From NCBI GenBank assembly GCA_902612825.1, contig CACMET010000002.1:3542-67541 (forward strand): 64,000 nt of DNA. The letters run 5' to 3'. The position numbers and the translations under genes were made by a program. The number at the start of each line of letters is the position of its first letter. Position 1 is the first letter of the stretch. Positions 1 to 64,000 of this stretch are shown one piece after another. The notes below the pieces were generated by a model, which had not been told where the DNA came from, ran no database searches, and saw nothing but the letters and a program-made list of their open reading frames with translations. Source of the DNA: an uncultured Alphaproteobacteria bacterium. GTDB lineage: Bacteria > Pseudomonadota > Alphaproteobacteria > HIMB59 > GCA-002718135.

Positions 1-129
1 ATGAACTTGTTAGAGCTAAAGTTCCAGAATTAATAACCAGAAAAATTAAGATAAATTTTAGTGTTTTAATAAAATTAACCATTTCAAATATAGTATAGTT
101 ACACTATGAATAGATAATTGTAATTTTAC

Positions 130-834
130 ATGAATCAATCAAATAAAAAAAATTTAGAATTTGTTATTAATTCAGGGGTAAATTATTTTCTTCAAGATTC
201 TCCTAGAAACTGGTTTGAAAATGAGAAAAAATTAGAGCAGCCTAATTTCCACAAGGATACTGGGGATAAAAAATCTAAAATAGATGGTGTTATTGAAGAT
301 CTTAAGAAACACAAATCGTCGCTTAAAAAAACAGCAAAAAATTTAGTAGTTTATGATGGTAACTTAAATGCAAAAGTAATGTTAATTGGTGAAGCGCCAG
401 GCAGAGATGAGGATCAACAAGGAATTCCATTCGTTGGAAGAGCCGGACAACTTTTAAATAAAATGCTTTTGGCCATTAATTTACAAAGAAAAGATGTTTA
501 TATCACTAATGTAGTTAATTGGCGTCCAGCCGAAAATAGAACGCCTAATGACGATGAAATTTTAGAATTTTTACCGTTTTTGCAAAGACAAATTGATATA
601 ATTAAACCTAAATTTATCTTTCTATTAGGTGGTGTCGCAGCAAAAGCCATTTTATCAACCCCTCTTGCACTTGGAAAACTAAGAGGCAAATGGCATGAAT
701 ACAAATCACTCAATCTAGAAGAAGGTATTCCTACAATAGCCTCCTATCATCCAGCTTTTTTACTTCGATCTCCTCAATATAAAAAACATTCTTGGGAAGA
801 TTTACAAATGTTACAAGAAAAATTACAAAAATGA
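130..834 (+). CDS. Family-4-type uracil-DNA glycosylase (cysteine-free variant)
   Basis: 234-aa ORF. Has GEAPGRDEDQQGIPFVGRAGQLL (GEAPG motif) and C-terminal SYHPAFLLR motif typical of family-4 UDGs. Stop TGA overlaps the next ATG (ATGA). Confidence 0.8.
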   Translation: MNQSNKKNLEFVINSGVNYFLQDSPRNWFENEKKLEQPNFHKDTGDKKSKIDGVIEDLKKHKSSLKKTAKNLVVYDGNLNAKVMLIGEAPGRDEDQQGIPFVGRAGQLLNKMLLAINLQRKDVYITNVVNWRPAENRTPNDDEILEFLPFLQRQIDIIKPKFIFLLGGVAAKAILSTPLALGKLRGKWHEYKSLNLEEGIPTIASYHPAFLLRSPQYKKHSWEDLQMLQEKLQK

Positions 835-2576
835 ATCATAAAAACTTTTCTATTATTTGTTTTTTTATATTCTTCATATTTTTTTCGAAACAAATCTATG
901 CATACCAACAAGATATAGTCATCAAATATGATAATATTTTCTCTACAAAGGTTCTTAGTGAAGAAGATGTATATAATTATCAACAAGCTTATAAATTTCA
1001 GGAAAAATGCAAATGGAAAAGTGCAAATAATTTTATTTTAAAAATAAAAAATAAATCTTTGCTTGGTCATATTTATGCGCAGAAATTTTTACATCCTAAT
1101 TGTTATCGATCAAAGTATTTAGAATTATATTATTGGCTTAAAAAATATAATGATCACCCTCAAGCAAAACAAATTTATAAATTGGCTATTCGAAGAATGC
1201 CAGCAGGTTATAAAAGTCCTACTAAACCTAGCGCTCCAATTGGTATAGAATCAGAACAAGTAATAAGTAAAAAAGCTAGTAAATATAAAAGTTCAAAGAA
1301 ACTATCGAACAATCAGAGAGCTGAAAAAAGAAAATTAGTTAACGGTATTAAATCAAGAGTAAATAAAGGTTGGCCAACGGGAGCAGTACAACTATTAAAT
1401 CAAAGAGATGTAGATCTATTATTAGATCAAGTTGAGATAGATCAACAAAAAGAATTAATAGCGAAAGGATATTTCTTGGCAAATAAAAATGATTTAGCAA
1501 TTCAATATGCTTCTGAAGCTCTTGTTAATTCTGCTAAATATGTTCCTTATGCAGCTTGGACGGCCGGTCTATGTTCTTGGAGATTAGAAAAATATGAAGA
1601 TGCTGCAAAATATTTTTCTCTCTTTTCGATTAGTTTAAAAGATGATGCGTGGCATCAAACATCAGGTAGTTTTTGGACAGCTAGATCATATGCAAAACTT
1701 GGTCGCTATGATGATATTAATTTTTGGTTAAAAAGAGCATCAAATAATCCAAATAGTTTTTATGGAATGCTTGCACTAGAAATTTTAGGGGTAGATAAAA
1801 AAATTGAATGGGTAGAGCATACTGATCTTAATAAAAACAATAGTACTATTTTAAATATACCAGCAGGAAAAAGAATACAGACACTGATTCAGGTTGGTTT
1901 TGCGGATGAATTAGAAAAGGAAATTGTTCATATCAATTCTATTTTAAATAAGGAAATAGCAAAAGAATCTATTCAAATTGCTGAAAATTTTGATCTTGCC
2001 TATACTCAATTAAAAATTGTAAATAAGCTGGAAAATTTTGGTATGGATGTTCCTACCTACCTTTATTACCCTACCAGTGTTTGGAAGCCGCGAGATGGTT
2101 TCAAATTAGAAAAAGAATTACTTCACGCTTTCATGCATCAGGAATCTATGTTCAACATAAAGGCAAAAAGTAAAGACGGTGCCATAGGGTTAATGCAAGT
2201 GTTACCTTCAACAGCAAAATTTATTACGACAAGTAAAGACGTTAAACAAAGCAATAGTAATATTCTTAAAAATCCAGAGATAAATTTAGAAGTTGGGCAA
2301 GAATATTTAACGTATCTTCTTGATCTAGAGCAGGTTTCAAGAAATCTTATATTTCTCGCAGCAGCTTATAATGGTGGTCCAGGAAATTTACAAAAATGGA
2401 AAATGGAAACAAATTATATGGAAGACTCACTCTTTTTTATGGAAAGTATTCCATCAAGAGAAACAAGGTGGTTCATAGAAAAAATCTTAACAAAATATTG
2501 GATTTACCAAAATAAAAACAATAAAGAAATGCGTTCCCTAAAAATGCTAGCAAATGGAAATGATCCACTTTATTAA
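831..2576 (+). CDS. slt: Soluble lytic murein transglycosylase (Slt family), secreted
   Basis: Track ORF 792..2576. Preferred start is ATG 831 (MNHKNFSIICFFIFFIFF signal-like N-terminus). C-terminal SLT catalytic region ESMFN...GAIGLMQV...AAAYNGGPGN. Confidence 0.85.
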   Translation: MNHKNFSIICFFIFFIFFSKQIYAYQQDIVIKYDNIFSTKVLSEEDVYNYQQAYKFQEKCKWKSANNFILKIKNKSLLGHIYAQKFLHPNCYRSKYLELYYWLKKYNDHPQAKQIYKLAIRRMPAGYKSPTKPSAPIGIESEQVISKKASKYKSSKKLSNNQRAEKRKLVNGIKSRVNKGWPTGAVQLLNQRDVDLLLDQVEIDQQKELIAKGYFLANKNDLAIQYASEALVNSAKYVPYAAWTAGLCSWRLEKYEDAAKYFSLFSISLKDDAWHQTSGSFWTARSYAKLGRYDDINFWLKRASNNPNSFYGMLALEILGVDKKIEWVEHTDLNKNNSTILNIPAGKRIQTLIQVGFADELEKEIVHINSILNKEIAKESIQIAENFDLAYTQLKIVNKLENFGMDVPTYLYYPTSVWKPRDGFKLEKELLHAFMHQESMFNIKAKSKDGAIGLMQVLPSTAKFITTSKDVKQSNSNILKNPEINLEVGQEYLTYLLDLEQVSRNLIFLAAAYNGGPGNLQKWKMETNYMEDSLFFMESIPSRETRWFIEKILTKYWIYQNKNNKEMRSLKMLANGNDPLY

Positions 2577-2582
2577 TAGGTT

Positions 2583-3110
2583 ATGCCAATTGATACCTCT
2601 CTAGATTTTGTTCCCATAAATATTGCTGTTGTTACAATTTCAGATTCAAGAACTAAAGAAAACGATACATCTGGTGATACATTAGAAAAGCGGATTACTG
2701 ATGCTGGTCATACAATGATTAAACGTACAATTATACCAGATGATATTTCTCAAATAACAGATACCTTAGATATAATGTCAAAAGAAAAAGAGATTGATTG
2801 CATTATTACAACTGGTGGTACTGGCCTAACAGGAAGAGATACAACACCAGAAGCTGTAAATGCTATTGCTAATAAACATATTGATGGATTTGGTGAATTA
2901 TTTCGCCAAGTTAGTTTTGAAAAAATTGGTACATCAGCAATACAATCACGAGCTGTTGCAGCTTTAATAAATAGTACGTATGTTTTTTGTTTACCAGGAT
3001 CAACAGGAGCATGTAAAGATGGTTGGGATAAAATTTTACAATATCAATTAGATATTAGACATAAGCCCTGTAATTTTGTTGAAATCATGCCAAGATTAAA
3101 TGAAAAGTAG
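2583..3110 (+). CDS. moaB: Molybdenum cofactor biosynthesis protein B (MoaB/MogA domain)
   Basis: 175 aa. TTGGTGLTGRDTTPEA, GFGELFRQVSFEKIGTSAIQSRA and PGSTGAC motifs align along the whole length with E. coli MoaB (recalled from memory). Confidence 0.85.
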   Translation: MPIDTSLDFVPINIAVVTISDSRTKENDTSGDTLEKRITDAGHTMIKRTIIPDDISQITDTLDIMSKEKEIDCIITTGGTGLTGRDTTPEAVNAIANKHIDGFGELFRQVSFEKIGTSAIQSRAVAALINSTYVFCLPGSTGACKDGWDKILQYQLDIRHKPCNFVEIMPRLNEK

Positions 3111-3724
3111 TGACTGATTTTTCTATAGAAAAAACAATTGATGGACCTGTAATTGGTTTAGATGAAGTTGGTAGAGGTCCATTGGCAGGCCCTGTGGTGA
3201 GTTGTGGATGTTATTTTTCTAATTATGATGATTTAGAAACTGAAATACCTATAACTGATTCAAAGAAACATACAGCAAAACAAAGAGAAAAATTATTTCT
3301 ATTTTTTAAAAAATTACAAAACGAAAAAAAACTTCAATATTACTTAGCGTATGCAAGCGTCGAAGAAATAGATAAAATTAATATTTTGGAAGCAACAAAA
3401 TTATCTATGAAAAGAGTAATAGATAAATTTAATTTTGAAAATCCACATCTTATTATTGATGGAAACTTTTCATTAAATTATCAAAATGAAAAATCTATAA
3501 TAGGTGGCGATAAAAAATCTTTATCGATTGCGAGTGCATCTATTATAGCAAAAGTTCACCGTGATCGACTTATGAGTATACTTGATCGTAAGTTTACATT
3601 TTATGATTGGAAAAAAAATGCAGGTTATGGAACTAAAAAACATATTGATGCAATACACAAACACGGTGTAACTCAATTTCACCGAAAATCGTTTGAACCA
3701 ATTAAATCTTTATTAAACAAATAA
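3110..3724 (+). CDS. rnhB: Ribonuclease HII
   Basis: 204 aa. GLDEVGRGPLAGPVV active-site motif. GTG start overlaps the moaB TAG by 1 nt. Confidence 0.9.
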   Translation: MTDFSIEKTIDGPVIGLDEVGRGPLAGPVVSCGCYFSNYDDLETEIPITDSKKHTAKQREKLFLFFKKLQNEKKLQYYLAYASVEEIDKINILEATKLSMKRVIDKFNFENPHLIIDGNFSLNYQNEKSIIGGDKKSLSIASASIIAKVHRDRLMSILDRKFTFYDWKKNAGYGTKKHIDAIHKHGVTQFHRKSFEPIKSLLNK

Positions 3725-3736
3725 ATTGCCCAAATT

Positions 3737-3872
3737 TATGCATGCAAAGAATGCATACCAAATATTATTTTATTATGCTTCAAAAAGATGCGACAAACAT
3801 TAAATAGATATTAAGTTTCATCATTCCTCCCATTTGATGAACTATTCCAGGGGTCTACGGACCCCTTTTTTT
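3737..3872 (+). ncRNA. Candidate small RNA / structured rnhB 3' UTR with CCUCCC hairpin loop
   Basis: Non-coding 250-nt gap. Hairpin TATGCAT-N7-ATGCATA (3737-3757). Hairpin TTCATCA-[UUCCUCCCAUU]-TGATGAA (3817-3841). Then a canonical intrinsic terminator (3849-3872). Confidence 0.3.
3849..3872 (+). terminator. Rho-independent terminator
   Basis: AGGGGTC-TACG-GACCCCT stem with UACG tetraloop, followed by a run of 7 T. Confidence 0.8.
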
Positions 3873-3910
3873 ATGTTTTTAGCCAAAATTTAAGGTTATC
3901 CCTACCTAAA

Positions 3911-4008
3911 GATTCCCTCTGTTGATAACTCAATTGACCTGATTCTATATCTGCTTAAAGATTCTTTTTATCAATTATGAAGAAAAATCAAATTATTTTA
4001 GGTGATTC
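3911..4008. promoter_or_regulatory. Cluster of four GANTC (CcrM target) sites spanning the ccrM upstream region and first codons
   Basis: GATTC at 3911, 3941, 3960 and 4004. ccrM ATG is at 3977. Confidence 0.4.
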
Positions 4009-5047
4009 CATCAAGGAAATGAAAAAATTAAAAGATCATTCGGTTGATCTTATTTTTGCTGATCCACCCTACAATCTTCAATTAAAGGATACATTATACA
4101 GACCTGATCAAACAACGGTCGAAGCTGTTACACAAGATTGGGATAAATTTAATACATATAAAGAATATGATCAATTTACCAATGCATGGCTTAGTGAATG
4201 TAAACGTGTTTTAAAAAAAGGTGGAGCACTTTGGGTCATAGGAAGTTATCATAATATTTTACGTGTAGGTTCTACTATACAAGATGAGGGGCTATGGATT
4301 TTAAATGATATCATTTGGCATAAAACAAATCCTATGCCAAATTTTCGTGGTACACGTTTTACAAATGCTCATGAAACACTTTTATGGTGCACAACATCAA
4401 GAGAAGCGAAATACACATTCAACTATCAAAACCTCAAAGAACTAAATGAAGGAAAACAAATGCGTAGTGACTGGTATATTCCTATTTGTTCAGGGAAAGA
4501 AAGATTACGTAAAGATAACAATCAACGATCACACCCAACACAAAAACCAGAAGCTCTCCTCTACCGAATTCTATTAGCCTCAACAAACAAAGGTGATCTT
4601 GTTCTTGATCCATTTTCAGGAAGTGGAACAACAGCTGTTGTTGCAAAAAAATTACAACGAAAATTTATTGGTATAGAAAAAGATAAAGATTACGTTAAAC
4701 TTTCAAAAGAACGATTAAAGAATACAAAAGTATTGAAAGAAGATGTTGTCACTATTGCAAAGAGCAGAAAAGAATTACCGAAAGTTCCTTTTGGCGAATT
4801 AGTCGAGCAAGGAATTATTCCACCTGGCGCAGTGTTAACTGATAAGAAAGAACGTTTTAAAGCAACAGTTAGTATTGATGGTACGCTTAAAATAAAAGAT
4901 TTAACAGGATCTATTCATCAAATGGGAGCAAAGATACAAGGACTACCAAGTTGTAATGGATGGGATTTTTGGCATGTAAAAAATAAGTCTAAATCAATCC
5001 TACTTGACGAAATACGATCTAATTACCGTAAAGATAAACTGAATTAA
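3977..5047 (+). CDS. ccrM: CcrM-type N6-adenine DNA methyltransferase (GANTC-specific family, orphan)
   Basis: 356 aa. FADPPYNL catalytic motif and FSGSGTT AdoMet motif (beta-class order). Has the long C-terminal extension typical of CcrM. No restriction enzyme gene adjacent. Confidence 0.9.
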
Positions 5048-5130
5048 AAAAAATTTTCATTTTAAACTATTAAGTTTTCTGTTAATTTTATTATTCAAAA
5101 CAAAACTGCTTATTAAATAAAAGGACTATT

Positions 5131-5496
5131 ATGAAAAAATTTGAAGACTTAATGAGTGTTAAAAATGAAATTGAAAATATAACTGCAGAAGAAGCAAAAG
5201 AAAAACTTAATGATCCAAATGTGCAATTTATTGATGTTAGAGATAAAGAAAGTTTTGAAAAAGAAACTATTGGAAATGCAATGCATTTGGACAAAGCTTT
5301 TCTTGAATTTTATTTAGCCGAGGGTAGTCCTTTAGAAAATGAATTTTTTAAAAACAACCCAGATAAAGAATATGTTGTATTTTGTGGTGTTGGTGGGCAA
5401 GGAACTTTAGCCACTAAAACTATGCAGGATATGGGTATTAAAAATGTTAAGAATATTACTGGCGGTATGGCAGAATGGGAAAAAATTAAAAAATAA
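5131..5496 (+). CDS. Rhodanese-domain protein
   Basis: 121 aa. Single rhodanese-like fold pattern (IDVR..., FCGVGGQG active-site loop, ITGGMAEW). Confidence 0.7.
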   Translation: MKKFEDLMSVKNEIENITAEEAKEKLNDPNVQFIDVRDKESFEKETIGNAMHLDKAFLEFYLAEGSPLENEFFKNNPDKEYVVFCGVGGQGTLATKTMQDMGIKNVKNITGGMAEWEKIKK

Positions 5497-5511
5497 TTAA
5501 TTTTAAGGAAT

Positions 5512-5928
5512 ATGCATAAAGTATTACTTATTTTTATAATTACATATCTTTTTTCATTACCAGCCATAACATTAACAAATAAAGATTTTACAGATAAACA
5601 ATTACTGTGTCCTAAGTTATTATGGGGAGTTGAATTTATTTCTTCTAATAGAGTCAAAGTAATTGAAACAGATTTAAATAAGAAAACTTCAATTAATGAA
5701 TATTTCTATGATACTGATTTAGATCTATCATTTATTAATATATTCCAAAGTGAAAATAATATTAGGGATAGAGTCTACTCTATTGAACTAAATACTCTGA
5801 GGGTTGATGTATGGGCAATGACGGGGGGAGGCTTTACAACAAGAGAAATGTTTCCTATGGGTTTGTGTGAGTTTGTAGAAAATGATGATATTTTTTCCCA
5901 GATAAAAAATTTAAAATCAAACCAATAA
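5512..5928 (+). CDS. Hypothetical secreted protein
   Basis: 138 aa with hydrophobic N-terminal signal-like segment (MHKVLLIFIITYLFSLPA). No recognisable domain. Confidence 0.45.
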   Translation: MHKVLLIFIITYLFSLPAITLTNKDFTDKQLLCPKLLWGVEFISSNRVKVIETDLNKKTSINEYFYDTDLDLSFINIFQSENNIRDRVYSIELNTLRVDVWAMTGGGFTTREMFPMGLCEFVENDDIFSQIKNLKSNQ

Positions 5929-5950
5929 ATTTAAAATTTCATTAGTATTT

Positions 5951-8392
5951 CTAAAAATTGTACGTGAGCATTAATTCTGCCTCTTGATTAGAATTATTAC
6001 TAATAGATTGATTAGCATTAAACCCTAAATCAAAACCATATATATTTTTTGATATACCAAGTTTAGCCTCTGCATTTTCATCACCGGCTAATGAGAGACT
6101 GTATTGCGTCTCACGATTTGATATAAAGTTAATAGCAAAGTCTATAGTATCTCTTCGTTCACTCCTGTTGCCTTGAACTCTACTATAACTAGAGTTAATA
6201 TTTAAATAATCTCCAGCAATAAATGTTAACCCAACCATAGAGCTTATTAAATGATCTGAATTCGTTTCTTGCGTATAGGTATAAATTGTTGAAGTATCTG
6301 TTACATAATTGATCTTGGCATCCGATGAATTACTAAAATCAGTAATAACTTTAAGCGATCCAAATGGTTGAAATTTATTTTCATTAAACTGAATATTATC
6401 GCTAACTTCAAAACCAAATGAGGCTAATCCACTCTCTATTGTCTGACTTGCATAATACAAAGCATTTATTCCAGTCTCCTTGTAGTCATCAAGTTTAGTA
6501 TAGCCTAAATCAAGACGTCCAATTGGTGTTATATTAAAATCACCGCGGTCAATTGTTTTACCATAATTGATGGAACCAAATATTTGCGTTCCATCCCGCG
6601 TACCAGTTAATACACTAGAATTATGGACTCTTTTTAAATCACTTTCTATTAACCCTATGCCTAATAGTGTTTCGATAAAATTATTATTATCAAGTGGCCT
6701 TGTTCGGTAAATAGAGAAATTCATATTTTCACTATCAATACTTGTTCCATTTGTTCCAATATCCGTATCACTCTGACCATATTGAATAGCAAAACCAAGA
6801 AAATCACTATCACTTAATTTTTTATCAAATCCTAATGCTACTGCTTGCCCTTCAGTTTCTTGTGATGATGAATTTGTACTATCACCAATTTTTGACAGAT
6901 AAGTTGATCCGGATGTCCATGCAGACCAATTATTCGGCATGATGGAATTGGTATTTTTTTCTATATTATCATTTGCTAATGAGGTGAGAATTGTATTGCC
7001 AAAATCTATCTGCAAACCTTGGTTAGATAAAGTATCACTCAATCTATTTTGTCTTAAAAATCGTAAACGATTTGAGACAGTATCAATAGACTGACTAATA
7101 TAGTTTTTTGCTAATTCACTTTGTGCATCTATGGAGCCTATAACATCTTTAATTGTTGTTGGATCCAACCTATCATCGCTAACAGTAAAACTTAAAGCCG
7201 TTGTTGACGTTATACCAGCATAAGAAGCATCACTTCCATCATCAAAAGCTGTAGCATCAATTAATACATAATATTCAACATTATACTCAAAATCTGAACT
7301 AGGATTAATTGTTATCGCGGTTGTTCCAGTACCAGTGACTTGACTACTCGTGACATCAATTGTTTCAACAAGAGAGTTATCGGATGTTTTATAAATTTCT
7401 ATATTACCACTTTCTACATCCATCGATTCACTAAAGTTTAAAACTATATTAGCATTTATTAAAACACCCGTAGCATTATCTGCTGGCACTGAAGAGCTTA
7501 GAGTTGGTGTTGTTAAATTATAGGCAGCAGGTAATAAATATTCTACTATTATCTCATCATTAACAGCAATAAATAATTTTTTTCCATCACAACTACTACA
7601 CCTATTTAATTCTATACCCCAAGGATGTTGACCTCCTACATTGTGTCCAGCTGAGTCTAAAATCTTATCAGCGAATTCAGCAGTCGTAATATCATACCCA
7701 GTTGTTAAGACGTATTCATGTACTTCTTCTTTCTCCAAAATAAACATTGTCGTTCCATCAGGGTTAAATATCAATGATCGTGCATCTTCAGTTTCAGCTG
7801 AAATATCAATACGTTGAACATAATTGATCGTACTTAAATCAAAACCAGTTGATAAACTGTATTCATCAATCTGATTGTTTCCATTATCTGCAGCAAACAA
7901 TTTGGTACCATCTTGATTGAACGCGAAGCCACTTGAGGTACCATCTGATAATGAAGCATCAACAGTAAAACTTGCTGTTGTAATGTCAAAGGCTGTACCT
8001 AGAGAAAATTCTCTTATGGTTGAAGAAACACCTACAATAAAAAACATTTTGGTGCCATCGTTATTAAATCGTAAAGAATAAGGATTGGCTATTTTAGCTC
8101 CTGTAAGCTGATCTCCTTCAGAGATTGTGGATAAATCATAACCAGTTGATAAGTCATATTGAACTATACGATCATTCAGAATTCCACTTACAAACATTTT
8201 AGTACCATCATTATTGAATGTTATACTTCTAAGCAGTCGTCCAGTAAAATCATCTGTGAGATCATCATTATCTAATTTGACTCCGTTTGTTGTATCTGCG
8301 GCTTTAAGAGAGCTAATAAAAATACAATTAAAAAATAAAAATAGAAAAGAGTAGATTAAATATTTTTTCATTTTGACCAAGCTTACAAACAT
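5951..8392 (-). CDS. Autotransporter outer-membrane protein (beta-propeller-like repeats + Ig-like domain + C-terminal beta-barrel)
   Basis: 813 aa with signal peptide (alternative start M8 at 8371). Five ~50-aa repeats with FNxDGTKMF core. Ig-like segment (VPADNATGV...YYVLIDATAFDD). C-terminal ~370 aa shows the autotransporter beta-domain pattern and ends in aromatic F (LTYNF). Confidence 0.75.
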   Translation of the reverse strand: MFVSLVKMKKYLIYSFLFLFFNCIFISSLKAADTTNGVKLDNDDLTDDFTGRLLRSITFNNDGTKMFVSGILNDRIVQYDLSTGYDLSTISEGDQLTGAKIANPYSLRFNNDGTKMFFIVGVSSTIREFSLGTAFDITTASFTVDASLSDGTSSGFAFNQDGTKLFAADNGNNQIDEYSLSTGFDLSTINYVQRIDISAETEDARSLIFNPDGTTMFILEKEEVHEYVLTTGYDITTAEFADKILDSAGHNVGGQHPWGIELNRCSSCDGKKLFIAVNDEIIVEYLLPAAYNLTTPTLSSSVPADNATGVLINANIVLNFSESMDVESGNIEIYKTSDNSLVETIDVTSSQVTGTGTTAITINPSSDFEYNVEYYVLIDATAFDDGSDASYAGITSTTALSFTVSDDRLDPTTIKDVIGSIDAQSELAKNYISQSIDTVSNRLRFLRQNRLSDTLSNQGLQIDFGNTILTSLANDNIEKNTNSIMPNNWSAWTSGSTYLSKIGDSTNSSSQETEGQAVALGFDKKLSDSDFLGFAIQYGQSDTDIGTNGTSIDSENMNFSIYRTRPLDNNNFIETLLGIGLIESDLKRVHNSSVLTGTRDGTQIFGSINYGKTIDRGDFNITPIGRLDLGYTKLDDYKETGINALYYASQTIESGLASFGFEVSDNIQFNENKFQPFGSLKVITDFSNSSDAKINYVTDTSTIYTYTQETNSDHLISSMVGLTFIAGDYLNINSSYSRVQGNRSERRDTIDFAINFISNRETQYSLSLAGDENAEAKLGISKNIYGFDLGFNANQSISNNSNQEAELMLTYNF
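7517..8239 (-). repeat. Five tandem ~150-nt coding repeats (FNxDGTK[ML]F ... Y.L.TG[YF]D[LI][ST]T)
   Basis: Protein residues ~52-292 of the autotransporter show five degenerate blades readable directly in the translation. Confidence 0.6.
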
Positions 8393-8501
8393 AAAAAACT
8401 TTTAATAATGTTTGGCCTTTTTTATTTTAAAATAGGGCTAGTGGCCGACCTATTTGTATAATTATCAGTCTTTTTAAGTATTTTTTTTAAATTTAATAGA
8501 A

Positions 8502-9818
8502 TTATTCTTGGATACGGGCATAAATCCTAGGCATATAGACAAACAGAGTGAGTGCTCTTGCAATAAAGAAAAGGCAGAGAGATAACCATAATCCTGTATT
8601 GCCAAAACTTGCTATTAAAAAGAAAGAGACAACAATATAGATGGCGACAGATACGATCATCGCATTTCGTAGTTCTGTTGTTTGCGAAGCACCAACAAAA
8701 ATACCATCAAATTGAAAACAAAAAGAAGCTGCAAAAGGAATGATAATTACCCAGTAGGAGAATGAAAAACTAATCTCTCGAATATCAGGTAAATCAGTCA
8801 TCGTAATAATGAAATAATTTTTACTAAAGAAAAAAATTACACATATCACCAGACCGGTTGCTGTACTTAAGATAAAGGAATGTTTTATGACATCTCTTAA
8901 TAATTGTTTATTTTTTGATCCAATAGAATACCCAACAATACCCTCTGTAGAGAAAGCATAAGCATCAAGAACATAAGCGGATAACATAATAAAATTCAGC
9001 AAAATGGTATTTGCTGCTACTGTTTCTTCACTGATAGAATTACCAAGATAGGTAAAATATAAAAAGGCAAAAGCCAGAAGAAGAGATCGGATAAATATAT
9101 TAAGATTAATATTAAAAATATTTTTTACTTTACTAAAATTAAAAATTTTTTTTGAATTAAATTCTAATTTAGTTATCTTGCTTAGATCATAGAAAGTATA
9201 GAATAAAAAGATTATTGTAGTCAGTGTTGAAGCTACGAGTGTCCCCAAGGCAACACCCAAAACATTTAAATTAAAATATAAAACAAAGACTAAACTTAAA
9301 ATTATATTGGCAATAGAATAAAACCCGACAATAAGGCTAGATGTTTTTGTTTTTTGTAAACCAATAAACAATCCTGTGATCACAAAAATCGTTAGCTCGC
9401 CAAAAGAGGAGTAAATACGAAAGGTAAAATAATCTTTAAAATATATTTTTGTTTCCTGTGATAACTCAAAAATAGATAAGGAAATATTGTATATGTATGT
9501 TTGAAGAATAACTAAGAGGAGTGAAATAATAATAACAAAAGCAATATTACGTAAAAAAATATTTACGATTTCTTCATAATCTTTTGATCCATCTGCTTGT
9601 GCGATCATTCCAACCGTACCTGATCGTAAAAAACCAAAACTCCCAAAAAGAATGGAAAAGACACTGGCCGCAATACTAGTCGCAACCAAGTAACTAGCAT
9701 TATCAAGATTACCCATTAAACCCGTATCAACAATAGCCACAAAAGGAATGACTAAATTTGCAAAAAAAATAGGGATAGATAATTTAAAAATATTTTGGAT
9801 GGATGATTTTGAAGACAT
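8502..9818 (-). CDS. MATE-family efflux transporter
   Basis: 438 aa, ~12 predicted hydrophobic helices. N-terminal IPIFFANLVIPFVAIVDTGLMG pattern typical of MATE/DinF. Confidence 0.8.
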   Translation of the reverse strand: MSSKSSIQNIFKLSIPIFFANLVIPFVAIVDTGLMGNLDNASYLVATSIAASVFSILFGSFGFLRSGTVGMIAQADGSKDYEEIVNIFLRNIAFVIIISLLLVILQTYIYNISLSIFELSQETKIYFKDYFTFRIYSSFGELTIFVITGLFIGLQKTKTSSLIVGFYSIANIILSLVFVLYFNLNVLGVALGTLVASTLTTIIFLFYTFYDLSKITKLEFNSKKIFNFSKVKNIFNINLNIFIRSLLLAFAFLYFTYLGNSISEETVAANTILLNFIMLSAYVLDAYAFSTEGIVGYSIGSKNKQLLRDVIKHSFILSTATGLVICVIFFFSKNYFIITMTDLPDIREISFSFSYWVIIIPFAASFCFQFDGIFVGASQTTELRNAMIVSVAIYIVVSFFLIASFGNTGLWLSLCLFFIARALTLFVYMPRIYARIQE

Positions 9819-9937
9819 TTTTAGTTTAGCAAGAATTTATATTAGTAAAATTTGATAATAAGTAATTAAGGCTACTTTCTTATCAAAATATTCACTATCT
9901 TTATTTATCAAATCTTATAAAGCATTACATACTTTAA

Positions 9938-10417
9938 ATGAAAATTGGCAGATACAAATACGAGTTTGATTTCTTTAGTTGGATCAAAAAAACTGAGCTA
10001 GTAGAACTAGATGGTGTTAATCCATCTGATGATCCAGTGCGCCCAGAACTTGATAATGACTTTCGTACATCAAAAGGAAGAAAAATTTTTGGGCTCAAAT
10101 ATAAGGATGATATCGAGGGTATTGCGTGCTTCGCCTTTACAAATGAAATACCCGCAACAATTAAAGAAATGGATTTGATGAGTGTTGAAGAAGATCAAGC
10201 AACCATTCCAATCGCCTATACGTTATGGTCTTTTAAAAAAGGGGCAGGGAAAAAAATTATGAAAGAGCTACAAAAATATATCAAATCAAAAGAGCAGTTT
10301 GAAAGTATCATTACCATTTCGCCTTTAACTCCTGTTGCTACACACTATCACATTCGAAATGGCGCAAGATTAATTAAGATTAACCCTACAACACAGAACT
10401 TCGAATATAAAATTTAA
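9938..10417 (+). CDS. Hypothetical protein, possibly GNAT-fold
   Basis: 159 aa. SFKKGAGKKIMKEL resembles the acetyl-CoA-binding Q/RxxGxG/A motif. Otherwise unrecognised. Confidence 0.4.
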   Translation: MKIGRYKYEFDFFSWIKKTELVELDGVNPSDDPVRPELDNDFRTSKGRKIFGLKYKDDIEGIACFAFTNEIPATIKEMDLMSVEEDQATIPIAYTLWSFKKGAGKKIMKELQKYIKSKEQFESIITISPLTPVATHYHIRNGARLIKINPTTQNFEYKI

Positions 10418-10426
10418 GACATAGGG

Positions 10427-10458
10427 GTTCAAAAAGTATTATTTGAACTATTTATTTT
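10427..10458 (+). terminator. Putative intrinsic terminator
   Basis: GTTCAAA-N8-TTTGAAC hairpin followed by a T-rich tract (TATTTATTTT). Confidence 0.45.
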
Positions 10459-10489
10459 ACAAATCGAAACAAAATAAATATTGTTGGAA

Positions 10490-11596
10490 ATGGCCTACCA
10501 GATAAATACTAATTATTCCGTTACTTTTGATGATGTTCTGCTCTCACCAGCGTATTCAGAGATAAAACCAAAAGATGTAGATACGTCGATTACCATTGGA
10601 AAAGTCAAATTACATATTCCTATACTCTCTGCTGCTATGGATACTGTGACAGAGAATAAGATGGCTATCAATCTCGCACTAAATGGTGGTCTTGGTGTTA
10701 TTCACCGTAATATGCCAATTGATAAACAAGCAAGTGAAGTCAAAAAAGTTCATAGTTTTAAAGTTAACAATAAAAAATTTCAAAATGCTGTAATTAATTC
10801 TAACAAAAAGATTGCAGTAGGAGCAGCAATTGGTGTTGAAAATAATGCTTACTTACGATTATTAGAATTATTAAAAGTCGGCGTTGATATAGTCTTTATT
10901 GATGTTGCTCATGCACATACAAAAACAACTTTACAGTTTATTGAAAAAGCAAAAAAAGTTTTAAAGAAAACCCCTCTTATAGTTGGAAATATTGCTACAA
11001 AAAAAGCTGCATCAGATTTAATTAGTGCTGGTGTTGATGCTATCAAAGTAGGTATTGGACCAGGATCAATTTGTACTACAAGAGTTGTAACTGGTGTTGG
11101 TATTCCTCAACTCTCAGCTGTGATGGATACATTTCAAGTTGCCAAAAAATTTAAAATTCCAGTAATTGCAGATGGAGGAATAAAAACATCAGGTGATATT
11201 GCAAAAGCTATAGCAGGTGGCGCAAGTGCTTGCATGATAGGCTCTTTATTTGCCGGCACTGAAGAGTCACCAGGAAAATTATTAACGATTAAAGGTAAAA
11301 AATTTAAATCATATAGAGGTATGGGTTCTGTAGGAGCAATGCAAAAAGGGTCTTTTGATCGATACTCCCAAGAAGAAACAAAGAATTCAAAAAAATTAGT
11401 GGCAGAAGGTGTGGAAGGTATGGTTCCATATAAAGGTAAAATAGAAGATGTAGCATATCAACTTGTTGGTGGTTTAAAATCTTCTATGGGGTACACTGGT
11501 CATAAAACGATTAAGAAAATGCAGGGTAACTGTAAATTTGTCTTTATTTCAAAAGCAGGAGCCCGTGAAAGTAATGTCCACGATGTCATTATGTAA
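10490..11596 (+). CDS. guaB: IMP dehydrogenase lacking the CBS/Bateman subdomain
   Basis: ~368 aa. Motifs [20 protein letters not shown] catalytic loop, [18 protein letters not shown]. The CBS pair is replaced by a ~20-aa linker. Track start TTG 10481; ATG 10490 preferred. Confidence 0.8.
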
Positions 11597-11638
11597 TAAT
11601 GTATCGAATCATCATTGAATTGATACAATAAAATAAAA

Positions 11639-12130
11639 ATGGTTTCAGCATCAACAAAACATAAAGTAGCAATTGTGATGGGTAGTAAGTCTGATTATGC
11701 TACCATGAAAAATTGTGAAAAAATTTTAAAATTACTGAAAGTTAAGTTTGAAACTAAAATTGTTTCTGCACACCGCACACCAGAGAGAATGTTTAAATTT
11801 GCCAAATCAGCGGAAGATAATAATATTTCTGTCATTATTGCTGGTGCTGGAGGCTCTGCACATTTACCAGGAATGATTGCATCATTGACAACTATACCTG
11901 TAATCGGTGTACCAGTAGAAAGTCGTAAATTAAAAGGATTGGATAGTTTATTATCAATAGTACAAATGCCTAAAGGTATTCCTGTTGGTAGTGTAGCAAT
12001 CGGTGAAGACGGCGCAATGAATGCTGGTTTATATGCAGCGTCCATTATTGCTCTTACGAATAAAGAAATTAAGAAAAATCTAAAAAATTATCGAAGTAAA
12101 CAATCAAAAGCTGTTAAACAAAAACCATAA
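11639..12130 (+). CDS. purE: N5-carboxyaminoimidazole ribonucleotide mutase
   Basis: 163 aa. [19 protein letters not shown] and GGSAHLPGM motifs. Confidence 0.9.
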
Positions 12131-12133
12131 GTC

Positions 12134-13177
12134 ATGAATACACCCACACTTGGCATTATCGGTGGTGGACAATTAGGAAGTCTTTTAGCAGACGCTGCAA
12201 AAAAAATAGATATACAAACCGTCATATTAAGTGATGATCCTGATGCACCCGGAAAACACTTTGCGACTAAATTTATTTTTGGTCAGTATAATGATGATAC
12301 AACGATAAATAATTTTATTAATGCAGTTGATGTTGTTACATATGAGTTTGAAAATATTCCCTTTGCAATATTAAAAAAAATTAATGAAAAGAAAAAAGTT
12401 TTACCAAAACCTGAAATTAATCAACTCATTCAACACCGAGAAACGGAAAAAAAATTTCTAAATGATAATAATATAACAACAACAAAATATGTAACTGTCA
12501 AAAATGAAAAAGATTTAAGTGAAAATGCAGACTTGTTTCCTGGTTTGTTAAAAACCACAACGTTAGGATACGATGGTAAAGGTCAGTATAAATTAAACAC
12601 TGTAGATGATATTATGAAAGAGATTGATTTTACAAAAGAATATATTTTAGAAAAACTCATTCAACTTAAAAAAGAAATTTCAGTCGTCATTACTCGTTTT
12701 GATCAAAATAGTTATGAGATTTATGATCCTATTGAGAATGTTCATGAAGAACAAATTTTAAAATATTCAACAATACCAAGTGATATCTCTGATGACATAC
12801 GAGTAAAATCAATTGAGTGGGCAAAGCAAGTTGTAGAAAAATTAGATTATATTGGAACGTTATGTGTAGAATTTTTTATTGATACTGATGATAATTTATA
12901 TGCTAACGAAATTGCTCCTCGTGTTCATAATTCTGGACATCTTACAATGAACTCTCATAATATTAGTCAATTTGAAAATCATGTACGAGCAGTATGTGGC
13001 TTAGAAAAAATTGAGACAAAAAAATTGTATAATGCCAAAATGATTAATTTAATTGGTGATGATATAACACCGTATCGAAATAAAACATTTAAAGATAACG
13101 AATTTTTTTATGATTATTTAAAAAAAGAAATTAAACAAAAAAGAAAAATGGGTCATTTAACGATTATAGAAAAATAA
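12134..13177 (+). CDS. purK: N5-carboxyaminoimidazole ribonucleotide synthase
   Basis: 347 aa ATP-grasp protein. LGIIGGGQLG N-terminus and NEIAPRVHNSGH motif. Immediately follows purE. Confidence 0.9.
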   Translation: MNTPTLGIIGGGQLGSLLADAAKKIDIQTVILSDDPDAPGKHFATKFIFGQYNDDTTINNFINAVDVVTYEFENIPFAILKKINEKKKVLPKPEINQLIQHRETEKKFLNDNNITTTKYVTVKNEKDLSENADLFPGLLKTTTLGYDGKGQYKLNTVDDIMKEIDFTKEYILEKLIQLKKEISVVITRFDQNSYEIYDPIENVHEEQILKYSTIPSDISDDIRVKSIEWAKQVVEKLDYIGTLCVEFFIDTDDNLYANEIAPRVHNSGHLTMNSHNISQFENHVRAVCGLEKIETKKLYNAKMINLIGDDITPYRNKTFKDNEFFYDYLKKEIKQKRKMGHLTIIEK

Positions 13178-13187
13178 ATTATTAAAT

Positions 13188-14084
13188 TTAATTAAATTGA
13201 TCAGTTAACTTTGTTACCAGTTGATATTTGTTGGCAACATTTACTAAATCTTCTCCTTCACGAAAAGATTGTTTATCTAATTGTTTAGTTGGATCTCCTC
13301 CAGGCCATATTCGCCAACTATCATTATCAACAACATCAGATAAAACTAACGAATTATCTGATACTTTAAAACCAAGCTCAAACTTAATATCTACTAAATG
13401 TATAGGACCATCAATCGTCTCAATAGTTTTCCATTTGTTTTCAATAAGCTCAAAACTTGGAAGAATAATTCCGTTAATAGCTATTTCTAATTCTTGATCA
13501 GACAATAATTTTTTAGTTTTCATCAAGCTTTTGCTTGTAACGGGTTGTTTGGCCGAAAATAACTCCCATTCTTCTGCAGTTTTTACAAATGGATCCGTAA
13601 ATACACCCTCTTCCCATTTTCCATCTTTTAAAAATTGTTTTCTTGCTTCACTCTCATCCATTTGAACAGGTTTTAAAACATGCGGAGGGATAACAACGGC
13701 TTGTTTATGAAATATTTCCCAAACTAAGTTTTCAAATTGATGAGGATTACTTTTATCTTTTGCAAACTGAGTGTTTCTACTTAAATAACTTCCCCATGCA
13801 TAGCGTCTTACTACAAATTCTAAAGGAAGCATATTACAGTTATAGCTTAAAAGACTATTTGGCGAATCTTGTTCAATAAATGATGTAGCAATGCCTGCCT
13901 TGGTTAGCATGCTAAAAACATTACTTGTTTGTTTTGTCTTTTGAATTCCAATATCTTTAATTTCTTCCTTCTTAGCTGCATCCCCACCAGTTAAAAAATC
14001 TTTTGTTACAATTCGAATGATATTTTGATCATTTGTTTTCTCAATTATTTTTGTTTTTCCTTCAACTAAATATGAATTACTCAT
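13188..14084 (-). CDS. purC: SAICAR synthetase
   Basis: Track ORF extends to 14126. Preferred start is ATG 14084 (GGAG 8 nt upstream), overlapping the purD stop by 8 nt. LVDIKFELG motif. Confidence 0.85.
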   Translation of the reverse strand: MSNSYLVEGKTKIIEKTNDQNIIRIVTKDFLTGGDAAKKEEIKDIGIQKTKQTSNVFSMLTKAGIATSFIEQDSPNSLLSYNCNMLPLEFVVRRYAWGSYLSRNTQFAKDKSNPHQFENLVWEIFHKQAVVIPPHVLKPVQMDESEARKQFLKDGKWEEGVFTDPFVKTAEEWELFSAKQPVTSKSLMKTKKLLSDQELEIAINGIILPSFELIENKWKTIETIDGPIHLVDIKFELGFKVSDNSLVLSDVVDNDSWRIWPGGDPTKQLDKQSFREGEDLVNVANKYQLVTKLTDQFN

Positions 14085-15354
14085 CAATATATCTCCAGCC
14101 AATATCTTTTCGATAATATCCCTCATCCCAATTAATTTGATTGATTATATTGTGAATATTTTCTCTAATAATTTTTAAATCCTTACCCGTATTAGAGATA
14201 TTTAAAACTCGCCCACCATTAGAGAGCCATTGGTTTTCTTTAAGCATTGTTCCTGCATGAAATAGATACTCATCTTTTGTTAAAGTAAGATTTTCCAAAT
14301 TATTAATTGGTGTCCATTTTTTATAATTCTCAGGATAACCATTAGCAGCCATTACTACTGTCATGGCATAATCATTTTTCCACTTAATTTTTTTTATTTC
14401 ATTTAAGGTGCCTATCGCTGATGCATGAAGGAGTTCTAATAAATCTGTTTCTAATAGTGGAATAATTGCTTGTGTTTCAGGATCGCCGAAACGAACATTA
14501 ATTTCGAGCAAATTTGGACCCTTATCTGTTAGAATTAATCCTGCATAAAACATTCCTTGATAGTTGATGCCTTGTTCAGCAAGATGTTGAACGATAGGCT
14601 CAACAAATGTTTTGGATAATTCATTCATTTTATTTGATGAAATAGAAGGAACAGGTGTGTAGGCTCCCATACCACCTGTGTTTAACCCTTTTTCTCCTTC
14701 TAAGATTTTTTTATGATCTTGTGCTGTTGTAAGAGGTAATACAAATCCATTTTTATCAACAAGTGAAAATAAACTTACCTCTTCACCAACTAAAAACTCC
14801 TCAATAACAACAACTGAACCAGCATCACCAAAAGAATTATCTTTAAAACATTTAATCAGTGCATCTTTTGCATCTTCCATTGTTTGACAAATAATAACTC
14901 CTTTTCCTGCTGCCAAACCATCAGCTTTAATAACAAGAGGATAGGATTGGTTTTGACAAAAATTCAAAGCATCATCATAGTTCTCAAATACGTCATAAGC
15001 AGCTGTTGCAATATTTAATTTTTTACAAATATCTTTTGTAAACTTTTTTGATTTTTCTAGCTCTGCTCCCATCTGATCAGGACCAAAAACTAATATAGAA
15101 TTCTTCATTAAGAGATTCGATAATCCTTTAGTTAAAGGAAGTTCTGGACCAATTACGACAAGATCAATTTCACTTTCTAAACAAAATTGAAGAATAGCAT
15201 CATGATCATCAACATCTGTGATAATCGAAGAAGCAATATCACTGATACTATCACTTCCAGGAATACAATATAAATTAGAACAATTAGGAGATTGTTTTAT
15301 ACCATAACATAGTGCGTGCTCTCTTCCACCATTACCAATGACAAGAACGTTCAT
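14077..15354 (-). CDS. purD: Phosphoribosylamine-glycine ligase
   Basis: 425 aa. MNVLVIGNGGREHAL N-terminus and ATP-grasp pattern. Confidence 0.9.
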   Translation of the reverse strand: MNVLVIGNGGREHALCYGIKQSPNCSNLYCIPGSDSISDIASSIITDVDDHDAILQFCLESEIDLVVIGPELPLTKGLSNLLMKNSILVFGPDQMGAELEKSKKFTKDICKKLNIATAAYDVFENYDDALNFCQNQSYPLVIKADGLAAGKGVIICQTMEDAKDALIKCFKDNSFGDAGSVVVIEEFLVGEEVSLFSLVDKNGFVLPLTTAQDHKKILEGEKGLNTGGMGAYTPVPSISSNKMNELSKTFVEPIVQHLAEQGINYQGMFYAGLILTDKGPNLLEINVRFGDPETQAIIPLLETDLLELLHASAIGTLNEIKKIKWKNDYAMTVVMAANGYPENYKKWTPINNLENLTLTKDEYLFHAGTMLKENQWLSNGGRVLNISNTGKDLKIIRENIHNIINQINWDEGYYRKDIGWRYIDE

Positions 15355-15374
15355 GAAAAAAAATAATTCATTAA

Positions 15375-16862
15375 TTAATTATTTGAAGCAAGACTTAAAA
15401 AAGATAGTTTTTTTAAACTTTCGTCATTCAAGTAATCTAAAGGTCTGACTGGATACTCTCCTGTAAAATAATGATCAGTAAATTGAGGATTATCGTTATC
15501 TCTCTCATCATAACCAAGAGCTTGATACAGACCATCTAACGATAAAAATTTTAATGATTTAGCTCCAATATATTTACACATTTCCTCTATATTTTTGTTT
15601 GCAGCCAATAATTCTTCTTGAGTGGGAGTATCAACTCCATAAAAATCAGGATATTTAATTGCAGGTGAAGCAATACGCATATGGACTTCTTTTGCACCAA
15701 AATCATAAAGCATTTTTATTATCTTAGTGGATGTTGTTCCTCGAACCAATGAGTCGTCAATTAAAACAACTTTCTTTTTTTTAATAGAACTTTGGTTAGG
15801 ATTTAGTTTTAACTTTACACCTAAACTTCTAATTTGCTGAGTTGGTTCAATAAATGTCCTCCCAACATAATGATTTCGTATTAATCCTAACTCAAAAGGA
15901 ATACCAGACTCTTGACTAAAACCAAGCGCAGCAGGAACACCTGAGTCTGGAACTGGTACGACTACATCAGGTTTTATATCGGTTTCTTTTGCTAAGTATG
16001 TACCTAAATTTTTTCTATATTCATAGGCGGTTTTATTTTTTAAAATACTATCTGGCCGCGAAAAATAAATATATTCAAATACACATGGTTTGATTTGTTT
16101 TTTTGGAAAAGGTCTTCTACTTTCAACTTTATTATCTTTTATAACTACAACTTCTCCGTTTTCAATTTCACGGATAAATTTTGCACCTATAATGTCTAGA
16201 GCGCAAGTTTCAGAGGCAAGGATAAATGCATTTTTAAATTTACCTAAAACAAGTGGTCGAATACCTAATGGATCTCTTGCACCAATCAACGTACCATTAG
16301 CAATAATTGATAAAGCATAACCACCTTGAATTTGCATTAAAGCATCAATAATTTTATTTAAAATATCTTTCTTTTTTGAACGAGCTACAAGCTGAACAAT
16401 TGTTTCGGTATCTGATGTTGTTTGAAATATTGCACCTTCACGTACCATTTGCTCTCTTAAAAGTAGTGCATTAGTTAAATTACCATTATGAGCAATACTA
16501 ATAGCTCCACCATGAAGGTCAGCATAAAAAGGTTGTATATTCCTTATTGTTTCACCGCCTGTTGTTGAATAGCGATTGTGTCCTATCGCAATTTTTCCCT
16601 TTAACTTGTCTAATGAGTGTTTCTTCGTAAAATTATCGCCAACCAATCCAAATTTTCTTTCTGAGTGATAGGAGTTGCCATCATAACTTACAATTCCACA
16701 ACCTTCTTGACCACGATGTTGCAACGCATGCAAACCAAGAGCTGTTAAGGCAGCAGCATCCTTGGTTCCACTTATTCCAAATACACCACACTCCTCATTA
16801 AATCTGGGAACATGAGATTGCCTTACCTCGAATTTTTTTAGGAAATTTTGTCGATTTTTCAT
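15375..16862 (-). CDS. purF: Amidophosphoribosyltransferase
   Basis: 495 aa. CGVFGI Ntn nucleophile after a short propeptide. PRTase motif VVLIDDSLVRGTT. Confidence 0.9.
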   Translation of the reverse strand: MKNRQNFLKKFEVRQSHVPRFNEECGVFGISGTKDAAALTALGLHALQHRGQEGCGIVSYDGNSYHSERKFGLVGDNFTKKHSLDKLKGKIAIGHNRYSTTGGETIRNIQPFYADLHGGAISIAHNGNLTNALLLREQMVREGAIFQTTSDTETIVQLVARSKKKDILNKIIDALMQIQGGYALSIIANGTLIGARDPLGIRPLVLGKFKNAFILASETCALDIIGAKFIREIENGEVVVIKDNKVESRRPFPKKQIKPCVFEYIYFSRPDSILKNKTAYEYRKNLGTYLAKETDIKPDVVVPVPDSGVPAALGFSQESGIPFELGLIRNHYVGRTFIEPTQQIRSLGVKLKLNPNQSSIKKKKVVLIDDSLVRGTTSTKIIKMLYDFGAKEVHMRIASPAIKYPDFYGVDTPTQEELLAANKNIEEMCKYIGAKSLKFLSLDGLYQALGYDERDNDNPQFTDHYFTGEYPVRPLDYLNDESLKKLSFLSLASNN

Positions 16863-16863
16863 C

Positions 16864-17445
16864 TTACTGTTGTCTTGTTAAAAGTGTTTTCGCAACCATC
16901 TGTAATGCTTTTGGATAAACCTTATGCTCTTCTATCAATATTTTTTTTGAGAGTGATTCGGTATTATCTTTCTTCAAAATCTTTACTTTTTTTTGCAATA
17001 TAATCTTTCCAGAGTCAATTTTAGTGCTTACGTAATGAACACTACAACCAGAATAGCTCGCTTTAGCCTTTATGGCCTGATCCTGAGCATTTAAGCCTTT
17101 GAAAGCTGGAAGATAAGATGGATGAATATTGATTAATCGTGATTGCCAGTGTCTTACAAATTTTGAATCTAAAACTTGCATAAAACCAGCCAAACAAATG
17201 ATATCTATATTTTTTAGATACTTCATGACTTTGTTTTCGAAATTTTTTCTTGGTATAAAATGTATGAATGGAATTTTATTTTTTTTGGCAATAGTTAAAC
17301 CTTTTGCTTTGGAATTATTAGAAACGACTAATTGAACCTCTACTAAACTTTGTTTTGTAAATGATGATTGTATTAGTGATTCTAAATTGGAACCTCTTCC
17401 CGATATAAAAATAGCAACTTGTAATTTTTTCAACTTATTATGCAC
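16864..17445 (-). CDS. purN: Phosphoribosylglycinamide formyltransferase
   Basis: 193 aa. ISGRGSNL and INIHPSYLP motifs. Confidence 0.85.
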   Translation of the reverse strand: MHNKLKKLQVAIFISGRGSNLESLIQSSFTKQSLVEVQLVVSNNSKAKGLTIAKKNKIPFIHFIPRKNFENKVMKYLKNIDIICLAGFMQVLDSKFVRHWQSRLINIHPSYLPAFKGLNAQDQAIKAKASYSGCSVHYVSTKIDSGKIILQKKVKILKKDNTESLSKKILIEEHKVYPKALQMVAKTLLTRQQ

Positions 17446-18464
17446 CTTGATGATTTGTTAACTTCTATTTTCCCAATTTCAAAAATATCTAAATTTTCAT
17501 CTTTTATTAATTGCTCAAATTCTTTGTAATTATTTTTTGAAATAGTCATTATCAAACCTAATCCACAATTAAAGGTCTTCAACATTTCTTCATCTGAAAT
17601 GTTAGCTAAACTTTGAAACCATTGGAAAATTTCTTCATTGCAAATAAATTTTTTATCAATCCTTGCTGATAAATTTTCAGAGAGCATTCTTGATGCATTA
17701 CCAATAATGCCTCCGCCTGTTATATGCGAAATACCGTTTATAAGATTTGTTGTTAAAATTTTTTTCAAAAAAGGAAAATATAATTTTGTTGGAGCCATTA
17801 AGGCTGCTGCATTTGTTTCATAAGATGATTTAAATTCTGTTTCTTTATGTAGATCTATATTTTTATCTTTTAAAACTTTTCGAATGAGAGAATATCCATT
17901 TGAATGAAAGCCCGAAGATCTAATCCCATAAAGAAGATCATCTTCTTTCATAACATCTCTTTTAGGTAGAATTTTTTTTCTCTCTACTGCACCAACACAA
18001 AATCCAGCAAAATCGAAATCATCTTTTTTATAAAGCCCAGGCATCTCTGCTGTTTCACCACCAATAAGAGAGCAATTATTTATCTTGCAAGCTTCAGTGA
18101 TACTTTTCATAATTTTTAAAAAAGAATTTTTATCAATCTTCGAAGAAGCATAGTAATCTAAAAAAAATAATGGCTCTGCCCCATGGCAAAGAATATCATT
18201 AAGGCACATACCAACAAGATCATGACCCAAACCATCTAAAATGTCAGTTTCAATTCCTAGTAATATTTTTGTCCCTATGCCATCTGTACCAGAGACCAAT
18301 AAAGGATCTTTATATCCACAATTTTTAAGATCAAAAATACCACCAAATCCGCCAATTTTATCAAAATTTCCGTTTCTGTTTGTTGATTTGCTTAGCTCAG
18401 AAATATCTTCAACAAGGGCATCTGTATTTTCTATATCAACACCTGCTTCTTTATATGTTGTCAT
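17430..18464 (-). CDS. purM: AIR synthetase
   Basis: 344 aa. YKEAGVDI and GTDGIGTK motifs. Overlaps the purN start by 16 nt. Confidence 0.9.
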   Translation of the reverse strand: MTTYKEAGVDIENTDALVEDISELSKSTNRNGNFDKIGGFGGIFDLKNCGYKDPLLVSGTDGIGTKILLGIETDILDGLGHDLVGMCLNDILCHGAEPLFFLDYYASSKIDKNSFLKIMKSITEACKINNCSLIGGETAEMPGLYKKDDFDFAGFCVGAVERKKILPKRDVMKEDDLLYGIRSSGFHSNGYSLIRKVLKDKNIDLHKETEFKSSYETNAAALMAPTKLYFPFLKKILTTNLINGISHITGGGIIGNASRMLSENLSARIDKKFICNEEIFQWFQSLANISDEEMLKTFNCGLGLIMTISKNNYKEFEQLIKDENLDIFEIGKIEVNKSSRCIIS

Positions 18465-18537
18465 ATTTAATTAGTTTTAAACGAATCGTTAACGAGTAAA
18501 CTATTAATATAGTAAATTAAGTTGATTCGTACTCATA

Positions 18538-21465
18538 ATGACAAATACAATTCAAATTCTCTCCATTGAGAAGACAGGGAAAGAAAGTTCACTACAAAAA
18601 GAACACAATAATAAATCCATCAAAATTATAGATGGATATTTCTTTTCGACAAATCTTGATGATCAAAAGTTTACTAAAATAAGTAAACTTATTTCTAATG
18701 ACGTTTCTCAAACAATATTAACAAAAAAAAATGTAAATAAGGTTTTATCTAGTTATAGTAATTTTAACTGGGTTGTAGAAATAAAATTTTTACCAGGTGT
18801 AACTGATAATATTGCTACAACTGTAAAAGAAATAATCAAAGATAATCTTAAAAGTAGTTTTAAAAGCTTTGAACTTGGTTCAACAAAAATTATTTTAATA
18901 AAAGGAAGAAAAGAAGATATTACCAAAATATCTAAAAATGAAGCAAATCCCTTAATTCAAACAATTAAGATTTATCCATTTAAAAAATATTTAAATAATT
19001 TTAAAAAAAATCAATTTAAAATAGAAAAGGTAAAATTACCGAAAAAAAAATATAGTAAAAAAGAAATTAATTTAAATATTTCTGATCATCAACTCAGTCT
19101 TATTGGTAAACTTGGTATTGAAGAAAATGATAAATCTAGAAGGGGAACACTTGGCTTAGATCTAGAATCTTTAAAAGCCATAAGAAATTATTTTTCCACT
19201 ATAAAACGTAAACCAACGGATGTAGAAATTGAAACATTAGCACAAACGTGGTCCGAGCACTGTAAACACAAAATTTTTTCAGCTAAAATTGATGATATTC
19301 AAGAAGGTATATTTAAAAAATATATTAAAGGCGCTACTGAAAAAATTATTCAATTAAGAAAAGATAATTTTTGTGTTTCTCTTTTTACGGATAATGCCGG
19401 TGGAATAGAATTTAATAAAGATTGGATTATTTGTCATAAAGTTGAAACACATAATACACCTTCAGCCTTAGATCCATTTGGCGGTGCAATCACTGGAATT
19501 GTTGGTGTTAATAGGGATTGTCTTGGATTTGGGAAAGGAGCAAAACCTATAGCGAATACGTATGCATATTATTTAGCAGACCCGAATAAGAAATATCAAT
19601 TGTATCGTCAAAAAAATAAGGATCCAATGCTTCCAGCAAATTTTATTGCGAAGGGCATTATAAGTGGTGTTAGAGTTGGGGGAAATTGTTCGGGTATTCC
19701 TACTCCTCAAGGTAATGTATATTTTGATGACCGGTTTGCAGGAAAGCCACTTGTATTTTGTGGAACAGTTGGGATTATTCCGAAAAAAATTAAAGGAAAA
19801 TTATCACATAAGAAGAAAGCTAATCCAGGAGATATCATACTTATGGCTGGAGGTAGAGTAGGAAAAGATGGTATTCACGGTGCAACATTTTCTTCAGAGG
19901 AATTAGATCCTAATAGTCCAGTTTCTGCAGTACAAATTGGTGATCCAATAACACAAAAGAAAATGTCTGATGTCATCATTAGAGAATTGCGTGATGAAAA
20001 TCTTTACTCGAGCATAACAGATAATGGAGCTGGAGGATTATCATCATCAATTGGAGAAATGGCAAAAGAGAGCGGTGGTTTTATAGTTAATCTTGAAAAA
20101 ATTCCCCTCAAATATAATGGTTTATATCCTTGGGAGATTTGGGTTTCTGAATCACAAGAAAGAATGACCCTAGCAGTACCTCCGAAGAATGTAAAAAAAG
20201 TTATTAAGAGATTTAATGCAAGAGGTGTGGAAGCGACAATAATTGGTAAGTTTATTAAAAAAGAAAAAGCCATAGTAAAATACAATAAAACTGAAATTCT
20301 CAATTTAGATATGGAATTTCTTCATGAAGGTTATCCTAAATTAAATTTAAAAACATCTTTTCCAAAAATTAAGAAAGAAAAGAAAAAAATAATTAAAAAA
20401 AGTTCCTTAATAGATAAATTACATAAACTTCTCTCTAGTCCAAATATTGTATCAAAAGAATTTATAGCCACGCAATATGATCACGAAGTACAAGCAACCT
20501 CCATTATAAAACCATTACAAGGCGAAGGCAGAGTTTTTGGAAATGCTACTGCTATTAAACCTCTATTTGATGATGAAAAATCAATAGCTCTTTCTCAAGC
20601 TGCATATCCTCAGTACGCCGAAACAAATCCTTATGATATGGCTGGGTGCTCTATTGATACAGCATATAAAAATTTAATTGTAAGTGGTGCCAACTCAAAA
20701 AAAATTGCAATTCTTGATAACTTTTGTTGGTGTAGCTCCGATGAACCTGATCGCTTATATCAATTGAAAGAAGCGGCAAAAGCTTGTTATGATTATGCAG
20801 TTGCGTACCAAACACCATTTATTTCAGGAAAAGATAGTATGTTTAATGATTTTAAAGGTTTTGATAAAACTGGAAAATCAGTAAAAATTTCAATACCTCC
20901 AACTTTGCTTATTTCTTCTATTGGAGTGGTAGATAAAATTTCACACTTAACAAAAATAACACCAGATGATGGTGATATACTTTTAGTTTTAGGAAATACC
21001 CGTAATGAATTACAGGATAGTGTTTATTCCAAAATTATAGGTTATGAAAAATCAAAAAATCCAGTTGTAAATAGCAAGGATGCACTTCGCACATATAGAA
21101 ATTTTGAAAAAGCTAATAAACTTGGAATTATAAATTCTGCAATTGGAATAGACTTGGGTGGAATAGGAATTGCAGTTACAAAGATGGCAATTGCTTCAAA
21201 AAAAGGTTTAACTTTTGATTTAAAACTAAAAAATAAAATCTCAGTTGACCAATTTTTATTTTCTGAAACACAAAGTAGAATTCTTGTTTCTCTTAAAAAA
21301 AATAAGTTACCCAATTTTAAAAAAATATTTAAAGCTTCTGATTATACAATAATTGGTAAATGTACGGGCTCAGATGTAATTGAGTTTAAAGATAACAAAA
21401 AAATTATGAGAGGTAAAATTTCAGATTTTGCTAAGTCATACAAACAAAATATTAAAGGGTTATGA
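18538..21465 (+). CDS. purL: FGAM synthase II with N-terminal PurS-like extension (PurSL fusion)
   Basis: 975 aa. The canonical small PurL begins around residue ~180 (TWSEHCKHKIF motif at ~240). The N-terminal ~175 aa contain a PurS-like V.V.[FK].PGV.D pattern (VVEIKFLPGVTDNIATTVKE). Confidence 0.85.
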   Translation: MTNTIQILSIEKTGKESSLQKEHNNKSIKIIDGYFFSTNLDDQKFTKISKLISNDVSQTILTKKNVNKVLSSYSNFNWVVEIKFLPGVTDNIATTVKEIIKDNLKSSFKSFELGSTKIILIKGRKEDITKISKNEANPLIQTIKIYPFKKYLNNFKKNQFKIEKVKLPKKKYSKKEINLNISDHQLSLIGKLGIEENDKSRRGTLGLDLESLKAIRNYFSTIKRKPTDVEIETLAQTWSEHCKHKIFSAKIDDIQEGIFKKYIKGATEKIIQLRKDNFCVSLFTDNAGGIEFNKDWIICHKVETHNTPSALDPFGGAITGIVGVNRDCLGFGKGAKPIANTYAYYLADPNKKYQLYRQKNKDPMLPANFIAKGIISGVRVGGNCSGIPTPQGNVYFDDRFAGKPLVFCGTVGIIPKKIKGKLSHKKKANPGDIILMAGGRVGKDGIHGATFSSEELDPNSPVSAVQIGDPITQKKMSDVIIRELRDENLYSSITDNGAGGLSSSIGEMAKESGGFIVNLEKIPLKYNGLYPWEIWVSESQERMTLAVPPKNVKKVIKRFNARGVEATIIGKFIKKEKAIVKYNKTEILNLDMEFLHEGYPKLNLKTSFPKIKKEKKKIIKKSSLIDKLHKLLSSPNIVSKEFIATQYDHEVQATSIIKPLQGEGRVFGNATAIKPLFDDEKSIALSQAAYPQYAETNPYDMAGCSIDTAYKNLIVSGANSKKIAILDNFCWCSSDEPDRLYQLKEAAKACYDYAVAYQTPFISGKDSMFNDFKGFDKTGKSVKISIPPTLLISSIGVVDKISHLTKITPDDGDILLVLGNTRNELQDSVYSKIIGYEKSKNPVVNSKDALRTYRNFEKANKLGIINSAIGIDLGGIGIAVTKMAIASKKGLTFDLKLKNKISVDQFLFSETQSRILVSLKKNKLPNFKKIFKASDYTIIGKCTGSDVIEFKDNKKIMRGKISDFAKSYKQNIKGL

Positions 21466-22226
21466 ACGTATTGGTCCTGTCAGGTTATGGTATTAATTGT
21501 GAAAATGAAACACTACATGCATTTGAAGTAGTAGGATTTAAAGGAAAAATTATTCATATTAATGATCTGATTCAAAATCCTAAACAACTTAATAACTATC
21601 AAGTATTCGCTATACCTGGTGGTTTTTCTTATGGCGATGATACAGGTTCAGGAAATGCAATGGCGAAAAAAATTATGACCAATTTATATGATCAACTAAT
21701 GGATTTTTCATTAAAAGATAAATTAATCATAGGTATATGTAATGGATGCCAAATATTAATTAATCTTGGATTAGTACCAAGCCTAAATAAAAAAGATCCA
21801 GAAGTAGCATTGATTGAAAATAAATCTGGTAGCTATGAGTGTCGATGGGTTGATGTAAAAGTAAATAATAATAAATCACCATGGCTAAAAAATATTAGTA
21901 TCTTGAACTTGCCTGTTGCCCATCAAGAGGGGCAATTCATGATACCTATTAATCTATTTAAAAGTATCAAAGCTAATAACCTTATTGGCTTACAATACAT
22001 TAATAACCAAAAAAAATTAGCAAAAGGTCAGTTTCCCTTTAATCCTAATGGATCTAAAGATGATATAGCTGCGTTAACAAATCAAAATGGGAATGTTCTT
22101 GCAATGATGCCTCATCCTGAAAGAGCATTTTATAATTATCATATTCCCAATTGGCAAAGTAAAACCTTAAAAAAATTTGGGGATGGATATAAAATTTTTA
22201 TGAACGCAAAAAAATTCTTTGCATAA
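21462..22226 (+). CDS. purQ: FGAM synthase glutaminase subunit
   Basis: 254 aa. GICNGCQIL nucleophile elbow and MMPHPER histidine motif. ATGA overlap with purL. Confidence 0.9.
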   Translation: MNVLVLSGYGINCENETLHAFEVVGFKGKIIHINDLIQNPKQLNNYQVFAIPGGFSYGDDTGSGNAMAKKIMTNLYDQLMDFSLKDKLIIGICNGCQILINLGLVPSLNKKDPEVALIENKSGSYECRWVDVKVNNNKSPWLKNISILNLPVAHQEGQFMIPINLFKSIKANNLIGLQYINNQKKLAKGQFPFNPNGSKDDIAALTNQNGNVLAMMPHPERAFYNYHIPNWQSKTLKKFGDGYKIFMNAKKFFA

Positions 22227-22227
22227 A

Positions 22228-23277
22228 TTATACTGCTATATCTACTATTTTTTTCATCACGGTTGGCATTCTAGAGCTAGAATAAGAAGATTTCTTTATC
22301 CAATTACTTTTTGATAATTTTGCTTTTTTAACATTGCCATAAAAAATTTCTGTTTCTAAATCAAAATGACTAAATGAATATTCAAAAGAGCCTTTAGATT
22401 GTAATTTTGTTTTTATTTTTTGTATATCTTGATCAGTGGTTAATAATTTCTTATTTTTAACCCAAACATCATTTGGTACTTCAAGCATGGAAGCCAACAT
22501 TCCTTTATTTGGTCTACTTCGCACAAGGATTTCATTCTTTTCATTCACAATTACATAAGCTCTTGTATACTTTATAGGCTTAGTAGTTTTCTTTTTAAGT
22601 TTTAAAGGAATTTTTTGCTGTAAATTTTTTTTATATGATTGGCAAAATTTATTAATTCCACAAATATTACATTTAGGGTTTCTTGGAAGACAGATCTCTG
22701 ATCCGTAATCCATAAAAGACTGAATTAAATTTGAAGAATATTTATCTGAGATGAATTTTTTTCCTAAATCTTTAAGTTTATTTTTGACTTTATTAATTGG
22801 TTTATCGATAGCATATAACCTAACCAAAATTCTCTCAATATTAGCATCAAGTGGCATAACTGCTTGATTGAATCCTATTCCAAGAATTGCTTTTGCTGTG
22901 TAATCTCCAATACCAGGAAGTTGGATGAGTTCGTCGTAAGTTTTGGGTATGTTATTTTTAAAATTTTTATTAATTATTTTTGCAGACCTTAATAAATTTC
23001 TTGCTCTTGAATAATAACCAAGGCCTGACCAGAACCTTAAAATATTTGGCTCTGAAGTTTGCGCTAATTTATTTAGTGAAGGCCATTTTAAAATAAAATC
23101 ATTAAATTTATTTTTTACGGTATTTACTGTTGTTTGTTGAAGCATATACTCACTTACAAATACAAAGTATGGATCAGGTAAATTGAGAGTATTTTTCTTC
23201 CGCCATGGTAAATTTCTGGCATTCACGGAATACCATTGAAGCAAAAACTTTATTACTTGTGTTTCGTGTTTAAACAT
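22228..23277 (-). CDS. mutY: A/G-specific adenine DNA glycosylase
   Basis: 349 aa. HhH-GPD region (LPGIGDYTA), 4Fe-4S loop CLPRNPKCNICGINKFC and a C-terminal NUDIX-like domain. Confidence 0.9.
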   Translation of the reverse strand: MFKHETQVIKFLLQWYSVNARNLPWRKKNTLNLPDPYFVFVSEYMLQQTTVNTVKNKFNDFILKWPSLNKLAQTSEPNILRFWSGLGYYSRARNLLRSAKIINKNFKNNIPKTYDELIQLPGIGDYTAKAILGIGFNQAVMPLDANIERILVRLYAIDKPINKVKNKLKDLGKKFISDKYSSNLIQSFMDYGSEICLPRNPKCNICGINKFCQSYKKNLQQKIPLKLKKKTTKPIKYTRAYVIVNEKNEILVRSRPNKGMLASMLEVPNDVWVKNKKLLTTDQDIQKIKTKLQSKGSFEYSFSHFDLETEIFYGNVKKAKLSKSNWIKKSSYSSSRMPTVMKKIVDIAV

Positions 23278-23310
23278 ATTGCTTTCATATTTAGGTACTA
23301 TAAATTATTT

Positions 23311-23832
23311 ATGCATATGGACAAAAAAAATATAAAGCAAAAAAGAACATTTGTTCCACAATCGATTGGCGATACTCTTAGGAAGGTTAATAGAAAATTT
23401 TCCTCTAAATATAATCGTACAGAATTTATAATAAACTCCAAATGGCCTGAAATTGCTGGTAGTTATTTTAAAGAATATTCAGAGCCATTAAATGTTTCAA
23501 GGGTGCGTGATTTTGAAAACGATGTAGGTGAAACAGTATATAAAAATTATCTAAATGTGAGTGTTGCCCCAGCCGCAGCCATTGAATTTCAACACTTTAA
23601 GGATACTATAATTGAAAAAATTAATACTTATTTTGGCTATAAAGCAATAATAGACTTGAGAATTCATCAAAATTACATACCTAAATATACTCATATGAAA
23701 CAAAGTAAGAAAAAACAAATAGATAAAGATGACATAGAATTTGTTAAGCAAAACGTTAAAGAATTTCAAAATTCCGATTTAAAAAAATCGCTATTAAATT
23801 TAGGTAATAAAATTACAACTGAGGACAAATAA
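23311..23832 (+). CDS. DUF721 / DciA-like protein
   Basis: Track ORF starts at 23236 inside mutY. ATG 23311 preferred. The pattern W.EIAG...SEPL......L.V.V...AAAIE.Q.....II..IN..FGY..I.DLRI matches DUF721. The position between mutY and dsbA-smc is the usual alphaproteobacterial one. Confidence 0.6.
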   Translation: MHMDKKNIKQKRTFVPQSIGDTLRKVNRKFSSKYNRTEFIINSKWPEIAGSYFKEYSEPLNVSRVRDFENDVGETVYKNYLNVSVAPAAAIEFQHFKDTIIEKINTYFGYKAIIDLRIHQNYIPKYTHMKQSKKKQIDKDDIEFVKQNVKEFQNSDLKKSLLNLGNKITTEDK

Positions 23833-24443
23833 TGAAAATCAAAATTTTATTTATTTCTATTATACTATCACTACTTTTAATTAACGCCAAAGCAGCTGAA
23901 AACTCAATACTAGAGGTTAAAGATAATGATTTTTATATTGGGGAAGACAATGCTCCAATAACAATTATAGAATATGCTTCAATGTCTTGTAGTCACTGTG
24001 CAGATTTTCATAATGATACACTAGAAGAATTAAAAAAAGAGTTTATTGATACTGGTAAAGTTAAGTTTATTTTTCGTGATTTCCCATTTAATTATCCCGC
24101 TCTTGCTGGAAGCATGATTTTAAGATGTGTCCCAGAAGATGTAAGATACGATTACATGAATGGCCTTTATAAACTCCAAAATAATTGGGTTAATAGAGAT
24201 CCTTCTAAAACAAAATCTGAGTTATACAAAATAATGCAAAGTGGTGGTATGCAACAAGAGGACTTTGATGCATGTTTAAGTAATGTTGAATTAGAGAATC
24301 AATTACTTGAGGGTGTAATGGAAGCTCAGAGAGAATATAAAATAGGTTCTACCCCTTCATTCATTATTAACGGGGTACTTTATTCTGGGAATAAAAACAT
24401 AAAAGAGTTTAGACAAATCATCGATAAAATATTATCACAATAG
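23832..24443 (+). CDS. DsbA-family periplasmic thiol:disulfide oxidoreductase
   Basis: 203 aa with signal peptide and CSHC active site. Confidence 0.8.
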   Translation: MKIKILFISIILSLLLINAKAAENSILEVKDNDFYIGEDNAPITIIEYASMSCSHCADFHNDTLEELKKEFIDTGKVKFIFRDFPFNYPALAGSMILRCVPEDVRYDYMNGLYKLQNNWVNRDPSKTKSELYKIMQSGGMQQEDFDACLSNVELENQLLEGVMEAQREYKIGSTPSFIINGVLYSGNKNIKEFRQIIDKILSQ

Positions 24444-24446
24444 TTG

Positions 24447-27092
24447 ATGATTAATTTTAGGACCCTTAAAGTCAAAGGCTTTAAGTCTTTTGTTGAACCA
24501 ACTGAAATTTTGATTGAAAATGGTTTGACAGGTATTGTGGGGCCAAATGGATGTGGTAAATCCAATCTCGTTGAAGCTTTTAGATTCGTTATGGGTGAGC
24601 TTTCGCCAAAACAAATGAGAGGAAGCGAATTAGATGATGTTATTTTTAATGGCACAGATGATAGACCAGCATGGGATATTGCAGAGGTTTCAATAGATTT
24701 AGACAATAAAGCACGTAAAGCACCAAGTATTTTTAATGAAAGTGATACCATTGAAGTCACTAGAAGAATATGGCGAGGTGAAGGATCTGAATATAGAGTA
24801 AACGGAAAAGAGGTCCGATTAAAGGATGTTCAATTACTATTTGCTGATGCAGCAACAGGTGCTCGTTCAACATCTATGGTTAGTCAAGGTAGAGTTGGTG
24901 CTATTATAGCTGCTAAGCCAGAGCAAAGAAGAACATTACTCGAAGAAGCTGCGGGAATTACAGGTCTGCATTCAAGACGACATGAAGCTGAATTACGATT
25001 AAATGCTACTGAAAATAACTTAGAGCGTGTTAAGGACGTATTAAAAGCACAAGATGAACAACTAACAATATTAAAGAAACAATCTAAACAAGCTGAAAGA
25101 TATAAGTACATCCAAAAAGATATTACTAAAGCAAGAGCAAGATTATTTTATAAGAAATGGATTGATGAAAAAGATAAATTAAAAAATGCTAATGAAAAAA
25201 TTCAATCTGAAACAAATATAGTAAATGATCAAACACAGGTTGTTGCGCAAATAAATATCGAATTTGAAAAAGTTCAAGAAAGCCTCCCAAACCTTAGACT
25301 TCAAGAAAGTAAGGTTGCAGCTGAGCTTCAGAAATATTCAATTAGTTTAGAAAACCAAGAAAAAGAAATTGAAAGAGCAAATATTGCAGTAGATGAAACA
25401 AAAGTCCGTATAGAGCAAATTAAAAATGACATTGATAGAGAAAAATTTTTATTTGAAGATGCAAAACAAAATCTTGAAAGAGTGCAGGAAGAAAAATCTA
25501 TACTATTAAAACAGCAAGGTGATCTTTTTATTCAAACTGATGATGACCTAAATAATGAAAATGTTTCTAATAAAAAAAATAATAATCCAATAATTGATTA
25601 TCTAGACTTTGAAGATGGTCTTGAGCAAGCAATTGCTGCGGTTTTTTCAGATGAGTTAATTGCATCTATTGATGAAGAACAAAGTGTTTTTTGGAGAAAA
25701 TTAGATGTAGAAGATTCTTCCTTTAAGTCAGAAATTACTAAATTTTCCTCTCTGATCAAAGCACCGGATAATTTGAAAAAGAAATTAGAGTTTGTTGGAT
25801 TAATTGAGAATAAAGAAAATGTTTTAGAAATTCAAAAAACTTTAAAGCCAGGCCAGATATTAGTAAGCAAACTAGGAGAAATTTGGAGATGGGATGGGTA
25901 TGTATCTAAAGGTAAACAAAATAATTCAACTAAAGCAATATTGGAGCAATTAAAAAATAGAAGAATAAAGCAATTAAGTGCAGAGGAAAAACAATGGAAT
26001 GATATTTCTGCAAAAGCAAATCAAAGAATAGAAGAACTGAATTCAAGGCAAAATGCATTAATTAATGAATTATCTAATCTCCAATCCGTTCCTGACGATG
26101 TATCAAGTGAAAAATTAAAAATACAAAAGTTAATTGATGAGAATAAGAGTTCTTATGAGCAAATAGCTGAGCAGCTTCGTCAAACTGAACAAAATTCTAA
26201 TGAGATTAATAAGAAGTTAAAACTGGAAGAAATTAAATTAAATGAACTCAGGGAAGAAAGAATTAGGACTGAGGGCCAAATTAATACAATTAATGAAGCA
26301 ATTAAATTATTAGCTACTCAAGTAAAAGAAAGATTGAGTGCAGAACTAGAAGAACTTTACAATATTGGAGAAATCAATCCAAATAAAGTTTTAGGCGAGA
26401 CTGATTATTTAGAAAAAAAGTTAGAGAGACTAATTGGAGAGCAAGAACGTTTAGGTGGTGTTAATCTTCTCGCAGAACAAGAATCAAAAGATTTAGAAGA
26501 AAAAGTTAATACAATAAAGAAAGATCAAAGCGACCTTTTAAGCGCAATTGCAAAACTAAGAGAAGCAATTGACTCCCTTAATACAGAAGGTAGACAACGT
26601 TTACTTGCTGCATATGGAATAGTAAATGAAAATTTTCAAAAATTATTTACCAGGTTGTTTGGTGGTGGCAAGGCTTATCTGAAGTTTACAGATGAATCAG
26701 ATCCTCTTCAAGCTGGTTTAGAAATATTTGCTAGTCCTCCTGGAAAAAAATTACAAAATCTAAATTTACTTTCTGGTGGTGAACAAGCTCTTACAGCATT
26801 ATCATTATTATTTGCTGTATTTTTATCAAACCCAGCTCCAATTTGTGTGCTCGATGAGGTTGATGCTCCATTAGATGATACTAATGTTGATAGATTTTGT
26901 TCCTTAGTAGAGGAAATAGCTAAAACTTCTTCAACAAAATTCTTAGTTATAACTCATCATAGAATGACAATGGCAAGAGTAAATAGATTATTTGGTGTTA
27001 CCATGCCTGAGAAAGGTGTATCACAATTAGTTTCCGTTGATCTTGAAAAAGCAATTGAGATAAAAGAACAAGATACTACTAATGAATTATAA
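24447..27092 (+). CDS. smc: SMC chromosome segregation ATPase, short-armed (881 aa)
   Basis: Walker A GPNGCGKSN, signature LSGGEQAL, Walker B CVLDEVDAPLD. Central hinge-like segment at ~385-500. Coiled-coil segments are only ~200-215 aa each by eye. Confidence 0.9.
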   Translation: MINFRTLKVKGFKSFVEPTEILIENGLTGIVGPNGCGKSNLVEAFRFVMGELSPKQMRGSELDDVIFNGTDDRPAWDIAEVSIDLDNKARKAPSIFNESDTIEVTRRIWRGEGSEYRVNGKEVRLKDVQLLFADAATGARSTSMVSQGRVGAIIAAKPEQRRTLLEEAAGITGLHSRRHEAELRLNATENNLERVKDVLKAQDEQLTILKKQSKQAERYKYIQKDITKARARLFYKKWIDEKDKLKNANEKIQSETNIVNDQTQVVAQINIEFEKVQESLPNLRLQESKVAAELQKYSISLENQEKEIERANIAVDETKVRIEQIKNDIDREKFLFEDAKQNLERVQEEKSILLKQQGDLFIQTDDDLNNENVSNKKNNNPIIDYLDFEDGLEQAIAAVFSDELIASIDEEQSVFWRKLDVEDSSFKSEITKFSSLIKAPDNLKKKLEFVGLIENKENVLEIQKTLKPGQILVSKLGEIWRWDGYVSKGKQNNSTKAILEQLKNRRIKQLSAEEKQWNDISAKANQRIEELNSRQNALINELSNLQSVPDDVSSEKLKIQKLIDENKSSYEQIAEQLRQTEQNSNEINKKLKLEEIKLNELREERIRTEGQINTINEAIKLLATQVKERLSAELEELYNIGEINPNKVLGETDYLEKKLERLIGEQERLGGVNLLAEQESKDLEEKVNTIKKDQSDLLSAIAKLREAIDSLNTEGRQRLLAAYGIVNENFQKLFTRLFGGGKAYLKFTDESDPLQAGLEIFASPPGKKLQNLNLLSGGEQALTALSLLFAVFLSNPAPICVLDEVDAPLDDTNVDRFCSLVEEIAKTSSTKFLVITHHRMTMARVNRLFGVTMPEKGVSQLVSVDLEKAIEIKEQDTTNEL

Positions 27093-27369
27093 AAATAAAA
27101 ATTTAGAAGAATTAGGTAAAAAAATTGATGATTTAGATAATCAAAATAAAGAACCTAATATTAAAAAAAAAGAAAGTGGTGCTGGATTTGGTTTTAAAAT
27201 TAGTACAGAAATTATAGCTGCACTAGTTGTTGGAGTTGGAATTGGGCTTATTGTGGATAATTACTTTAATACTAAACCGATAGGGTTAATTATTTTCTTT
27301 ATATTTGGCGCATTAGCTGGATTTTTGAACGTTTATCGTGTAATGCGTCGCATTGAAAAGCAAAGGTAA
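27082..27369 (+). CDS. atpI: ATP synthase protein I-like small membrane protein
   Basis: 95 aa, two hydrophobic helices. Sits directly upstream of atpB as in alphaproteobacterial F0 operons. Overlaps the smc end by 11 nt. Confidence 0.6.
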   Translation: MNYKNKNLEELGKKIDDLDNQNKEPNIKKKESGAGFGFKISTEIIAALVVGVGIGLIVDNYFNTKPIGLIIFFIFGALAGFLNVYRVMRRIEKQR

Positions 27370-27390
27370 TTTTAATATTCAATATCAAAT

Positions 27391-28125
27391 ATGGCCGCAA
27401 AAGACAGTCCTCTAAAACAGTTCGAAATAGATCCAATATCTAATATTGAAGTTGGTGGCTATAATATTTCATTTACAAATTCATCTTTTGCGATGCTCAT
27501 TACCGTTTTAGTAATCACTCTTTTTTTAACTTTAACAGTTAATACAAGATCCATCATCCCTTCTAGGATGCAACTTATCTCAGAATTGATGTATAATTTT
27601 ATTGCCCAGCTTCTCTCTGATACAGTTGGAGATAATGGGAAACGGTATTTCCCATTTGTTTTCTCGTTATTTATGTTTGTATTAATTGGAAATATGGTTG
27701 GTATGATACCATACCAATTTACTTTCACGAGCCATATCATAGTTACATTTGCGTTAGCTGCAGTTGTATTTATTGGAGTAACTATTCTTGGATTTATTAA
27801 CCATGGCATTAAATTTTTTACATTCTTTTATATACCGGGTGTACCATTTTACATGCATCCACTGCTTATTCCTATTGAAGTAATTTCTTATTTATCAAGA
27901 CCTATAAGTTTATCAGTTAGATTATTTGCAAACATGCTGGCTGGTCACACACTACTAAAAGTATTTGCAGGCTTTGTTGTATCCATGCCATTTTTTACAG
28001 GAGTTTTTCCTTTAGCTTTCATTGTAGCTTTGACAGGATTAGAAATTTTAATTGCTTTTTTGCAAGCATATGTGTTTGCAATACTGACGTGTTTATATAT
28101 TAACGATGCTTATCATTTACATTAA
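27391..28125 (+). CDS. atpB: F0 ATP synthase subunit a
   Basis: 244 aa. SLSVRLFANMLAGH motif with the essential Arg. Confidence 0.9.
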   Translation: MAAKDSPLKQFEIDPISNIEVGGYNISFTNSSFAMLITVLVITLFLTLTVNTRSIIPSRMQLISELMYNFIAQLLSDTVGDNGKRYFPFVFSLFMFVLIGNMVGMIPYQFTFTSHIIVTFALAAVVFIGVTILGFINHGIKFFTFFYIPGVPFYMHPLLIPIEVISYLSRPISLSVRLFANMLAGHTLLKVFAGFVVSMPFFTGVFPLAFIVALTGLEILIAFLQAYVFAILTCLYINDAYHLH

Positions 28126-28143
28126 TTTAAAATAGGAGGACTT

Positions 28144-28368
28144 ATGGAAATTGAAGCAGCAAAAGTAATCGGAGCGGGTTTAGCCGTTATCGGTGTTATT
28201 GGATCAGGTATTGGAATTGGGAATATTTTCTCATCTTTTATTCAAGCAGTTGGAAGAAATCCGGCAGCAAGAGGTGAAGTTTTTACAATGACAATGTTAG
28301 GTTTCGCATTAGTTGAAGCGATTGCACTTTTCGCACTAGTTATTGCGTTAGTTATTTTGTTTGGATAG
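28144..28368 (+). CDS. atpE: F0 ATP synthase subunit c
   Basis: 74 aa hairpin proteolipid. GRNPAA loop and ALVEAIALF carboxylate helix. AGGAGG Shine-Dalgarno upstream. Confidence 0.9.
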   Translation: MEIEAAKVIGAGLAVIGVIGSGIGIGNIFSSFIQAVGRNPAARGEVFTMTMLGFALVEAIALFALVIALVILFG

Positions 28369-28385
28369 AACACAATAATTAATTA

Positions 28386-28877
28386 ATGCCTCAATTAAAT
28401 CCAGAGTTTTTTGTTTCACAGCTCTTTTGGTTAGCTGTATTCTTTACTTTTCTATTTGTATTTTTGTGGAGAGTATCTCTTCCAAGAATAGCTACAGTTT
28501 TAGAGAAAAGACAAAATAAAATAGATGAAAATTTATCATCAGCAAAAGAGCTTCAAGAACAGGCAATGGAAATTGAAAAAAAAATTAATGATCAAATCAA
28601 TAGGGCTAAACTAGAAACAGATGAGAAAATTAAAGAAACAATCAATGGTTTACAAGAAGATGTTTCTTCTCAACTTTCTTCACTTGATAAAGATTTAGAA
28701 AAAAAAGTTTCTGATGCAGAAAAAGAAATTTTAAAAAGTAAAGATGATCAAATGAAAAATATTAACAATGAAATAGTTAATATTACAAAACTAACTGTTG
28801 GAAAAATTACAGATATAGAATTGTCAGACAATGAACTTAATAAAGTTATTGAAACACAAAAAGGTAGTTTTAACTAA
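28386..28877 (+). CDS. atpF2: F0 ATP synthase subunit b'
   Basis: 163 aa, one N-terminal TM helix then a long charged helix. First of two b-type genes, as in alphaproteobacteria. Confidence 0.75.
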   Translation: MPQLNPEFFVSQLFWLAVFFTFLFVFLWRVSLPRIATVLEKRQNKIDENLSSAKELQEQAMEIEKKINDQINRAKLETDEKIKETINGLQEDVSSQLSSLDKDLEKKVSDAEKEILKSKDDQMKNINNEIVNITKLTVGKITDIELSDNELNKVIETQKGSFN

Positions 28878-29362
28878 TGTTTTCTGATCCTCAATTTTGG
28901 GTAGCGGTATCTTTTATATTATTTATTGCAGCTATTTTTAATCCAGTACGAAAAATTCTTACATCTAGTTTAGATGCACAAATAAAAGATATAAAAAATA
29001 AAATAGATGAAGTTGAGAATTTAAAAAACGAGGCTCAAAAAGCTTTGGATGAACTTAGGGAGAGAGAATCTAAAGTAGAGAAAGAAATACAAAATCTAAA
29101 GTTAGAATCTGAGAAAAGAATTTCTGAATTGAAAGATATATCCGCCACTAAATTGACTGATCAAATTGAAAAAAGAAAAATATTGGCAGAAAATAAAATT
29201 GAACAATTAGTTAGAGATACCAATAATTCTATCAAAAGTTATATTTCAAGTGTTGCAATAGAGGCTACTAGAAATATTCTACTTCAAAATCTAAGTAAGG
29301 ATAAAAAATCTACTTTAATTGAAGAGTCAATTACCGAATTTAACTCTGTTCTAAAGAACTAG
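28877..29362 (+). CDS. atpF: F0 ATP synthase subunit b
   Basis: 161 aa with the same architecture. Start overlaps the previous stop. Confidence 0.75.
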   Translation: MFSDPQFWVAVSFILFIAAIFNPVRKILTSSLDAQIKDIKNKIDEVENLKNEAQKALDELRERESKVEKEIQNLKLESEKRISELKDISATKLTDQIEKRKILAENKIEQLVRDTNNSIKSYISSVAIEATRNILLQNLSKDKKSTLIEESITEFNSVLKN

Positions 29363-29364
29363 CA

Positions 29365-29390
29365 GTAGATTTAGTTACTCCAAAATCTAC
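29365..29390 (+). terminator. Weak hairpin after atpF
   Basis: GTAGATTT-N10-AAATCTAC stem with no clear T-tract. Confidence 0.3.
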
Positions 29391-29474
29391 TTACAATATT
29401 AATAATTTAATATTAAAAGATTTTCAAAATCTATAGTATTATTAACTAACCAAAAAGAATGGTAACAAATTTGA

Positions 29475-30416
29475 ATGACAAAAAAACTTAATATATTTCT
29501 TGCAGGACCTCGGGGATTTTGTGCAGGTGTAGATAGGGCTATAGAAATGGTAAAGGGTGCTCTAAAAAAATATGGTGCGCCCGTATATGTTCGTCATGAA
29601 ATAGTGCATAATAAATTTGTTGTTGAAAATCTCAAATCACAGGGAGCCATTTTTGTAGAAGAATTAAATGAGATTGAAGATAGAAGTAGGCCAGTTATCT
29701 TTTCTGCACATGGTGTTCCAAAAGCAGTCCCAGAGGAAGCATTAAGTTTAAATTTAGTATATTATGATGCAACATGTCCGCTTGTTAGCAAAATCCATAA
29801 AGAAGTTGAAAATTTTGATAAAAAAAATCTACCAGTAATTTTAATTGGCCATAGAAATCATCCTGAAGTTATTGGAACTATGGGCCAAACAGATAAAAAA
29901 ATTCATTTAGTTGAAAAAGCTGAAGATGTAAAAAAATTGCCTTTAAACCAAAATGATGAGATTGCATATGTTACTCAGACAACGCTATCAGTAGATGATA
30001 CTAAAGATATAATAAAAGAGATAAAATTACATTTTAGTAATGTCATAGAACCAAAAAAAAATGATATTTGTTATGCAACAACAAATAGACAAGAAGCTGT
30101 TAAAAAAATAGCGAAACAATGTGATTATTTTTTAGTAATTGGTGCAAGTAACTCATCAAATTCCCTAAGATTAGTTGAAGTAGCAAAAAATTATGGATCA
30201 AAAAAAGCTATTTTAGTAGAAGATGTAGATTCCTTAAATTTAAATATATTTCAAGAATCTGAAAATATAGGAATAACAGCAAGTGCATCATCGCCAGAAG
30301 TACTTGTTAAAAAACTTCTTGATAATTTAAAAAGAAATTTTGAAATACATATAAATGAAGGATCTTACCAAAAAGAAGATGTATTTTTTAAAGTGCCACA
30401 AAAACTAAACGTATAG
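29475..30416 (+). CDS. ispH: 4-hydroxy-3-methylbut-2-enyl diphosphate reductase
   Basis: 313 aa. PRGFCAGVDRAI, HEIVHN and ATCPLV motifs (three Fe-S cysteines). Confidence 0.9.
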   Translation: MTKKLNIFLAGPRGFCAGVDRAIEMVKGALKKYGAPVYVRHEIVHNKFVVENLKSQGAIFVEELNEIEDRSRPVIFSAHGVPKAVPEEALSLNLVYYDATCPLVSKIHKEVENFDKKNLPVILIGHRNHPEVIGTMGQTDKKIHLVEKAEDVKKLPLNQNDEIAYVTQTTLSVDDTKDIIKEIKLHFSNVIEPKKNDICYATTNRQEAVKKIAKQCDYFLVIGASNSSNSLRLVEVAKNYGSKKAILVEDVDSLNLNIFQESENIGITASASSPEVLVKKLLDNLKRNFEIHINEGSYQKEDVFFKVPQKLNV

Positions 30417-30419
30417 AAG

Positions 30420-31370
30420 ATGGCGGTTTTTACTAAATTACTTAACGAGGATATTGAAAACTTTATTTCTGAGTACTCAATTGGAAATTTAGATAGTTAT
30501 GAAGAAATTGTAGATGGGATAGAGAACTCAAATTTTAAAATTTTTTGTAATAATCAACCATATATTTTAACAATTTTTGAAAAAAGAGTAACTGAGCAAG
30601 AATTACCCTTTTTTATAAATTTAAAAAACTTTTTAAATAAAAATAATTTTAAATGTCCAAAAGCTATCTCAGATAAAAATGGAAAAATTTTAAAAAGAAT
30701 AAAAAATAAAACAGCTGTTATAATATCTTTTCTGGAAGGTAAAAGTATTGAAAAACCTAACTCTGAAATGTGTAGAGAAGTTGGAAAAATGGTTGCTAAT
30801 TTACACAATCTTACCCTAAATTTTGATGAAAAAAGACCTAACAGTTTAGATCTACAGGATTGGAAAGAAATTTACAAAAAGTGCCTTAATAATAAATCCG
30901 AAAAGTTTAATGAAACAATGTATTTGTTAAAAAATGAAATAGACTATTTAGAAAATTATTGGCCAGCAAACATTCCTAGTGGTGTAATACATGCTGATTT
31001 GTTTAGAGATAATATTTTTTTTAAAGATGAAAAAATTTCTGGAGTAATAGATTTCTATTTTGCATGTTATTATTTTTATATTTACGATTTAGCCATAATT
31101 ATTAATGATTGGTGCTTTAGTGAAAATGGACAGTACTTTAACAAAGAGAACTGCTTGATAATTCTTGGGGAATATCAAAAGTTGAGAGAATTGAGTGATC
31201 TTGAGAAGAAATCGTTAAATATTTTATTAAGAGCTGCTGCTGTTAGAATATTATGTACGAGAGTGCACGATTATATTTTTCATCCGCCTGATGCAGTAGT
31301 TATTAAAAAAGATCCATTTGAATATTTGAATATTTTAAAATGGCATCAACAAAATGATATTTTTGAATAA
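30420..31370 (+). CDS. thrB: Homoserine kinase, type II (APH-fold)
   Basis: 316 aa. GIENSNF, VIHADLFRDNIFF and IDFYFAC motifs. Conserved ispH-thrB-rnhA order. Confidence 0.85.
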   Translation: MAVFTKLLNEDIENFISEYSIGNLDSYEEIVDGIENSNFKIFCNNQPYILTIFEKRVTEQELPFFINLKNFLNKNNFKCPKAISDKNGKILKRIKNKTAVIISFLEGKSIEKPNSEMCREVGKMVANLHNLTLNFDEKRPNSLDLQDWKEIYKKCLNNKSEKFNETMYLLKNEIDYLENYWPANIPSGVIHADLFRDNIFFKDEKISGVIDFYFACYYFYIYDLAIIINDWCFSENGQYFNKENCLIILGEYQKLRELSDLEKKSLNILLRAAAVRILCTRVHDYIFHPPDAVVIKKDPFEYLNILKWHQQNDIFE

Positions 31371-31798
31371 TGATTAATGTTTATACAGATGGTGCATGTT
31401 CTGGGAATCCAGGTATAGGTGGATGGGGTGTCGTGATATTAGATAATAATAAAGAAATTTTATTAAATGGTGGTGATCAACACACAACTAATAATAAAAT
31501 GGAACTTACAGCTGCAATAAAAGCACTGGAATATTTTGAGATAAAAAAAGAATTAATCATTTATACCGATAGCAAATATGTAAAGGATGGTATTGAATCA
31601 TGGATTACAAATTGGAAAAAAAATGGATGGAAAACTTCAACAAAAAAAATAGTGAAAAATAAAGAATTATGGATGCAATTAGATAACCTAATAAATAAAC
31701 ATAGTGTGACATGGAAGTGGGTTAAAGGTCATGCAGGTTTTGAATTTAATGAAAAAGCTGATGAACTAGCAAGGAAATATATTGAAAGTAATATTTAG
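31370..31798 (+). CDS. rnhA: Ribonuclease HI
   Basis: 142 aa. YTDGACSGNPGIGGWG, NNKMELTA and TDSKYV motifs. Confidence 0.9.
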   Translation: MINVYTDGACSGNPGIGGWGVVILDNNKEILLNGGDQHTTNNKMELTAAIKALEYFEIKKELIIYTDSKYVKDGIESWITNWKKNGWKTSTKKIVKNKELWMQLDNLINKHSVTWKWVKGHAGFEFNEKADELARKYIESNI

Positions 31799-32345
31799 TT
31801 TATTTTTTATTTTTCTTTATTTCAAACAGACTGTTGCAAATGATTTATGGACTATAGATAAAGATATTTCTAGCATAGAATTTGAAGTTCCAGTTTTGTT
31901 TGCAAAAAATGTTACTGGTAAATTTAATACATTTGATGGTTTTGTTTCCTTGGATATGTCTAATGAAAATAATAACAAAGCATTAATAAATGTTAGTATT
32001 GATAGTTTAGATTTAAATTATAAACGATATAAAGATTTAGTACTGAGTGAGATTTTCTTTGATTCTAAAAAATTTCCATTCGGTCTTATTGATACTAATA
32101 ATTTTAAATTTAACTATGAAGATAATAATATTATTTTAATAGGTGAATTAACAATAAAGGGTAAAAGTCAAAAAATCCCTATTGATATTGAGATTATAAA
32201 ACTAGCTAATGAGTTGGTTCAGGTAAAAAGTGTAATATCTTTTTCCAGAAATGACTTTGAAATTGGCACCGGTAATTGGAAAAACACAACAATTCTTAAA
32301 GACAAAATAAATATAAGGGCAAATATTTTTCTTTTTAAAGAATAA
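31782..32345 (+). CDS. YceI-like periplasmic protein
   Basis: 187 aa, TTG start, signal peptide. W.ID...S.I.F......V.G.F..F.G pattern of the YceI family. Confidence 0.65.
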   Translation: MKVIFSLFFIFLYFKQTVANDLWTIDKDISSIEFEVPVLFAKNVTGKFNTFDGFVSLDMSNENNNKALINVSIDSLDLNYKRYKDLVLSEIFFDSKKFPFGLIDTNNFKFNYEDNNIILIGELTIKGKSQKIPIDIEIIKLANELVQVKSVISFSRNDFEIGTGNWKNTTILKDKINIRANIFLFKE

Positions 32346-32350
32346 TTATC

Positions 32351-33115
32351 TTATCTAAGAGTATATCCTCCATCTATAACTAATACTTCACCTGTAATAT
32401 AACTTGAAGCAGGGCTACATAAAAAAAGTGCTGCAGATGCAATTTCACTTGGTTTACCCATTCTTTTGAGCGGTGTCATACTATTCCAAGTTTCATACCA
32501 ATGTTCGTTTTCTTTAGTTAGCTTTGTCATTTCTGTATCAATGTAACCTGGGGCAATAGCATTCACACGAATATTGTTTTCTGCAAAATCACTTGCTAAA
32601 CTTTTTGTTAACATATGTACAGCTGCTTTTGATGCATTATAAGCCACTTGAGGTTGAGGAATATTTGATACTAATCCAGATATCGAACCTATATTTAAAA
32701 TCACTCCTTCACCTTGTTTTTTCATTTGTGGTAAAACTGAACGACACATTCTAAAAACAGAATCAACATTTGTATTCATTATTTTATCTAATAATTCATC
32801 ATCAAATTCTTCCATAGTTCCGTGTTGAGCAACACCAGCATTATTAACTAGGATATCAATTGAATTATATTTTTCTAATACAAAATTTATAATTTTTTGA
32901 GGTTCATCTTGTTTAGTAATATCACCCTGTAAAAAGGAAACATCATAATTTGCTTCTTTTAAACTTTTTAAACCATCATATTTATCGGTTCTACTAGTAA
33001 CAATTATTTTTGCTCCAGCTTCTCCAAGAGTATGAGCTATAGATAGACCAATTCCTCTTGTTCCACCTGTTACAATAGCAACTTTATTAGTTAACTTAAA
33101 TTGATCAATAATCAT
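32351..33115 (-). CDS. Short-chain dehydrogenase/reductase (sugar or polyol type)
   Basis: 254 aa. TGGTRGIG cofactor motif and YNASKAA catalytic motif. Confidence 0.8.
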   Translation of the reverse strand: MIIDQFKLTNKVAIVTGGTRGIGLSIAHTLGEAGAKIIVTSRTDKYDGLKSLKEANYDVSFLQGDITKQDEPQKIINFVLEKYNSIDILVNNAGVAQHGTMEEFDDELLDKIMNTNVDSVFRMCRSVLPQMKKQGEGVILNIGSISGLVSNIPQPQVAYNASKAAVHMLTKSLASDFAENNIRVNAIAPGYIDTEMTKLTKENEHWYETWNSMTPLKRMGKPSEIASAALFLCSPASSYITGEVLVIDGGYTLR

Positions 33116-33201
33116 TAATACTTACAATATGTTAACAAAATAGAAATTTCATCAAAAATTATAATAATTTATATTTAAAAATATGTTATTTATTAACAGT
33201 C

Positions 33202-34239
33202 ATGAAAGCATTAGTTTTAGAAAAAAAACTTGAATTAAATTTAAGAGATATTGAGCTACCAAATAAGGTTGGCTTGAATGACGTAAAAATCAAAATGCAT
33301 ACTGTTGGAATATGTGGATCAGATGTTCACTATTATGAACATGGAAAGATTGGGCAATGGAATGTCAATGCTCCAATGGTTTTGGGTCACGAAGGCTCAG
33401 GTATAATTATTGAAGTAGGTGCTGATGAAAAAAATTTGAAGGTTGGTGACAGAGTTTGTATTGAACCACAGATAGTTAGTAAAACTACAAAAGAATATAA
33501 ACTTGGTATCTACAATTATGATCAAGAAGTAAAATTTTGGGCTACACCACCTATTCATGGTTGTTTAACACCTGAAGTTATTTTTCCAAGTGATATGGTT
33601 TTTAAATTACCAGATAATCTGTCGTATGCCGAAGGAGCAATGGTTGAGCCTTTGGCAGTAGGTATGCAAGGTGTGACAAAAGCCAAAATAAAACCTGGTC
33701 AAATTGGTTTAGTGATGGGATGTGGACCAATTGGTTTGGTTACAGCTCTTGCTGCTTTGGCTGGTGGATGTGCAAAAGTTTATATAGCGGATATTTTAAG
33801 TGAAAAATTAAAAATGTGTGATTATTACCCGGATCTTATTCCTGTAGATTTATCAAAAGAAAATTTAGAAACAAAAATTATGAATGAAACTAAAGGATGG
33901 GGAGTTGATAGGTTTTTTGAATGCAGTGGAGCAGTAAAAGCATATGAAGCTATTTTTACTTGCTGCTCACCTGGAGCGCATGTTGTTTTAATTGGAAATA
34001 ATGCTGAGCCAGTTCCTATGAACTGGGCAGTACTATTTGCAAAAGGTCTTGAATTTCAAACTGTACATAGGTATTCACATCAATACGAACCATCAATAAG
34101 ACTTCTAGAACGTGGAAAAATTGATGTTAAACCGATGATTACACATACTTTTAAATTTGAAGAAAGTGTTGAAGCTTTTATGAGAGCAGCAGAACATAGA
34201 CCTACTGATGTAAAACTTCAAATTAAAATTGATGAATAA
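33202..34239 (+). CDS. Zn-dependent polyol dehydrogenase (sorbitol/xylitol dehydrogenase-like)
   Basis: 345 aa. GICGSDVHYY, GHEGSGIIIEVG and GCGPIGL motifs. Confidence 0.8.
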   Translation: MKALVLEKKLELNLRDIELPNKVGLNDVKIKMHTVGICGSDVHYYEHGKIGQWNVNAPMVLGHEGSGIIIEVGADEKNLKVGDRVCIEPQIVSKTTKEYKLGIYNYDQEVKFWATPPIHGCLTPEVIFPSDMVFKLPDNLSYAEGAMVEPLAVGMQGVTKAKIKPGQIGLVMGCGPIGLVTALAALAGGCAKVYIADILSEKLKMCDYYPDLIPVDLSKENLETKIMNETKGWGVDRFFECSGAVKAYEAIFTCCSPGAHVVLIGNNAEPVPMNWAVLFAKGLEFQTVHRYSHQYEPSIRLLERGKIDVKPMITHTFKFEESVEAFMRAAEHRPTDVKLQIKIDE

Positions 34240-35635
34240 AAGTGAATTAGCTATTTCAGCTTTTAATAGAGAGAATTGCAAAACTGGTATTGTTCATCTT
34301 GGTGTTGGAAACTTTCATAGAGCTCATCAGGCAAATTATATAAATGAATACCTCAATACGTTTAATGATCTTAATTGGGGAATTTGTGGAATTAATTTAA
34401 GAAAAGAAGACAGCAAAAAATTTGATAATCTTAAATTAAAAAAAGGAAAATATATTCTTAAAACAATTTCTACATCCGGAGAAGAAGAATATAAAGAAAT
34501 TAATTCGATAATTGAGTTAATAGACTGGAGTAGAAATAAAGAAGAAGCTGAGGATGCTCTTTCAAATCCAGATGTAAAATTAGTTACAATGACTATTACT
34601 GAAAGTGGTTACTATATAAACGAAAAAAATAAATTAAATTTAAATCTAAAAATTGTTAAAAATAATATTGAAGGAAAAGAAAATAATATCATTTATTCTT
34701 ATCTCATGGCAGCCTTAAAAAAACGGATGTTATCTACAAATAAAAAAATCACATTGCTATGTTGTGATAATATTAGAGAAAATGGAATAATGTTAAAAGA
34801 CTGTTTTAAACAATATTTATCAGCATCTAATGAAATTGAGCTTTTAGAATGGATAAAAAATAATGTAAGTTTTCCCTCTTGTGTTGTTGATCGAATTACT
34901 CCTAGAACACCTGAATTTTTAAAGTCTGAAATAATGGAAAAATTTAATTTAGATGAAAACTGTGGTGTCATGGCTGAACCATTTATTCAATGGATAATAG
35001 AGGATGACTTCATTAATGAAAGACCAAGGCTTGAAGATGTTGGTGTCAAGTTTGTGAATGATGTATTTCCTTATGAAGAAGCAAAAATTAGAATTCTTAA
35101 TGGAGCTCACATAGCATTAAGTTATTTTGGTGCACTTAAAGGTTACACAACTTATGATGAAGCAATATCTGATAAAAATTTAGAACAATATTTTTTTGAA
35201 ATTCAACAAAAAGAAATAATACCAGCACTTGTACACAAACCTTTTAATTTAGAGGATTATATGATCACAATTTATGAAAGATTTAACAATAAAAATATTG
35301 CTGATAAATTAGAGAGAATTGCAATGGATGGAGTAGGTAAATTTCCAATATTTATATTACCTACCATACATAATTGCTTTGAAAAAAAAATAATTCCAGA
35401 AAACTGTATTGATGCAATTGCAAGTTGGTATGTTTTTATGTTGAAAATCAAAGATAAAAAATTAAATTTTGAATATTATGAACCGAGTTGGGAATGGATC
35501 AAATATTATTTAGAAAAAGATAAAGTTATTAAATTTACAAATTGTGAAGAGCTTTGGGGTGAAACACCAAAAAAGTTTCCTTTATTTTCTGAAATTTTAG
35601 AAAAAAAGATTAATTTTTTTAAAAATATTTACTAA
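34229..35635 (+). CDS. Mannitol dehydrogenase-family (long-chain polyol/hexuronate) oxidoreductase
   Basis: 468 aa. IVHLGVGNFHRAHQA N-terminal motif and VDRITP motif. Confidence 0.8.
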   Translation: MMNKSELAISAFNRENCKTGIVHLGVGNFHRAHQANYINEYLNTFNDLNWGICGINLRKEDSKKFDNLKLKKGKYILKTISTSGEEEYKEINSIIELIDWSRNKEEAEDALSNPDVKLVTMTITESGYYINEKNKLNLNLKIVKNNIEGKENNIIYSYLMAALKKRMLSTNKKITLLCCDNIRENGIMLKDCFKQYLSASNEIELLEWIKNNVSFPSCVVDRITPRTPEFLKSEIMEKFNLDENCGVMAEPFIQWIIEDDFINERPRLEDVGVKFVNDVFPYEEAKIRILNGAHIALSYFGALKGYTTYDEAISDKNLEQYFFEIQQKEIIPALVHKPFNLEDYMITIYERFNNKNIADKLERIAMDGVGKFPIFILPTIHNCFEKKIIPENCIDAIASWYVFMLKIKDKKLNFEYYEPSWEWIKYYLEKDKVIKFTNCEELWGETPKKFPLFSEILEKKINFFKNIY

Positions 35636-37116
35636 AAACTTAAATTTTTAGCAATTTTATTATTGCTGTTATATAAATCTTTCCAAATTGAATACCTTTG
35701 TAATAAAAGATCAATGTTAGCTTCGTTAGATTCATAAGTTTTACTTATTTTTATTTCACTAATAATATTTTCTTTATTATCAATAGTATCATCCTGATAC
35801 ATAGCTAATCTTGCAACGCCAAGTGCGGCACCAAATTCACTTTGATCACAAACACTTAACTTTTTATTTAAAAGTGCTGCAAGCAATTCAATCCAAAATG
35901 AACTTTTTGAACCTCCTCCAACCATAAATATTTTATCAAAGTTATTATTAACTTTCAAAATAGAATTAACTCCATCTAATATTCCAAAACTGACACCTTC
36001 AATTACTGCATACTGAAAATCTGTAGCATTTGTAGTTGTTTTTATAGAATGAAGTGAACCTCTAATATGTGGATCGTTATGTGGGGTTCTTTCTCCAGAC
36101 AAATAAGGTAAAAAATATGAAGAATTTTTTATAGAATTTTTATCATTATAAAATTGCTCTACATTATTAAGTGTATCAGCAATTGAAGTATTGGTAATAG
36201 CACAAATCCAATCTAAACAATTACTTGCACTTAACATAACAGACATTAGGTGCCATTTATTTGGTAAACAATGACAAAAAGAATGTACTGCATCTCCAGT
36301 ATTACTCAAAAAATTTTCAGTGGGAGTAAAAAAAACCCCTGAAGTGCCAAGAGATATAAATGATTGGTTTTTATTTGTTATACCCATACCAGTTGCTGCG
36401 GCAGCATTATCCCCTGCCCCACCCACAACTTTAACATTATTGTTAAAATTAAATTTCTCTTTTAAATCTTTTTTTAAAAATCCTGTCTGCTCATTTCCTT
36501 CCACTAAATCTGGCATGTGTTTTTCTTCTAAAAATGAGCAAGATAAAAGTTGATTAGACCATTTTCTTTTTTGGATATCTAGCCATAATGTTCCAGATGC
36601 ATCTGACATTTCAGAAAAAAATTCACCAGTAAGAACAAATCGTAAATAATCTTTAGGAAGTAAAACTTTAAAAATTTTTTTAAAATTATCTATTTCATTA
36701 TTTTTTATCCAATTTATTTTTGGTGCAGTAAAACCAGGCATGGTAATATTTCCTGAAATTGATCGTACATCAAAATTTTGTTTTTCAAATTCTTCACATT
36801 CTTGATATGATCTTGTATCATTCCAAAGAATACATGGTCTAATAACTTTTCCATCCTTGTCTATTAACGTAGCTCCATGCATATGACCGGATATTCCTAT
36901 TGAAATAGTTTGTGAAAATTCTTTTGGTTTTTTTGATTTTAAAGCATTCAAGCATTCCATTGTTGAATCAATCCATTCTTGTGGATTTTGTTCACTAAAG
37001 CCATCTTTAGGTGATTGTACAGTAAGACTTGAATTAGCGGATGCAAGAATGCTTTGATTTTGATCAATTAAAATCATTTTGATTGATGAAGTTCCAAGAT
37101 CGATTCCAATAAACAT
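35632..37116 (-). CDS. xylB: Xylulokinase (FGGY family)
   Basis: 494 aa. MFIGIDLGTSSIK, GGAGDNAAAA and GGGSKS motifs. Confidence 0.8.
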   Translation of the reverse strand: MFIGIDLGTSSIKMILIDQNQSILASANSSLTVQSPKDGFSEQNPQEWIDSTMECLNALKSKKPKEFSQTISIGISGHMHGATLIDKDGKVIRPCILWNDTRSYQECEEFEKQNFDVRSISGNITMPGFTAPKINWIKNNEIDNFKKIFKVLLPKDYLRFVLTGEFFSEMSDASGTLWLDIQKRKWSNQLLSCSFLEEKHMPDLVEGNEQTGFLKKDLKEKFNFNNNVKVVGGAGDNAAAATGMGITNKNQSFISLGTSGVFFTPTENFLSNTGDAVHSFCHCLPNKWHLMSVMLSASNCLDWICAITNTSIADTLNNVEQFYNDKNSIKNSSYFLPYLSGERTPHNDPHIRGSLHSIKTTTNATDFQYAVIEGVSFGILDGVNSILKVNNNFDKIFMVGGGSKSSFWIELLAALLNKKLSVCDQSEFGAALGVARLAMYQDDTIDNKENIISEIKISKTYESNEANIDLLLQRYSIWKDLYNSNNKIAKNLSF

Positions 37117-37165
37117 AGAGTAAATTTATAACATTAATTTTTTAATTGATACAAAGAAATTAAAA

Positions 37166-38026
37166 CTACTTATAAGAATATCTAAATATAAATATTCCAG
37201 ATGAAACAATGATAATTGCTCCTATAATCGTAAATATATCTGGGACTTCTGCATATACTAATAAACCAAAAATTATTCCCCAAACAATTATGGTATAATT
37301 ATAAGGTGCTAAAATACTTGCCGGTGTAACACTCAATGCCTTAATTTGTAAAAATAACCCAGTACAAAAAAAGATACCTAAAAAAATAAAAAAGATAAAA
37401 GAAAATGAATGTAGCGGTTGCCAGAAAAAAAGTGATAGTACAAATGTAATGATCGCACCTATAAAACCATTGTAGAATAACATAGTTTCATTATCATCAT
37501 ACCTAGCATTTAATCTTGTTGCTATTTGAAATAGTGAATAGAAAAAAGCAGCACATAATGGAATAATTAGATATGGATTAAATATAGTTAATCCAGGTCG
37601 CATTATTAGAATAACTCCACAAAAACTTACACAAATTGCTAACCAAGTAGCTAAATTTATTTTTTCTTTTAAAATAAAATAAGAAAAAACTAAAACTAGA
37701 ACAGGGGCTAAAGAGCCTATTGTGTGAGCATCTGCCAGAGCTAAGTGCCTAAAAGACAATACAAAAAAACAAGATTCACATACAGATAAAATACATCTAG
37801 TTATTTGTATCTTATAATTATTTGAAAGATAAAATTTTTTAACTTTATTTTTTTTGGCAATAAAAAAAGAGAATATAAAACAAAAAGTAAACTTTACAAA
37901 CAACAATACAAAAACAGAGTGATATTGAACTGCTGTTTTTTGAATTGTATCTAAAATACCAAAAGATAAATAAGTTAACAGAGTTAAAATTATTCCATAG
38001 GTATAGGGATTTGATTTCATGTTCAT
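37166..38026 (-). CDS. EamA/DMT-family transporter
   Basis: 286 aa, ~10 hydrophobic helices, duplicated EamA pattern. Confidence 0.7.
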   Translation of the reverse strand: MNMKSNPYTYGIILTLLTYLSFGILDTIQKTAVQYHSVFVLLFVKFTFCFIFSFFIAKKNKVKKFYLSNNYKIQITRCILSVCESCFFVLSFRHLALADAHTIGSLAPVLVLVFSYFILKEKINLATWLAICVSFCGVILIMRPGLTIFNPYLIIPLCAAFFYSLFQIATRLNARYDDNETMLFYNGFIGAIITFVLSLFFWQPLHSFSFIFFIFLGIFFCTGLFLQIKALSVTPASILAPYNYTIIVWGIIFGLLVYAEVPDIFTIIGAIIIVSSGIFIFRYSYK

Positions 38027-39216
38027 TAAAGATTTTTAAAGATATTATTGTAAAAATCTTTTTTAATATTCTTATCAGCATCTAAAATTTGCATCATTAA
38101 AACAGCTGACAAATTATTTTTTGGATCTGCCAAAAAATAAGTAGCGGCATAGCCTGACCATCCAAATTCTCCAACTGGACCAAACTTATTTTGAGAGGTA
38201 TTGTTCATTAACACTCTAAATCCTAAACCCCAACCATATCCATTTAGATCATTTTCATAATCTTCATCTTTATTTGTATTAATTGATGTGATTTCAATTG
38301 GAAATAAATCCTTATTTAAAGAATTATTTCGCATTAATTCTAAACTTTGAGAATTAATAAGCTCTTTTCCATTTTTATTTTTACCATTGATAAGCATTGT
38401 AGCAAATTTTTCATAATCTTCAGCTGTAGAAAACAAACCATGGCCTCCTCTAGAATAATTTTTATTATTTGTTGGGTACCCGTATAATATTAACTTACTT
38501 TTATCGTAATTTAAATTTGTTAGTTTTAATTTATCATTATTATATTCAAATGTTTCAACTAACTGACTATTACTATTTTCATCAATATAAAAATTTGTAT
38601 TATTCATTTCTAAGGGTATGAAAATGTTTTCTGTGATAATATGTTGAATTTTATCTTTTGTTACAACTTCTATAATTCTCGCTAAAACATCTATAGATAT
38701 GGAATAATGCCATTTTGAACCAGGTTCATATAACAGAGGTAGTTCAGAAATTTTACTAATCTCTTCCTCCAGACTTGAAGATGTAGAATGAAATAAACTT
38801 CTATCCTCATATTCTTGAGCTAAAAAATTATCGCAATTGTTATATGTAAAGCCTGCTGTATGTTGTAAAAGTTGTCTAACAGTAGGTTTATTTTCTAATG
38901 AAGTTGTATTTTTTAAGTTACTCTCAATACTACTAAGTTTTTTTAAATTTTTAAAATCAGATAAATGTTTATCTATAGCATCATCAAGAGATAAAAAATT
39001 TTTTTCAATTAATTGCATTGCTGCAAAACCAATAATTGGTTTTGTCATTGACCAAATTCTATAATATGAATTTTTATTGAGCTTATTTTTTAATTCCAAA
39101 TCTTTATAACCAATTACTTCATGATAAATATTATTTTTATGATTTATTATCCATTCAGCTCCATTACATCTTCCTGCATTAATATGTTTTTGAAAATCTA
39201 ATTTAATGTTATCCAT
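38026..39216 (-). CDS. Beta-lactamase-fold serine hydrolase (esterase / D-aminopeptidase / amidase-like)
   Basis: 396 aa. SMTKP (SxxK) motif near residue 56 and YSI (YxN-like) region. Confidence 0.7.
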   Translation of the reverse strand: MDNIKLDFQKHINAGRCNGAEWIINHKNNIYHEVIGYKDLELKNKLNKNSYYRIWSMTKPIIGFAAMQLIEKNFLSLDDAIDKHLSDFKNLKKLSSIESNLKNTTSLENKPTVRQLLQHTAGFTYNNCDNFLAQEYEDRSLFHSTSSSLEEEISKISELPLLYEPGSKWHYSISIDVLARIIEVVTKDKIQHIITENIFIPLEMNNTNFYIDENSNSQLVETFEYNNDKLKLTNLNYDKSKLILYGYPTNNKNYSRGGHGLFSTAEDYEKFATMLINGKNKNGKELINSQSLELMRNNSLNKDLFPIEITSINTNKDEDYENDLNGYGWGLGFRVLMNNTSQNKFGPVGEFGWSGYAATYFLADPKNNLSAVLMMQILDADKNIKKDFYNNIFKNL

Positions 39217-39223
39217 AAATGGA

Positions 39224-40222
39224 TTAGATTAGACTCTTTATCTTTTCTATTAGCTCTGAATTAATTTGTCTTGGGCCTTTATCTTGCCTATTAGTATGTC
39301 TTCGTTGTCCAGGTAAACGTACACCGTCTAAAGATGTCATTTGTTCAAAAAATTTCTCAGCATGTTCATTCCAATTTTTTCCTGCAATAAGCTCTGGAGA
39401 TAAAGCCATAATAAATTCACCGCCTCTTGCAGGACCTCCATCATTATTGTCTTCCTCTTTAGCTTCAAAACTAAATAAATCTCCTACTAGACCTGCAGCT
39501 AATAACTCAATCATCATTGCTATTGCAGAACCTTTGTAGTCACCAAATGTTAAAAGGACTCCTCCATTTGCAATTTCAGATGGATTATCAGTTTTTTCTC
39601 CATGTTTATTTAAGCCTGTTCCAAATGGAACTTTATGACCATCACGTGCTGCAACCTGAACTTCTCCCATAGCCATTGTTGAAGTAGCCATATCGTAGAC
39701 TACAGGGGTATTATTTTTTCTTGGCCAAGCAAATGATATTGGATTTGTACCAAATAATGGTTTTTTTGCACCAGCAGGAGCTACACTTGGTTTATAAGCT
39801 GTACAAGCAATTCCAACTAAGTTGTTTTCAGCTAATGCTTCAGTTTCGTGCCATAAAGCTGCAAAATGATGAGTATTAGATATAGTCAAAACACCAACTC
39901 CATGTTTATTTGTCGTTTTTATCAATTCAGGCAAACCAACTTTTATTCCTACGGGAGCAAACCCATAATCACCTTCAACACGAATTGCATTTTGTGTAAG
40001 ATAAGTGTTTGTAGGTCTTGAAACACCATTAACTTTTTTACTTTTTAGAGAAGCTACATAACCGGGAATTCGGAATAAACCATGAGAAACACTTCCATCT
40101 CTTTCAGCATGTGAAACTGTTGTCGCAACAGAATCAGCATTGAAATGATCACATCCATTAGTAGATAATGCTTTATATGCTAGGTCATATATATTTTCTA
40201 ATTCTAATGGTGTGGTATTCAT
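39224..40222 (-). CDS. Ldh_2-family NAD(P)H oxidoreductase, DpkA/imino-acid-reductase-like
   Basis: 332 aa. Motifs HGLFRIPGY, NTHHFAALW, KPLFGTNPISFA, YDMATST, GDYKGSAIAMMIELL. Strongest by-memory resemblance is to Delta1-piperideine-2-carboxylate/pyrroline-2-carboxylate reductases. Confidence 0.7.
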   Translation of the reverse strand: MNTTPLELENIYDLAYKALSTNGCDHFNADSVATTVSHAERDGSVSHGLFRIPGYVASLKSKKVNGVSRPTNTYLTQNAIRVEGDYGFAPVGIKVGLPELIKTTNKHGVGVLTISNTHHFAALWHETEALAENNLVGIACTAYKPSVAPAGAKKPLFGTNPISFAWPRKNNTPVVYDMATSTMAMGEVQVAARDGHKVPFGTGLNKHGEKTDNPSEIANGGVLLTFGDYKGSAIAMMIELLAAGLVGDLFSFEAKEEDNNDGGPARGGEFIMALSPELIAGKNWNEHAEKFFEQMTSLDGVRLPGQRRHTNRQDKGPRQINSELIEKIKSLI

Positions 40223-40255
40223 TTACTTTTATTGAATAATTAATATTATTAATTC

Positions 40256-41626
40256 ATGGATAGAGGATTATTAGACAATTTAAAAGATATTTTACAAGAA
40301 AGAATATCATTTTCAGAAAGTGTAAGAAATAATCATGCGAAAGGTGAGGATGCTTACGATCCAGTTCTACCTAGGGCAGTTTTATTTCCAAACAATAATG
40401 AAGAACTCTCAAAAATACTGAAAATTTGTAATGAATTTAAAGTACCCGTAACTGCGTATGGAACAGGAACATCATTAGAAGGTCATGTTGTTGGAAATAA
40501 TGAAGGATTTACAATTTCAATGGAAAATTTTAATAAAATTATTTCTATTAATGAAGCAGACTTTGATTGTCGAGTACAAGCAAATGTATCTAGAGAACAA
40601 CTAAATGAAACTTTAAAAGATAAAGGAGTTTTTTTCCCAATTGACCCTGGCGCAAACGCATCTCTCGGAGGTATGGCAGCTTGTTCAGCTTCAGGGACGA
40701 TGGCTGTGAGATATGGAACTATGAGAACAACAGTGCTTGGTTTAACCGTTGTAATGGCAAATGGTGAAATTATAAATACAGGAACAAGATCCAAAAAAAC
40801 CTCTGCAGGATATAATCTTACTAACCTTTTTGTTGGATCAGAGGGAACTTTAGGAATAATAACTGAAGTGCATCTTCGATTGTCTCCAATACCAGAGAGC
40901 ATAATGAGTGCTGTTTGTCAGTTCCCTGATCTAGACTCTGCAGTGTTAACAGCACAAGAGATAATTCAATATGGTGTCCTTATTGCAAGAGTAGAATTAT
41001 TAAATAAAGATCAAATGGATATAAGTATACAATACTCAAAGCTAGAAAATTTAGACAGTTTGCCAACACTATTCTATGAATTTCATGGCACTGAGATTTC
41101 AAATAAAGAATCAATTGATGTAGTGAAAGAAATTTCCAAAAATAATAATGGTAGTGAATTTAAATGGGCCGCAAATACTGAAGAAAGAAACAAAATCTGG
41201 AAAGCAAGACATAATGTGTATTATTCTGTTAAGGCACAAGGTGATAATATTAGAGTTTATGTTACTGATGTTTGTGTACCCATTTCAAACATAGTGGAAT
41301 GTATTAAATTTGCAGAAACAGAACTTCGTGATACGGGATTAAAGGCACCTATGGTTGGTCATGTTGGTGATGGAAATTTTCATGTGTCTATTGTCTACGA
41401 TCCAAGTAAACAAAATGAGTACAAATATATCAGAGAATTTAGCAATAGATTAATTGATAAAGCTTTAGAGATGGATGGAACTATTACAGGTGAGCATGGT
41501 ATTGGTCTTCAAAAAAAAGAATATTTATTAAAACAACACCCTGATAATGTTCCTCTAATGAAATTAATTAAGAAAAGTTTTGATCCTAATAATATTTTAA
41601 ATCCTAACAAAGTTTTTGATTTATAA
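40256..41626 (+). CDS. FAD-linked oxidase (D-lactate / D-2-hydroxyacid dehydrogenase, GlcD-like)
   Basis: 456 aa. FAD_binding_4 pattern (GTGTSLEGH, GGMAA...SG) and C-terminal GTITGEHGIG motif. Confidence 0.8.
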   Translation: MDRGLLDNLKDILQERISFSESVRNNHAKGEDAYDPVLPRAVLFPNNNEELSKILKICNEFKVPVTAYGTGTSLEGHVVGNNEGFTISMENFNKIISINEADFDCRVQANVSREQLNETLKDKGVFFPIDPGANASLGGMAACSASGTMAVRYGTMRTTVLGLTVVMANGEIINTGTRSKKTSAGYNLTNLFVGSEGTLGIITEVHLRLSPIPESIMSAVCQFPDLDSAVLTAQEIIQYGVLIARVELLNKDQMDISIQYSKLENLDSLPTLFYEFHGTEISNKESIDVVKEISKNNNGSEFKWAANTEERNKIWKARHNVYYSVKAQGDNIRVYVTDVCVPISNIVECIKFAETELRDTGLKAPMVGHVGDGNFHVSIVYDPSKQNEYKYIREFSNRLIDKALEMDGTITGEHGIGLQKKEYLLKQHPDNVPLMKLIKKSFDPNNILNPNKVFDL

Positions 41627-41632
41627 ATAACT

Positions 41633-42688
41633 TTATATTTTTTGTAGTTTTTTTGTTTTTAAAGATTTGTACATTCCTTCTAATACTTTAATTGTCTTTA
41701 ATCCAATTTCACCATTTGAATGATTTTTTACATTTTTTCCAAGACAAATATCAATAAAAGTATTCAGTGCATCTTTAGTACCATAACTATAAGCACCATC
41801 TCCTTTACGTATTTTCTCTTCGATTATATCGCCATTATTTAAACGGACCAATAATCGTTCTCTGTTAATTTCCATGTCTAAATACAATACTCCTTTTGTA
41901 CCATGAACTGTTATATAGAAAGTTCCACCAAAATCTTTTGGAACAAACGCACTTCCTGAGAATGCACCAGTGGCACCATTTGAAAATTTCATTGATATAG
42001 CGTTTGTATAATCGACATCAGTTGGTGAAGGGACTGAGAGACAAAAAATTTCTTTAGGATCAAGATTAGTAATTTTAAATATACCTGCAAACATATGTGA
42101 CAGTTGTCCCCACCCATAACCTCCAGCTTTATTTGGGTCAGACCAAGTTGATGCATGTGGTTGAAAAGTATGCATATTTGATTCACTAAGTGGTATGCCC
42201 TGAAATAAATCTGTAAGAGATGAAGTAAAAGCTGCATCAACATGTTTGATTTCGCCAATTGTATTAGTTAATATAATTTCTTCTGCTTTTGACATAAAAT
42301 TTTTAAAGTTAAATCCATTGGGTATTAAAATTTGTTTATTAATTTTTTTAGCTAAACGTATTAATTGTTGAGCATCTTTTACATTTGTAGTCATAGGTTT
42401 TTCAATCATTACATGACAATTTTTTTCTAGTGATGCTTTTGCGTTTTCATAATGAGCATAATGAGGAGAGGAAATTATAACACCATCTAAATTTGAAAAA
42501 TTTAACATTTCTCTGAAATTTGTAGAAGCATACTCAAATCCAAATTTATCTTTAACAAATTTCAACTGATCTTTTTCAAGTTTACAAACGCTTGTTAATT
42601 CAACTTCAGTTCGTTCTTTTAAATGAGGTATGTGGTTTTCTGTAGCCCACCAACCTGCACCAATGACACCTATTTTAATTTTTTGCAT
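41633..42688 (-). CDS. Gfo/Idh/MocA-family NAD(P)-dependent sugar/inositol dehydrogenase
   Basis: 351 aa. IKIGVIGAGWWA Rossmann N-terminus and EKP motif (MIEKPM). Confidence 0.8.
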   Translation of the reverse strand: MQKIKIGVIGAGWWATENHIPHLKERTEVELTSVCKLEKDQLKFVKDKFGFEYASTNFREMLNFSNLDGVIISSPHYAHYENAKASLEKNCHVMIEKPMTTNVKDAQQLIRLAKKINKQILIPNGFNFKNFMSKAEEIILTNTIGEIKHVDAAFTSSLTDLFQGIPLSESNMHTFQPHASTWSDPNKAGGYGWGQLSHMFAGIFKITNLDPKEIFCLSVPSPTDVDYTNAISMKFSNGATGAFSGSAFVPKDFGGTFYITVHGTKGVLYLDMEINRERLLVRLNNGDIIEEKIRKGDGAYSYGTKDALNTFIDICLGKNVKNHSNGEIGLKTIKVLEGMYKSLKTKKLQKI

Positions 42689-42762
42689 TTTTTTACTCTA
42701 TTACAATAATTTACAAATGTCATTAAGCAGGATATTTATCTATTTATTAAATATTAAAGTAA

Positions 42763-43731
42763 ATGAAAAATAAAAGAAATATTGCAATTCTGATGGGTGA
42801 TCCATCTGGTATTGGTCCTGAGTTAATTTGTAAAATTCTAAATTATAATTTTTTAAAAAAAATAAATATAATAATTATTGGAGAAAAATATATATTTGAC
42901 AAATATTTGAAGAAACAAAAAAATATTAAATCAATTAATAATTTTGATCATATAGAATTTAAAAGTACTAATAAGATTTTCTTTGATATTACCAAAAGAA
43001 AAGTAAGATATCCAATTGGAAAAGCAAATATAAAATCAGGAATTTCTGTTTTAAAATCTATCGGTATAGCAGTTGATTTATATAATAAGAGAAAAATAGA
43101 TGGAATTAATTTTGCTCCATTTAATAAAACTAGTTTAGATCTTGCAGGTATGAAATTTAAAGATGAGCTTCATTATTTTAAAAATAAATTTAAAATAAAG
43201 AGCTATGTTTGTGAACTTAATGTGTTGAATAATTTTTGGACTGCTAGAGTAACATCTCACATTCCTCTTAAAGATGTTGCAAAAAATATAACTATTAAAA
43301 ATATTCTTGAACCAGTTAAATTAGTTAATAAGTATTTAAAAAAGAATGGAATTAAAAATCCAAAAGTAGGTGTTCAAGCTTTAAATCCTCACGCTGAGTT
43401 TGGAAATGAAGAGAAAAAAATAATAATCCCTGCAATAAGAAAAGCAAGAAAAATGAAAATTAAAACTTATGGACCATTACCATGTGATACATCATTTATT
43501 AGAGCCTATAAAAATAAAGAGTTTAATTGTCTTGTCGGCATGTATCATGATGCCATACAATCAGGTCTTAAATCTTTTGGGTTTGAAAAAGGAGTTACTG
43601 TTCAAGGAGGTCTGCCAATACCCATTACCACTCCTGCTCATGGAACAGCATTTGATATTGTGGGTAAAAATCAAGCTAACGTAAGTCCAATGTTAGAATC
43701 TTTAAAGTTATTAATTAAACTCTTATCTTAA
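42763..43731 (+). CDS. PdxA-family NAD-dependent (decarboxylating) dehydrogenase
   Basis: 322 aa. IAILMGDPSGIGPEL, ALNPHA and TPAHGTAFDIVGK motifs. Confidence 0.8.
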   Translation: MKNKRNIAILMGDPSGIGPELICKILNYNFLKKINIIIIGEKYIFDKYLKKQKNIKSINNFDHIEFKSTNKIFFDITKRKVRYPIGKANIKSGISVLKSIGIAVDLYNKRKIDGINFAPFNKTSLDLAGMKFKDELHYFKNKFKIKSYVCELNVLNNFWTARVTSHIPLKDVAKNITIKNILEPVKLVNKYLKKNGIKNPKVGVQALNPHAEFGNEEKKIIIPAIRKARKMKIKTYGPLPCDTSFIRAYKNKEFNCLVGMYHDAIQSGLKSFGFEKGVTVQGGLPIPITTPAHGTAFDIVGKNQANVSPMLESLKLLIKLLS

Positions 43732-43780
43732 AATTAAATAAATCTCTTGAATTAAATTAAATTAATATAATAATAGTCTT

Positions 43781-44965
43781 GTGAGTAAAATTGTAAGTGT
43801 AAAAGCTAAGGTCTATAAATGGACAGGGCCCGTTCAAAAAATTCACGAAAATTTTTGCACAAATGCTGCAGATATTGTTAATCAAGAAAATATTTCAGAT
43901 GATAGATGGACAACATATAAATTTCATAGTTGGTTAGTTGTTGAAGTAGAAACAAGTGATGGTTTTATAGGTTTAGGTAACGCCGCATTATCACCAGAAC
44001 CATGTAAATCAGTTGTAGATACTTATTTAGCACCAGCCATTATCGGTGAAAGTATATGGGATTATGAGCATATATGGCAAAAGATGTACCGACAAACACT
44101 AGCTTGGGGAAGAAAAGGTGTAGGTATGACAGCTATTAGTGCTGTTGATATTGCAATATGGGATGCGCTTGGAAAATCTGCGAAACAACCTGTATTCAAA
44201 TTATTAGGTGGAAAAACTAAATCAAAACTGCCTTGTTATGCAAGTAAGCTTTACAGTCAACCTCTTGATAGTCTTGCAAAAGAAGCTAAAGATTACGTAG
44301 ATCAAGGTTTTAAAGCAATGAAATTAAGACTTGGTTGGGGTCCCACTAATGGTGCTGAAGGTATGCATAAAAATATTGAATTAATCAAAACAGTAAGATC
44401 AATTGTTGGTGATAATGTTGATCTTATGGCTGATGTATATATGGGGTGGACATTTGAATATGCAAAAAGAATGATGAGATTAATTGATAATGAAAATCTT
44501 CGTTGGTTAGAAGAACCAGTTATCGCTGATGATATTGATGGTTATGCAGATCTAAAAGCTTCATGTAGAACTCCTATATCTGGTGGTGAACATGAATATA
44601 CACTTTTTGGTTTTAGACAATTACTAGAAAAAAAAGCAATTGATGTTGTGCAATTTGATACGAATAGAGTTGGTGGAATAACACAGGCGCATAAAATTTC
44701 TGCTTTAGCTGAAGCATTTCAAATACCCGTTATTCCTCACGCTGGACAAGTCCATAATTTTCATATTTCCATGAGTTCAGTCAACGCTCCTATTGTCGAA
44801 TATTTTCCATTCTGGCCAGTAGAAATTGGTAATGAATTATTTTGGTATATTTTTGATGGAGAGCCTCAAGCAAAAAATGGTTTTATTGAATTAGATGAAA
44901 ATAAGCACGGATTAGGAATAGAGTTATCCGAAAAATATTTAAAAAACTTTGAAATTCATCAATAA
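43781..44965 (+). CDS. Enolase-superfamily acid-sugar dehydratase (L-rhamnonate/fuconate dehydratase-like)
   Basis: 394 aa, GTG start. ISAVDIALWD..GK..PV.KLLGG, MADVYMGW, LRWLEEP and SGGEHE metal/catalytic pattern. Confidence 0.75.
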   Translation: MSKIVSVKAKVYKWTGPVQKIHENFCTNAADIVNQENISDDRWTTYKFHSWLVVEVETSDGFIGLGNAALSPEPCKSVVDTYLAPAIIGESIWDYEHIWQKMYRQTLAWGRKGVGMTAISAVDIAIWDALGKSAKQPVFKLLGGKTKSKLPCYASKLYSQPLDSLAKEAKDYVDQGFKAMKLRLGWGPTNGAEGMHKNIELIKTVRSIVGDNVDLMADVYMGWTFEYAKRMMRLIDNENLRWLEEPVIADDIDGYADLKASCRTPISGGEHEYTLFGFRQLLEKKAIDVVQFDTNRVGGITQAHKISALAEAFQIPVIPHAGQVHNFHISMSSVNAPIVEYFPFWPVEIGNELFWYIFDGEPQAKNGFIELDENKHGLGIELSEKYLKNFEIHQ

Positions 44966-44968
44966 TAT

Positions 44969-46702
44969 TTAGTGACTATGTCTTTTGACTTCAGCACCTC
45001 TTTTTCCAATTAGAAAATCTAAATCTGCTCCTTTGTCAGCTTGCATTACATGTTCTACATACATTTTTTGATAACCACCTGTGATTTCTGGAACAACAGG
45101 TGAATAATTTTCCAGACGATTTTTTATTGTTTCATCATCAACTTTTAAATTCATTGTTCCTTGATCAACATCAACTTCTATTTCGTCACCATTTTGAACT
45201 GCTGCTAAAGGGCCTTTAACCGCAGCTTCTGGAGCTGTATGAAGTATTACTGTACCATATGCTGTTCCACTCATTCTAGCATCAGATATGCGAATCATAT
45301 CTCTCACACCTTTCTTAAGTACTTTTTGTGGAAGTCGCATGTTGCCAACTTCAGCCATACCAGGATAACCTTTCGGCCCACAGTTTTTTAAAACTAATAT
45401 TGAATTTTCATCAACGTCTAAATTAGGATCATCAATCTTTTCATGAAACTCTTCTACGCTTTCAAAAACTACAGCTTTTCCAGTATGTTTCATTAATTCT
45501 GGTGATGCAGCTGATGGTTTAATAATTGCACCATTTGGAGCTATATTGCCTCTAAGAATTTTAATTCCTCCATTTTTGGTTAATGGATTTTCAAATTCTT
45601 TTATAACATCATTATTCCAACATTTAGCGTTTAAATTATTCTCAGCTATTGTTTTTCCATTAACAGTCATTGAATTTTCATCTAGTAATTTTTTTTCCAT
45701 TAATCTTTTTATAACTACTGGAACACCACCTGCATAATAAAAATCTTCCATTAAGTATTTTCCAGAAGGTTGAAGATTTACTAATGTTGGAATACCTTCT
45801 CCACATTTATTCCAATCTTCTAATTCTAAATCTATTTCCATTCGGCCTGCAATTGCAGCTAAATGGATAACTGCATTTGTAGATCCCCCTATTGCTCCAT
45901 TGACCTTGATTGCATTTTCAAATGATTTTTTTGTAACAATTTTTGACATAGTTATATCTTCCTTAACCATTTCAACAATTCTTTTCCCAGACATATGAGC
46001 TAAAGCATATCTTCTTGAGTCAACTGCAGGTATCGCAGCATTTCCAGGTAGCGACATCCCTAATGCTTCCACCATTGATCCCATTGTTGAGGCAGTCCCC
46101 ATAGTCATACAATTACCTTTTGATCTACTCATTGAAATTTCTGCATTAATAAAATCTTCTTCTGTAATTACACCAGCATTTAAATCTGCATCAAGTTTCC
46201 AAACACCAGTACCAGAACCTATTGTTTCACCTTGATGATGTCCGTTAAGCATTGGGCCACCTGAAACACCTATTGTAGGAAGATCGACACTTGCAGCTCC
46301 CATCATTAATGAAGGTGTTGTTTTATCACACCCCATTAATAATACGACTCCGTCTATGGGATTACCTCTTATTGCCTCTTCAACATCCATACTTGCTAAA
46401 TTTCTAAACAACATAGCTGTAGGTCTTAAATTGGATTCACTTGCTGAAAAAACAGGGAATTCGAGAGGAAAACCCCCAGCTTCATAAACACCTTTTTTAA
46501 CAGACTCTGCTATCTCTCTGAAATGACCATTACAAGGAGTTAATTCTGACCATGTATTACAAATACCAATTACAGGACGGCCATCAAATAAATGATTTGG
46601 ATGACCTTGATTTCTCATCCAGCCTCTATGAATAAATGTATCTCTTCGATGTGATTTAGAATTATACCAATTAGAAGATCTAAATTTATTTTTTTTATTC
46701 AT
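44969..46702 (-). CDS. IlvD/Edd-family sugar-acid (pentonate/hexonate) dehydratase
   Basis: 577 aa. N-terminus RSSNWYNS...FIHRGWMRNQG...GRPVIGICNTWSELTPCNGH, typical of arabinonate/xylonate dehydratases rather than housekeeping IlvD. GCDKTTP Fe-S motif. Confidence 0.8.
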   Translation of the reverse strand: MNKKNKFRSSNWYNSKSHRRDTFIHRGWMRNQGHPNHLFDGRPVIGICNTWSELTPCNGHFREIAESVKKGVYEAGGFPLEFPVFSASESNLRPTAMLFRNLASMDVEEAIRGNPIDGVVLLMGCDKTTPSLMMGAASVDLPTIGVSGGPMLNGHHQGETIGSGTGVWKLDADLNAGVITEEDFINAEISMSRSKGNCMTMGTASTMGSMVEALGMSLPGNAAIPAVDSRRYALAHMSGKRIVEMVKEDITMSKIVTKKSFENAIKVNGAIGGSTNAVIHLAAIAGRMEIDLELEDWNKCGEGIPTLVNLQPSGKYLMEDFYYAGGVPVVIKRLMEKKLLDENSMTVNGKTIAENNLNAKCWNNDVIKEFENPLTKNGGIKILRGNIAPNGAIIKPSAASPELMKHTGKAVVFESVEEFHEKIDDPNLDVDENSILVLKNCGPKGYPGMAEVGNMRLPQKVLKKGVRDMIRISDARMSGTAYGTVILHTAPEAAVKGPLAAVQNGDEIEVDVDQGTMNLKVDDETIKNRLENYSPVVPEITGGYQKMYVEHVMQADKGADLDFLIGKRGAEVKRHSH

Positions 46703-46734
46703 GTGTGAAAGTTTTAGCTAATTAAAGTAAAAAA

Positions 46735-47610
46735 TCAAATTTTAAATTTATTATCTTCAAGGCCAGGCACATTAACATTTAATGCAAATAGACTGCCATC
46801 ATGTTGATTTTTACCTGAATTTGTAGCACTTGTAATAAATAAAGTTTTAAGATCACTTCCTCCAAATACACAATTTGTTATATTTTCAACAGGTAGCTCA
46901 TAGATTTTATCTATTCTTCCTTTAGGATCAATTCTCACTACACATGATCCACCCCAACGACAATTCCAAATAAAACCATCACTATCAATAGTTGATCCAT
47001 CTGGGGCACCTCTATCAAAATCGAAGAAGTTTTTTTTATCTGACAAACTACCTTCATCTAGGTTAAAATTGTATTCTAGTAATGATCCCTCAGTTGTATC
47101 AGCAAAATAAAATTTCGTGTTATCTGGGCTCCAAACAAATGTGTTAGGTATACCAAGATTTGTTTCAACAATATTTACCTTATTATCAAATAGACAATAT
47201 AAACTACCCGATTTAGCATTTAAAGATTTTGCACTTCCATCTTGATTAAAATTATTTTGCATAGTGCCAAACCAGAGCCTACCCCTAGCATCAGATGCAC
47301 CATCATTAGATCTATTTGTTAAAATATCATCTTCAACATTAATTATTCTTTCGTATTTTTTAGATTGAAAGTTAAATTTATTTACTCCATTATTTGAGAC
47401 TAAAGCAATTTCATTCTTTGAGATTATTGACGTCGCTGTTACAAAATCAGGTAAATCAAAAGTTTCTAATTTTTCGTTATCTAAATTAATTCTGAATAAA
47501 ACTGATTTTGGTTTAATATCTACCCAGTGTAAAGTTTGGTCAATTGAAGACCACGTGATACCTTCTCCCAAACTATTTTTTACATCTTTATATAATTCGA
47601 CCTTACTCAT
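46735..47610 (-). CDS. SMP-30/gluconolactonase/LRE-like sugar lactonase
   Basis: 291 aa. LGEGITW, NDGASDARGRLWFGTM and PDGSTIDSDGFIW six-blade pattern. Confidence 0.8.
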   Translation of the reverse strand: MSKVELYKDVKNSLGEGITWSSIDQTLHWVDIKPKSVLFRINLDNEKLETFDLPDFVTATSIISKNEIALVSNNGVNKFNFQSKKYERIINVEDDILTNRSNDGASDARGRLWFGTMQNNFNQDGSAKSLNAKSGSLYCLFDNKVNIVETNLGIPNTFVWSPDNTKFYFADTTEGSLLEYNFNLDEGSLSDKKNFFDFDRGAPDGSTIDSDGFIWNCRWGGSCVVRIDPKGRIDKIYELPVENITNCVFGGSDLKTLFITSATNSGKNQHDGSLFALNVNVPGLEDNKFKI

Positions 47611-47654
47611 ATTTTAGATCAATATAACAAAATTTAAAATTTATGAAGATAAGT

Positions 47655-48659
47655 TTAGAGGTAATGGGCTTTATCTTTAATGCGAGCCATTACTTCTTTT
47701 GTTGCTTCTTCAGAACCGTCATGGAATGTACCCATTAGTTTATCTAAGAAACTAGTATTTCCACCTGAATAATTGCATTCAAAATATTTATGGTGAATGT
47801 AATGCATATAATCACCTGTTGGAATTGATACACCATTTTTGAAAGTCATTTTCTCATATCCTGTATGTCCAGGTGTAGGTGCTAAACCGGCATGAAATAC
47901 ATGATACATCGCAACAAGAGGATGGGAAGGTATAATCCAATGAACTAAGATTCCTGAAAAATAGAGTATATGTTCTATTGGATGCATAGACATACCAGAC
48001 CAAGCACCTGTATTCGTATTACGGTGGTGAACTTTATGAGCAATTTTATAAAGTGGTGCCCAGTGCAATAGTCTATGAGTTAAATAAAAATGTGCGTCTC
48101 TTATAAACGGAACAAGAAAGAACATAAAACAACAATATATCGGATAAGCCTCCCAGCTTACATATGGGATTATTTGATTTGCAAATGCCCAAAATGTAAT
48201 TACTTCATAAGCTGTCCATAATGGAATAGCACTACAAAAAGTATAGAATAGGTTGTCTTTAGTCTGGTCTTTAAATAAAAATGTTGAGTTATTTTTTTCC
48301 AAAGGTCGTGGATTATATTTAAATGAAGTTCCTTGTGTCTGCAGTCTTAAATGAAAGAAGCCTGTCCAAAGTAAAATAATAACTGCATTTCTGAAAAATA
48401 TATAGGATATCCATCCTATTTCAAAAGTCTTCATTGTCTCTAAAGAAGGAGTCAAAAAAAGATATGTAGCAACAGTTATTGCTGCGAAAACAAAAGTCCA
48501 TGGAAAAAAAATTCCAGGAAATTTAAAAAAATACTTTAAAAATTTTATCGGGTTAAAAAATATATCTTTAGGTGGGTTAATACTTATTGTGCCAAAAGGT
48601 TTCCAATGGCCTCTTTTATCTCTTGTACCAAAATCATTATCATTTAGTTGATTTCCCAT
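47655..48659 (-). CDS. Fatty-acid-hydroxylase/sterol-desaturase-family membrane di-iron oxygenase
   Basis: 334 aa, multiple TM helices. His boxes HRLLH, HKVHH, HYIHH. Confidence 0.75.
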   Translation of the reverse strand: MGNQLNDNDFGTRDKRGHWKPFGTISINPPKDIFFNPIKFLKYFFKFPGIFFPWTFVFAAITVATYLFLTPSLETMKTFEIGWISYIFFRNAVIILLWTGFFHLRLQTQGTSFKYNPRPLEKNNSTFLFKDQTKDNLFYTFCSAIPLWTAYEVITFWAFANQIIPYVSWEAYPIYCCFMFFLVPFIRDAHFYLTHRLLHWAPLYKIAHKVHHRNTNTGAWSGMSMHPIEHILYFSGILVHWIIPSHPLVAMYHVFHAGLAPTPGHTGYEKMTFKNGVSIPTGDYMHYIHHKYFECNYSGGNTSFLDKLMGTFHDGSEEATKEVMARIKDKAHYL

Positions 48660-48697
48660 GATCCGTTTATAGTATATTTTGAGTAAAAAAAAAGAGA

Positions 48698-49714
48698 CTA
48701 AATTGTCGTATCTGGAACCTTCACATCAATAAAATAATTTTTATCTTTAGATTGCTTAAATATTGCTGGGATTATTGATCTATAAGCAGAAATTATTCCG
48801 TTATGAGGTTCTGGCATTTGATTTTTAACTATTTTGTGAAATTTTTTTAAATTATGGCATGGGATTTTTGGGAAAATGTGGTGCTCAATATGATACTCCA
48901 TGTTTGAATACAAAAAACTAAAAAAAGGATTCATAATAACGGTTCTTGTACTTTTTCTATGATCTTTAATATTATCAGCTAGTCCAGCATGTTGAGTCAT
49001 GCCGCATATCATTAATATAGTATTACCATAAAATGGAGGTAAAATTATCATTATGATTGGTAGCCATGATTGTAACAAAACTGAACATAAAATTACGAGC
49101 AACCAAAAGCTTAAATATAATCTTGAGCTATTAATAATTTTTTTTATCTCCTTTTCAGGTACTGTAACTTTTACAACAGGAGTAATTACCCCAAATGAAT
49201 GTTTAATAATTTCAAAATGTGTAAAATGTCTTATTTTTTGAATATTAATTATTGGACCAAGAGGTAAAAAATTTAAAAGGAATCTTACAGGTTCTGTTGG
49301 TTTTGGGCTATTATTTTCATAATCATACACCTCTTCATGTGTAAATATAGTGTAAGTATGGTGATGAAAATGACTCCACTTCCATCTAACTGCTTCAAAA
49401 CCACCAAGTAAAGAAGTTATATGATAAAAAAATTTATTTAACGCTCTTGTTTTAAAATATGTTTCGTGATTTGTTTCATGTTGAATGCTTATGATCTTAC
49501 AATAGAAAATATTTCCATAAAGCAAAAGAGCAGGTATTGACCATAAAGTACCCCAACTTATAATACAAAGGTATCCACTTAATATTAGAGCAACAATAAA
49601 TATGGATACATCTGTTAAACCTTTTATATCCGATCTCTTAGAAAGCTCCTTTAAAGTTTTCTTATCTATGTTTGGTTTATACCAAGTTTTTAAATCAACT
49701 TCACCCGCAAACAT
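48698..49714 (-). CDS. Membrane FADS-like di-iron oxygenase, MocD-like (paralog B)
   Basis: 338 aa. His boxes HETNH, HFHHH, HIEHH. ~40% identical by eye to 52170..53156. Confidence 0.75.
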   Translation of the reverse strand: MFAGEVDLKTWYKPNIDKKTLKELSKRSDIKGLTDVSIFIVALILSGYLCIISWGTLWSIPALLLYGNIFYCKIISIQHETNHETYFKTRALNKFFYHITSLLGGFEAVRWKWSHFHHHTYTIFTHEEVYDYENNSPKPTEPVRFLLNFLPLGPIINIQKIRHFTHFEIIKHSFGVITPVVKVTVPEKEIKKIINSSRLYLSFWLLVILCSVLLQSWLPIIMIILPPFYGNTILMICGMTQHAGLADNIKDHRKSTRTVIMNPFFSFLYSNMEYHIEHHIFPKIPCHNLKKFHKIVKNQMPEPHNGIISAYRSIIPAIFKQSKDKNYFIDVKVPDTTI

Positions 49715-49717
49715 TAA

Positions 49718-50545
49718 TCAAAATTTTTCTGAAAGCTTTAAAAATTTTTCAAATTCACCTTCATCAATCTTAACTGTGATTTTAGGATCATTAAATTTTT
49801 GGTTTACTGTATCATCGTGAAACTCTTTGAATGCGCTAACTCTTTCAGCTTGTAACTTTGCAAATTCTTTTTTAAAATCTCTATAAATACGTGCATGTCT
49901 TGGAATTTTTCCCTGAGTATACCCGAGTACATCGTTAGCAAATAAATATTGCCCATCACATCCAGAACCACTTCCCATTGAAAGAGTCATGATATCAACT
50001 TTTTTTGTAACTACTTCGGCAACTTTTGGTGGAACTACTTCGAGTTCAACTCCGATAGCCCCCGCTTCTTGTAACTCAAGAGTGTGTTCTAAAATTCTAA
50101 TGGCTTTGTCAGCAGTTTTGCCTTGTGCAACAAATCCTCCAATCCAAGTAGCATTTCCTGGAACTAAGCCAACATGACTGTTAATTGGAACATATTCATC
50201 TCTTAATGCTCTGATCCATTTGTAACTCCAATTACCACCGTAAATTACATCTGCACCAATATCTAAATACTTATGTGATAGTTTCATTGCTTCATACTCA
50301 GAAGCTACTCTTACAGCGCCTCCAGATTGCATAAAGCAAGTTGGTGCAGCCTCTCGAATTCGCTTAAGTTCATCAAAAGAATTATAAATACCAAATTGTG
50401 GAGCATCATGAGAAGTACAAATCATGTCAATACCTGCCTCTTCAGCTGCTGCAGCTTCGTCAGCATTATGTACAAACATAACACTAAGTTGTCTTTTACC
50501 TTTACATTGCAAATAATCGTAGACTGTAAGTTTTTTTCTGCTCAT
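49718..50545 (-). CDS. Divergent PanB-fold (ketopantoate hydroxymethyltransferase-like) protein
   Basis: 275 aa. The C-terminal two thirds align with E. coli PanB (HVGLVPG...GGF.AQGK..., ELEVVP, SMGSGSGCDGQ). The N-terminal PanB motifs (VGDSLGM, ADLPF, VKIEGG) are not recognisable. Confidence 0.7.
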   Translation of the reverse strand: MSRKKLTVYDYLQCKGKRQLSVMFVHNADEAAAAEEAGIDMICTSHDAPQFGIYNSFDELKRIREAAPTCFMQSGGAVRVASEYEAMKLSHKYLDIGADVIYGGNWSYKWIRALRDEYVPINSHVGLVPGNATWIGGFVAQGKTADKAIRILEHTLELQEAGAIGVELEVVPPKVAEVVTKKVDIMTLSMGSGSGCDGQYLFANDVLGYTQGKIPRHARIYRDFKKEFAKLQAERVSAFKEFHDDTVNQKFNDPKITVKIDEGEFEKFLKLSEKF

Positions 50546-50564
50546 AAAATCTCCAAAAAAATAT

Positions 50565-50882
50565 TTAATCTATCTTAATGAAAATTTTGTCATTATCAAC
50601 TTTAACTGGGTATGTTTTTAAATCCTCACACGCTGGAGGGCTTAAGGCTTCTCCTGATTTAATGTTAAAAATTCCCTGGTGCATTGGACATTCAATTTCA
50701 TCATCCATAACCAAACCATCTTCAAGATGCACAGCCTCATGCGTACAAATTCCATCAGTAGCATAAAAACCATCTGTTAACCTATAAACACAAAAAGTTT
50801 TATCTTGATGGTCAAATCTGATAAGATCCTCTTCTTCAATACTGTCTATAGACCCTACTTCAATCCAATTTTCTTCAGACAT
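50565..50882 (-). CDS. Rieske-type [2Fe-2S] ferredoxin
   Basis: ~105 aa from ATG 50882 (the track's TTG 50921 is less likely). CTH-x16-CPMH Rieske ligands. Size and pattern match BphF/MocE-type soluble ferredoxins. Confidence 0.85.
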   Translation of the reverse strand: MSEENWIEVGSIDSIEEEDLIRFDHQDKTFCVYRLTDGFYATDGICTHEAVHLEDGLVMDDEIECPMHQGIFNIKSGEALSPPACEDLKTYPVKVDNDKIFIKID

Positions 50883-50934
50883 AGAGCTTATATAATATCT
50901 ATTTTCTGAAAATAAATACAAAATAATTAAATTA

Positions 50935-52164
50935 TTATTTTTGTATAAGTTTATTTAATTTTTGATTTTGGTCTAAGAGAATTTGTTTATCTATAATGGT
51001 ATTTTTCTCAGTTAATTTAGAAGTGATTCGAATGTCACGCCCAACTTTTCCTACAATTCCTACACCACATGCTCCTCTTATTTTTTTATTTTTTAGAAAA
51101 AAATAAATTACACCATTATTAATATCATTACCTCTTTCAATAATTTCATCATAATCATCACAAATACCAGTCAGTTGAAGATTCAAATTAAATTGATCAG
51201 ACCACATCCAGGGAATTGAATTGTATTCTGTTTTTACTCCAGCAATATTTTTTCCAGCACATATTCCATGATTTTGTGCATGTTGATAAGACTCTAGTCG
51301 CATATTTCTTTCATAAAATGGATGATAAAAATTACATACATCACCTGCTGCATAAACATCTTTGATAGAGGTTTCACAAAATTGATTTGTTACGATGCCA
51401 TTATCAAGTTTTAAATTTGTGTTTTCAAATAACTTTACTGACGGAGTTGATCCTATACCCGCAATTATAAAATCTGTTTGTATTAATGAATTATCACTAA
51501 GTAAGATTTCATAAATGCCATTTTTTTTGGTTATTTTATCTATCTGTTTATTTAATATTATTTTATTTCCATTTTCTAAATGAGTTTTTTGAACTAGATC
51601 AGCAATTTGTTTGGGTATAATTCTTCCCATAAGTTGATTACCGATTTCTATAACAGTTACTTTCTTTTGAAGCTGAGATAAAGATGAAGCAATTTCTAAG
51701 CCAATGAAACCGCCGCCAATAATAGTTATTTTATTTTTATCTGAAACTTTTTCCTTAATTATTTTGGCTTCTTCTAAATTTCTTAGATAATAAACATCAT
51801 CGTTTAAATTATTATTTAGGCTAAGTCTTTTATTATCGGAACCTGTAGAAATCAGTAAAGTATCATAAGTGTAAACATCTTCATTTTTTGAGAAAAGTTT
51901 TTTATGTTCAAAGTCAACTTTATTAATTAATATATTTTCAAAATCTATATTTTCATTTTTTAGTATGTCGCTAGAATGAAAATAAAGATCTTCTTCATTT
52001 TTTTTATCTAACAAAAAATCTTTAGATAATGGAGGCCTTTCGTATGGTAATAAATTTTCTTCACCTAATATTTTAATATTTGATTCTGTATCATTTTGTC
52101 TAATCTCTCTAGCAGCATAGATTCCAGCTTGACCACCGCCTAAAATTATAATGTTATTTTTCAC
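50935..52164 (-). CDS. FAD-dependent NAD(P)H:ferredoxin reductase (pyridine nucleotide-disulfide oxidoreductase family)
   Basis: 409 aa. ILGGGQAG FAD motif, IIGGGFIGLE NAD motif and AAGDV motif. BphG/MocF/CamA-like. Confidence 0.85.
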   Translation of the reverse strand: MKNNIIILGGGQAGIYAAREIRQNDTESNIKILGEENLLPYERPPLSKDFLLDKKNEEDLYFHSSDILKNENIDFENILINKVDFEHKKLFSKNEDVYTYDTLLISTGSDNKRLSLNNNLNDDVYYLRNLEEAKIIKEKVSDKNKITIIGGGFIGLEIASSLSQLQKKVTVIEIGNQLMGRIIPKQIADLVQKTHLENGNKIILNKQIDKITKKNGIYEILLSDNSLIQTDFIIAGIGSTPSVKLFENTNLKLDNGIVTNQFCETSIKDVYAAGDVCNFYHPFYERNMRLESYQHAQNHGICAGKNIAGVKTEYNSIPWMWSDQFNLNLQLTGICDDYDEIIERGNDINNGVIYFFLKNKKIRGACGVGIVGKVGRDIRITSKLTEKNTIIDKQILLDQNQKLNKLIQK

Positions 52165-52169
52165 TTAGC

Positions 52170-53156
52170 TTAAGCGTTACTTGGAACAGATAATGGAATT
52201 TGATAGTCTGGATTTTTTGCTTGTTTTATAAGTGCTGGAACAATTTCTTTATAGGCGCCTACAAGACCTTTTCTAGCAGGCGGTAATTGATCTTTAATCA
52301 TAGCATGTAGTTTAGGTAAATTATGCGAGGGAACTTGAGGGAACATATGGTGCTCAACATGATATTCCATATGCCAATATAAAAAACTTAATACTGGATT
52401 TAAATATACTGTTCTGGTTGTATACCTGTGATCTCTTTTATCTTCTCTAAGTCCGGCGTGCTGAGTAAGACCCATTAGCATAACAAGCGTCTTTCCATAA
52501 AAATTAGGTAATAAAACATATAGAACTGGAAGCCAGCTTTGAAAGTATACTGAAGAAGCAATACTTATGATCCAAATAGAGAGATGACTCCAAGCGGATA
52601 ATCTACATTTCCATCTTTCATTTTCCGGAATACAAACTTTCATTACATCTGTTGTCACACCAAACGCATGTTTTATAGTTTCCCATTGAAGAGAATTTTT
52701 AAAAAAAACAAAACCAGAGAATGGAATGTAGTGAGAGAAAAACACAATTAAATCAGTTGGTTTTTTTACATGTATTTCAAAATCCACAGGATCATTGAAT
52801 TGGGTATAAGTATGATGATGATAATGAGAATATCTCCATCTTATAGGCTCGAAATTATCCATGAAACTTGCAATGTAATAAAAGAAATCATTCCAGAATT
52901 TAGATTTAAAAGCTGTTCTGTGACCAGTTTCATGCCAAATAGCATCACTACATCCCCAAATATTTCCGTATATTAGAAAAAATAATAAAGACCACCAAGT
53001 GCCCCATGTGACATATGCAAGATACCCAAAAAGAAATAGAGATGAAAAATAAATAATCATATGCTTAAAACCCTGCCAATCAGATTTCTTGCATAACTTC
53101 TTAAATACTTTTTTATCTATATTTGCTCGATACCATTTACCTAAATCTACTTCCAT
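52170..53156 (-). CDS. Membrane FADS-like di-iron oxygenase, MocD-like (paralog A)
   Basis: 328 aa. His boxes HETGH, HYHHH, HVEHH. First gene of the operon. Confidence 0.75.
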   Translation of the reverse strand: MEVDLGKWYRANIDKKVFKKLCKKSDWQGFKHMIIYFSSLFLFGYLAYVTWGTWWSLLFFLIYGNIWGCSDAIWHETGHRTAFKSKFWNDFFYYIASFMDNFEPIRWRYSHYHHHTYTQFNDPVDFEIHVKKPTDLIVFFSHYIPFSGFVFFKNSLQWETIKHAFGVTTDVMKVCIPENERWKCRLSAWSHLSIWIISIASSVYFQSWLPVLYVLLPNFYGKTLVMLMGLTQHAGLREDKRDHRYTTRTVYLNPVLSFLYWHMEYHVEHHMFPQVPSHNLPKLHAMIKDQLPPARKGLVGAYKEIVPALIKQAKNPDYQIPLSVPSNA

Positions 53157-53291
53157 AATTAAAAAATAACACTTTTTAATAACCTTATAAATATAAAAAT
53201 TGCTATAAATTAGTAATTAAGTGCGACTATTTTATCTAGCTAACGTAACTCGAATTTAATTTGTAATAAATCCTTTAATACTTTAATTTAA

Positions 53292-53319
53292 TTGTAATAT
53301 TGATTTATTTACTTATAAA
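53292..53319 (+). promoter_or_regulatory. Possible sigma70-type promoter of the ABC importer operon
   Basis: TTGTAA-16 nt-TATAAA, ~28 nt upstream of the ATG. Such matches are frequent in AT-rich DNA. Confidence 0.25.
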
Positions 53320-53346
53320 TTGAGTCATAAATTATTTGGAGGAATT

Positions 53347-54327
53347 ATGAAAAAAATCTTTGCAATCATTGCTCTATTTTTTGCTTTTGCATCTACTTCA
53401 GCAGTAGCAAAAAATGATTATAGCTGTGATAAGAAATTTATATTTTTCCCAGGCGGACCTGAAGGTGGTCCATTTGGAACTATTGTTTATAATGGTGCAG
53501 TAGCTGCTGCTGAACATACTGGTTGTGACGTAGACTATTACTGGTCACAATGGAATTCAGAAATCATGATTAAACAATTCAAAGAAGCTGTTGCTTTACA
53601 GCCTGATGGAATTGCAATCTATGGTTTCCCAGGTGATGCTGCAATGAGACCAATCATTCAAGAAGCTAGAGAAATGGGAATAGTTATTACTACTATGAAC
53701 ACACCTCTTCCTGACCTTGAGTCAGAATATAAAACTGAAGGATTTGGTTATGCAGGTGCAGATTTATTTGATGCTGGATTTAATCTAGGTAAAAAAGCTG
53801 TTGAAGTTTGTGGTCTACAAGCTGGAGATAAAGCTTTTATCTGGGGTCTTGCAAGTATGCCAAATAGAGGAGAAAGAACTAAAGGCGCAATAGCTGGTGT
53901 TGAAGCTGCAGGTGTTGAAGTTGTTTATCAAGAAATTCCTGATAACGTTAACTCAGATGCATCACAGGGAACTCCTATGTACGTAGCTACTTACAGTGCA
54001 AATCCTGATATCAAATTAGCAATTACTGATCATGGTGGGTTAACTGCAAGTTTACCAACATATATGAAAGCTGCAGGTCACGGTACTGAAGAAGTATGTG
54101 GTGCTGGATTTGATTTATCAGCTCCTATTGTTGATGGAATTAATTCTGGTTACATTGATGTTGTAATTGATCAACAACCATTTATCCAAGGGTATATGCC
54201 AATTGTTCAGTTATTCCTAAGTACAAAATATGGAATGGCTGGATTAGCTATGGATACTGGTGCTGCATTTGTTACAGCTGATAACGTAGATGCTGTTGCT
54301 CCATTGGCAGCAGTACAAATTAGATAA
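53347..54327 (+). CDS. Sugar/cyclitol-type periplasmic binding protein (RbsB/MocB-like) of ABC importer
   Basis: Track start is TTG 53320. ATG 53347 is preferred because it is preceded by GGAGG. Has a signal peptide (ALFFAFASTSAVA) and type-I PBP pattern. Confidence 0.85.
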   Translation: MKKIFAIIALFFAFASTSAVAKNDYSCDKKFIFFPGGPEGGPFGTIVYNGAVAAAEHTGCDVDYYWSQWNSEIMIKQFKEAVALQPDGIAIYGFPGDAAMRPIIQEAREMGIVITTMNTPLPDLESEYKTEGFGYAGADLFDAGFNLGKKAVEVCGLQAGDKAFIWGLASMPNRGERTKGAIAGVEAAGVEVVYQEIPDNVNSDASQGTPMYVATYSANPDIKLAITDHGGLTASLPTYMKAAGHGTEEVCGAGFDLSAPIVDGINSGYIDVVIDQQPFIQGYMPIVQLFLSTKYGMAGLAMDTGAAFVTADNVDAVAPLAAVQIR

Positions 54328-54339
54328 ATTAAATATTAT

Positions 54340-54374
54340 AACCTGCCTTACTTTATAAGGCAGGTTTATTTTTT
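54340..54374 (+). terminator. Intercistronic terminator/attenuator hairpin between the binding-protein and ATPase genes
   Basis: 11-bp stem AACCTGCCTTA / TAAGGCAGGTT, 5-nt loop, then TATTTTTT running directly into the ATPase ATG. Confidence 0.6.
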
Positions 54375-55142
54375 ATGGCTGAAGAACTTTTAAAATTACA
54401 AAATATTTATAAAAACTTTGGAAACGTAAAAGTTTTAAAAGATGTAAATATCAAAATAAATAAAGGCGAAGTAGTAGCTTTAATTGGTGATAATGGTGCT
54501 GGTAAATCAACACTTATAAAAGTTATAACTGGAGTTCATAGTCCAAACTCAGGAAAAGTATTTTTTAAAGAAGAAGAAGTACAAATTAAATCAGTTGCTC
54601 AATCAAGAAAAATGGGGATTGAAGCTGTATATCAAGAAAGAGCACTTTGTGATCAACAAGAATTGTTTAGAAATATTTTTGCAGGAAGAGAAATTACAAA
54701 CTCTTTTGGTTTTTTAGATATCAAAAAACAAAGAAAAGAAGCAGAAAAAATTTTACGGGATTATATAGGATTTACCTCTAAAGCTATAACTGTTGACTCT
54801 CCAGTAATGGGTCTATCGGGCGGAGAAAAACAAGGTGTTGCTTTTGGAAGATCCTTATACTTTAATTCTGATTTGATTGTGTTAGACGAACCTACTATGG
54901 GTTTATCAATTCAAGAAACAGAAAAAGTGCTTAACTTTGTAAAGGGTTTAAAAAATGAAAATAAATCAGCTATTTTTATCGATCATAATATAATACACGT
55001 TTACGGTGCTGCAGATAGATTTATCATTTTAGATAGAGGAGAAGTTGTAGGAGAGTTTAACAAAGAAGATATTTCAAGGGAAGAGCTTGTTCAAAAAATG
55101 ATCCAACTTCATGAATCAGGAAAAATTAAGGTAGAAGATTAA
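54375..55142 (+). CDS. ABC transporter ATP-binding protein (single ABC domain)
   Basis: 255 aa. Walker A GDNGAGKST, signature LSGGEKQG, Walker B LIVLDEPT. Confidence 0.85.
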   Translation: MAEELLKLQNIYKNFGNVKVLKDVNIKINKGEVVALIGDNGAGKSTLIKVITGVHSPNSGKVFFKEEEVQIKSVAQSRKMGIEAVYQERALCDQQELFRNIFAGREITNSFGFLDIKKQRKEAEKILRDYIGFTSKAITVDSPVMGLSGGEKQGVAFGRSLYFNSDLIVLDEPTMGLSIQETEKVLNFVKGLKNENKSAIFIDHNIIHVYGAADRFIILDRGEVVGEFNKEDISREELVQKMIQLHESGKIKVED

Positions 55143-56120
55143 ATGAGTAGTTTATTAAATAGTTATTTTGTAAAAACACACAAACTTGAAATCAGTATTA
55201 CAATAATTGCCATAGTGCTTTTCTTAATTTACTTCTTAGGTGCACCTCATGTATTTACAAGATTTCCAATTTACAGAGCTTTCATGCAATCAATGCCTTT
55301 TTTTGGTATTATTGCTATATCAGCAACGTTTGTCGTTACACTTGGTGAAATTGATTTATCATTTCCATCTATAGTTGGAATTACTTCTCTCATATTTGGA
55401 ATTATAATGACATCAACTGATGGTAATTTTTTTATAGCATTTATATTAGCCACTTCACTTGGAATGTTTGCTGGATTAGTAAATGGCTTACTTGTTACTA
55501 AAATTGGTATACCCTCAATTGTTGCCACTATAGGAACATTATTTTTTTGGCGTGGATTAGTTAATGTAATTTCCCAAGGTAGTGGTATTGCAATCGTCGA
55601 TGTGGCAGATGGAACCTGGCATCATATGATATTTGTTGAAAAATTATTTGGAAAAATTCCAATGCAATTTATTTGGTTCATTGTTTTAACTGGATTAATG
55701 CAATGGGTTTATCGATACCATAAATTTGGAAATCACATTCACTTTGTAGGTGACAATAAGGCCAGTGCTCAAATGATGGGAATTAATGTTGATAATGTAA
55801 AAATTATTGCTTTTGTTCAACTGGGATTTTTCTCTGCTTTAGCAGGAATTTTTACAATGTATGAAATGTTGTATTTCTGGCCTACACAAGGTGAGGGCTT
55901 AATGTTAACAACACTAGCAGCTGTTTTTGTTGGTGGTACTTCAGTCTTTGGTGGTAAAGGTACTATTTTTGGAACTTTTATAGGAGTATTAATTATTGGA
56001 TCATTAGAATCAGGAATAGTTGCTTTAGGCTTATCTGGCTTTTATGTAAAATTTATTAACGGACTCATGATAACAGTAGCCGTAACAGTCTACGCCCTGA
56101 TACAAAGAAGAAAAAATTAA
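55143..56120 (+). CDS. ABC transporter permease (RbsC/BPD_transp_2-like)
   Basis: 325 aa with ~9-10 hydrophobic helices. Start abuts the ATPase stop. Confidence 0.85.
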   Translation: MSSLLNSYFVKTHKLEISITIIAIVLFLIYFLGAPHVFTRFPIYRAFMQSMPFFGIIAISATFVVTLGEIDLSFPSIVGITSLIFGIIMTSTDGNFFIAFILATSLGMFAGLVNGLLVTKIGIPSIVATIGTLFFWRGLVNVISQGSGIAIVDVADGTWHHMIFVEKLFGKIPMQFIWFIVLTGLMQWVYRYHKFGNHIHFVGDNKASAQMMGINVDNVKIIAFVQLGFFSALAGIFTMYEMLYFWPTQGEGLMLTTLAAVFVGGTSVFGGKGTIFGTFIGVLIIGSLESGIVALGLSGFYVKFINGLMITVAVTVYALIQRRKN

Positions 56121-56854
56121 TAAGTAGCTCGACCACCACTCAAATCAAAAGTTGATCCTGTGGTATAAGAATTTTCTTCAGAAGACATCCAAGCAACTAA
56201 AGAAGCTAATTCTTCTACTAACACAAATCTATTTCTTGGAATTTTTGATAACATATAATCAATATGTTCTTGTGTAATTTGATCAAAAATACGCGTCTTA
56301 GCAGGTGCAGGGGTAACACAATTCACTGAAATGTTATTTTCTGCTAATTCTTTTCCTAAAGATTTAGTAAGTGCAATGACTCCAGCTTTTGCTGCACTAT
56401 AAGGCATTGCATTAGGATTACCCTCCTTACCAGCTATCGAGGAAATATTAACGATACGTCCATAATTATTTTTGATAAAATGAGGAACTATAGTTTTACA
56501 GCAATAGAATACTCCAGTTAGATCTATATCTATAACTTTTTGCCATTCCTCAAGTGGATAATCCCATGTATTAAAATTTGGTCCAGCTATTCCTGCATTA
56601 TTTATTAAAATATCAATTTTGTTTTCATATGTAAGACTTTCAGCAAATGCATTCTCTACACTTTTATAATTTGAAACATCAACTTCAATTTTTTGAGTAT
56701 TTTTTAGATCAACTTTATTTAAATATTCTGTGTCTTTATCCCATATTAGTACTCTTGCACCTGACTCTATAAATCTTTTTGTAATTGCTAACCCAAAGCC
56801 TTGTGCTCCACCCGTTACAATTGCTACTCTATTTTCTAAATTAATTTTATTCAT
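56117..56854 (-). CDS. Short-chain dehydrogenase/reductase (FabG-like)
   Basis: 245 aa. TGGAQGFG and YSAAKAG motifs. Confidence 0.8.
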   Translation of the reverse strand: MNKINLENRVAIVTGGAQGFGLAITKRFIESGARVLIWDKDTEYLNKVDLKNTQKIEVDVSNYKSVENAFAESLTYENKIDILINNAGIAGPNFNTWDYPLEEWQKVIDIDLTGVFYCCKTIVPHFIKNNYGRIVNISSIAGKEGNPNAMPYSAAKAGVIALTKSLGKELAENNISVNCVTPAPAKTRIFDQITQEHIDYMLSKIPRNRFVLVEELASLVAWMSSEENSYTTGSTFDLSGGRATY

Positions 56855-57327
56855 TGGATTTGTTCTAAAATATATTCAGCTGAACTAACATGGTATTCAC
56901 CATCATTTTCAATAAACTTGTTTATAATCATATTATTCTCAATGATCATGGCAAACCTTCGACACCTAAAACCCATATAATTTTTTGTCTTATCAGATAG
57001 CAAGTCAAAATATTTTGTAATCTCAGCATTTCCATCTGCAATTCCATTGATTATTTCTCCGTTTGTATAACTCAATAACCAAGATTTCATCACATGCTCA
57101 TCATTTACAGATAGACAGTAAATGCCATCAATTTTTTTATTTATAAATGAATTATATAATTTTATATAACCTGGGAGATGTTTCTCAGAACAAGTTGGCG
57201 TAAATGCCCCAGGCACACCAAATAAGATAATTTTTTTATTTATAAATTCATTTTTTAATGAAGATACTGATGAAACACCTTTTTTAATAATAGGCACTTT
57301 AAAATCATCAATATTCATGTTTATCAT
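56851..57327 (-). CDS. Prx5-type peroxiredoxin
   Basis: 158 aa. GVPGAFTPTCS peroxidatic-Cys motif. No signal peptide. Confidence 0.85.
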   Translation of the reverse strand: MINMNIDDFKVPIIKKGVSSVSSLKNEFINKKIILFGVPGAFTPTCSEKHLPGYIKLYNSFINKKIDGIYCLSVNDEHVMKSWLLSYTNGEIINGIADGNAEITKYFDLLSDKTKNYMGFRCRRFAMIIENNMIINKFIENDGEYHVSSAEYILEQIQ

Positions 57328-59381
57328 TTAACTTTATTATATGTTTCAAATATTTGTTTCTCAGTCAATATTTCATTCATTACTATGCCTTCAGGAAACT
57401 TTGAAGAATAAAATGCATTAAAAGGTATGCCAAATTTATTGTATTTTTTTAAAAATTTATTTATTTTTTCATTTGGTTGTGTCCAATCAGCTTTTATCAA
57501 TGTCACCTCTTGTGAATCAAAAAAATCTGAAACTGTTTTTGAATTTAAAACATTAATTTTATTAAACTTACAGGTAATGCACCAATCTGCAGTTATATCT
57601 AAAAAAACAATTTGATTATTAGCTATTATTTCAGGAATACTTTTGGAATTAAAATCTAACCAATTATGACCTTTATAATTTTCTTCATTAATTTTTTGAA
57701 AAGAATTTAAATATGGAGTTAAAAAGAAAATAATTATTAAAGAAATAATTAAGGGAGTTTGATAAATTCTAAATTTTAAAATTGCTGATATTAAGATCAA
57801 TAAAACAGTAAATGTAACTATAAAAAAATAATTGAAATAATTATTTAATATACTTAAAAGCCAAACAATTGTTATGAATAATAAAATAGATAAAAAATAT
57901 TTAAAATAAATCATCCATTTTCCAGATCGAGGTAAGAAGGAAATCAGACTTGGAAAAAAAGCTATAATCAAATAAGGTAAGCTCATTCCTATACCCATAA
58001 AAAAGAATATTAAAAATAGATAGGTTGTTGATTGAGTAAATGCAGCAGTTACAGCTGTTCCTAAATAAGGTGCAGAACATGGTGTAGCAAGTAGTGTAGC
58101 AAAAAAACCATTAAAAAAATTCTTTGTATAAAAATTATTTCCTGAATTTAAAATTTTTGATGAAAATAAAAAACTTGGTAAATTTATTTGGAAAAGACCT
58201 AGTGTGTTCAAGAAGAACATTGATATAATTATTAAAATGAACATTAAAAAGTAGGGTTCTTGAAATTGCATACCCCAAGATATTGAAATATTAATTTGTT
58301 TCAGGATAGCAAAAAATGCACCAAGTATTAGAAAAGAAGAGATAATACCCAATACGGTTATAAAAAAACTACTTTTAATCTTTCTATCCTCAGTATTAAT
58401 TACAGATAATAATTTTAATGATAATACCGGAAAAACACATGGCATAAGATTCAAAATAAACCCGCCTAATATTGAAATTAAGAGTAAGTATATAAGACTA
58501 GTATTTGTAGAGATATTTTTATCTACATTTTCAATTTCTACACTTTTTTCAACTTTAAAGCTGTGATTATTATCATAAAAAAATATTTCTATTGGAAATT
58601 TTTTTTCATTAAACTGATCGGCACTGTAATATAAAGAGGTATTCAATTTTTGGAAATCAAGGGAATAATTATTTATTGGTTCTACAACAGGTAGTCCAAA
58701 TGGTGTGTGAATAAAAATTTTTGGATTGTCAAAAAAAGAGGTAGTTGATATTTCTATATCAAAAATAACACTATTGTTATTTTCAATAGCCTTGAATGAG
58801 AAATTAGAAATAGGTGTAAAATCAATATTATTATTTAATGTAGTAGATAGAACTTTTTCAATTTCAAAAAAATAATCTGTATATTCACCATCTCCAGAGG
58901 GTAAGTTTAAAAATATATCCGCACTACCTGGAATGCAAACATCTTTACAAACTAAATAATTAATATTTAAATTTAAATTTGTTTGTTTTTGATTATCTTC
59001 TAGATCTACAATTAAAGGAAAGATTACTTTATCTTTATAACCAATCGATTTTAAACCTAGTATTTCAAATTCTATTGGCTCTGGCCATAATATTTTAATA
59101 TCTTTAACGTTTGAGGAATTATTCCATATAATTTTTTGAGGAAAACCTCCTCCTCCAGGTGATTTCCAATATGTTTTCCATTCCTCTTCTAGTTCATATT
59201 CTAATGCTAAAATTAATTGGTTGTTATTATTTGATGCAGTCATTGGTGAAATTAATCTAACTTTTGATTTTTCACTAATTGCCCAATCTGAAGATAAGGA
59301 GTATCCAGCTGTGCTAAATAGCCCAAGAGCAAGTATTATTGCTATTTTTAATAGATTTATAACTTTTATTACCTTGTCCAT
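57324..59381 (-). CDS. DsbD/ScsB-like transmembrane thiol:disulfide electron transporter
   Basis: 685 aa with signal peptide. N-terminal periplasmic domain (CKDVCIPG). TM core with NLMPCVFPV and ATPCSAPY cysteines. C-terminal thioredoxin fold (WCITCK). Confidence 0.8.
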   Translation of the reverse strand: MDKVIKVINLLKIAIILALGLFSTAGYSLSSDWAISEKSKVRLISPMTASNNNNQLILALEYELEEEWKTYWKSPGGGGFPQKIIWNNSSNVKDIKILWPEPIEFEILGLKSIGYKDKVIFPLIVDLEDNQKQTNLNLNINYLVCKDVCIPGSADIFLNLPSGDGEYTDYFFEIEKVLSTTLNNNIDFTPISNFSFKAIENNNSVIFDIEISTTSFFDNPKIFIHTPFGLPVVEPINNYSLDFQKLNTSLYYSADQFNEKKFPIEIFFYDNNHSFKVEKSVEIENVDKNISTNTSLIYLLLISILGGFILNLMPCVFPVLSLKLLSVINTEDRKIKSSFFITVLGIISSFLILGAFFAILKQINISISWGMQFQEPYFLMFILIIISMFFLNTLGLFQINLPSFLFSSKILNSGNNFYTKNFFNGFFATLLATPCSAPYLGTAVTAAFTQSTTYLFLIFFFMGIGMSLPYLIIAFFPSLISFLPRSGKWMIYFKYFLSILLFITIVWLLSILNNYFNYFFIVTFTVLLILISAILKFRIYQTPLIISLIIIFFLTPYLNSFQKINEENYKGHNWLDFNSKSIPEIIANNQIVFLDITADWCITCKFNKINVLNSKTVSDFFDSQEVTLIKADWTQPNEKINKFLKKYNKFGIPFNAFYSSKFPEGIVMNEILTEKQIFETYNKVK

Positions 59382-59438
59382 ATAAAATAAATCAATACAA
59401 TATTGAAAAATATAAATTAACGCGAATATATATACTAT

Positions 59439-59990
59439 ATGAATTTAACTGGTCAGTTCTTAATTTCAATGCCTTCATTAGAAGATGATAGATTTGAAAA
59501 AACGGTAATTTATATGTGTGCTCACTCAAAAGATGGGGCTATGGGTATAATAATCAACAAAAAAATTGATTATGACCTTTACCCTGATTTGCTTGAACAA
59601 CTAGGTATAGACAAGCCATTAGAAGATAAAAAACTTTACATTCGCTATGGTGGCCCTGTTGAAAGTGGTAGAGGGTTCGTTTTACATTCTGATGAAGTAA
59701 TTCAAAAAGAAACCCTAACAATAGATAAAGGAGTGGCGTTAACTAGTACTTCAGAATTTTTTGAAGACCTTTCTAAAGGTAATGGTCCAAAGAATAGTAT
59801 TCTAGCTCTCGGATATGCAGGATGGGGCCCAGGGCAAATTGAAAAGGAATTAGCGTCAAATAGTTGGATGACACTAAAAGCAAATAGTGATTTTATTTTC
59901 GATGAAAAAGTTAATAATAAATGGAACGATGCATTTAACTTATTAGGAATAGATGCAAGTAAACTTTCAATATTTTCAGGTAGCTGTTAA
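59439..59990 (+). CDS. YqgE/AlgH-family protein (UPF0301)
   Basis: 183 aa. FEKTVIYMCAHSKDGAMGIIINK and GGPV...GFVLH motifs. Confidence 0.8.
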   Translation: MNLTGQFLISMPSLEDDRFEKTVIYMCAHSKDGAMGIIINKKIDYDLYPDLLEQLGIDKPLEDKKLYIRYGGPVESGRGFVLHSDEVIQKETLTIDKGVALTSTSEFFEDLSKGNGPKNSILALGYAGWGPGQIEKELASNSWMTLKANSDFIFDEKVNNKWNDAFNLLGIDASKLSIFSGSC

Positions 59991-60182
59991 CTATAGAATA
60001 ATATCAAAAACTCTTTCCTTATCTTTTTCTAAAACTTTTTTTATTTTAAACTTTGCAGTTTTTGTAAGTTTCATTCCTTTATTAGTCACAAATGATTTCA
60101 TTTTTATTACCTCTTTTTCAGGCATTTTTCTTTCATATTTCAAAATATGTTTCTTTCCACTAATCATAAATGCTGTCTTCAT
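59991..60182 (-). CDS. Small basic hypothetical protein (63 aa)
   Basis: AAGGAG Shine-Dalgarno 7 nt upstream of the ATG and purine-rich first codon positions. Competes with an antisense 83-aa hydrophobic ORF (59953..60204 +). Confidence 0.4.
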   Translation of the reverse strand: MKTAFMISGKKHILKYERKMPEKEVIKMKSFVTNKGMKLTKTAKFKIKKVLEKDKERVFDIIL

Positions 60183-60200
60183 ATTTTATCTCCTTTGTGT

Positions 60201-60236
60201 TTAAGAGAGGTAAGATTACCTCTCTTAATTTTTTTT
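60201..60236. other. Strong hairpin between amtB-1 stop and the small ORF; T-tract lies on the + strand
   Basis: TTAAGAGAGGTAA / TTACCTCTCTTAA arms (11-13 bp) followed on + by 8 T (on the - strand, preceded by 8 A). Confidence 0.5.
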
Positions 60237-60241
60237 AAGTA

Positions 60242-61528
60242 TTAGTCTCTAATTGAATAAGCTACCACTCCAACCTCGGCTTTATCTGTACCAAGTTTTT
60301 CAGCTTCTTCACTAATTCTTAATCCCATAATATTTTTAATTAAATATATTACAATATATGAGAAAACAAAAACAAAGATACACACTGATGCGACACCCAG
60401 TAATTGAATTGAGTATGATGCATCAGGATTAGTTAGAGGGACAACTAATGTTCCCCAAATACCAGCAAACATATGCACGGGTATTGCACCAACAACATCA
60501 TCTAGTTTTAATGAATTTAAAAAGTTAGTTCCATAATACATTATTACACCACCAACTGCTCCAATTCCAATTGCAAGCAATGGACTAGGCATTAATGGCT
60601 CAGCTGTTATTGAAACTAAACCTGCAAGTGCTCCATTAAGCATCATGACAATATCAGTTTTTCCGCCAATCAATCTTGTTATTGCTGCGCCAGCCATACA
60701 TCCTCCACAAGCTGCAAGTTGAGTGTTCATGAAAATTTTTGACATTGCTGTTGCATCTTCATAAGAACCTAATGCAAGTTGAGATCCTCCATTAAAACCA
60801 TACCAACCCATCCATAAAATAAATGTTCCTAATGTAACTAATGGAATTGATGATGGAGCAAATGGAGCCATATTAGCAGGTTCTCCACTCGCACTGAATC
60901 TTCCAAGTCTTGGGCCTAAAAGAATTACTCCTGCTAAAGCTGCAGAACCACCACAAGCGTGGACTAATGTCGAGCCAGCAAAATCTGCAAAACCAAGGGC
61001 GTCTAACCATCCTCCACCCCATTCCCAACCCATTTGAATTGGATAAATTACTCCTCCAAGAACTGCAGCAAAAGTGAAGAAAGGCCAAATTTTTATTCGC
61101 TCTGCAACAGCACCAGATACAATTGAAACAGTTGCACACACAAATAAAGCTTGAAAAAACCAGTCCGAAGCATCTGAATAACCTGTTTCCATAGATGAAT
61201 TATCTGTCCATATAGATGGTGTACCAACATAACCTCCTTCAGGGACAGAATATCCAAGATTATATCCAATTAAATAGAAAACAATTGAAACAATTGCGAA
61301 CTTTCCAATATTTTTAGCAGCAATAGTTGATACACTTCTAGTTGTAACTAGACCTGATTCTAAAAATAGAAATCCCGCAGCCATCCACATGACTAAAAAT
61401 CCACATACTAAAAAAGAAAATGTATTAAATATATATGCTACTTCAGCGTCAACCTCTGCTCTCACAGATGAACTTAGCAATAAAATAAAAGAGAAAATTG
61501 CAAAAAGACTAAAAAATTTTTTATACAT
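60242..61528 (-). CDS. amtB: Ammonium transporter (Amt family), paralog 1
   Basis: 428 aa with signal peptide. DFAGSTLVH and AIPVH twin-His motifs. GGAG Shine-Dalgarno. Confidence 0.9.
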   Translation of the reverse strand: MYKKFFSLFAIFSFILLLSSSVRAEVDAEVAYIFNTFSFLVCGFLVMWMAAGFLFLESGLVTTRSVSTIAAKNIGKFAIVSIVFYLIGYNLGYSVPEGGYVGTPSIWTDNSSMETGYSDASDWFFQALFVCATVSIVSGAVAERIKIWPFFTFAAVLGGVIYPIQMGWEWGGGWLDALGFADFAGSTLVHACGGSAALAGVILLGPRLGRFSASGEPANMAPFAPSSIPLVTLGTFILWMGWYGFNGGSQLALGSYEDATAMSKIFMNTQLAACGGCMAGAAITRLIGGKTDIVMMLNGALAGLVSITAEPLMPSPLLAIGIGAVGGVIMYYGTNFLNSLKLDDVVGAIPVHMFAGIWGTLVVPLTNPDASYSIQLLGVASVCIFVFVFSYIVIYLIKNIMGLRISEEAEKLGTDKAEVGVVAYSIRD

Positions 61529-61556
61529 TATTTAACTCCATATAAAATTATAAACA

Positions 61557-61577
61557 CATAACTAACCTTTAGTTATG
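61557..61577 (-). promoter_or_regulatory. Terminator-like hairpin in the amtB-1 leader (possible expression platform)
   Basis: RNA CAUAACUAA-AGG-UUAGUUAUG (9 bp, AU-rich) followed by UGUUUAUAAUUUUAU just before the Shine-Dalgarno. Confidence 0.35.
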
Positions 61578-61618
61578 CATTACTTCATGCGTAGCTATGG
61601 AAATTAATTACTAAGATC

Positions 61619-61672
61619 CGCGTTCCTTCGGGTATACCTACTTCCGATTTGCAAGCTGCAAATTGAACGATT
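61619..61672 (-). promoter_or_regulatory. Glutamine riboswitch aptamer (glnA RNA motif), proximal copy, amtB-1 leader
   Basis: Minus-strand RNA AAUCGUUCA-AUUUGCAGCUUGCAAAU-CGGAAGUAGGUAUACCCGAAGGAACGCGG. It has the conserved CGUUCA ... CGGAAGUAG ... GAAGGAACGC core of the glnA motif. Confidence 0.8.
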
Positions 61673-61686
61673 TTATAACTTTGCAT

Positions 61687-61739
61687 GCGTTCCTTCGACT
61701 TTCGTCTACTTCCGTCACTCTAAAAGAGTGATGAACGTG
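61687..61739 (-). promoter_or_regulatory. Glutamine riboswitch aptamer (glnA RNA motif), distal copy, amtB-1 leader
   Basis: RNA CACGUUCAU-CACUCUUUUAGAGUG-ACGGAAGUAGACGAAAGUCGAAGGAACGCAUG, with the same conserved core. Confidence 0.8.
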
Positions 61740-61745
61740 ATTTGA

Positions 61746-61773
61746 CTTATAACTATAATTCGGAAAGTATCAA
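61746..61773 (-). promoter_or_regulatory. Possible promoter of the amtB-1 leader
   Basis: Minus strand reads TTGATA-16 nt-TATAAG, ending ~7 nt before the first aptamer. Confidence 0.35.
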
Positions 61774-61805
61774 TAAATAGTATTAAAATTAATTATTAAA
61801 TCTAA

Positions 61806-62180
61806 TTAATTTTCTAAGCTCATTTTATTAAAAAATGTACCTTCTTTTTTTAACCAACCATTAATCATATCAAGAAAATTATTACTTAAGTAGTAATTCT
61901 TAATTCGTTTATCAGATTTACTTTGTTCTTTTACGAAAATATTTTTTTCCAAGGCTTCGTTTAAAATTGATTGAATAGAAGATCTAGAACCAATTGACTT
62001 AGGTATATTTGCACAAATTGTTTCAAATGAAATTCCATTTAATCTATTATTTTCATAGATCTCTAGAGAAATAACGTGATGCAAAATTGATTTAAATAAA
62101 AATTTTGAAACGTAATCTTCTGAAAAAAAGCTTGAATATATGTTTCTTTTTTTTTCTTTAATAATTTCTGTTTCAGTCAT
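61806..62180 (-). CDS. Small winged-helix-like hypothetical protein (124 aa)
   Basis: GGGAGGG Shine-Dalgarno 4 nt upstream of the ATG. Central segment ISFETICANIPKSIGSRSSIQSILNEALEKNIFVKEQSKSDKRIKNYYLS reads as helix-turn-helix plus wing (MarR/PadR-like pattern). Confidence 0.55.
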   Translation of the reverse strand: MTETEIIKEKKRNIYSSFFSEDYVSKFLFKSILHHVISLEIYENNRLNGISFETICANIPKSIGSRSSIQSILNEALEKNIFVKEQSKSDKRIKNYYLSNNFLDMINGWLKKEGTFFNKMSLEN

Positions 62181-62208
62181 TTGACCCTCCCACTAATATT
62201 TAAGAGTT

Positions 62209-62236
62209 TGGGAGAGCATATGCTCTCCCATTTTTT
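62209..62236. other. GC-rich palindromic hairpin between amtB-2 stop and the wHTH ORF; T-tract on the + strand
   Basis: TGGGAGAGCATATGCTCTCCCA followed on + by 6 T (preceded by 6 A in minus-strand sense). Confidence 0.5.
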
Positions 62237-62279
62237 AGTGACCAACTATAAGGAGTTGATGTGCTAATCACTAAATTCA

Positions 62280-63566
62280 TTAGTCTCTGATGCTGTAAGC
62301 CATTACGCCTACTTCAGATTTATCAGTACCAAGTTTTTCAGCTTCTTCACTAATTCTAATACCAAAGAGCATTTTCATGATGTACCAAATTATAAATGAT
62401 ACGACAAAAACGAAAACGTTAATTGCTATTATACCATAAAGTTGAGCTCCAAAACTTGCAGCGCTGTTTGAAATTGGAACAACTAATGTTCCAAAAATTC
62501 CAGCAAAACCATGTACAGGAATTGCTCCAACAACATCATCAATTTTAAGTGATATTAAAACTCTTGTGCCATAGAAGACAATTAATCCACCAATAGCACC
62601 AATGATCACTGCTAAGAATGGAGAAGGAGCTAATGGTTCTGCAGTAATTGCTACTAAACCACCTAATGCTCCGTTAAGCATCATAACAACATCTGTTTTA
62701 CCTGTTACTAGTCTTGAAATTACTGCACAAGCCATTACACCTGCACCAGCTGCCAAGTTAGTATTAATATATATTGTTGCTACTGCTGTAACATCATCAA
62801 ATGTACCCATTGCAAGTTGTGATCCACCATTAAATCCGAACCATCCAAGCCACAGGATAAATACACCAAGAGTTGCAAGAGGTATTGAAGAATTTGCAAA
62901 AGGCTCCATTGGAGCTGCTTCACCACTATCAGTGAATCTTCCTAATCTTGGGCCTAATAAAATTGCACCAGCAAGTGCTGCTGCTGCTCCTGCACTATGT
63001 ACTAGAGTTGAACCAGCAAAATCTGAGAAACCAGCTTCCGCTAAGTATCCTCCGCCCCACTGCCAACCCATTTCGATTGGATAAATGAAACCAGTTAATA
63101 AAGCACAAAAAATAAAGAATGGCCAAATTTTAATTCTTTCAGCTAGTGTTCCAGATACAATTGAGCAAGTTGTTGCACAAAATACCATCTGAAAGAACCA
63201 GTCAGAACCATCTGAATAACCTGTATCGACAGCACTACCATCACTCCAAGGAATTGGAGATCCAATAAATCCACCAGCGGGTATACCGTAAGCCATATTG
63301 TATCCGACTAACCAAAACATTATTCCTGCAATTGAATACAAGCCGATGTTTTTAGCTGCAATTGTTGCTACACTTTTTGATGTAACAAGTCCTGATTCAA
63401 GCATTGCAAATCCTGCTGCCATCCACATGACCAAGAACCCAGATACAAGAAATAGGAAAGTATTTAATATGTATTGCACTTCACCATCTACCTCTGCTCT
63501 TGCGTATGAACTAAAGAGTAAGAAGACAGTTACAATGCCAATGAAATATATAGATTTTTTTAACAT
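62280..63566 (-). CDS. amtB: Ammonium transporter (Amt family), paralog 2
   Basis: Track ORF runs to 63596. ATG 63566 is preferred because it is preceded by GGAGG. ~428 aa and ~65-70% identical by eye to paralog 1. Confidence 0.9.
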   Translation of the reverse strand: MLKKSIYFIGIVTVFLLFSSYARAEVDGEVQYILNTFLFLVSGFLVMWMAAGFAMLESGLVTSKSVATIAAKNIGLYSIAGIMFWLVGYNMAYGIPAGGFIGSPIPWSDGSAVDTGYSDGSDWFFQMVFCATTCSIVSGTLAERIKIWPFFIFCALLTGFIYPIEMGWQWGGGYLAEAGFSDFAGSTLVHSAGAAAALAGAILLGPRLGRFTDSGEAAPMEPFANSSIPLATLGVFILWLGWFGFNGGSQLAMGTFDDVTAVATIYINTNLAAGAGVMACAVISRLVTGKTDVVMMLNGALGGLVAITAEPLAPSPFLAVIIGAIGGLIVFYGTRVLISLKIDDVVGAIPVHGFAGIFGTLVVPISNSAASFGAQLYGIIAINVFVFVVSFIIWYIMKMLFGIRISEEAEKLGTDKSEVGVMAYSIRD

Positions 63567-63658
63567 TAATCCTCCATTATAAATTTCACAGTACATGGCT
63601 CACACTGAGTCATGTGTTACTTTTCATGCTTAGCTATGGAAATTAATTACTAAGATCC

Positions 63659-63711
63659 GCGTTCCTTCGGTTTAACCTACTTCCGATTTGCAAACTGCAA
63701 ATTGAACGATT
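63659..63711 (-). promoter_or_regulatory. Glutamine riboswitch aptamer (glnA RNA motif), proximal copy, amtB-2 leader
   Basis: RNA AAUCGUUCA-AUUUGCAGUUUGCAAAU-CGGAAGUAGGUUAAACCGAAGGAACGCGG. Confidence 0.8.
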
Positions 63712-63725
63712 TTATAACTTTGCAT

Positions 63726-63778
63726 GCGTTCCTTCGACATTCGTCTACTTCCGTCATTCAATAAGAATGATGAACGTA
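63726..63778 (-). promoter_or_regulatory. Glutamine riboswitch aptamer (glnA RNA motif), distal copy, amtB-2 leader
   Basis: RNA UACGUUCAU-CAUUCUUAUUGAAUG-ACGGAAGUAGACGAAUGUCGAAGGAACGCAUG. The stem change C-G to U-A relative to leader 1 is compensatory. Confidence 0.8.
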
Positions 63779-63880
63779 ATGCTGATTTACTTTATTATTA
63801 AAATTTATTAAGAATATTTAAGTAAAGTTTGCTATGCATTTTTTGCATGAATAAAAAAATACAAGAAAACTAAGGAAGAT

Positions 63881-64000
63881 TCATATAACTTCAGATAAAT
63901 TTATCCACTTTGAGTCTTTTGAACTAGAATCGACACTTGCGTTTATAAACTTCATTATGTGTAAACCATCGTCAATATTTGGAAGAAGCTTTAGTAATTC
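63881..64000 (-). CDS. 3' end of an unidentified gene (partial)
   Basis: Open minus-strand frame from the window edge: ELLKLLPNIDDGLHIMKFINASVDSSSKDSKWINLSEVI*, with TGA at 63881-63883. Function not recognisable. Confidence 0.3.
   Translation of the reverse strand, partial: ELLKLLPNIDDGLHIMKFINASVDSSSKDSKWINLSEVI

Follow-up and report, generated by a model that had tools for sequence, protein, structure and literature searches.

The cluster analysed here is a variant of the barely characterised MocDEF type. The rhizopine MocD, MocE and MocF proteins are a FADS-like oxygenase, a MocE-family Rieske protein and an FAD reductase, and their genes are linked to an ABC importer with a periplasmic binding protein. 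Oxidative O-demethylation of 3-O-methyl-scyllo-inosamine was reportedly proposed for them by Bahar et al. in 1998. To our knowledge, this proposal is based on genetics and sequence, and we know of no assay even for that system. In AlkB-AlkG-AlkT and XylM/XylA, too, a membrane di-iron His-box oxygenase is supplied by an NAD(P)H reductase together with an iron protein that is small and soluble. In marine Bacteroidota, the P450 CYP236A with a ferredoxin and a reductase demethylates 6-O-methyl-D-galactose to the sugar and formaldehyde, and the reaction is linked to the handling of formaldehyde (PMC6292453, PMC9400963, PMC10033563). No characterised pathway matching the cluster was found in the searchable literature, as the initial annotation had claimed.

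The window is a stretch of 64,000 nucleotides from an uncultured Alphaproteobacteria bacterium (GCA_902612825.1 CACMET010000002.1:3542-67541). Eight tightly packed minus-strand ORFs occupy positions 44969-53156, and an importer and a dehydrogenase follow.

44969-46702 (-): IlvD/EDD-family aldonic-acid dehydratase (Pfam ILVD_EDD_N, 373 bits; ILVD_EDD C, 211 bits)
46735-47610 (-): SMP-30/gluconolactonase-family sugar lactonase (SGL PF08450, 239 bits)
47655-48659 (-): FA_hydroxylase or "sterol desaturase family" membrane di-iron oxygenase (PF04116, 71 bits)
48698-49714 (-): FADS2, second MocD-like di-iron oxygenase (FA_desaturase PF00487, 118 bits)
49718-50545 (-): PanB-like protein (Pantoate_transf PF02548, 130 bits, profile positions 91-256 only)
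50565-50921 (-): soluble Rieske [2Fe-2S] ferredoxin, MocE family (Rieske Pfam, 60 bits)
50935-52164 (-): FAD/NAD(P)H ferredoxin reductase, MocF-like, HcaD/AndAa type (Pyr_redox_2, 205 bits; Reductase_C, 49 bits)
52170-53156 (-): FADS1, MocD-like membrane di-iron oxygenase (FA_desaturase PF00487, 114 bits)
53157-53346 (no strand): intergenic region separating the oxygenase operon from the divergent ABC importer, a presumed shared promoter region (sequence read)
53347-56120 (+): CUT2-type sugar ABC importer (Peripla_BP_4, ABC_tran, BPD_transp_2)
53347-54327 (+): importer binding protein
54375-55142 (+): importer single-domain ATPase
55143-56120 (+): importer permease
56117-56854 (-): SDR dehydrogenase adjoining the importer (adh_short, 178 bits)

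The genes and their spacers (32, 44, 38, 3, 19, 13 and 5 nt) are given by rising window coordinate, which is the reverse of transcription. No internal terminator signal above chance was found within the eight-gene block, and a promoter scan of 53157-53346 was uninformative in this AT-rich DNA. A Pfam search of the eight translations bore out all eight domain calls of the initial annotation. The motifs it had listed are present in the translations: HETGH, HYHHH and HVEHH in FADS1, HETNH/HFHHH/HIEHH in FADS2, HRLLH/HKVHH/HYIHH in the FA_hydroxylase-type oxygenase and CTH-x16-CPMH in the ferredoxin. Conservation of the gene order in related genomes, which it had proposed as a check, was also found. 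Of 80 related Pelagibacterales loci, 39 have all eight genes in unchanged order, with the ABC importer next to them in every case, and the eight are also together on metagenome contigs of 0.66-0.8 Mb; therefore, the layout is not a chance arrangement. SAR11 is an abundant ocean bacterium. In its loci the importer always adjoins FADS1 divergently, and the SDR gene is syntenic in most.

The FADS-like oxygenase, FAD reductase, MocE-family Rieske protein and PanB-like protein form a recurring module, always in sugar or cyclitol contexts. On pSymB of Sinorhizobium meliloti (SM_b20817-20) the core module has an adjacent PanB-like gene; SM_b20818-20 are annotated mocDEF, and the genes carry this name in the literature (PMC11387232). 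The module is also on R. johnstonii pRL11 and R. etli p42e. In Rhizobium sp. Kim5, FADS, MocE and PanB-like genes are joined to a CUT2 importer (binding protein, permease and single ATPase), as in the window. The module adjoins iolG/C/D/E/B in Aestuarium, and in Caballeronia it is beside an IlvD-type dehydratase and an importer. In at least eight genera, the persistent neighbours of the oxygenase genes include regulators of the LacI or AraC type, sugar importers, and enzymes acting on inositol or aldonates. The view that the PanB-like gene was an addition confined to SAR11 has to be dropped, since in Rhizobiaceae and Rhodobacterales the module repeatedly includes it as a fourth gene.

The analogy to MocDEF drawn in the initial annotation holds. 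The Rieske protein scores 136.7 bits against TIGR02377 MocE_fam_FeS, just above the cut-off of 136.15, and is 53-59% identical to MocE-family ferredoxins of rhizobia, Aestuarium and Jiella. The ORF as listed begins with TTG (50921). Since the alignment to the family model begins at residue 18, the ATG at 50882 (105 aa) is the likelier start. FADS1 is 41-44% identical to the FADS proteins of rhizobial LacI-linked FADS-MocE-reductase modules. The reductase is 30-34% identical to those of the rhizobial modules and scores 300 bits with the HcaD model, under that model's cut-off. A single electron chain would be shared by the three oxygenases. The genes for such sharing are present in the window as described, although the arrangement is not unique to it. 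Jiella pelagia has an FA_hydroxylase, a FADS, a MocE and a reductase gene together, and in a different SAR11 lineage a single Rieske/reductase pair is surrounded by two FADS and two FA_hydroxylase genes.

The AF2 model of FADS1 is mostly helical (pLDDT 91), and its nearest enzyme structure is AlkB (8F6T), with a TM score of 0.46 and 13% identity. FADS2 is 47% identical to FADS1 and is an old paralogue of it; in the tree it forms a separate SAR11 paralogue lineage, and it is kept in synteny. A new observation is that the FA_hydroxylase-type oxygenase has Rieske, reductase and PanB-like modules of its own in Bradyrhizobium and Mesorhizobium, in the order ribokinase-PanB-like-oxygenase-Rieske-reductase. 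Homologues with 45-53% identity are in Rieske and reductase modules of these genera and, without the PanB-like gene, of Jiella and R. tropici. The FA_hydroxylase family is unrelated to the FADS family, and in Bradyrhizobium and Mesorhizobium it has the same partners.

The PanB-like gene carries the label of a vitamin B5 enzyme whose key catalytic residues it does not have. In true PanB, Mg2+ and the 2-oxo-acid enolate are held by D45, D84, K112 and E114, which are invariant among true KPHMTs (PMC13488298, where the first is numbered D46). A second new observation is that all four are lost in every PanB-like protein in the alignment. PF02548, H136 and E181 are common to PanB (EC 2.1.2.11) and the window protein, and the conserved part is the C-terminal half. 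The window protein scores 100.9 bits against TIGR00222 (cut-off 207.55) and likewise does not reach the PRK00311 cut-off. The PanB-like proteins form a clade of their own apart from PanB, and the gene is not adjacent to panC. There is no reliable 3-D model, and membership in the PanB family is by sequence. The R. etli p42e protein is 43% identical to the window protein and is probably the published RHE_PE00443, a panB homologue that did not complement a panB mutant (PMC3082293).

The PanB-like gene tracks the oxygenase rather than the sugar-acid genes; across five SAR11 architectures, no other gene stays beside FADS as persistently. The two reading frames overlap in loci L073 and L085, and a second PanB-like paralogue adjoins a second oxygenase in 15 of the 80 loci. 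The protein is a candidate subunit for handling a C1 unit (hydroxymethyl or formaldehyde) as a conserved partner of the oxygenase.

A third new observation is that the downstream dehydratase is a close relative of L-arabinonate dehydratase. It scores 918 bits against NF004784 (cut-off 539), 840 bits against the L-arabinonate dehydratase equivalog, just under the cut-off of 882, and 830-832 bits against PDB 5J83-85 and 9EVV, of which 9EVV was deposited under the name L-arabinonate dehydratase. The best solved relative of the lactonase is chain 7PLB (145 bits), deposited as a Smp-30/Cgr1 family protein, which we take to be the Caulobacter xylonolactonase XylC. In one SAR11 variant, FADS directly precedes lactonase, SDR, two enolase, DHDPS aldolase and IlvD genes, a complete oxidative route. 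The Gfo/Idh/MocA protein (41633-42688) and the sugar-binding protein (53347-54327) noted in the flanks are real, but the labels "MocA-type" and "MocB-type" were over-specific. Since no iol genes are present within the window, a rhizopine or inositol substrate is unlikely at this locus.

The best-supported reading, which we infer tentatively and place just short of probable, builds on the first hypothesis of the initial annotation: O-methyl sugars are imported and demethylated by oxidation, with the PanB-like protein taking charge of the C1 unit, and the sugar is then converted to lactone, acid and keto-deoxy acid by non-phosphorylative oxidation. The substrates would most likely be small soluble O-methyl aldoses of arabino/galacto configuration, brought in by the divergent CUT2 transporter. 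Electrons from NAD(P)H would pass through the FAD reductase and the MocE-type Rieske ferredoxin to the three membrane di-iron oxygenases, each of which may hydroxylate a methyl group at a different position or on a different sugar. The resulting O-CH2OH hemiacetal would fall apart and free the C1 unit. The PanB-like protein, with its keto-acid/Mg2+ site lost, would take over this unit, with tetrahydrofolate (THF) as the likely acceptor. A THF-linked C1 oxidation pathway has been described in SAR11, and the bound unit may feed it. The freed aldose would be oxidised to the lactone, probably by the neighbouring SDR, a candidate sugar 1-dehydrogenase. The SMP-30 lactonase would open the lactone and the IlvD enzyme would convert the acid to a 2-keto-3-deoxy acid.

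Several observations count against this reading. The binding protein gives no ligand clue (at most 57 bits to any solved SBP). There is no obvious aldolase, kinase or dehydrogenase for the keto-deoxy acid encoded in the window. Some SAR11 variants have FADS and PanB-like genes without a nearby Rieske/reductase pair, other modules lack the PanB-like gene, and amine-type neighbours occur elsewhere. Two specific PanB-like paralogues per cluster are also a poor fit to a generic formaldehyde scavenger.

An unlikely, if credible, alternative is that the imported sugar or cyclitol is oxidised without demethylation, by ring hydroxylation or desaturation, and that the PanB-like protein serves as a subunit that presents the substrate or has no catalytic role. 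With half of the PanB active site gone, it could be a pseudo-enzyme, and the oxygenase modules of Jiella, R. tropici and Caballeronia do without it. However, the SAR11 copies are strongly conserved (82-99% mutual identity), H136 and E181 are kept, and the protein is found alongside oxygenases of two unrelated families, all of which points to a definite chemical task connected with what the oxygenase produces.

The hydroxylation of a C-methyl or 6-deoxy sugar methyl to hydroxymethyl, followed by PanB-like retro-aldol release as methylene-THF or formaldehyde, is rather improbable. Reverse PanB chemistry is established to remove a hydroxymethyl beside a carbonyl, the oxygenase and PanB-like genes are tightly paired (near 1:1 in some loci), and the nearest solved enzyme, AlkB, is a methyl hydroxylase. 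One SAR11 variant also adjoins split transketolase and FGGY kinase genes, a combination linked to branched-sugar use in apiose pathways. However, the retro-aldol step, the second hypothesis of the initial annotation, is weakened by the absence of the four catalytic residues from all PanB-like proteins and the lack of PanB activity of the probable R. etli homologue in vivo. In addition, inositol genes accompany the modules of rhizobia and Aestuarium, and the sole genetic precedent, rhizopine, is an O-methyl ether.

The N-demethylation of methylated amino sugars, aminocyclitols or other methylated amines, with formaldehyde passed to the PanB-like protein, is distinctly improbable at this locus. 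It would fit another SAR11 lineage, in which FADS and PanB-like pairs are beside GBBH/TauD-like, 3-hydroxyacyl-CoA dehydrogenase, GlnA-like (glutamine-synthetase-like) and GST genes. It would also fit a 55%-identical FADS homologue located beside a DAO-family oxidase and an aminotransferase. With such neighbours, the substrate class is not uniform across the family. Weak matches to the curated model of GntB, an arginine hydroxylase of this superfamily, show that small polar compounds containing nitrogen are among the substrates the family can take. However, the partners in the window are a CUT2 sugar importer, a lactonase and an aldonate dehydratase, and the conserved block has no aminotransferase, deaminase or amine genes. 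It is hardly credible that the three oxygenases desaturate or hydroxylate lipids to remodel the membrane and lie among sugar genes only incidentally: the labels "fatty acid desaturase" and "sterol desaturase family" do appear in Pfam and in public annotations, but the FADS-like oxygenases score 19-39 bits against the curated DesA/DesB models (cut-off 500), FADS1 is only about 22% identical to annotated omega-3 desaturases (E about 5e-4) against 41-44% to the MocD-like group, so that they do not nest inside acyl-lipid desaturases, and the regulators, importers and inositol or aldonate enzymes accompany them in all those genera.

The oxidative demethylation of O-methyl sugars, the preferred reading, has counterparts that differ in their parts. 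AlkB works with rubredoxin where the window has a Rieske ferredoxin, acts on hydrophobic substrates and is distant in structure from FADS1. The CYP236A system is a functional analogue, with three components, demethylation of a methoxy sugar and genes encoded with sugar catabolism. However, it uses a soluble haem P450 rather than a membrane di-iron enzyme, belongs to other organisms in a polysaccharide-utilisation context, and has no P450-domain counterpart in the window. TMAO demethylase captures formaldehyde with a THF-binding domain (PMC13619132). The likeness is conceptual only (demethylation with C1 capture); there is no sequence relation and the chemistry is not oxygen-dependent. Weimberg and De Ley-Doudoroff-like non-phosphorylative oxidation employs related L-arabinonate/D-galactonate-type IlvD and SMP-30 enzymes, but co-transcription with oxygenases is not described there, whereas the window has them in the block.

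The rhizopine locus is set apart by its description: it has one oxygenase, whereas the window has three, with a lactonase and an aldonate dehydratase downstream. The window is without mocA/B/C/R, and its binding protein is far under the rhizopine SBP cut-off (82.5 bits, cut-off 420). The LacI-linked modules of Rhizobiaceae and Rhodobacterales have the same four proteins as the window, with identities of 41-44% (FADS), 53-59% (Rieske), 30-33% (reductase) and 41-46% (PanB-like), and share its PanB-like subfamily, with the catalytic residues lost in both. Each has only one oxygenase, along with a LacI repressor of its own, whereas the window has three oxygenases, and their gene order is FADS-Rieske-reductase rather than FADS-reductase-Rieske. 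These modules adjoin inositol or TIM-barrel genes, whereas the block in the window adjoins the lactonase and the IlvD dehydratase.

The eight packed minus-strand genes described in the initial annotation were recovered as open reading frames at 44969-53156, with spacers of 3-44 nt and with Pfam in agreement on their domains. The His boxes and the Rieske motif that it had read are also present in the translations. The window has a G+C content of ~30%, and its nearest relatives are Pelagibacterales (SAR11) single-cell genomes with a protein identity of 95-99%.

Genes of the cluster in transcription order (Pfam domains) and the adjoining importer (domain search)
52170-53156, minus strand: FADS1, FA_desaturase family, first
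50935-52164, minus strand: FAD reductase, Pyr_redox_2 and Reductase_C, second
50565-50921, minus strand: Rieske ferredoxin, third
49718-50545, minus strand: PanB-like protein, partial Pantoate_transf match, fourth
48698-49714, minus strand: FADS2, FA_desaturase family, fifth
47655-48659, minus strand: FA_hydroxylase, sixth
46735-47610, minus strand: SGL/SMP-30 lactonase, seventh
44969-46702, minus strand: ILVD_EDD dehydratase, eighth
from 53347, plus strand, divergent to the cluster: CUT2-type ABC importer (sugar-binding protein (SBP), single-domain ATPase, permease)

Since the alignment to the family model begins only at residue 18, the Rieske gene probably starts at the ATG at 50882. In this AT-rich DNA the scan for internal terminators in the cluster gave counts at or below chance expectation, and the promoter scan gave counts that were not above chance.

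The window proteins were compared by tblastn with 80 related genome loci. All eight genes occur in the same order in 39 of these. The importer adjoins the block in all 39 loci, and an SDR gene (56117-56854) and a peroxiredoxin gene usually adjoin it as well. The block is also found on metagenome contigs of 0.66-0.8 Mb at ~83% identity, and the cluster proteins are very common in ocean metagenomes, where single 90%-identity clusters hold up to ~2,000 member sequences. The cluster is a real, conserved and abundant locus. The flank beyond the dehydratase (window ~39200-44965, compared with loci L001-L066) is hypervariable although the cluster proteins are 95-99% identical. Depending on the genome it carries enolase and PdxA-like genes, Ldh_2 and GlcD-like genes, or a DHDPS-type aldolase gene. 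The Gfo/Idh/MocA gene, which had been associated with the cluster, sits in this variable flank and outside the conserved unit.

The wider region upstream of the cluster (32351-44965) is an island of carbohydrate and organic-acid genes. It encodes an SDR, a Zn-ADH, a mannitol-dehydrogenase-family protein, an FGGY kinase, an EamA exporter, a beta-lactamase-fold protein, Ldh_2, a GlcD-like FAD oxidase, Gfo/Idh/MocA, a PdxA-like dehydrogenase and an enolase-superfamily protein with 524 bits to PDB 3SSZ. Elsewhere in the window, tandem pairs of glutamine riboswitch aptamers (Rfam RF01739, 54-63 bits each, minus strand) at 61617-61739 and 63656-63778 stand upstream of ORFs 60242-61528 and 62280-63596, respectively. 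The first of these ORFs probably encodes an ammonium transporter, as at the matching position of locus L097.

Several other architectures occur in SAR11. A nine-gene version in 15 of the 80 loci carries an additional PanB-like paralogue, located between the FADS2 and FA_hydroxylase genes (L041:14925-15755, and also L002, L007, L030, L038, L040, L042, L046, L048, L049, L051, L052, L060, L066 and L068). A six-gene oxygenase core without lactonase and dehydratase is found, for example, in L041, the complete genome of the cultured 'Candidatus Pelagibacter sp. Uisw_094'. Another arrangement, (PanB-like)-FADS-lactonase-SDR-enolase-enolase-DHDPS aldolase-IlvD, is without the Rieske/reductase pair. 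A super-cluster at L059:5616-19736 has two FADS, two FA_hydroxylase and one each of the Rieske, reductase and PanB-like genes; it also holds a PhyH dioxygenase, an E1/transketolase-like pair, Gfo/Idh/MocA and two ABC importers. Some SAR11 have bare FADS/PanB-like pairs, and in part of these the reading frames overlap. Therefore, the FADS-like oxygenase and the PanB-like protein form the most persistent pairing among the architectures compared.

In locus L073 (7371-16494; also L072-L080) a FADS gene whose product is 64% identical to FADS1 overlaps a PanB-like gene, and the neighbours are GBBH/TauD-like, 3-hydroxyacyl-CoA-dehydrogenase, DUF1800/DUF1501, glutamine-synthetase-like and GST genes. 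At L087:1534-5222 a FADS (55% identical) adjoins a DAO-family oxidase and an aminotransferase. These gene contexts hint that some family members may act on methylated amines. They are compatible with a general theme of methyl-group oxidation, and given these amine-type neighbourhoods it is unsafe to assume a single substrate class across the whole FADS/PanB-like family. An HxlR-family regulator gene lies between the reductase and Rieske genes in L041 (12266-12631, minus strand) and L042. Bacillus HxlR senses formaldehyde through a Cys; the regulator here contains no Cys at all, so a role as formaldehyde sensor is not supported.

The family tests separate the FADS-like proteins from the acyl-lipid desaturases. 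Against the curated desaturase models the FADS-like proteins score 36.6-38.9 bits (DesB) and 19-25 bits (DesA) with a cut-off of 500, and identity to annotated omega-3 desaturases is ~22% (E ~5e-4). They do not fall among the acyl-lipid desaturases, an outcome that would have spoken against the initial annotation, and the lipid-desaturase reading was rejected. FADS1 has three His boxes and is 41-44% identical to annotated rhizobial mocD proteins such as SM_b20818 and their relatives, the comparison covering these annotated proteins. In the FADS phylogeny the SAR11 proteins fall into several ancient paralogue lineages, whose sister group consists of rhizobial, Rhodobacterales and Burkholderiales proteins. 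A fold search with a good FADS1 model turned up nothing close among solved structures. Subunits of the chloroplast FtsHi motor complexes and AlkB matched best, and AlkB, the nearest solved enzyme, is only a distant one (TM 0.46). The FA_hydroxylase protein scores 71 bits to PF04116 (cut-off 31), has the motifs HRLLH, HKVHH and HYIHH, and has no match to a curated NCBIfam equivalog. The Rieske protein is a borderline pass of the MocE-family model TIGR02377 (136.7 bits, cut-off 136.15), and the FAD ferredoxin reductase gene (Pyr_redox_2 and Reductase_C) adjoins it.

Related modules are also found outside SAR11. A search of annotated plasmid proteins gave ~290 records with a FADS that is 35-44% identical, followed by a sharp drop to relatives of <=30% identity.

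Modules outside SAR11
S. meliloti pSymB: LacI; FADS, MocE-family ferredoxin, FAD oxidoreductase, '3-methyl-2-oxobutanoate hydroxymethyltransferase'
R. johnstonii 3841 pRL11 and R. etli CFN42 p42e: four genes as in S. meliloti pSymB
Rhizobium sp. Kim5: FADS-MocE-PanB-like, running directly into SBP, permease and single-domain ATPase
Aestuarium: FADS-Rieske-PanB-like beside an inositol-type SBP and iolG, iolC, iolD, iolE, iolB
Caballeronia: FADS-Rieske-reductase between an IlvD-type dehydratase (48% identical to that of the window) and a LacI/importer set
Bradyrhizobium and Mesorhizobium: AraC; ribokinase, PanB-like, oxygenase, Rieske, (TIM barrel), reductase
Jiella pelagia: LacI; FA_hydroxylase, FADS, MocE, reductase, sugar isomerase, Gfo/Idh/MocA
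R. tropici: FA_hydroxylase, Rieske, reductase among ADH, TIM-barrel, DeoC-aldolase, ROK-kinase and SBP genes

The S. meliloti module genes SM_b20817-20 have been named mocD/E/F (PMC11387232). The settings of these modules are carbohydrate or cyclitol throughout, and homologues of the FA_hydroxylase protein (45-53% identity, annotated 'sterol desaturase family') occur in analogous modules. Thus the soluble partners are shared between two unrelated families of membrane di-iron oxygenase. Each has acquired its Rieske ferredoxin, reductase and PanB-like partners independently of the other, which marks out an unstudied enzyme system. The FA_hydroxylase module of L092:7081-14186 (Bradyrhizobium) and of locus L094 is flanked by genes for a PfkB-type 'ribokinase', a TIM-barrel protein and a GH88 unsaturated glucuronyl hydrolase. 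As pure speculation from these neighbours, its substrate might be a methylated uronic acid such as 4-O-methyl-glucuronate.

The PanB-like protein scores below the cut-offs of both curated models for ketopantoate hydroxymethyltransferase (KPHMT, PanB), with 100.9 bits to TIGR00222 (cut-off 207.55) and 118 to PRK00311 (272). Its Pfam match spans only profile positions 91-256, and it aligns with solved PanB structures only from residue ~61-91 onward. In KPHMT the residues D46 (here D45), D84, K112, E114, H136 and E181 are strictly conserved and probably catalytic, and divalent-metal dependence has been confirmed (PMC13488298). Eleven PanB-like proteins were aligned with two true PanBs, of E. coli and Bradyrhizobium (E. 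coli numbering). None of the eleven retains D45, D84, K112 or E114, position 112 being Tyr in nine of them, and H136 and E181 are kept. The PanB-like proteins form a clade apart from these two PanBs, both of which are encoded beside panC. On the scores, the alignment and the tree, then, the window protein appears not to be PanB, and no canonical PanB was found in the window. Only 66 of 1.84 billion cluster representatives match this small subfamily at E<=1e-30. One member, P0242 (542 residues), matched in two stretches and seems to consist of two PanB-like domains fused in tandem. An AF2 model of the PanB-like protein was unusable (mean pLDDT 47 from 32 sequences, 82-95% identical).

A relative of this protein may already have been studied genetically. 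R. etli has a second 'panB', RHE_PE00443, on p42e. Of the 12 invariant active-site residues its product retains only 5, and a metal site could not be detected in it; the panB mutant is still a pantothenate auxotroph, and RHE_PE00443 does not complement it even under constitutive expression (PMC3082293). The 470-505 kb region of p42e holds one PanB-like gene (271 aa), which lies within the FADS-MocE-reductase module and whose product shares 94% identity with the pRL11 copy and 43% with the window protein. This gene is very probably RHE_PE00443. Public records label the PanB-like proteins '3-methyl-2-oxobutanoate hydroxymethyltransferase' and some add a pantothenate-biosynthesis GO term. The label is probably a systematic mis-annotation and can yield false predictions of pantothenate (vitamin B5) prototrophy in SAR11 and rhizobia.

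The PanB-like protein was also considered as the missing keto-deoxy-acid aldolase. This was rejected, since it follows the oxygenase even where the sugar-acid genes are absent, and since some SAR11 variants encode a DHDPS-type aldolase in addition to it. The second PanB-like paralogue is 46% identical to the first and also lacks the PanB Mg2+ ligands. Its occurrence alongside the extra oxygenase in some loci suggests recognition of the sugar part as well, so that the PanB-like protein may act on the hemiacetal and not on free formaldehyde.

The remaining cluster genes point to aldonate metabolism. The dehydratase scores 918 bits against 539 for subfamily NF004784, 840 against 882 for the L-arabinonate dehydratase equivalog, and 830-832 bits to PDB 5J83-85 and 9EVV. 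The latter is deposited as L-arabinonate dehydratase, and the former are presumably the Rhizobium leguminosarum L-arabinonate dehydratase, which accepts L-arabinonate, D-galactonate and D-fuconate. The lactonase is a full-length SGL protein (PF08450, 239 bits over profile positions 1-246 of 246), and its best PDB match is chain 7PLB (145 bits), which we take to be the Caulobacter xylonolactonase. The conserved SDR (56117-56854) could supply the lactone. The SBP (53347-54327) gave a best PDB score of <=57 bits and no ligand clue. The importer ATPase (54375-55142) is a single-domain protein of 255 aa, and the curated sugar-importer ATPase models that it matched are ~500 residues long; a short single-domain ATPase also accompanies the Rhizobium sp. 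Kim5 module (L100:14355-15116).

The substrates of the oxygenases are likely to be soluble carbohydrates or cyclitols taken up by the cell, and not lipids. The sole genetic precedent known to us for the trio of oxygenase, ferredoxin and reductase is removal of the O-methyl group from rhizopine. The PanB-like protein is kin to a methylene-THF enzyme, has lost the keto-acid site, and travels with the oxygenase and not with the sugar-acid genes. Because of this precedent, the sugar and inositol contexts and the PanB-derived partner, oxidative demethylation is the simplest reading, although O-demethylation is put forward only tentatively. Electrons would pass from NAD(P)H through the reductase and the Rieske ferredoxin to the di-iron oxygenase, which would hydroxylate the methyl group to a hemiacetal that yields the free sugar and a C1 unit. 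The C1 unit would be handled by the PanB-like protein and plausibly passed to THF, and the sugar would proceed through lactone and aldonate to 2-keto-3-deoxy-aldonate. The three oxygenases may serve different methyl positions or different sugars.

Hydroxylation of a C-methyl or deoxy sugar followed by a PanB-like retro-aldol step is an unlikely alternative that would suit the PanB ancestry; the loss of the keto-acid site speaks against it. N-demethylation, also unlikely, would agree with the amine-type neighbourhoods of some pairs and less well with the sugar importer, lactonase and aldonate dehydratase of this window. Oxidation without demethylation, with the PanB-like protein as a non-catalytic subunit, is rather unlikely; it could account for the replaced active-site residues and less easily for H136 and E181 being kept. 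Lipid modification, which the names of both oxygenase families might recall, is very unlikely in view of the desaturase scores and of the persistent location beside sugar and cyclitol genes. O-demethylation can be extended to a proposal that we consider rather unlikely: the PanB-like protein would be a new PanB-derived enzyme class that takes the oxygenase-made hydroxymethyl group or formaldehyde straight onto THF. The four components of the resulting 'oxidative methyl-ether:THF' demethylase would be the oxygenase, the Rieske ferredoxin, the reductase and the PanB-like protein, and with arrays of such demethylases SAR11 would harvest C1 energy and sugar carbon from marine methylated sugars.

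SAR11 is the most abundant surface-ocean heterotroph, and methylated sugars are a recognised share of semi-labile marine dissolved organic matter. To our knowledge, the only characterised demethylation route for these sugars is the P450 system of polysaccharide-degrading Bacteroidota. A di-iron alternative in SAR11, if true, would be a testable route by which streamlined oligotrophs combine use of methylated sugars with C1-derived energy.

No literature characterising this module in any organism was found, nor functional studies on SMb20818-21, pRL1106xx or a di-iron sugar O-demethylase. Recent SAR11 pangenome papers describe sugar transport and lactonases in coastal genera and leave these oxygenases unmentioned, and a paper on pinitol reports no bacterial demethylase of this di-iron kind (PMC9788770). 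The closest marine functional analogue of the cluster is the 6-O-methyl-galactose P450 demethylase with its formaldehyde-handling partners; no P450 domain was found in the cluster or the flanking proteins scanned, so the likeness to CYP236A is functional only. The likeness to MocDEF drawn in the initial annotation holds for the three components (oxygenase, MocE-family Rieske protein and FAD reductase), but not for the rhizopine/inositol context (mocA/B/C/R, iol, rhizopine SBP): iolG/C/D/E had no matches in the window at E<=1e-3, and the SBP scores 82.5 bits to the rhizopine SBP model with a cut-off of 420. A search for the authentic rhizopine moc locus through the Aestuarium 'rhizopine-binding protein' gave only inositol-type SBPs. 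Since this context is lacking, it would be wrong to class the cluster with the rhizopine systems. It is a multi-oxygenase, aldonate-linked version of the known, essentially uncharacterised MocDEF kind, and its unexpected component is the widely mis-annotated PanB-derived protein.

Follow-up and report, generated by a model that had tools for sequence, protein, structure and literature searches.

The locus analyzed here raises the question of what a gene named for pantothenate synthesis does among the genes of membrane oxygenases. The gene lies on the minus strand of the window, that is, the whole stretch of 64,000 nucleotides that was analyzed (G+C ~30%), and its product carries the public name '3-methyl-2-oxobutanoate hydroxymethyltransferase', the PanB enzyme. 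Close homologs are labelled Pelagibacteraceae, from which, together with the small genome, we assign the bacterium to SAR11. The reading frame has an ATG start with a GGAG 7 nt upstream; it begins 19 nt after a Rieske gene and stops 3 nt before the next oxygenase gene. Comparison with one congener ortholog gives 24 synonymous versus 2 non-synonymous codon differences, a sign of purifying selection, and the length is 275 residues in all but five of the 120 close homologs listed. The gene is the fourth in a run of eight packed minus-strand genes, in the order oxygenase 1, reductase, Rieske, PanB-like, oxygenase 2, FA_hydroxylase oxygenase, SMP-30 and IlvD/Edd:

53320..56120, plus strand: sugar-type ABC importer, divergent from the run (Peripla_BP_4 binding protein, ATPase and permease)
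52170..53156, minus strand: membrane di-iron oxygenase 1, FA_desaturase family, MocD-like, with three His boxes
50935..52164, minus strand: FAD ferredoxin-NAD(P)+ reductase (Pyr_redox_2 and Reductase_C), in a MocF-like role
50565..50921, minus strand: Rieske [2Fe-2S] ferredoxin of the MocE family (TIGR02377, 136.7 bits; cut-off 136.15)
49718..50545, minus strand: PanB-fold paralog (P0001, 275 aa), with H124 and E169 kept and the PanB Mg/keto-acid residues absent
48698..49714, minus strand: membrane di-iron oxygenase 2, again of the FA_desaturase family, with 3 nt between it and the PanB-like gene upstream
47655..48659, minus strand: membrane oxygenase 3, FA_hydroxylase family (Pfam)
46735..47610, minus strand: SMP-30/gluconolactonase-type lactonase (Pfam)
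44969..46702, minus strand: IlvD/Edd-family sugar-acid dehydratase (840.5 bits on the L-arabinonate dehydratase model; cut-off 882)

The operon unites all parts of a MocDEF-like module, namely a MocE-family Rieske protein, a His-box membrane di-iron oxygenase and an FAD reductase, and the oxygenase His boxes HExxH, HxxHH and HxEHH are invariant. In rhizobia, mocDEF is required for the catabolism of rhizopine, 3-O-methyl-scyllo-inosamine, and Bahar et al. reportedly proposed in 1998, as a model, a demethylase role for MocD. The likeness to the rhizobial system extends to the binding protein of the window importer, which is of the sugar/cyclitol type and weakly similar to the rhizopine binding protein. 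The window operon differs in having three oxygenase paralogs together with a lactonase and a dehydratase, and we know of no PanB-like gene in the rhizobial moc cluster. More sugar and sugar-acid genes are found upstream. An adjacent sugar-acid island (39224-44965) encodes an Ldh_2 family protein, an FAD-linked oxidase, a GFO/IDH/MocA dehydrogenase, a PdxA-like dehydrogenase and an enolase-superfamily dehydratase, the last of which scores 240 bits on the L-rhamnonate dehydratase model, under its cut-off of 393. These genes may encode later steps of the same pathway.

The PanB-like protein matches the Pfam family PF02548 with 129.7 bits, above the gathering cut-off, through an alignment of residues 82-251 to positions 91-256 of the 259 in the profile. 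It scores below the cut-offs of both NCBIfam models, with 100.9 against 207.55 for TIGR00222 (panB) and 118 against 272 for NF001452 (PanB), and alignments to PDB PanB chains begin only at about residue 61-100 of the protein. In hmmscan at E values up to 0.01, PF02548 was the only family returned, with no match to PF03328 (HpcH/HpaI). An AlphaFold2 model computed from 36 family members reached a pLDDT of 92. The top Foldseek matches of this model are all PanB, with a TM score of about 0.7, and VIA places it closest to PanB structures (Z 23-26, 22-27% identity). The next-best families, methylisocitrate lyase, PEP mutase and phosphonopyruvate hydrolase, have Z values of 15-16.4, the barrel being shared with the ICL/PEP-mutase superfamily; HpcH/HpaI aldolases are absent from the structure matches listed by either program. 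As modeled, the protein adopts a PanB-type TIM-barrel fold and is homologous to PanB.

Ketopantoate hydroxymethyltransferases (KPHMTs) need a divalent metal, and residues D46 (equivalent to D45 here), D84, K112, E114, H136 and E181 are reported to be strictly conserved in all of them (PMC13488298). These positions were mapped by alignment to a canonical SAR11 PanB and to PDB PanB chains, in E. coli numbering. The canonical PanB proteins of a congener (L009) and of a SAR11 genome of the same order (L005) display the signatures VGDS, D(M/L)P(F/Y) and VK(L/I)E, where the PanB-like protein has CTSHD, QSGG and VIYGG. Relative to the E. coli enzyme, D45/S46 are replaced by S/H, D84 by Gly and K112 by Tyr, while E114 is deleted or replaced by Gly. 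Only H136 and E181 are retained, as H124 and E169, so that two of the six invariant PanB residues remain. The missing residues are those that PanB uses to bind Mg2+ and the 2-keto acid. With four of the six gone, the blocks shared with canonical PanB cannot serve keto-acid or metal binding, and the protein is almost certainly incapable of the PanB step. The structural kinship with PanB (EC 2.1.2.11; PDB 1M3U, 1OY0, 1O66/1O68, 3EZ4, 3VAV) comprises the predicted (beta/alpha)8 fold, the blocks after strands 5-8 and the conserved His (H136/H124) and Glu (E181/E169). By contrast, the PanB-like protein lacks D45, D84, K112 and E114 and adds the motifs GADxxY, VExExVP and PRHAK as well as a C-terminal helix, and its genes sit in catabolic oxygenase/sugar clusters and not with panC/panD/panE.

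Most of the initial annotation, made from the window alone, agrees with these data. The motifs that it quoted (SHVGLVPG, GGFVAQGK, ELEVVP, SMGSGSGCDGQ, CTSHDAP, QSGGAV and VIYGGN) all occur in the translation, and the PF02548 alignment bears out its view that the resemblance to PanB is limited to the later part of the protein. It had also stated that the Asp, Asp, Lys and Glu ligands are not conserved while the region of the catalytic Glu is, as the alignment to canonical and PDB PanB sequences shows (E169 corresponding to E181), and that the gene lies amid oxygenase genes and not beside panC, which is indeed on another contig. The structure comparison that it called for placed PanB first among the matches listed. 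Its central proposal, a neofunctionalised PanB-fold paralog, is well supported by the fold, the loss of four of six residues, a clade of its own, the oxygenase context and the canonical panB of congeners. The finding that would have overturned it, a fully conserved PanB active site in the sole panB of the genome, did not materialize, since the site is altered and congeners have a canonical panB besides.

A real, divergent KPHMT serving pantothenate synthesis is, in turn, extremely improbable. Such an assignment would agree with the PF02548 score above the gathering cut-off and with the public annotation as PanB, and it gains some ground from the genome itself: the assembly (1.36 Mb, 79% complete) contains two PanB-like paralogs, the window gene and one on contig C7, together with panC on contig C1, and the search for a canonical panB that had also been suggested found none in it. 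It conflicts with the four lost residues, the scores under both NCBIfam cut-offs and the placement in a separate clade. Moreover, a canonical panB scoring ~250-275 bits is present in 16 of 24 congeners, most of which also carry one to four paralogs. In a congener, panB is flanked by genes that likewise lack orthologs in the present assembly; the absence of canonical panB is therefore best taken, tentatively, for an assembly gap.

Two side observations concern the same genome. The second paralog (L002:1330-2163, contig C7; 277 aa) is 33% identical to the window gene and is flanked by a PhyH dioxygenase gene, followed by an FA_desaturase-type gene fragment at the locus edge (L002:3-446), with a gene for a 446-aa extracellular solute-binding (sugar-binding) protein on the other side. 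MocD-like FA_desaturase-type oxygenase genes number at least six in the 1.36-Mb genome (contigs C2, C7 and C19, and L002:3-446), a large investment for a streamlined genome.

An exhaustive HMMER search retrieved 1371 cluster representatives at E <= 1e-10, some canonical PanB among them. Full-length representatives of the family are only 30-48% identical and yet display common active-site changes. The D45/S46 position is variable; D84 is mostly Gly, otherwise Ala, Ser or another residue; K112 is mostly Tyr, and E114 is lost through a deletion of two residues. All but one or two outlying representatives retain H136 and E181. Three residues that are absent from canonical PanB, D99, E167 and H217, are near-invariant in the family, and position 102 is Tyr in most members. 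GADxxY, VExExVP and PRHAK recur as family motifs, and the near-invariant F268 lies in a C-terminal helix of about 20 residues. In a quick maximum-likelihood run with IQ-TREE, the paralogs (51 rows) separate from canonical-like PanB (6 rows) with an SH-aLRT of 98, and oxygenase-linked members are dispersed over the whole paralog clade. The family is abundant in marine metagenomes, where two of its clusters at 90% identity count 848 and 1165 sequences. We found no paper describing it in the literature on SAR11 PanB paralogs, MocDEF, methylated-sugar and Rieske/desaturase O-demethylation. As judged from the alignments and the tree, the PanB-like proteins are an uncharacterised sister family of PanB and not a one-off.

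The neighborhoods of family members were compared in 20 alphaproteobacterial loci taken from a class-wide set of 401 Alphaproteobacteria. An FA_desaturase, FA_hydroxylase, PhyH or Rieske/reductase gene is found within about 3 kb of the paralog in 9 of the 20. In a Pfam tally of 96 neighbor genes from 18 alphaproteobacterial loci, FA_desaturase, PhyH and Rieske rank at the top, along with ABC-transporter parts and transposases. A homolog of the FA_hydroxylase-family oxygenase 3 lies about 1.4 kb from the PanB-like gene in locus L053, with one LacI gene between. Metagenome loci show the same linkage in varied arrangements (PhyH, PanB-like and FA_desaturase; FA_desaturase, Rieske and PanB-like; PanB-like and PhyH; FA_desaturase and PanB-like). 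Other metagenome representatives stand beside aldehyde dehydrogenase, sugar ABC, ThuA and GFO/IDH/MocA genes, and further ones have as neighbors GH4, a TRAP transporter, an aldo-keto reductase, or DHDPS with RraA and Amidohydro_2. At the genome level, the paralog occurs in 13 of the 18 Alphaproteobacteria with a close MocD-like oxygenase versus 10 of the other 383. The 13 come from nine families, but the counts are not phylogenetically independent, and relatedness inflates any p-value. The alphaproteobacterial loci that lack an oxygenase have no alternative functional theme; their neighbors include transposases, a DNA methylase, a histidine kinase and a threonine dehydratase.

This distribution bears on the proposal that the protein has no catalysis of its own and serves the membrane oxygenases as an accessory subunit, for instance a scaffold, chaperone or regulator. 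A subunit of this kind would fit the tight packing of the gene between the Rieske and oxygenase genes, and the canonical catalytic metal site is gone. Many family members, however, stand alone without oxygenases, and H124, E169, D197, D205, E167 and H217 are invariant or nearly so among representatives that are 30-48% identical, which suggests catalysis. We regard a non-catalytic role as decidedly improbable.

The IlvD-type dehydratase at the end of the window operon offers another assignment, in which the PanB-like protein would act as aldolase or lyase on the 2-keto-3-deoxy sugar acid that the dehydratase forms and split it; this is improbable for several reasons. The keto-deoxy-acid aldolase named in the initial annotation corresponds to this reading and found little support. 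Consistent with it, the operon combines a lactonase and a sugar-acid dehydratase with no recognisable DHDPS or HpcH aldolase, and C-C lyases are found in the PEP/pyruvate-binding barrel superfamily of which PanB is a member. The metal ligands of that superfamily and its keto-acid-polarising Lys are, however, missing family-wide, and neither an HpcH/HpaI nor a DHDPS Pfam signal is present in the protein. An IlvD-type dehydratase occurs near the paralog in only 3 of the 20 alphaproteobacterial loci, one of them the ortholog of the window operon; it recurs in L062 and L066, and most oxygenase-linked loci have no sugar-acid dehydratase within reach.

Further evidence on function comes from a basal member of the family, encoded in a JGI metagenome locus (L084:2130-6972, L085). 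The genes there encode, in this order, a mutarotase-like protein, a creatininase/IolN-like protein, an MtaA/CmuA-family methyltransferase, an MtgC/MtbC-like corrinoid protein, a 240-aa unknown protein, a 757-aa fusion, the PanB-like protein and a xylose isomerase. The 757-aa polypeptide joins an FA_desaturase, a MocE-type Rieske protein and an NqrF-like reductase in one chain. The locus of the basal member is a methyl/C1-transfer context in a sugar cluster.

Natural fusions bear on the substrate. In P0272 and P0273 (648 and 687 aa), the PanB-like domain is joined to a domain that has no Pfam match and whose model is galactose-mutarotase-like (pLDDT 91). The locus of the 648-aa fusion (L092:4141-6084) carries divergent LacI and ferredoxin reductase genes, then FA_desaturase, Rieske, the fusion and two GFO/IDH/MocA dehydrogenases. 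The fusion suggests that the PanB-like protein acts on the sugar intermediate itself and passes on a free reducing sugar. The extra domain was found in no other fetched locus and has no NCBIfam match, nor is it similar in sequence to the DUF4380 protein of L084. It also exists in a stand-alone form of about 345 aa, with 1815 hits that belong to no Pfam family and are mostly named 'hypothetical protein'. A third candidate, the putative ferredoxin-reductase::PanB-like fusion P0274 (654 aa, ENA metagenome), was rejected as its linker and tail are frame-shifted and Arg/Pro-rich; judging by this composition, a frameshift or an error in gene calling probably made one protein of two neighboring genes.

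What the protein does instead of the PanB step may follow from the part of the site that it has kept. Beside the metal and the keto acid, PanB's other ligand is 5,10-methylene-THF, which, on established PanB chemistry, is bound and activated by the rest of the site; no folate-bound PanB structure is among the PDB matches. The partners of the family belong to three unrelated oxygenase families, whose common chemistry could be the hydroxylation of a methyl group to yield a formaldehyde equivalent. Taken together with the loss of the metal/keto-acid half, these points make a THF-dependent C1 acceptor the best-supported model. We tentatively propose, with somewhat less than an even chance of being right, that, when a methylated sugar or cyclitol is O-demethylated oxidatively, the PanB-like protein is the putative folate-dependent enzyme that accepts the C1 unit set free. 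At slightly lower confidence, the family as a whole would be putative THF-dependent hydroxymethyl (formaldehyde-equivalent) transferases, a new kind of enzyme that connects the folate C1 pool with oxygenases of the membrane di-iron and Fe/2OG types. SAR11 and many other bacteria would then profit twice from O-methylated sugars and cyclitols, from the sugar and from the methyl carbon, without free formaldehyde. The retro-hydroxymethyltransferase suggested in the initial annotation comes close to this putative transfer of a C1 unit to folate, although ketopantoate would not be the substrate.

According to this C1-acceptor model, the protein would be a cytosolic TIM-barrel enzyme derived from ketopantoate hydroxymethyltransferase, with H124, E169 and the blocks after strands 5-8 as the surviving half of an active site whose other half, for Mg2+ and the 2-keto acid, is gone. 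It would act as an accessory enzyme to the MocDEF-like oxygenase module, in which electrons would flow from NAD(P)H through the FAD reductase and the Rieske ferredoxin to the membrane di-iron oxygenases. The oxygenases would hydroxylate the O-methyl group of an imported methylated sugar or cyclitol, and the product would be an O-hydroxymethyl hemiacetal, a formaldehyde equivalent. The PanB-like protein would then move the C1 unit from the hemiacetal to tetrahydrofolate, so that 5,10-methylene-THF forms and the sugar is freed. Oxidation of the C1 unit for energy would follow via FolD, Fhs and formate dehydrogenase, and the freed sugar would proceed through mutarotation, a dehydrogenase, the SMP-30 lactonase and the IlvD-type dehydratase. 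In this scheme we infer the methyl groups as the target of the oxygenases, folate as the co-substrate and the direction of C1 transfer. Both Fhs and FolD are encoded in the genome. SAR11 bacteria oxidise methyl groups via THF and cope poorly with free formaldehyde, for which the authors blame an absent activating enzyme (PMC3160333).

Several observations speak against the C1-acceptor reading. About half of the family loci in larger genomes have no nearby oxygenase, and the genome of the window has at least six MocD-like oxygenase genes versus only two PanB-like genes. The rhizobial moc cluster is not known to have a PanB-like gene, and demethylation by MocD is itself a model. The need for an enzyme is arguable, since formaldehyde hemiacetals decay, and formaldehyde condenses with THF, spontaneously. 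In addition, D99, E167, H217 and Y102 could constitute a new site that binds a metal or a substrate and supports some other chemistry. The last point leads to an enzyme that would do without folate and convert the oxygenated sugar or cyclitol, perhaps as an isomerase, epimerase, tautomerase, eliminase or hemiacetal lyase, with a putative rebuilt site of Y102, E167, E169, H124 and H217. This possibility is the main rival, although on the unlikely side. In its favor, the family has conserved polar residues of its own, missing from canonical PanB (D99, E167 and H217 close to invariant, Tyr 102 in most members), some members are fused to the mutarotase-like, sugar-binding domain, and others neighbor genes of keto-sugar chemistry, namely GH4, ThuA, GFO/IDH/MocA, aldo-keto reductase or xylose isomerase genes. 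It leaves unexplained why exactly those PanB blocks that are not used for keto-acid binding are retained, and why the family tracks FA_desaturase, FA_hydroxylase and PhyH genes and, in one locus, a corrinoid methyltransferase pair.

The folate-dependent C1 acceptor has functional counterparts in other proteins. Fae (with H4MPT) and Gfa (with glutathione) do a conceptually similar job, a faster condensation of formaldehyde with its carrier, although their folds and carriers differ from those of the PanB-like protein; to our knowledge, no THF-specific counterpart exists. The proposed capture of the C1 unit on THF instead of release as free formaldehyde would also resemble the GcvT-like folate modules of dimethylglycine/sarcosine oxidases, DmdA and LigM. 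That analogy is one of function only, as the GcvT fold is unrelated to the PanB TIM barrel predicted here. SAR11 makes wide use of such folate-binding C1-acceptor demethylase enzymes (PMC3160333).

Since the family is annotated as PanB and is abundant in marine metagenomes, automatic reconstructions can credit SAR11 genomes with the PanB step wrongly, and predictions of vitamin B5 auxotrophy would be distorted by such an error. If the folate coupling is true, the family would stand for a new enzyme activity, and the ocean's most abundant heterotroph would have a new route for using methylated sugars. The MocD-type oxygenases with soluble substrates, which are poorly understood, would also gain a partner that can be tested.

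Multiple copies of PanB-like sequences were also observed. The metagenomic protein P0123 (542 aa, ENA) contains two PanB-like stretches in tandem, and one congener has two adjacent PanB-like genes beside two PhyH genes (L063:6995-8685 and 8782-10322). The alphaproteobacterial genome G194 carries five PanB-like copies (L054, L057, L059, L060 and L061), and transposase genes flank at least L054, which suggests recent duplication or mobility.
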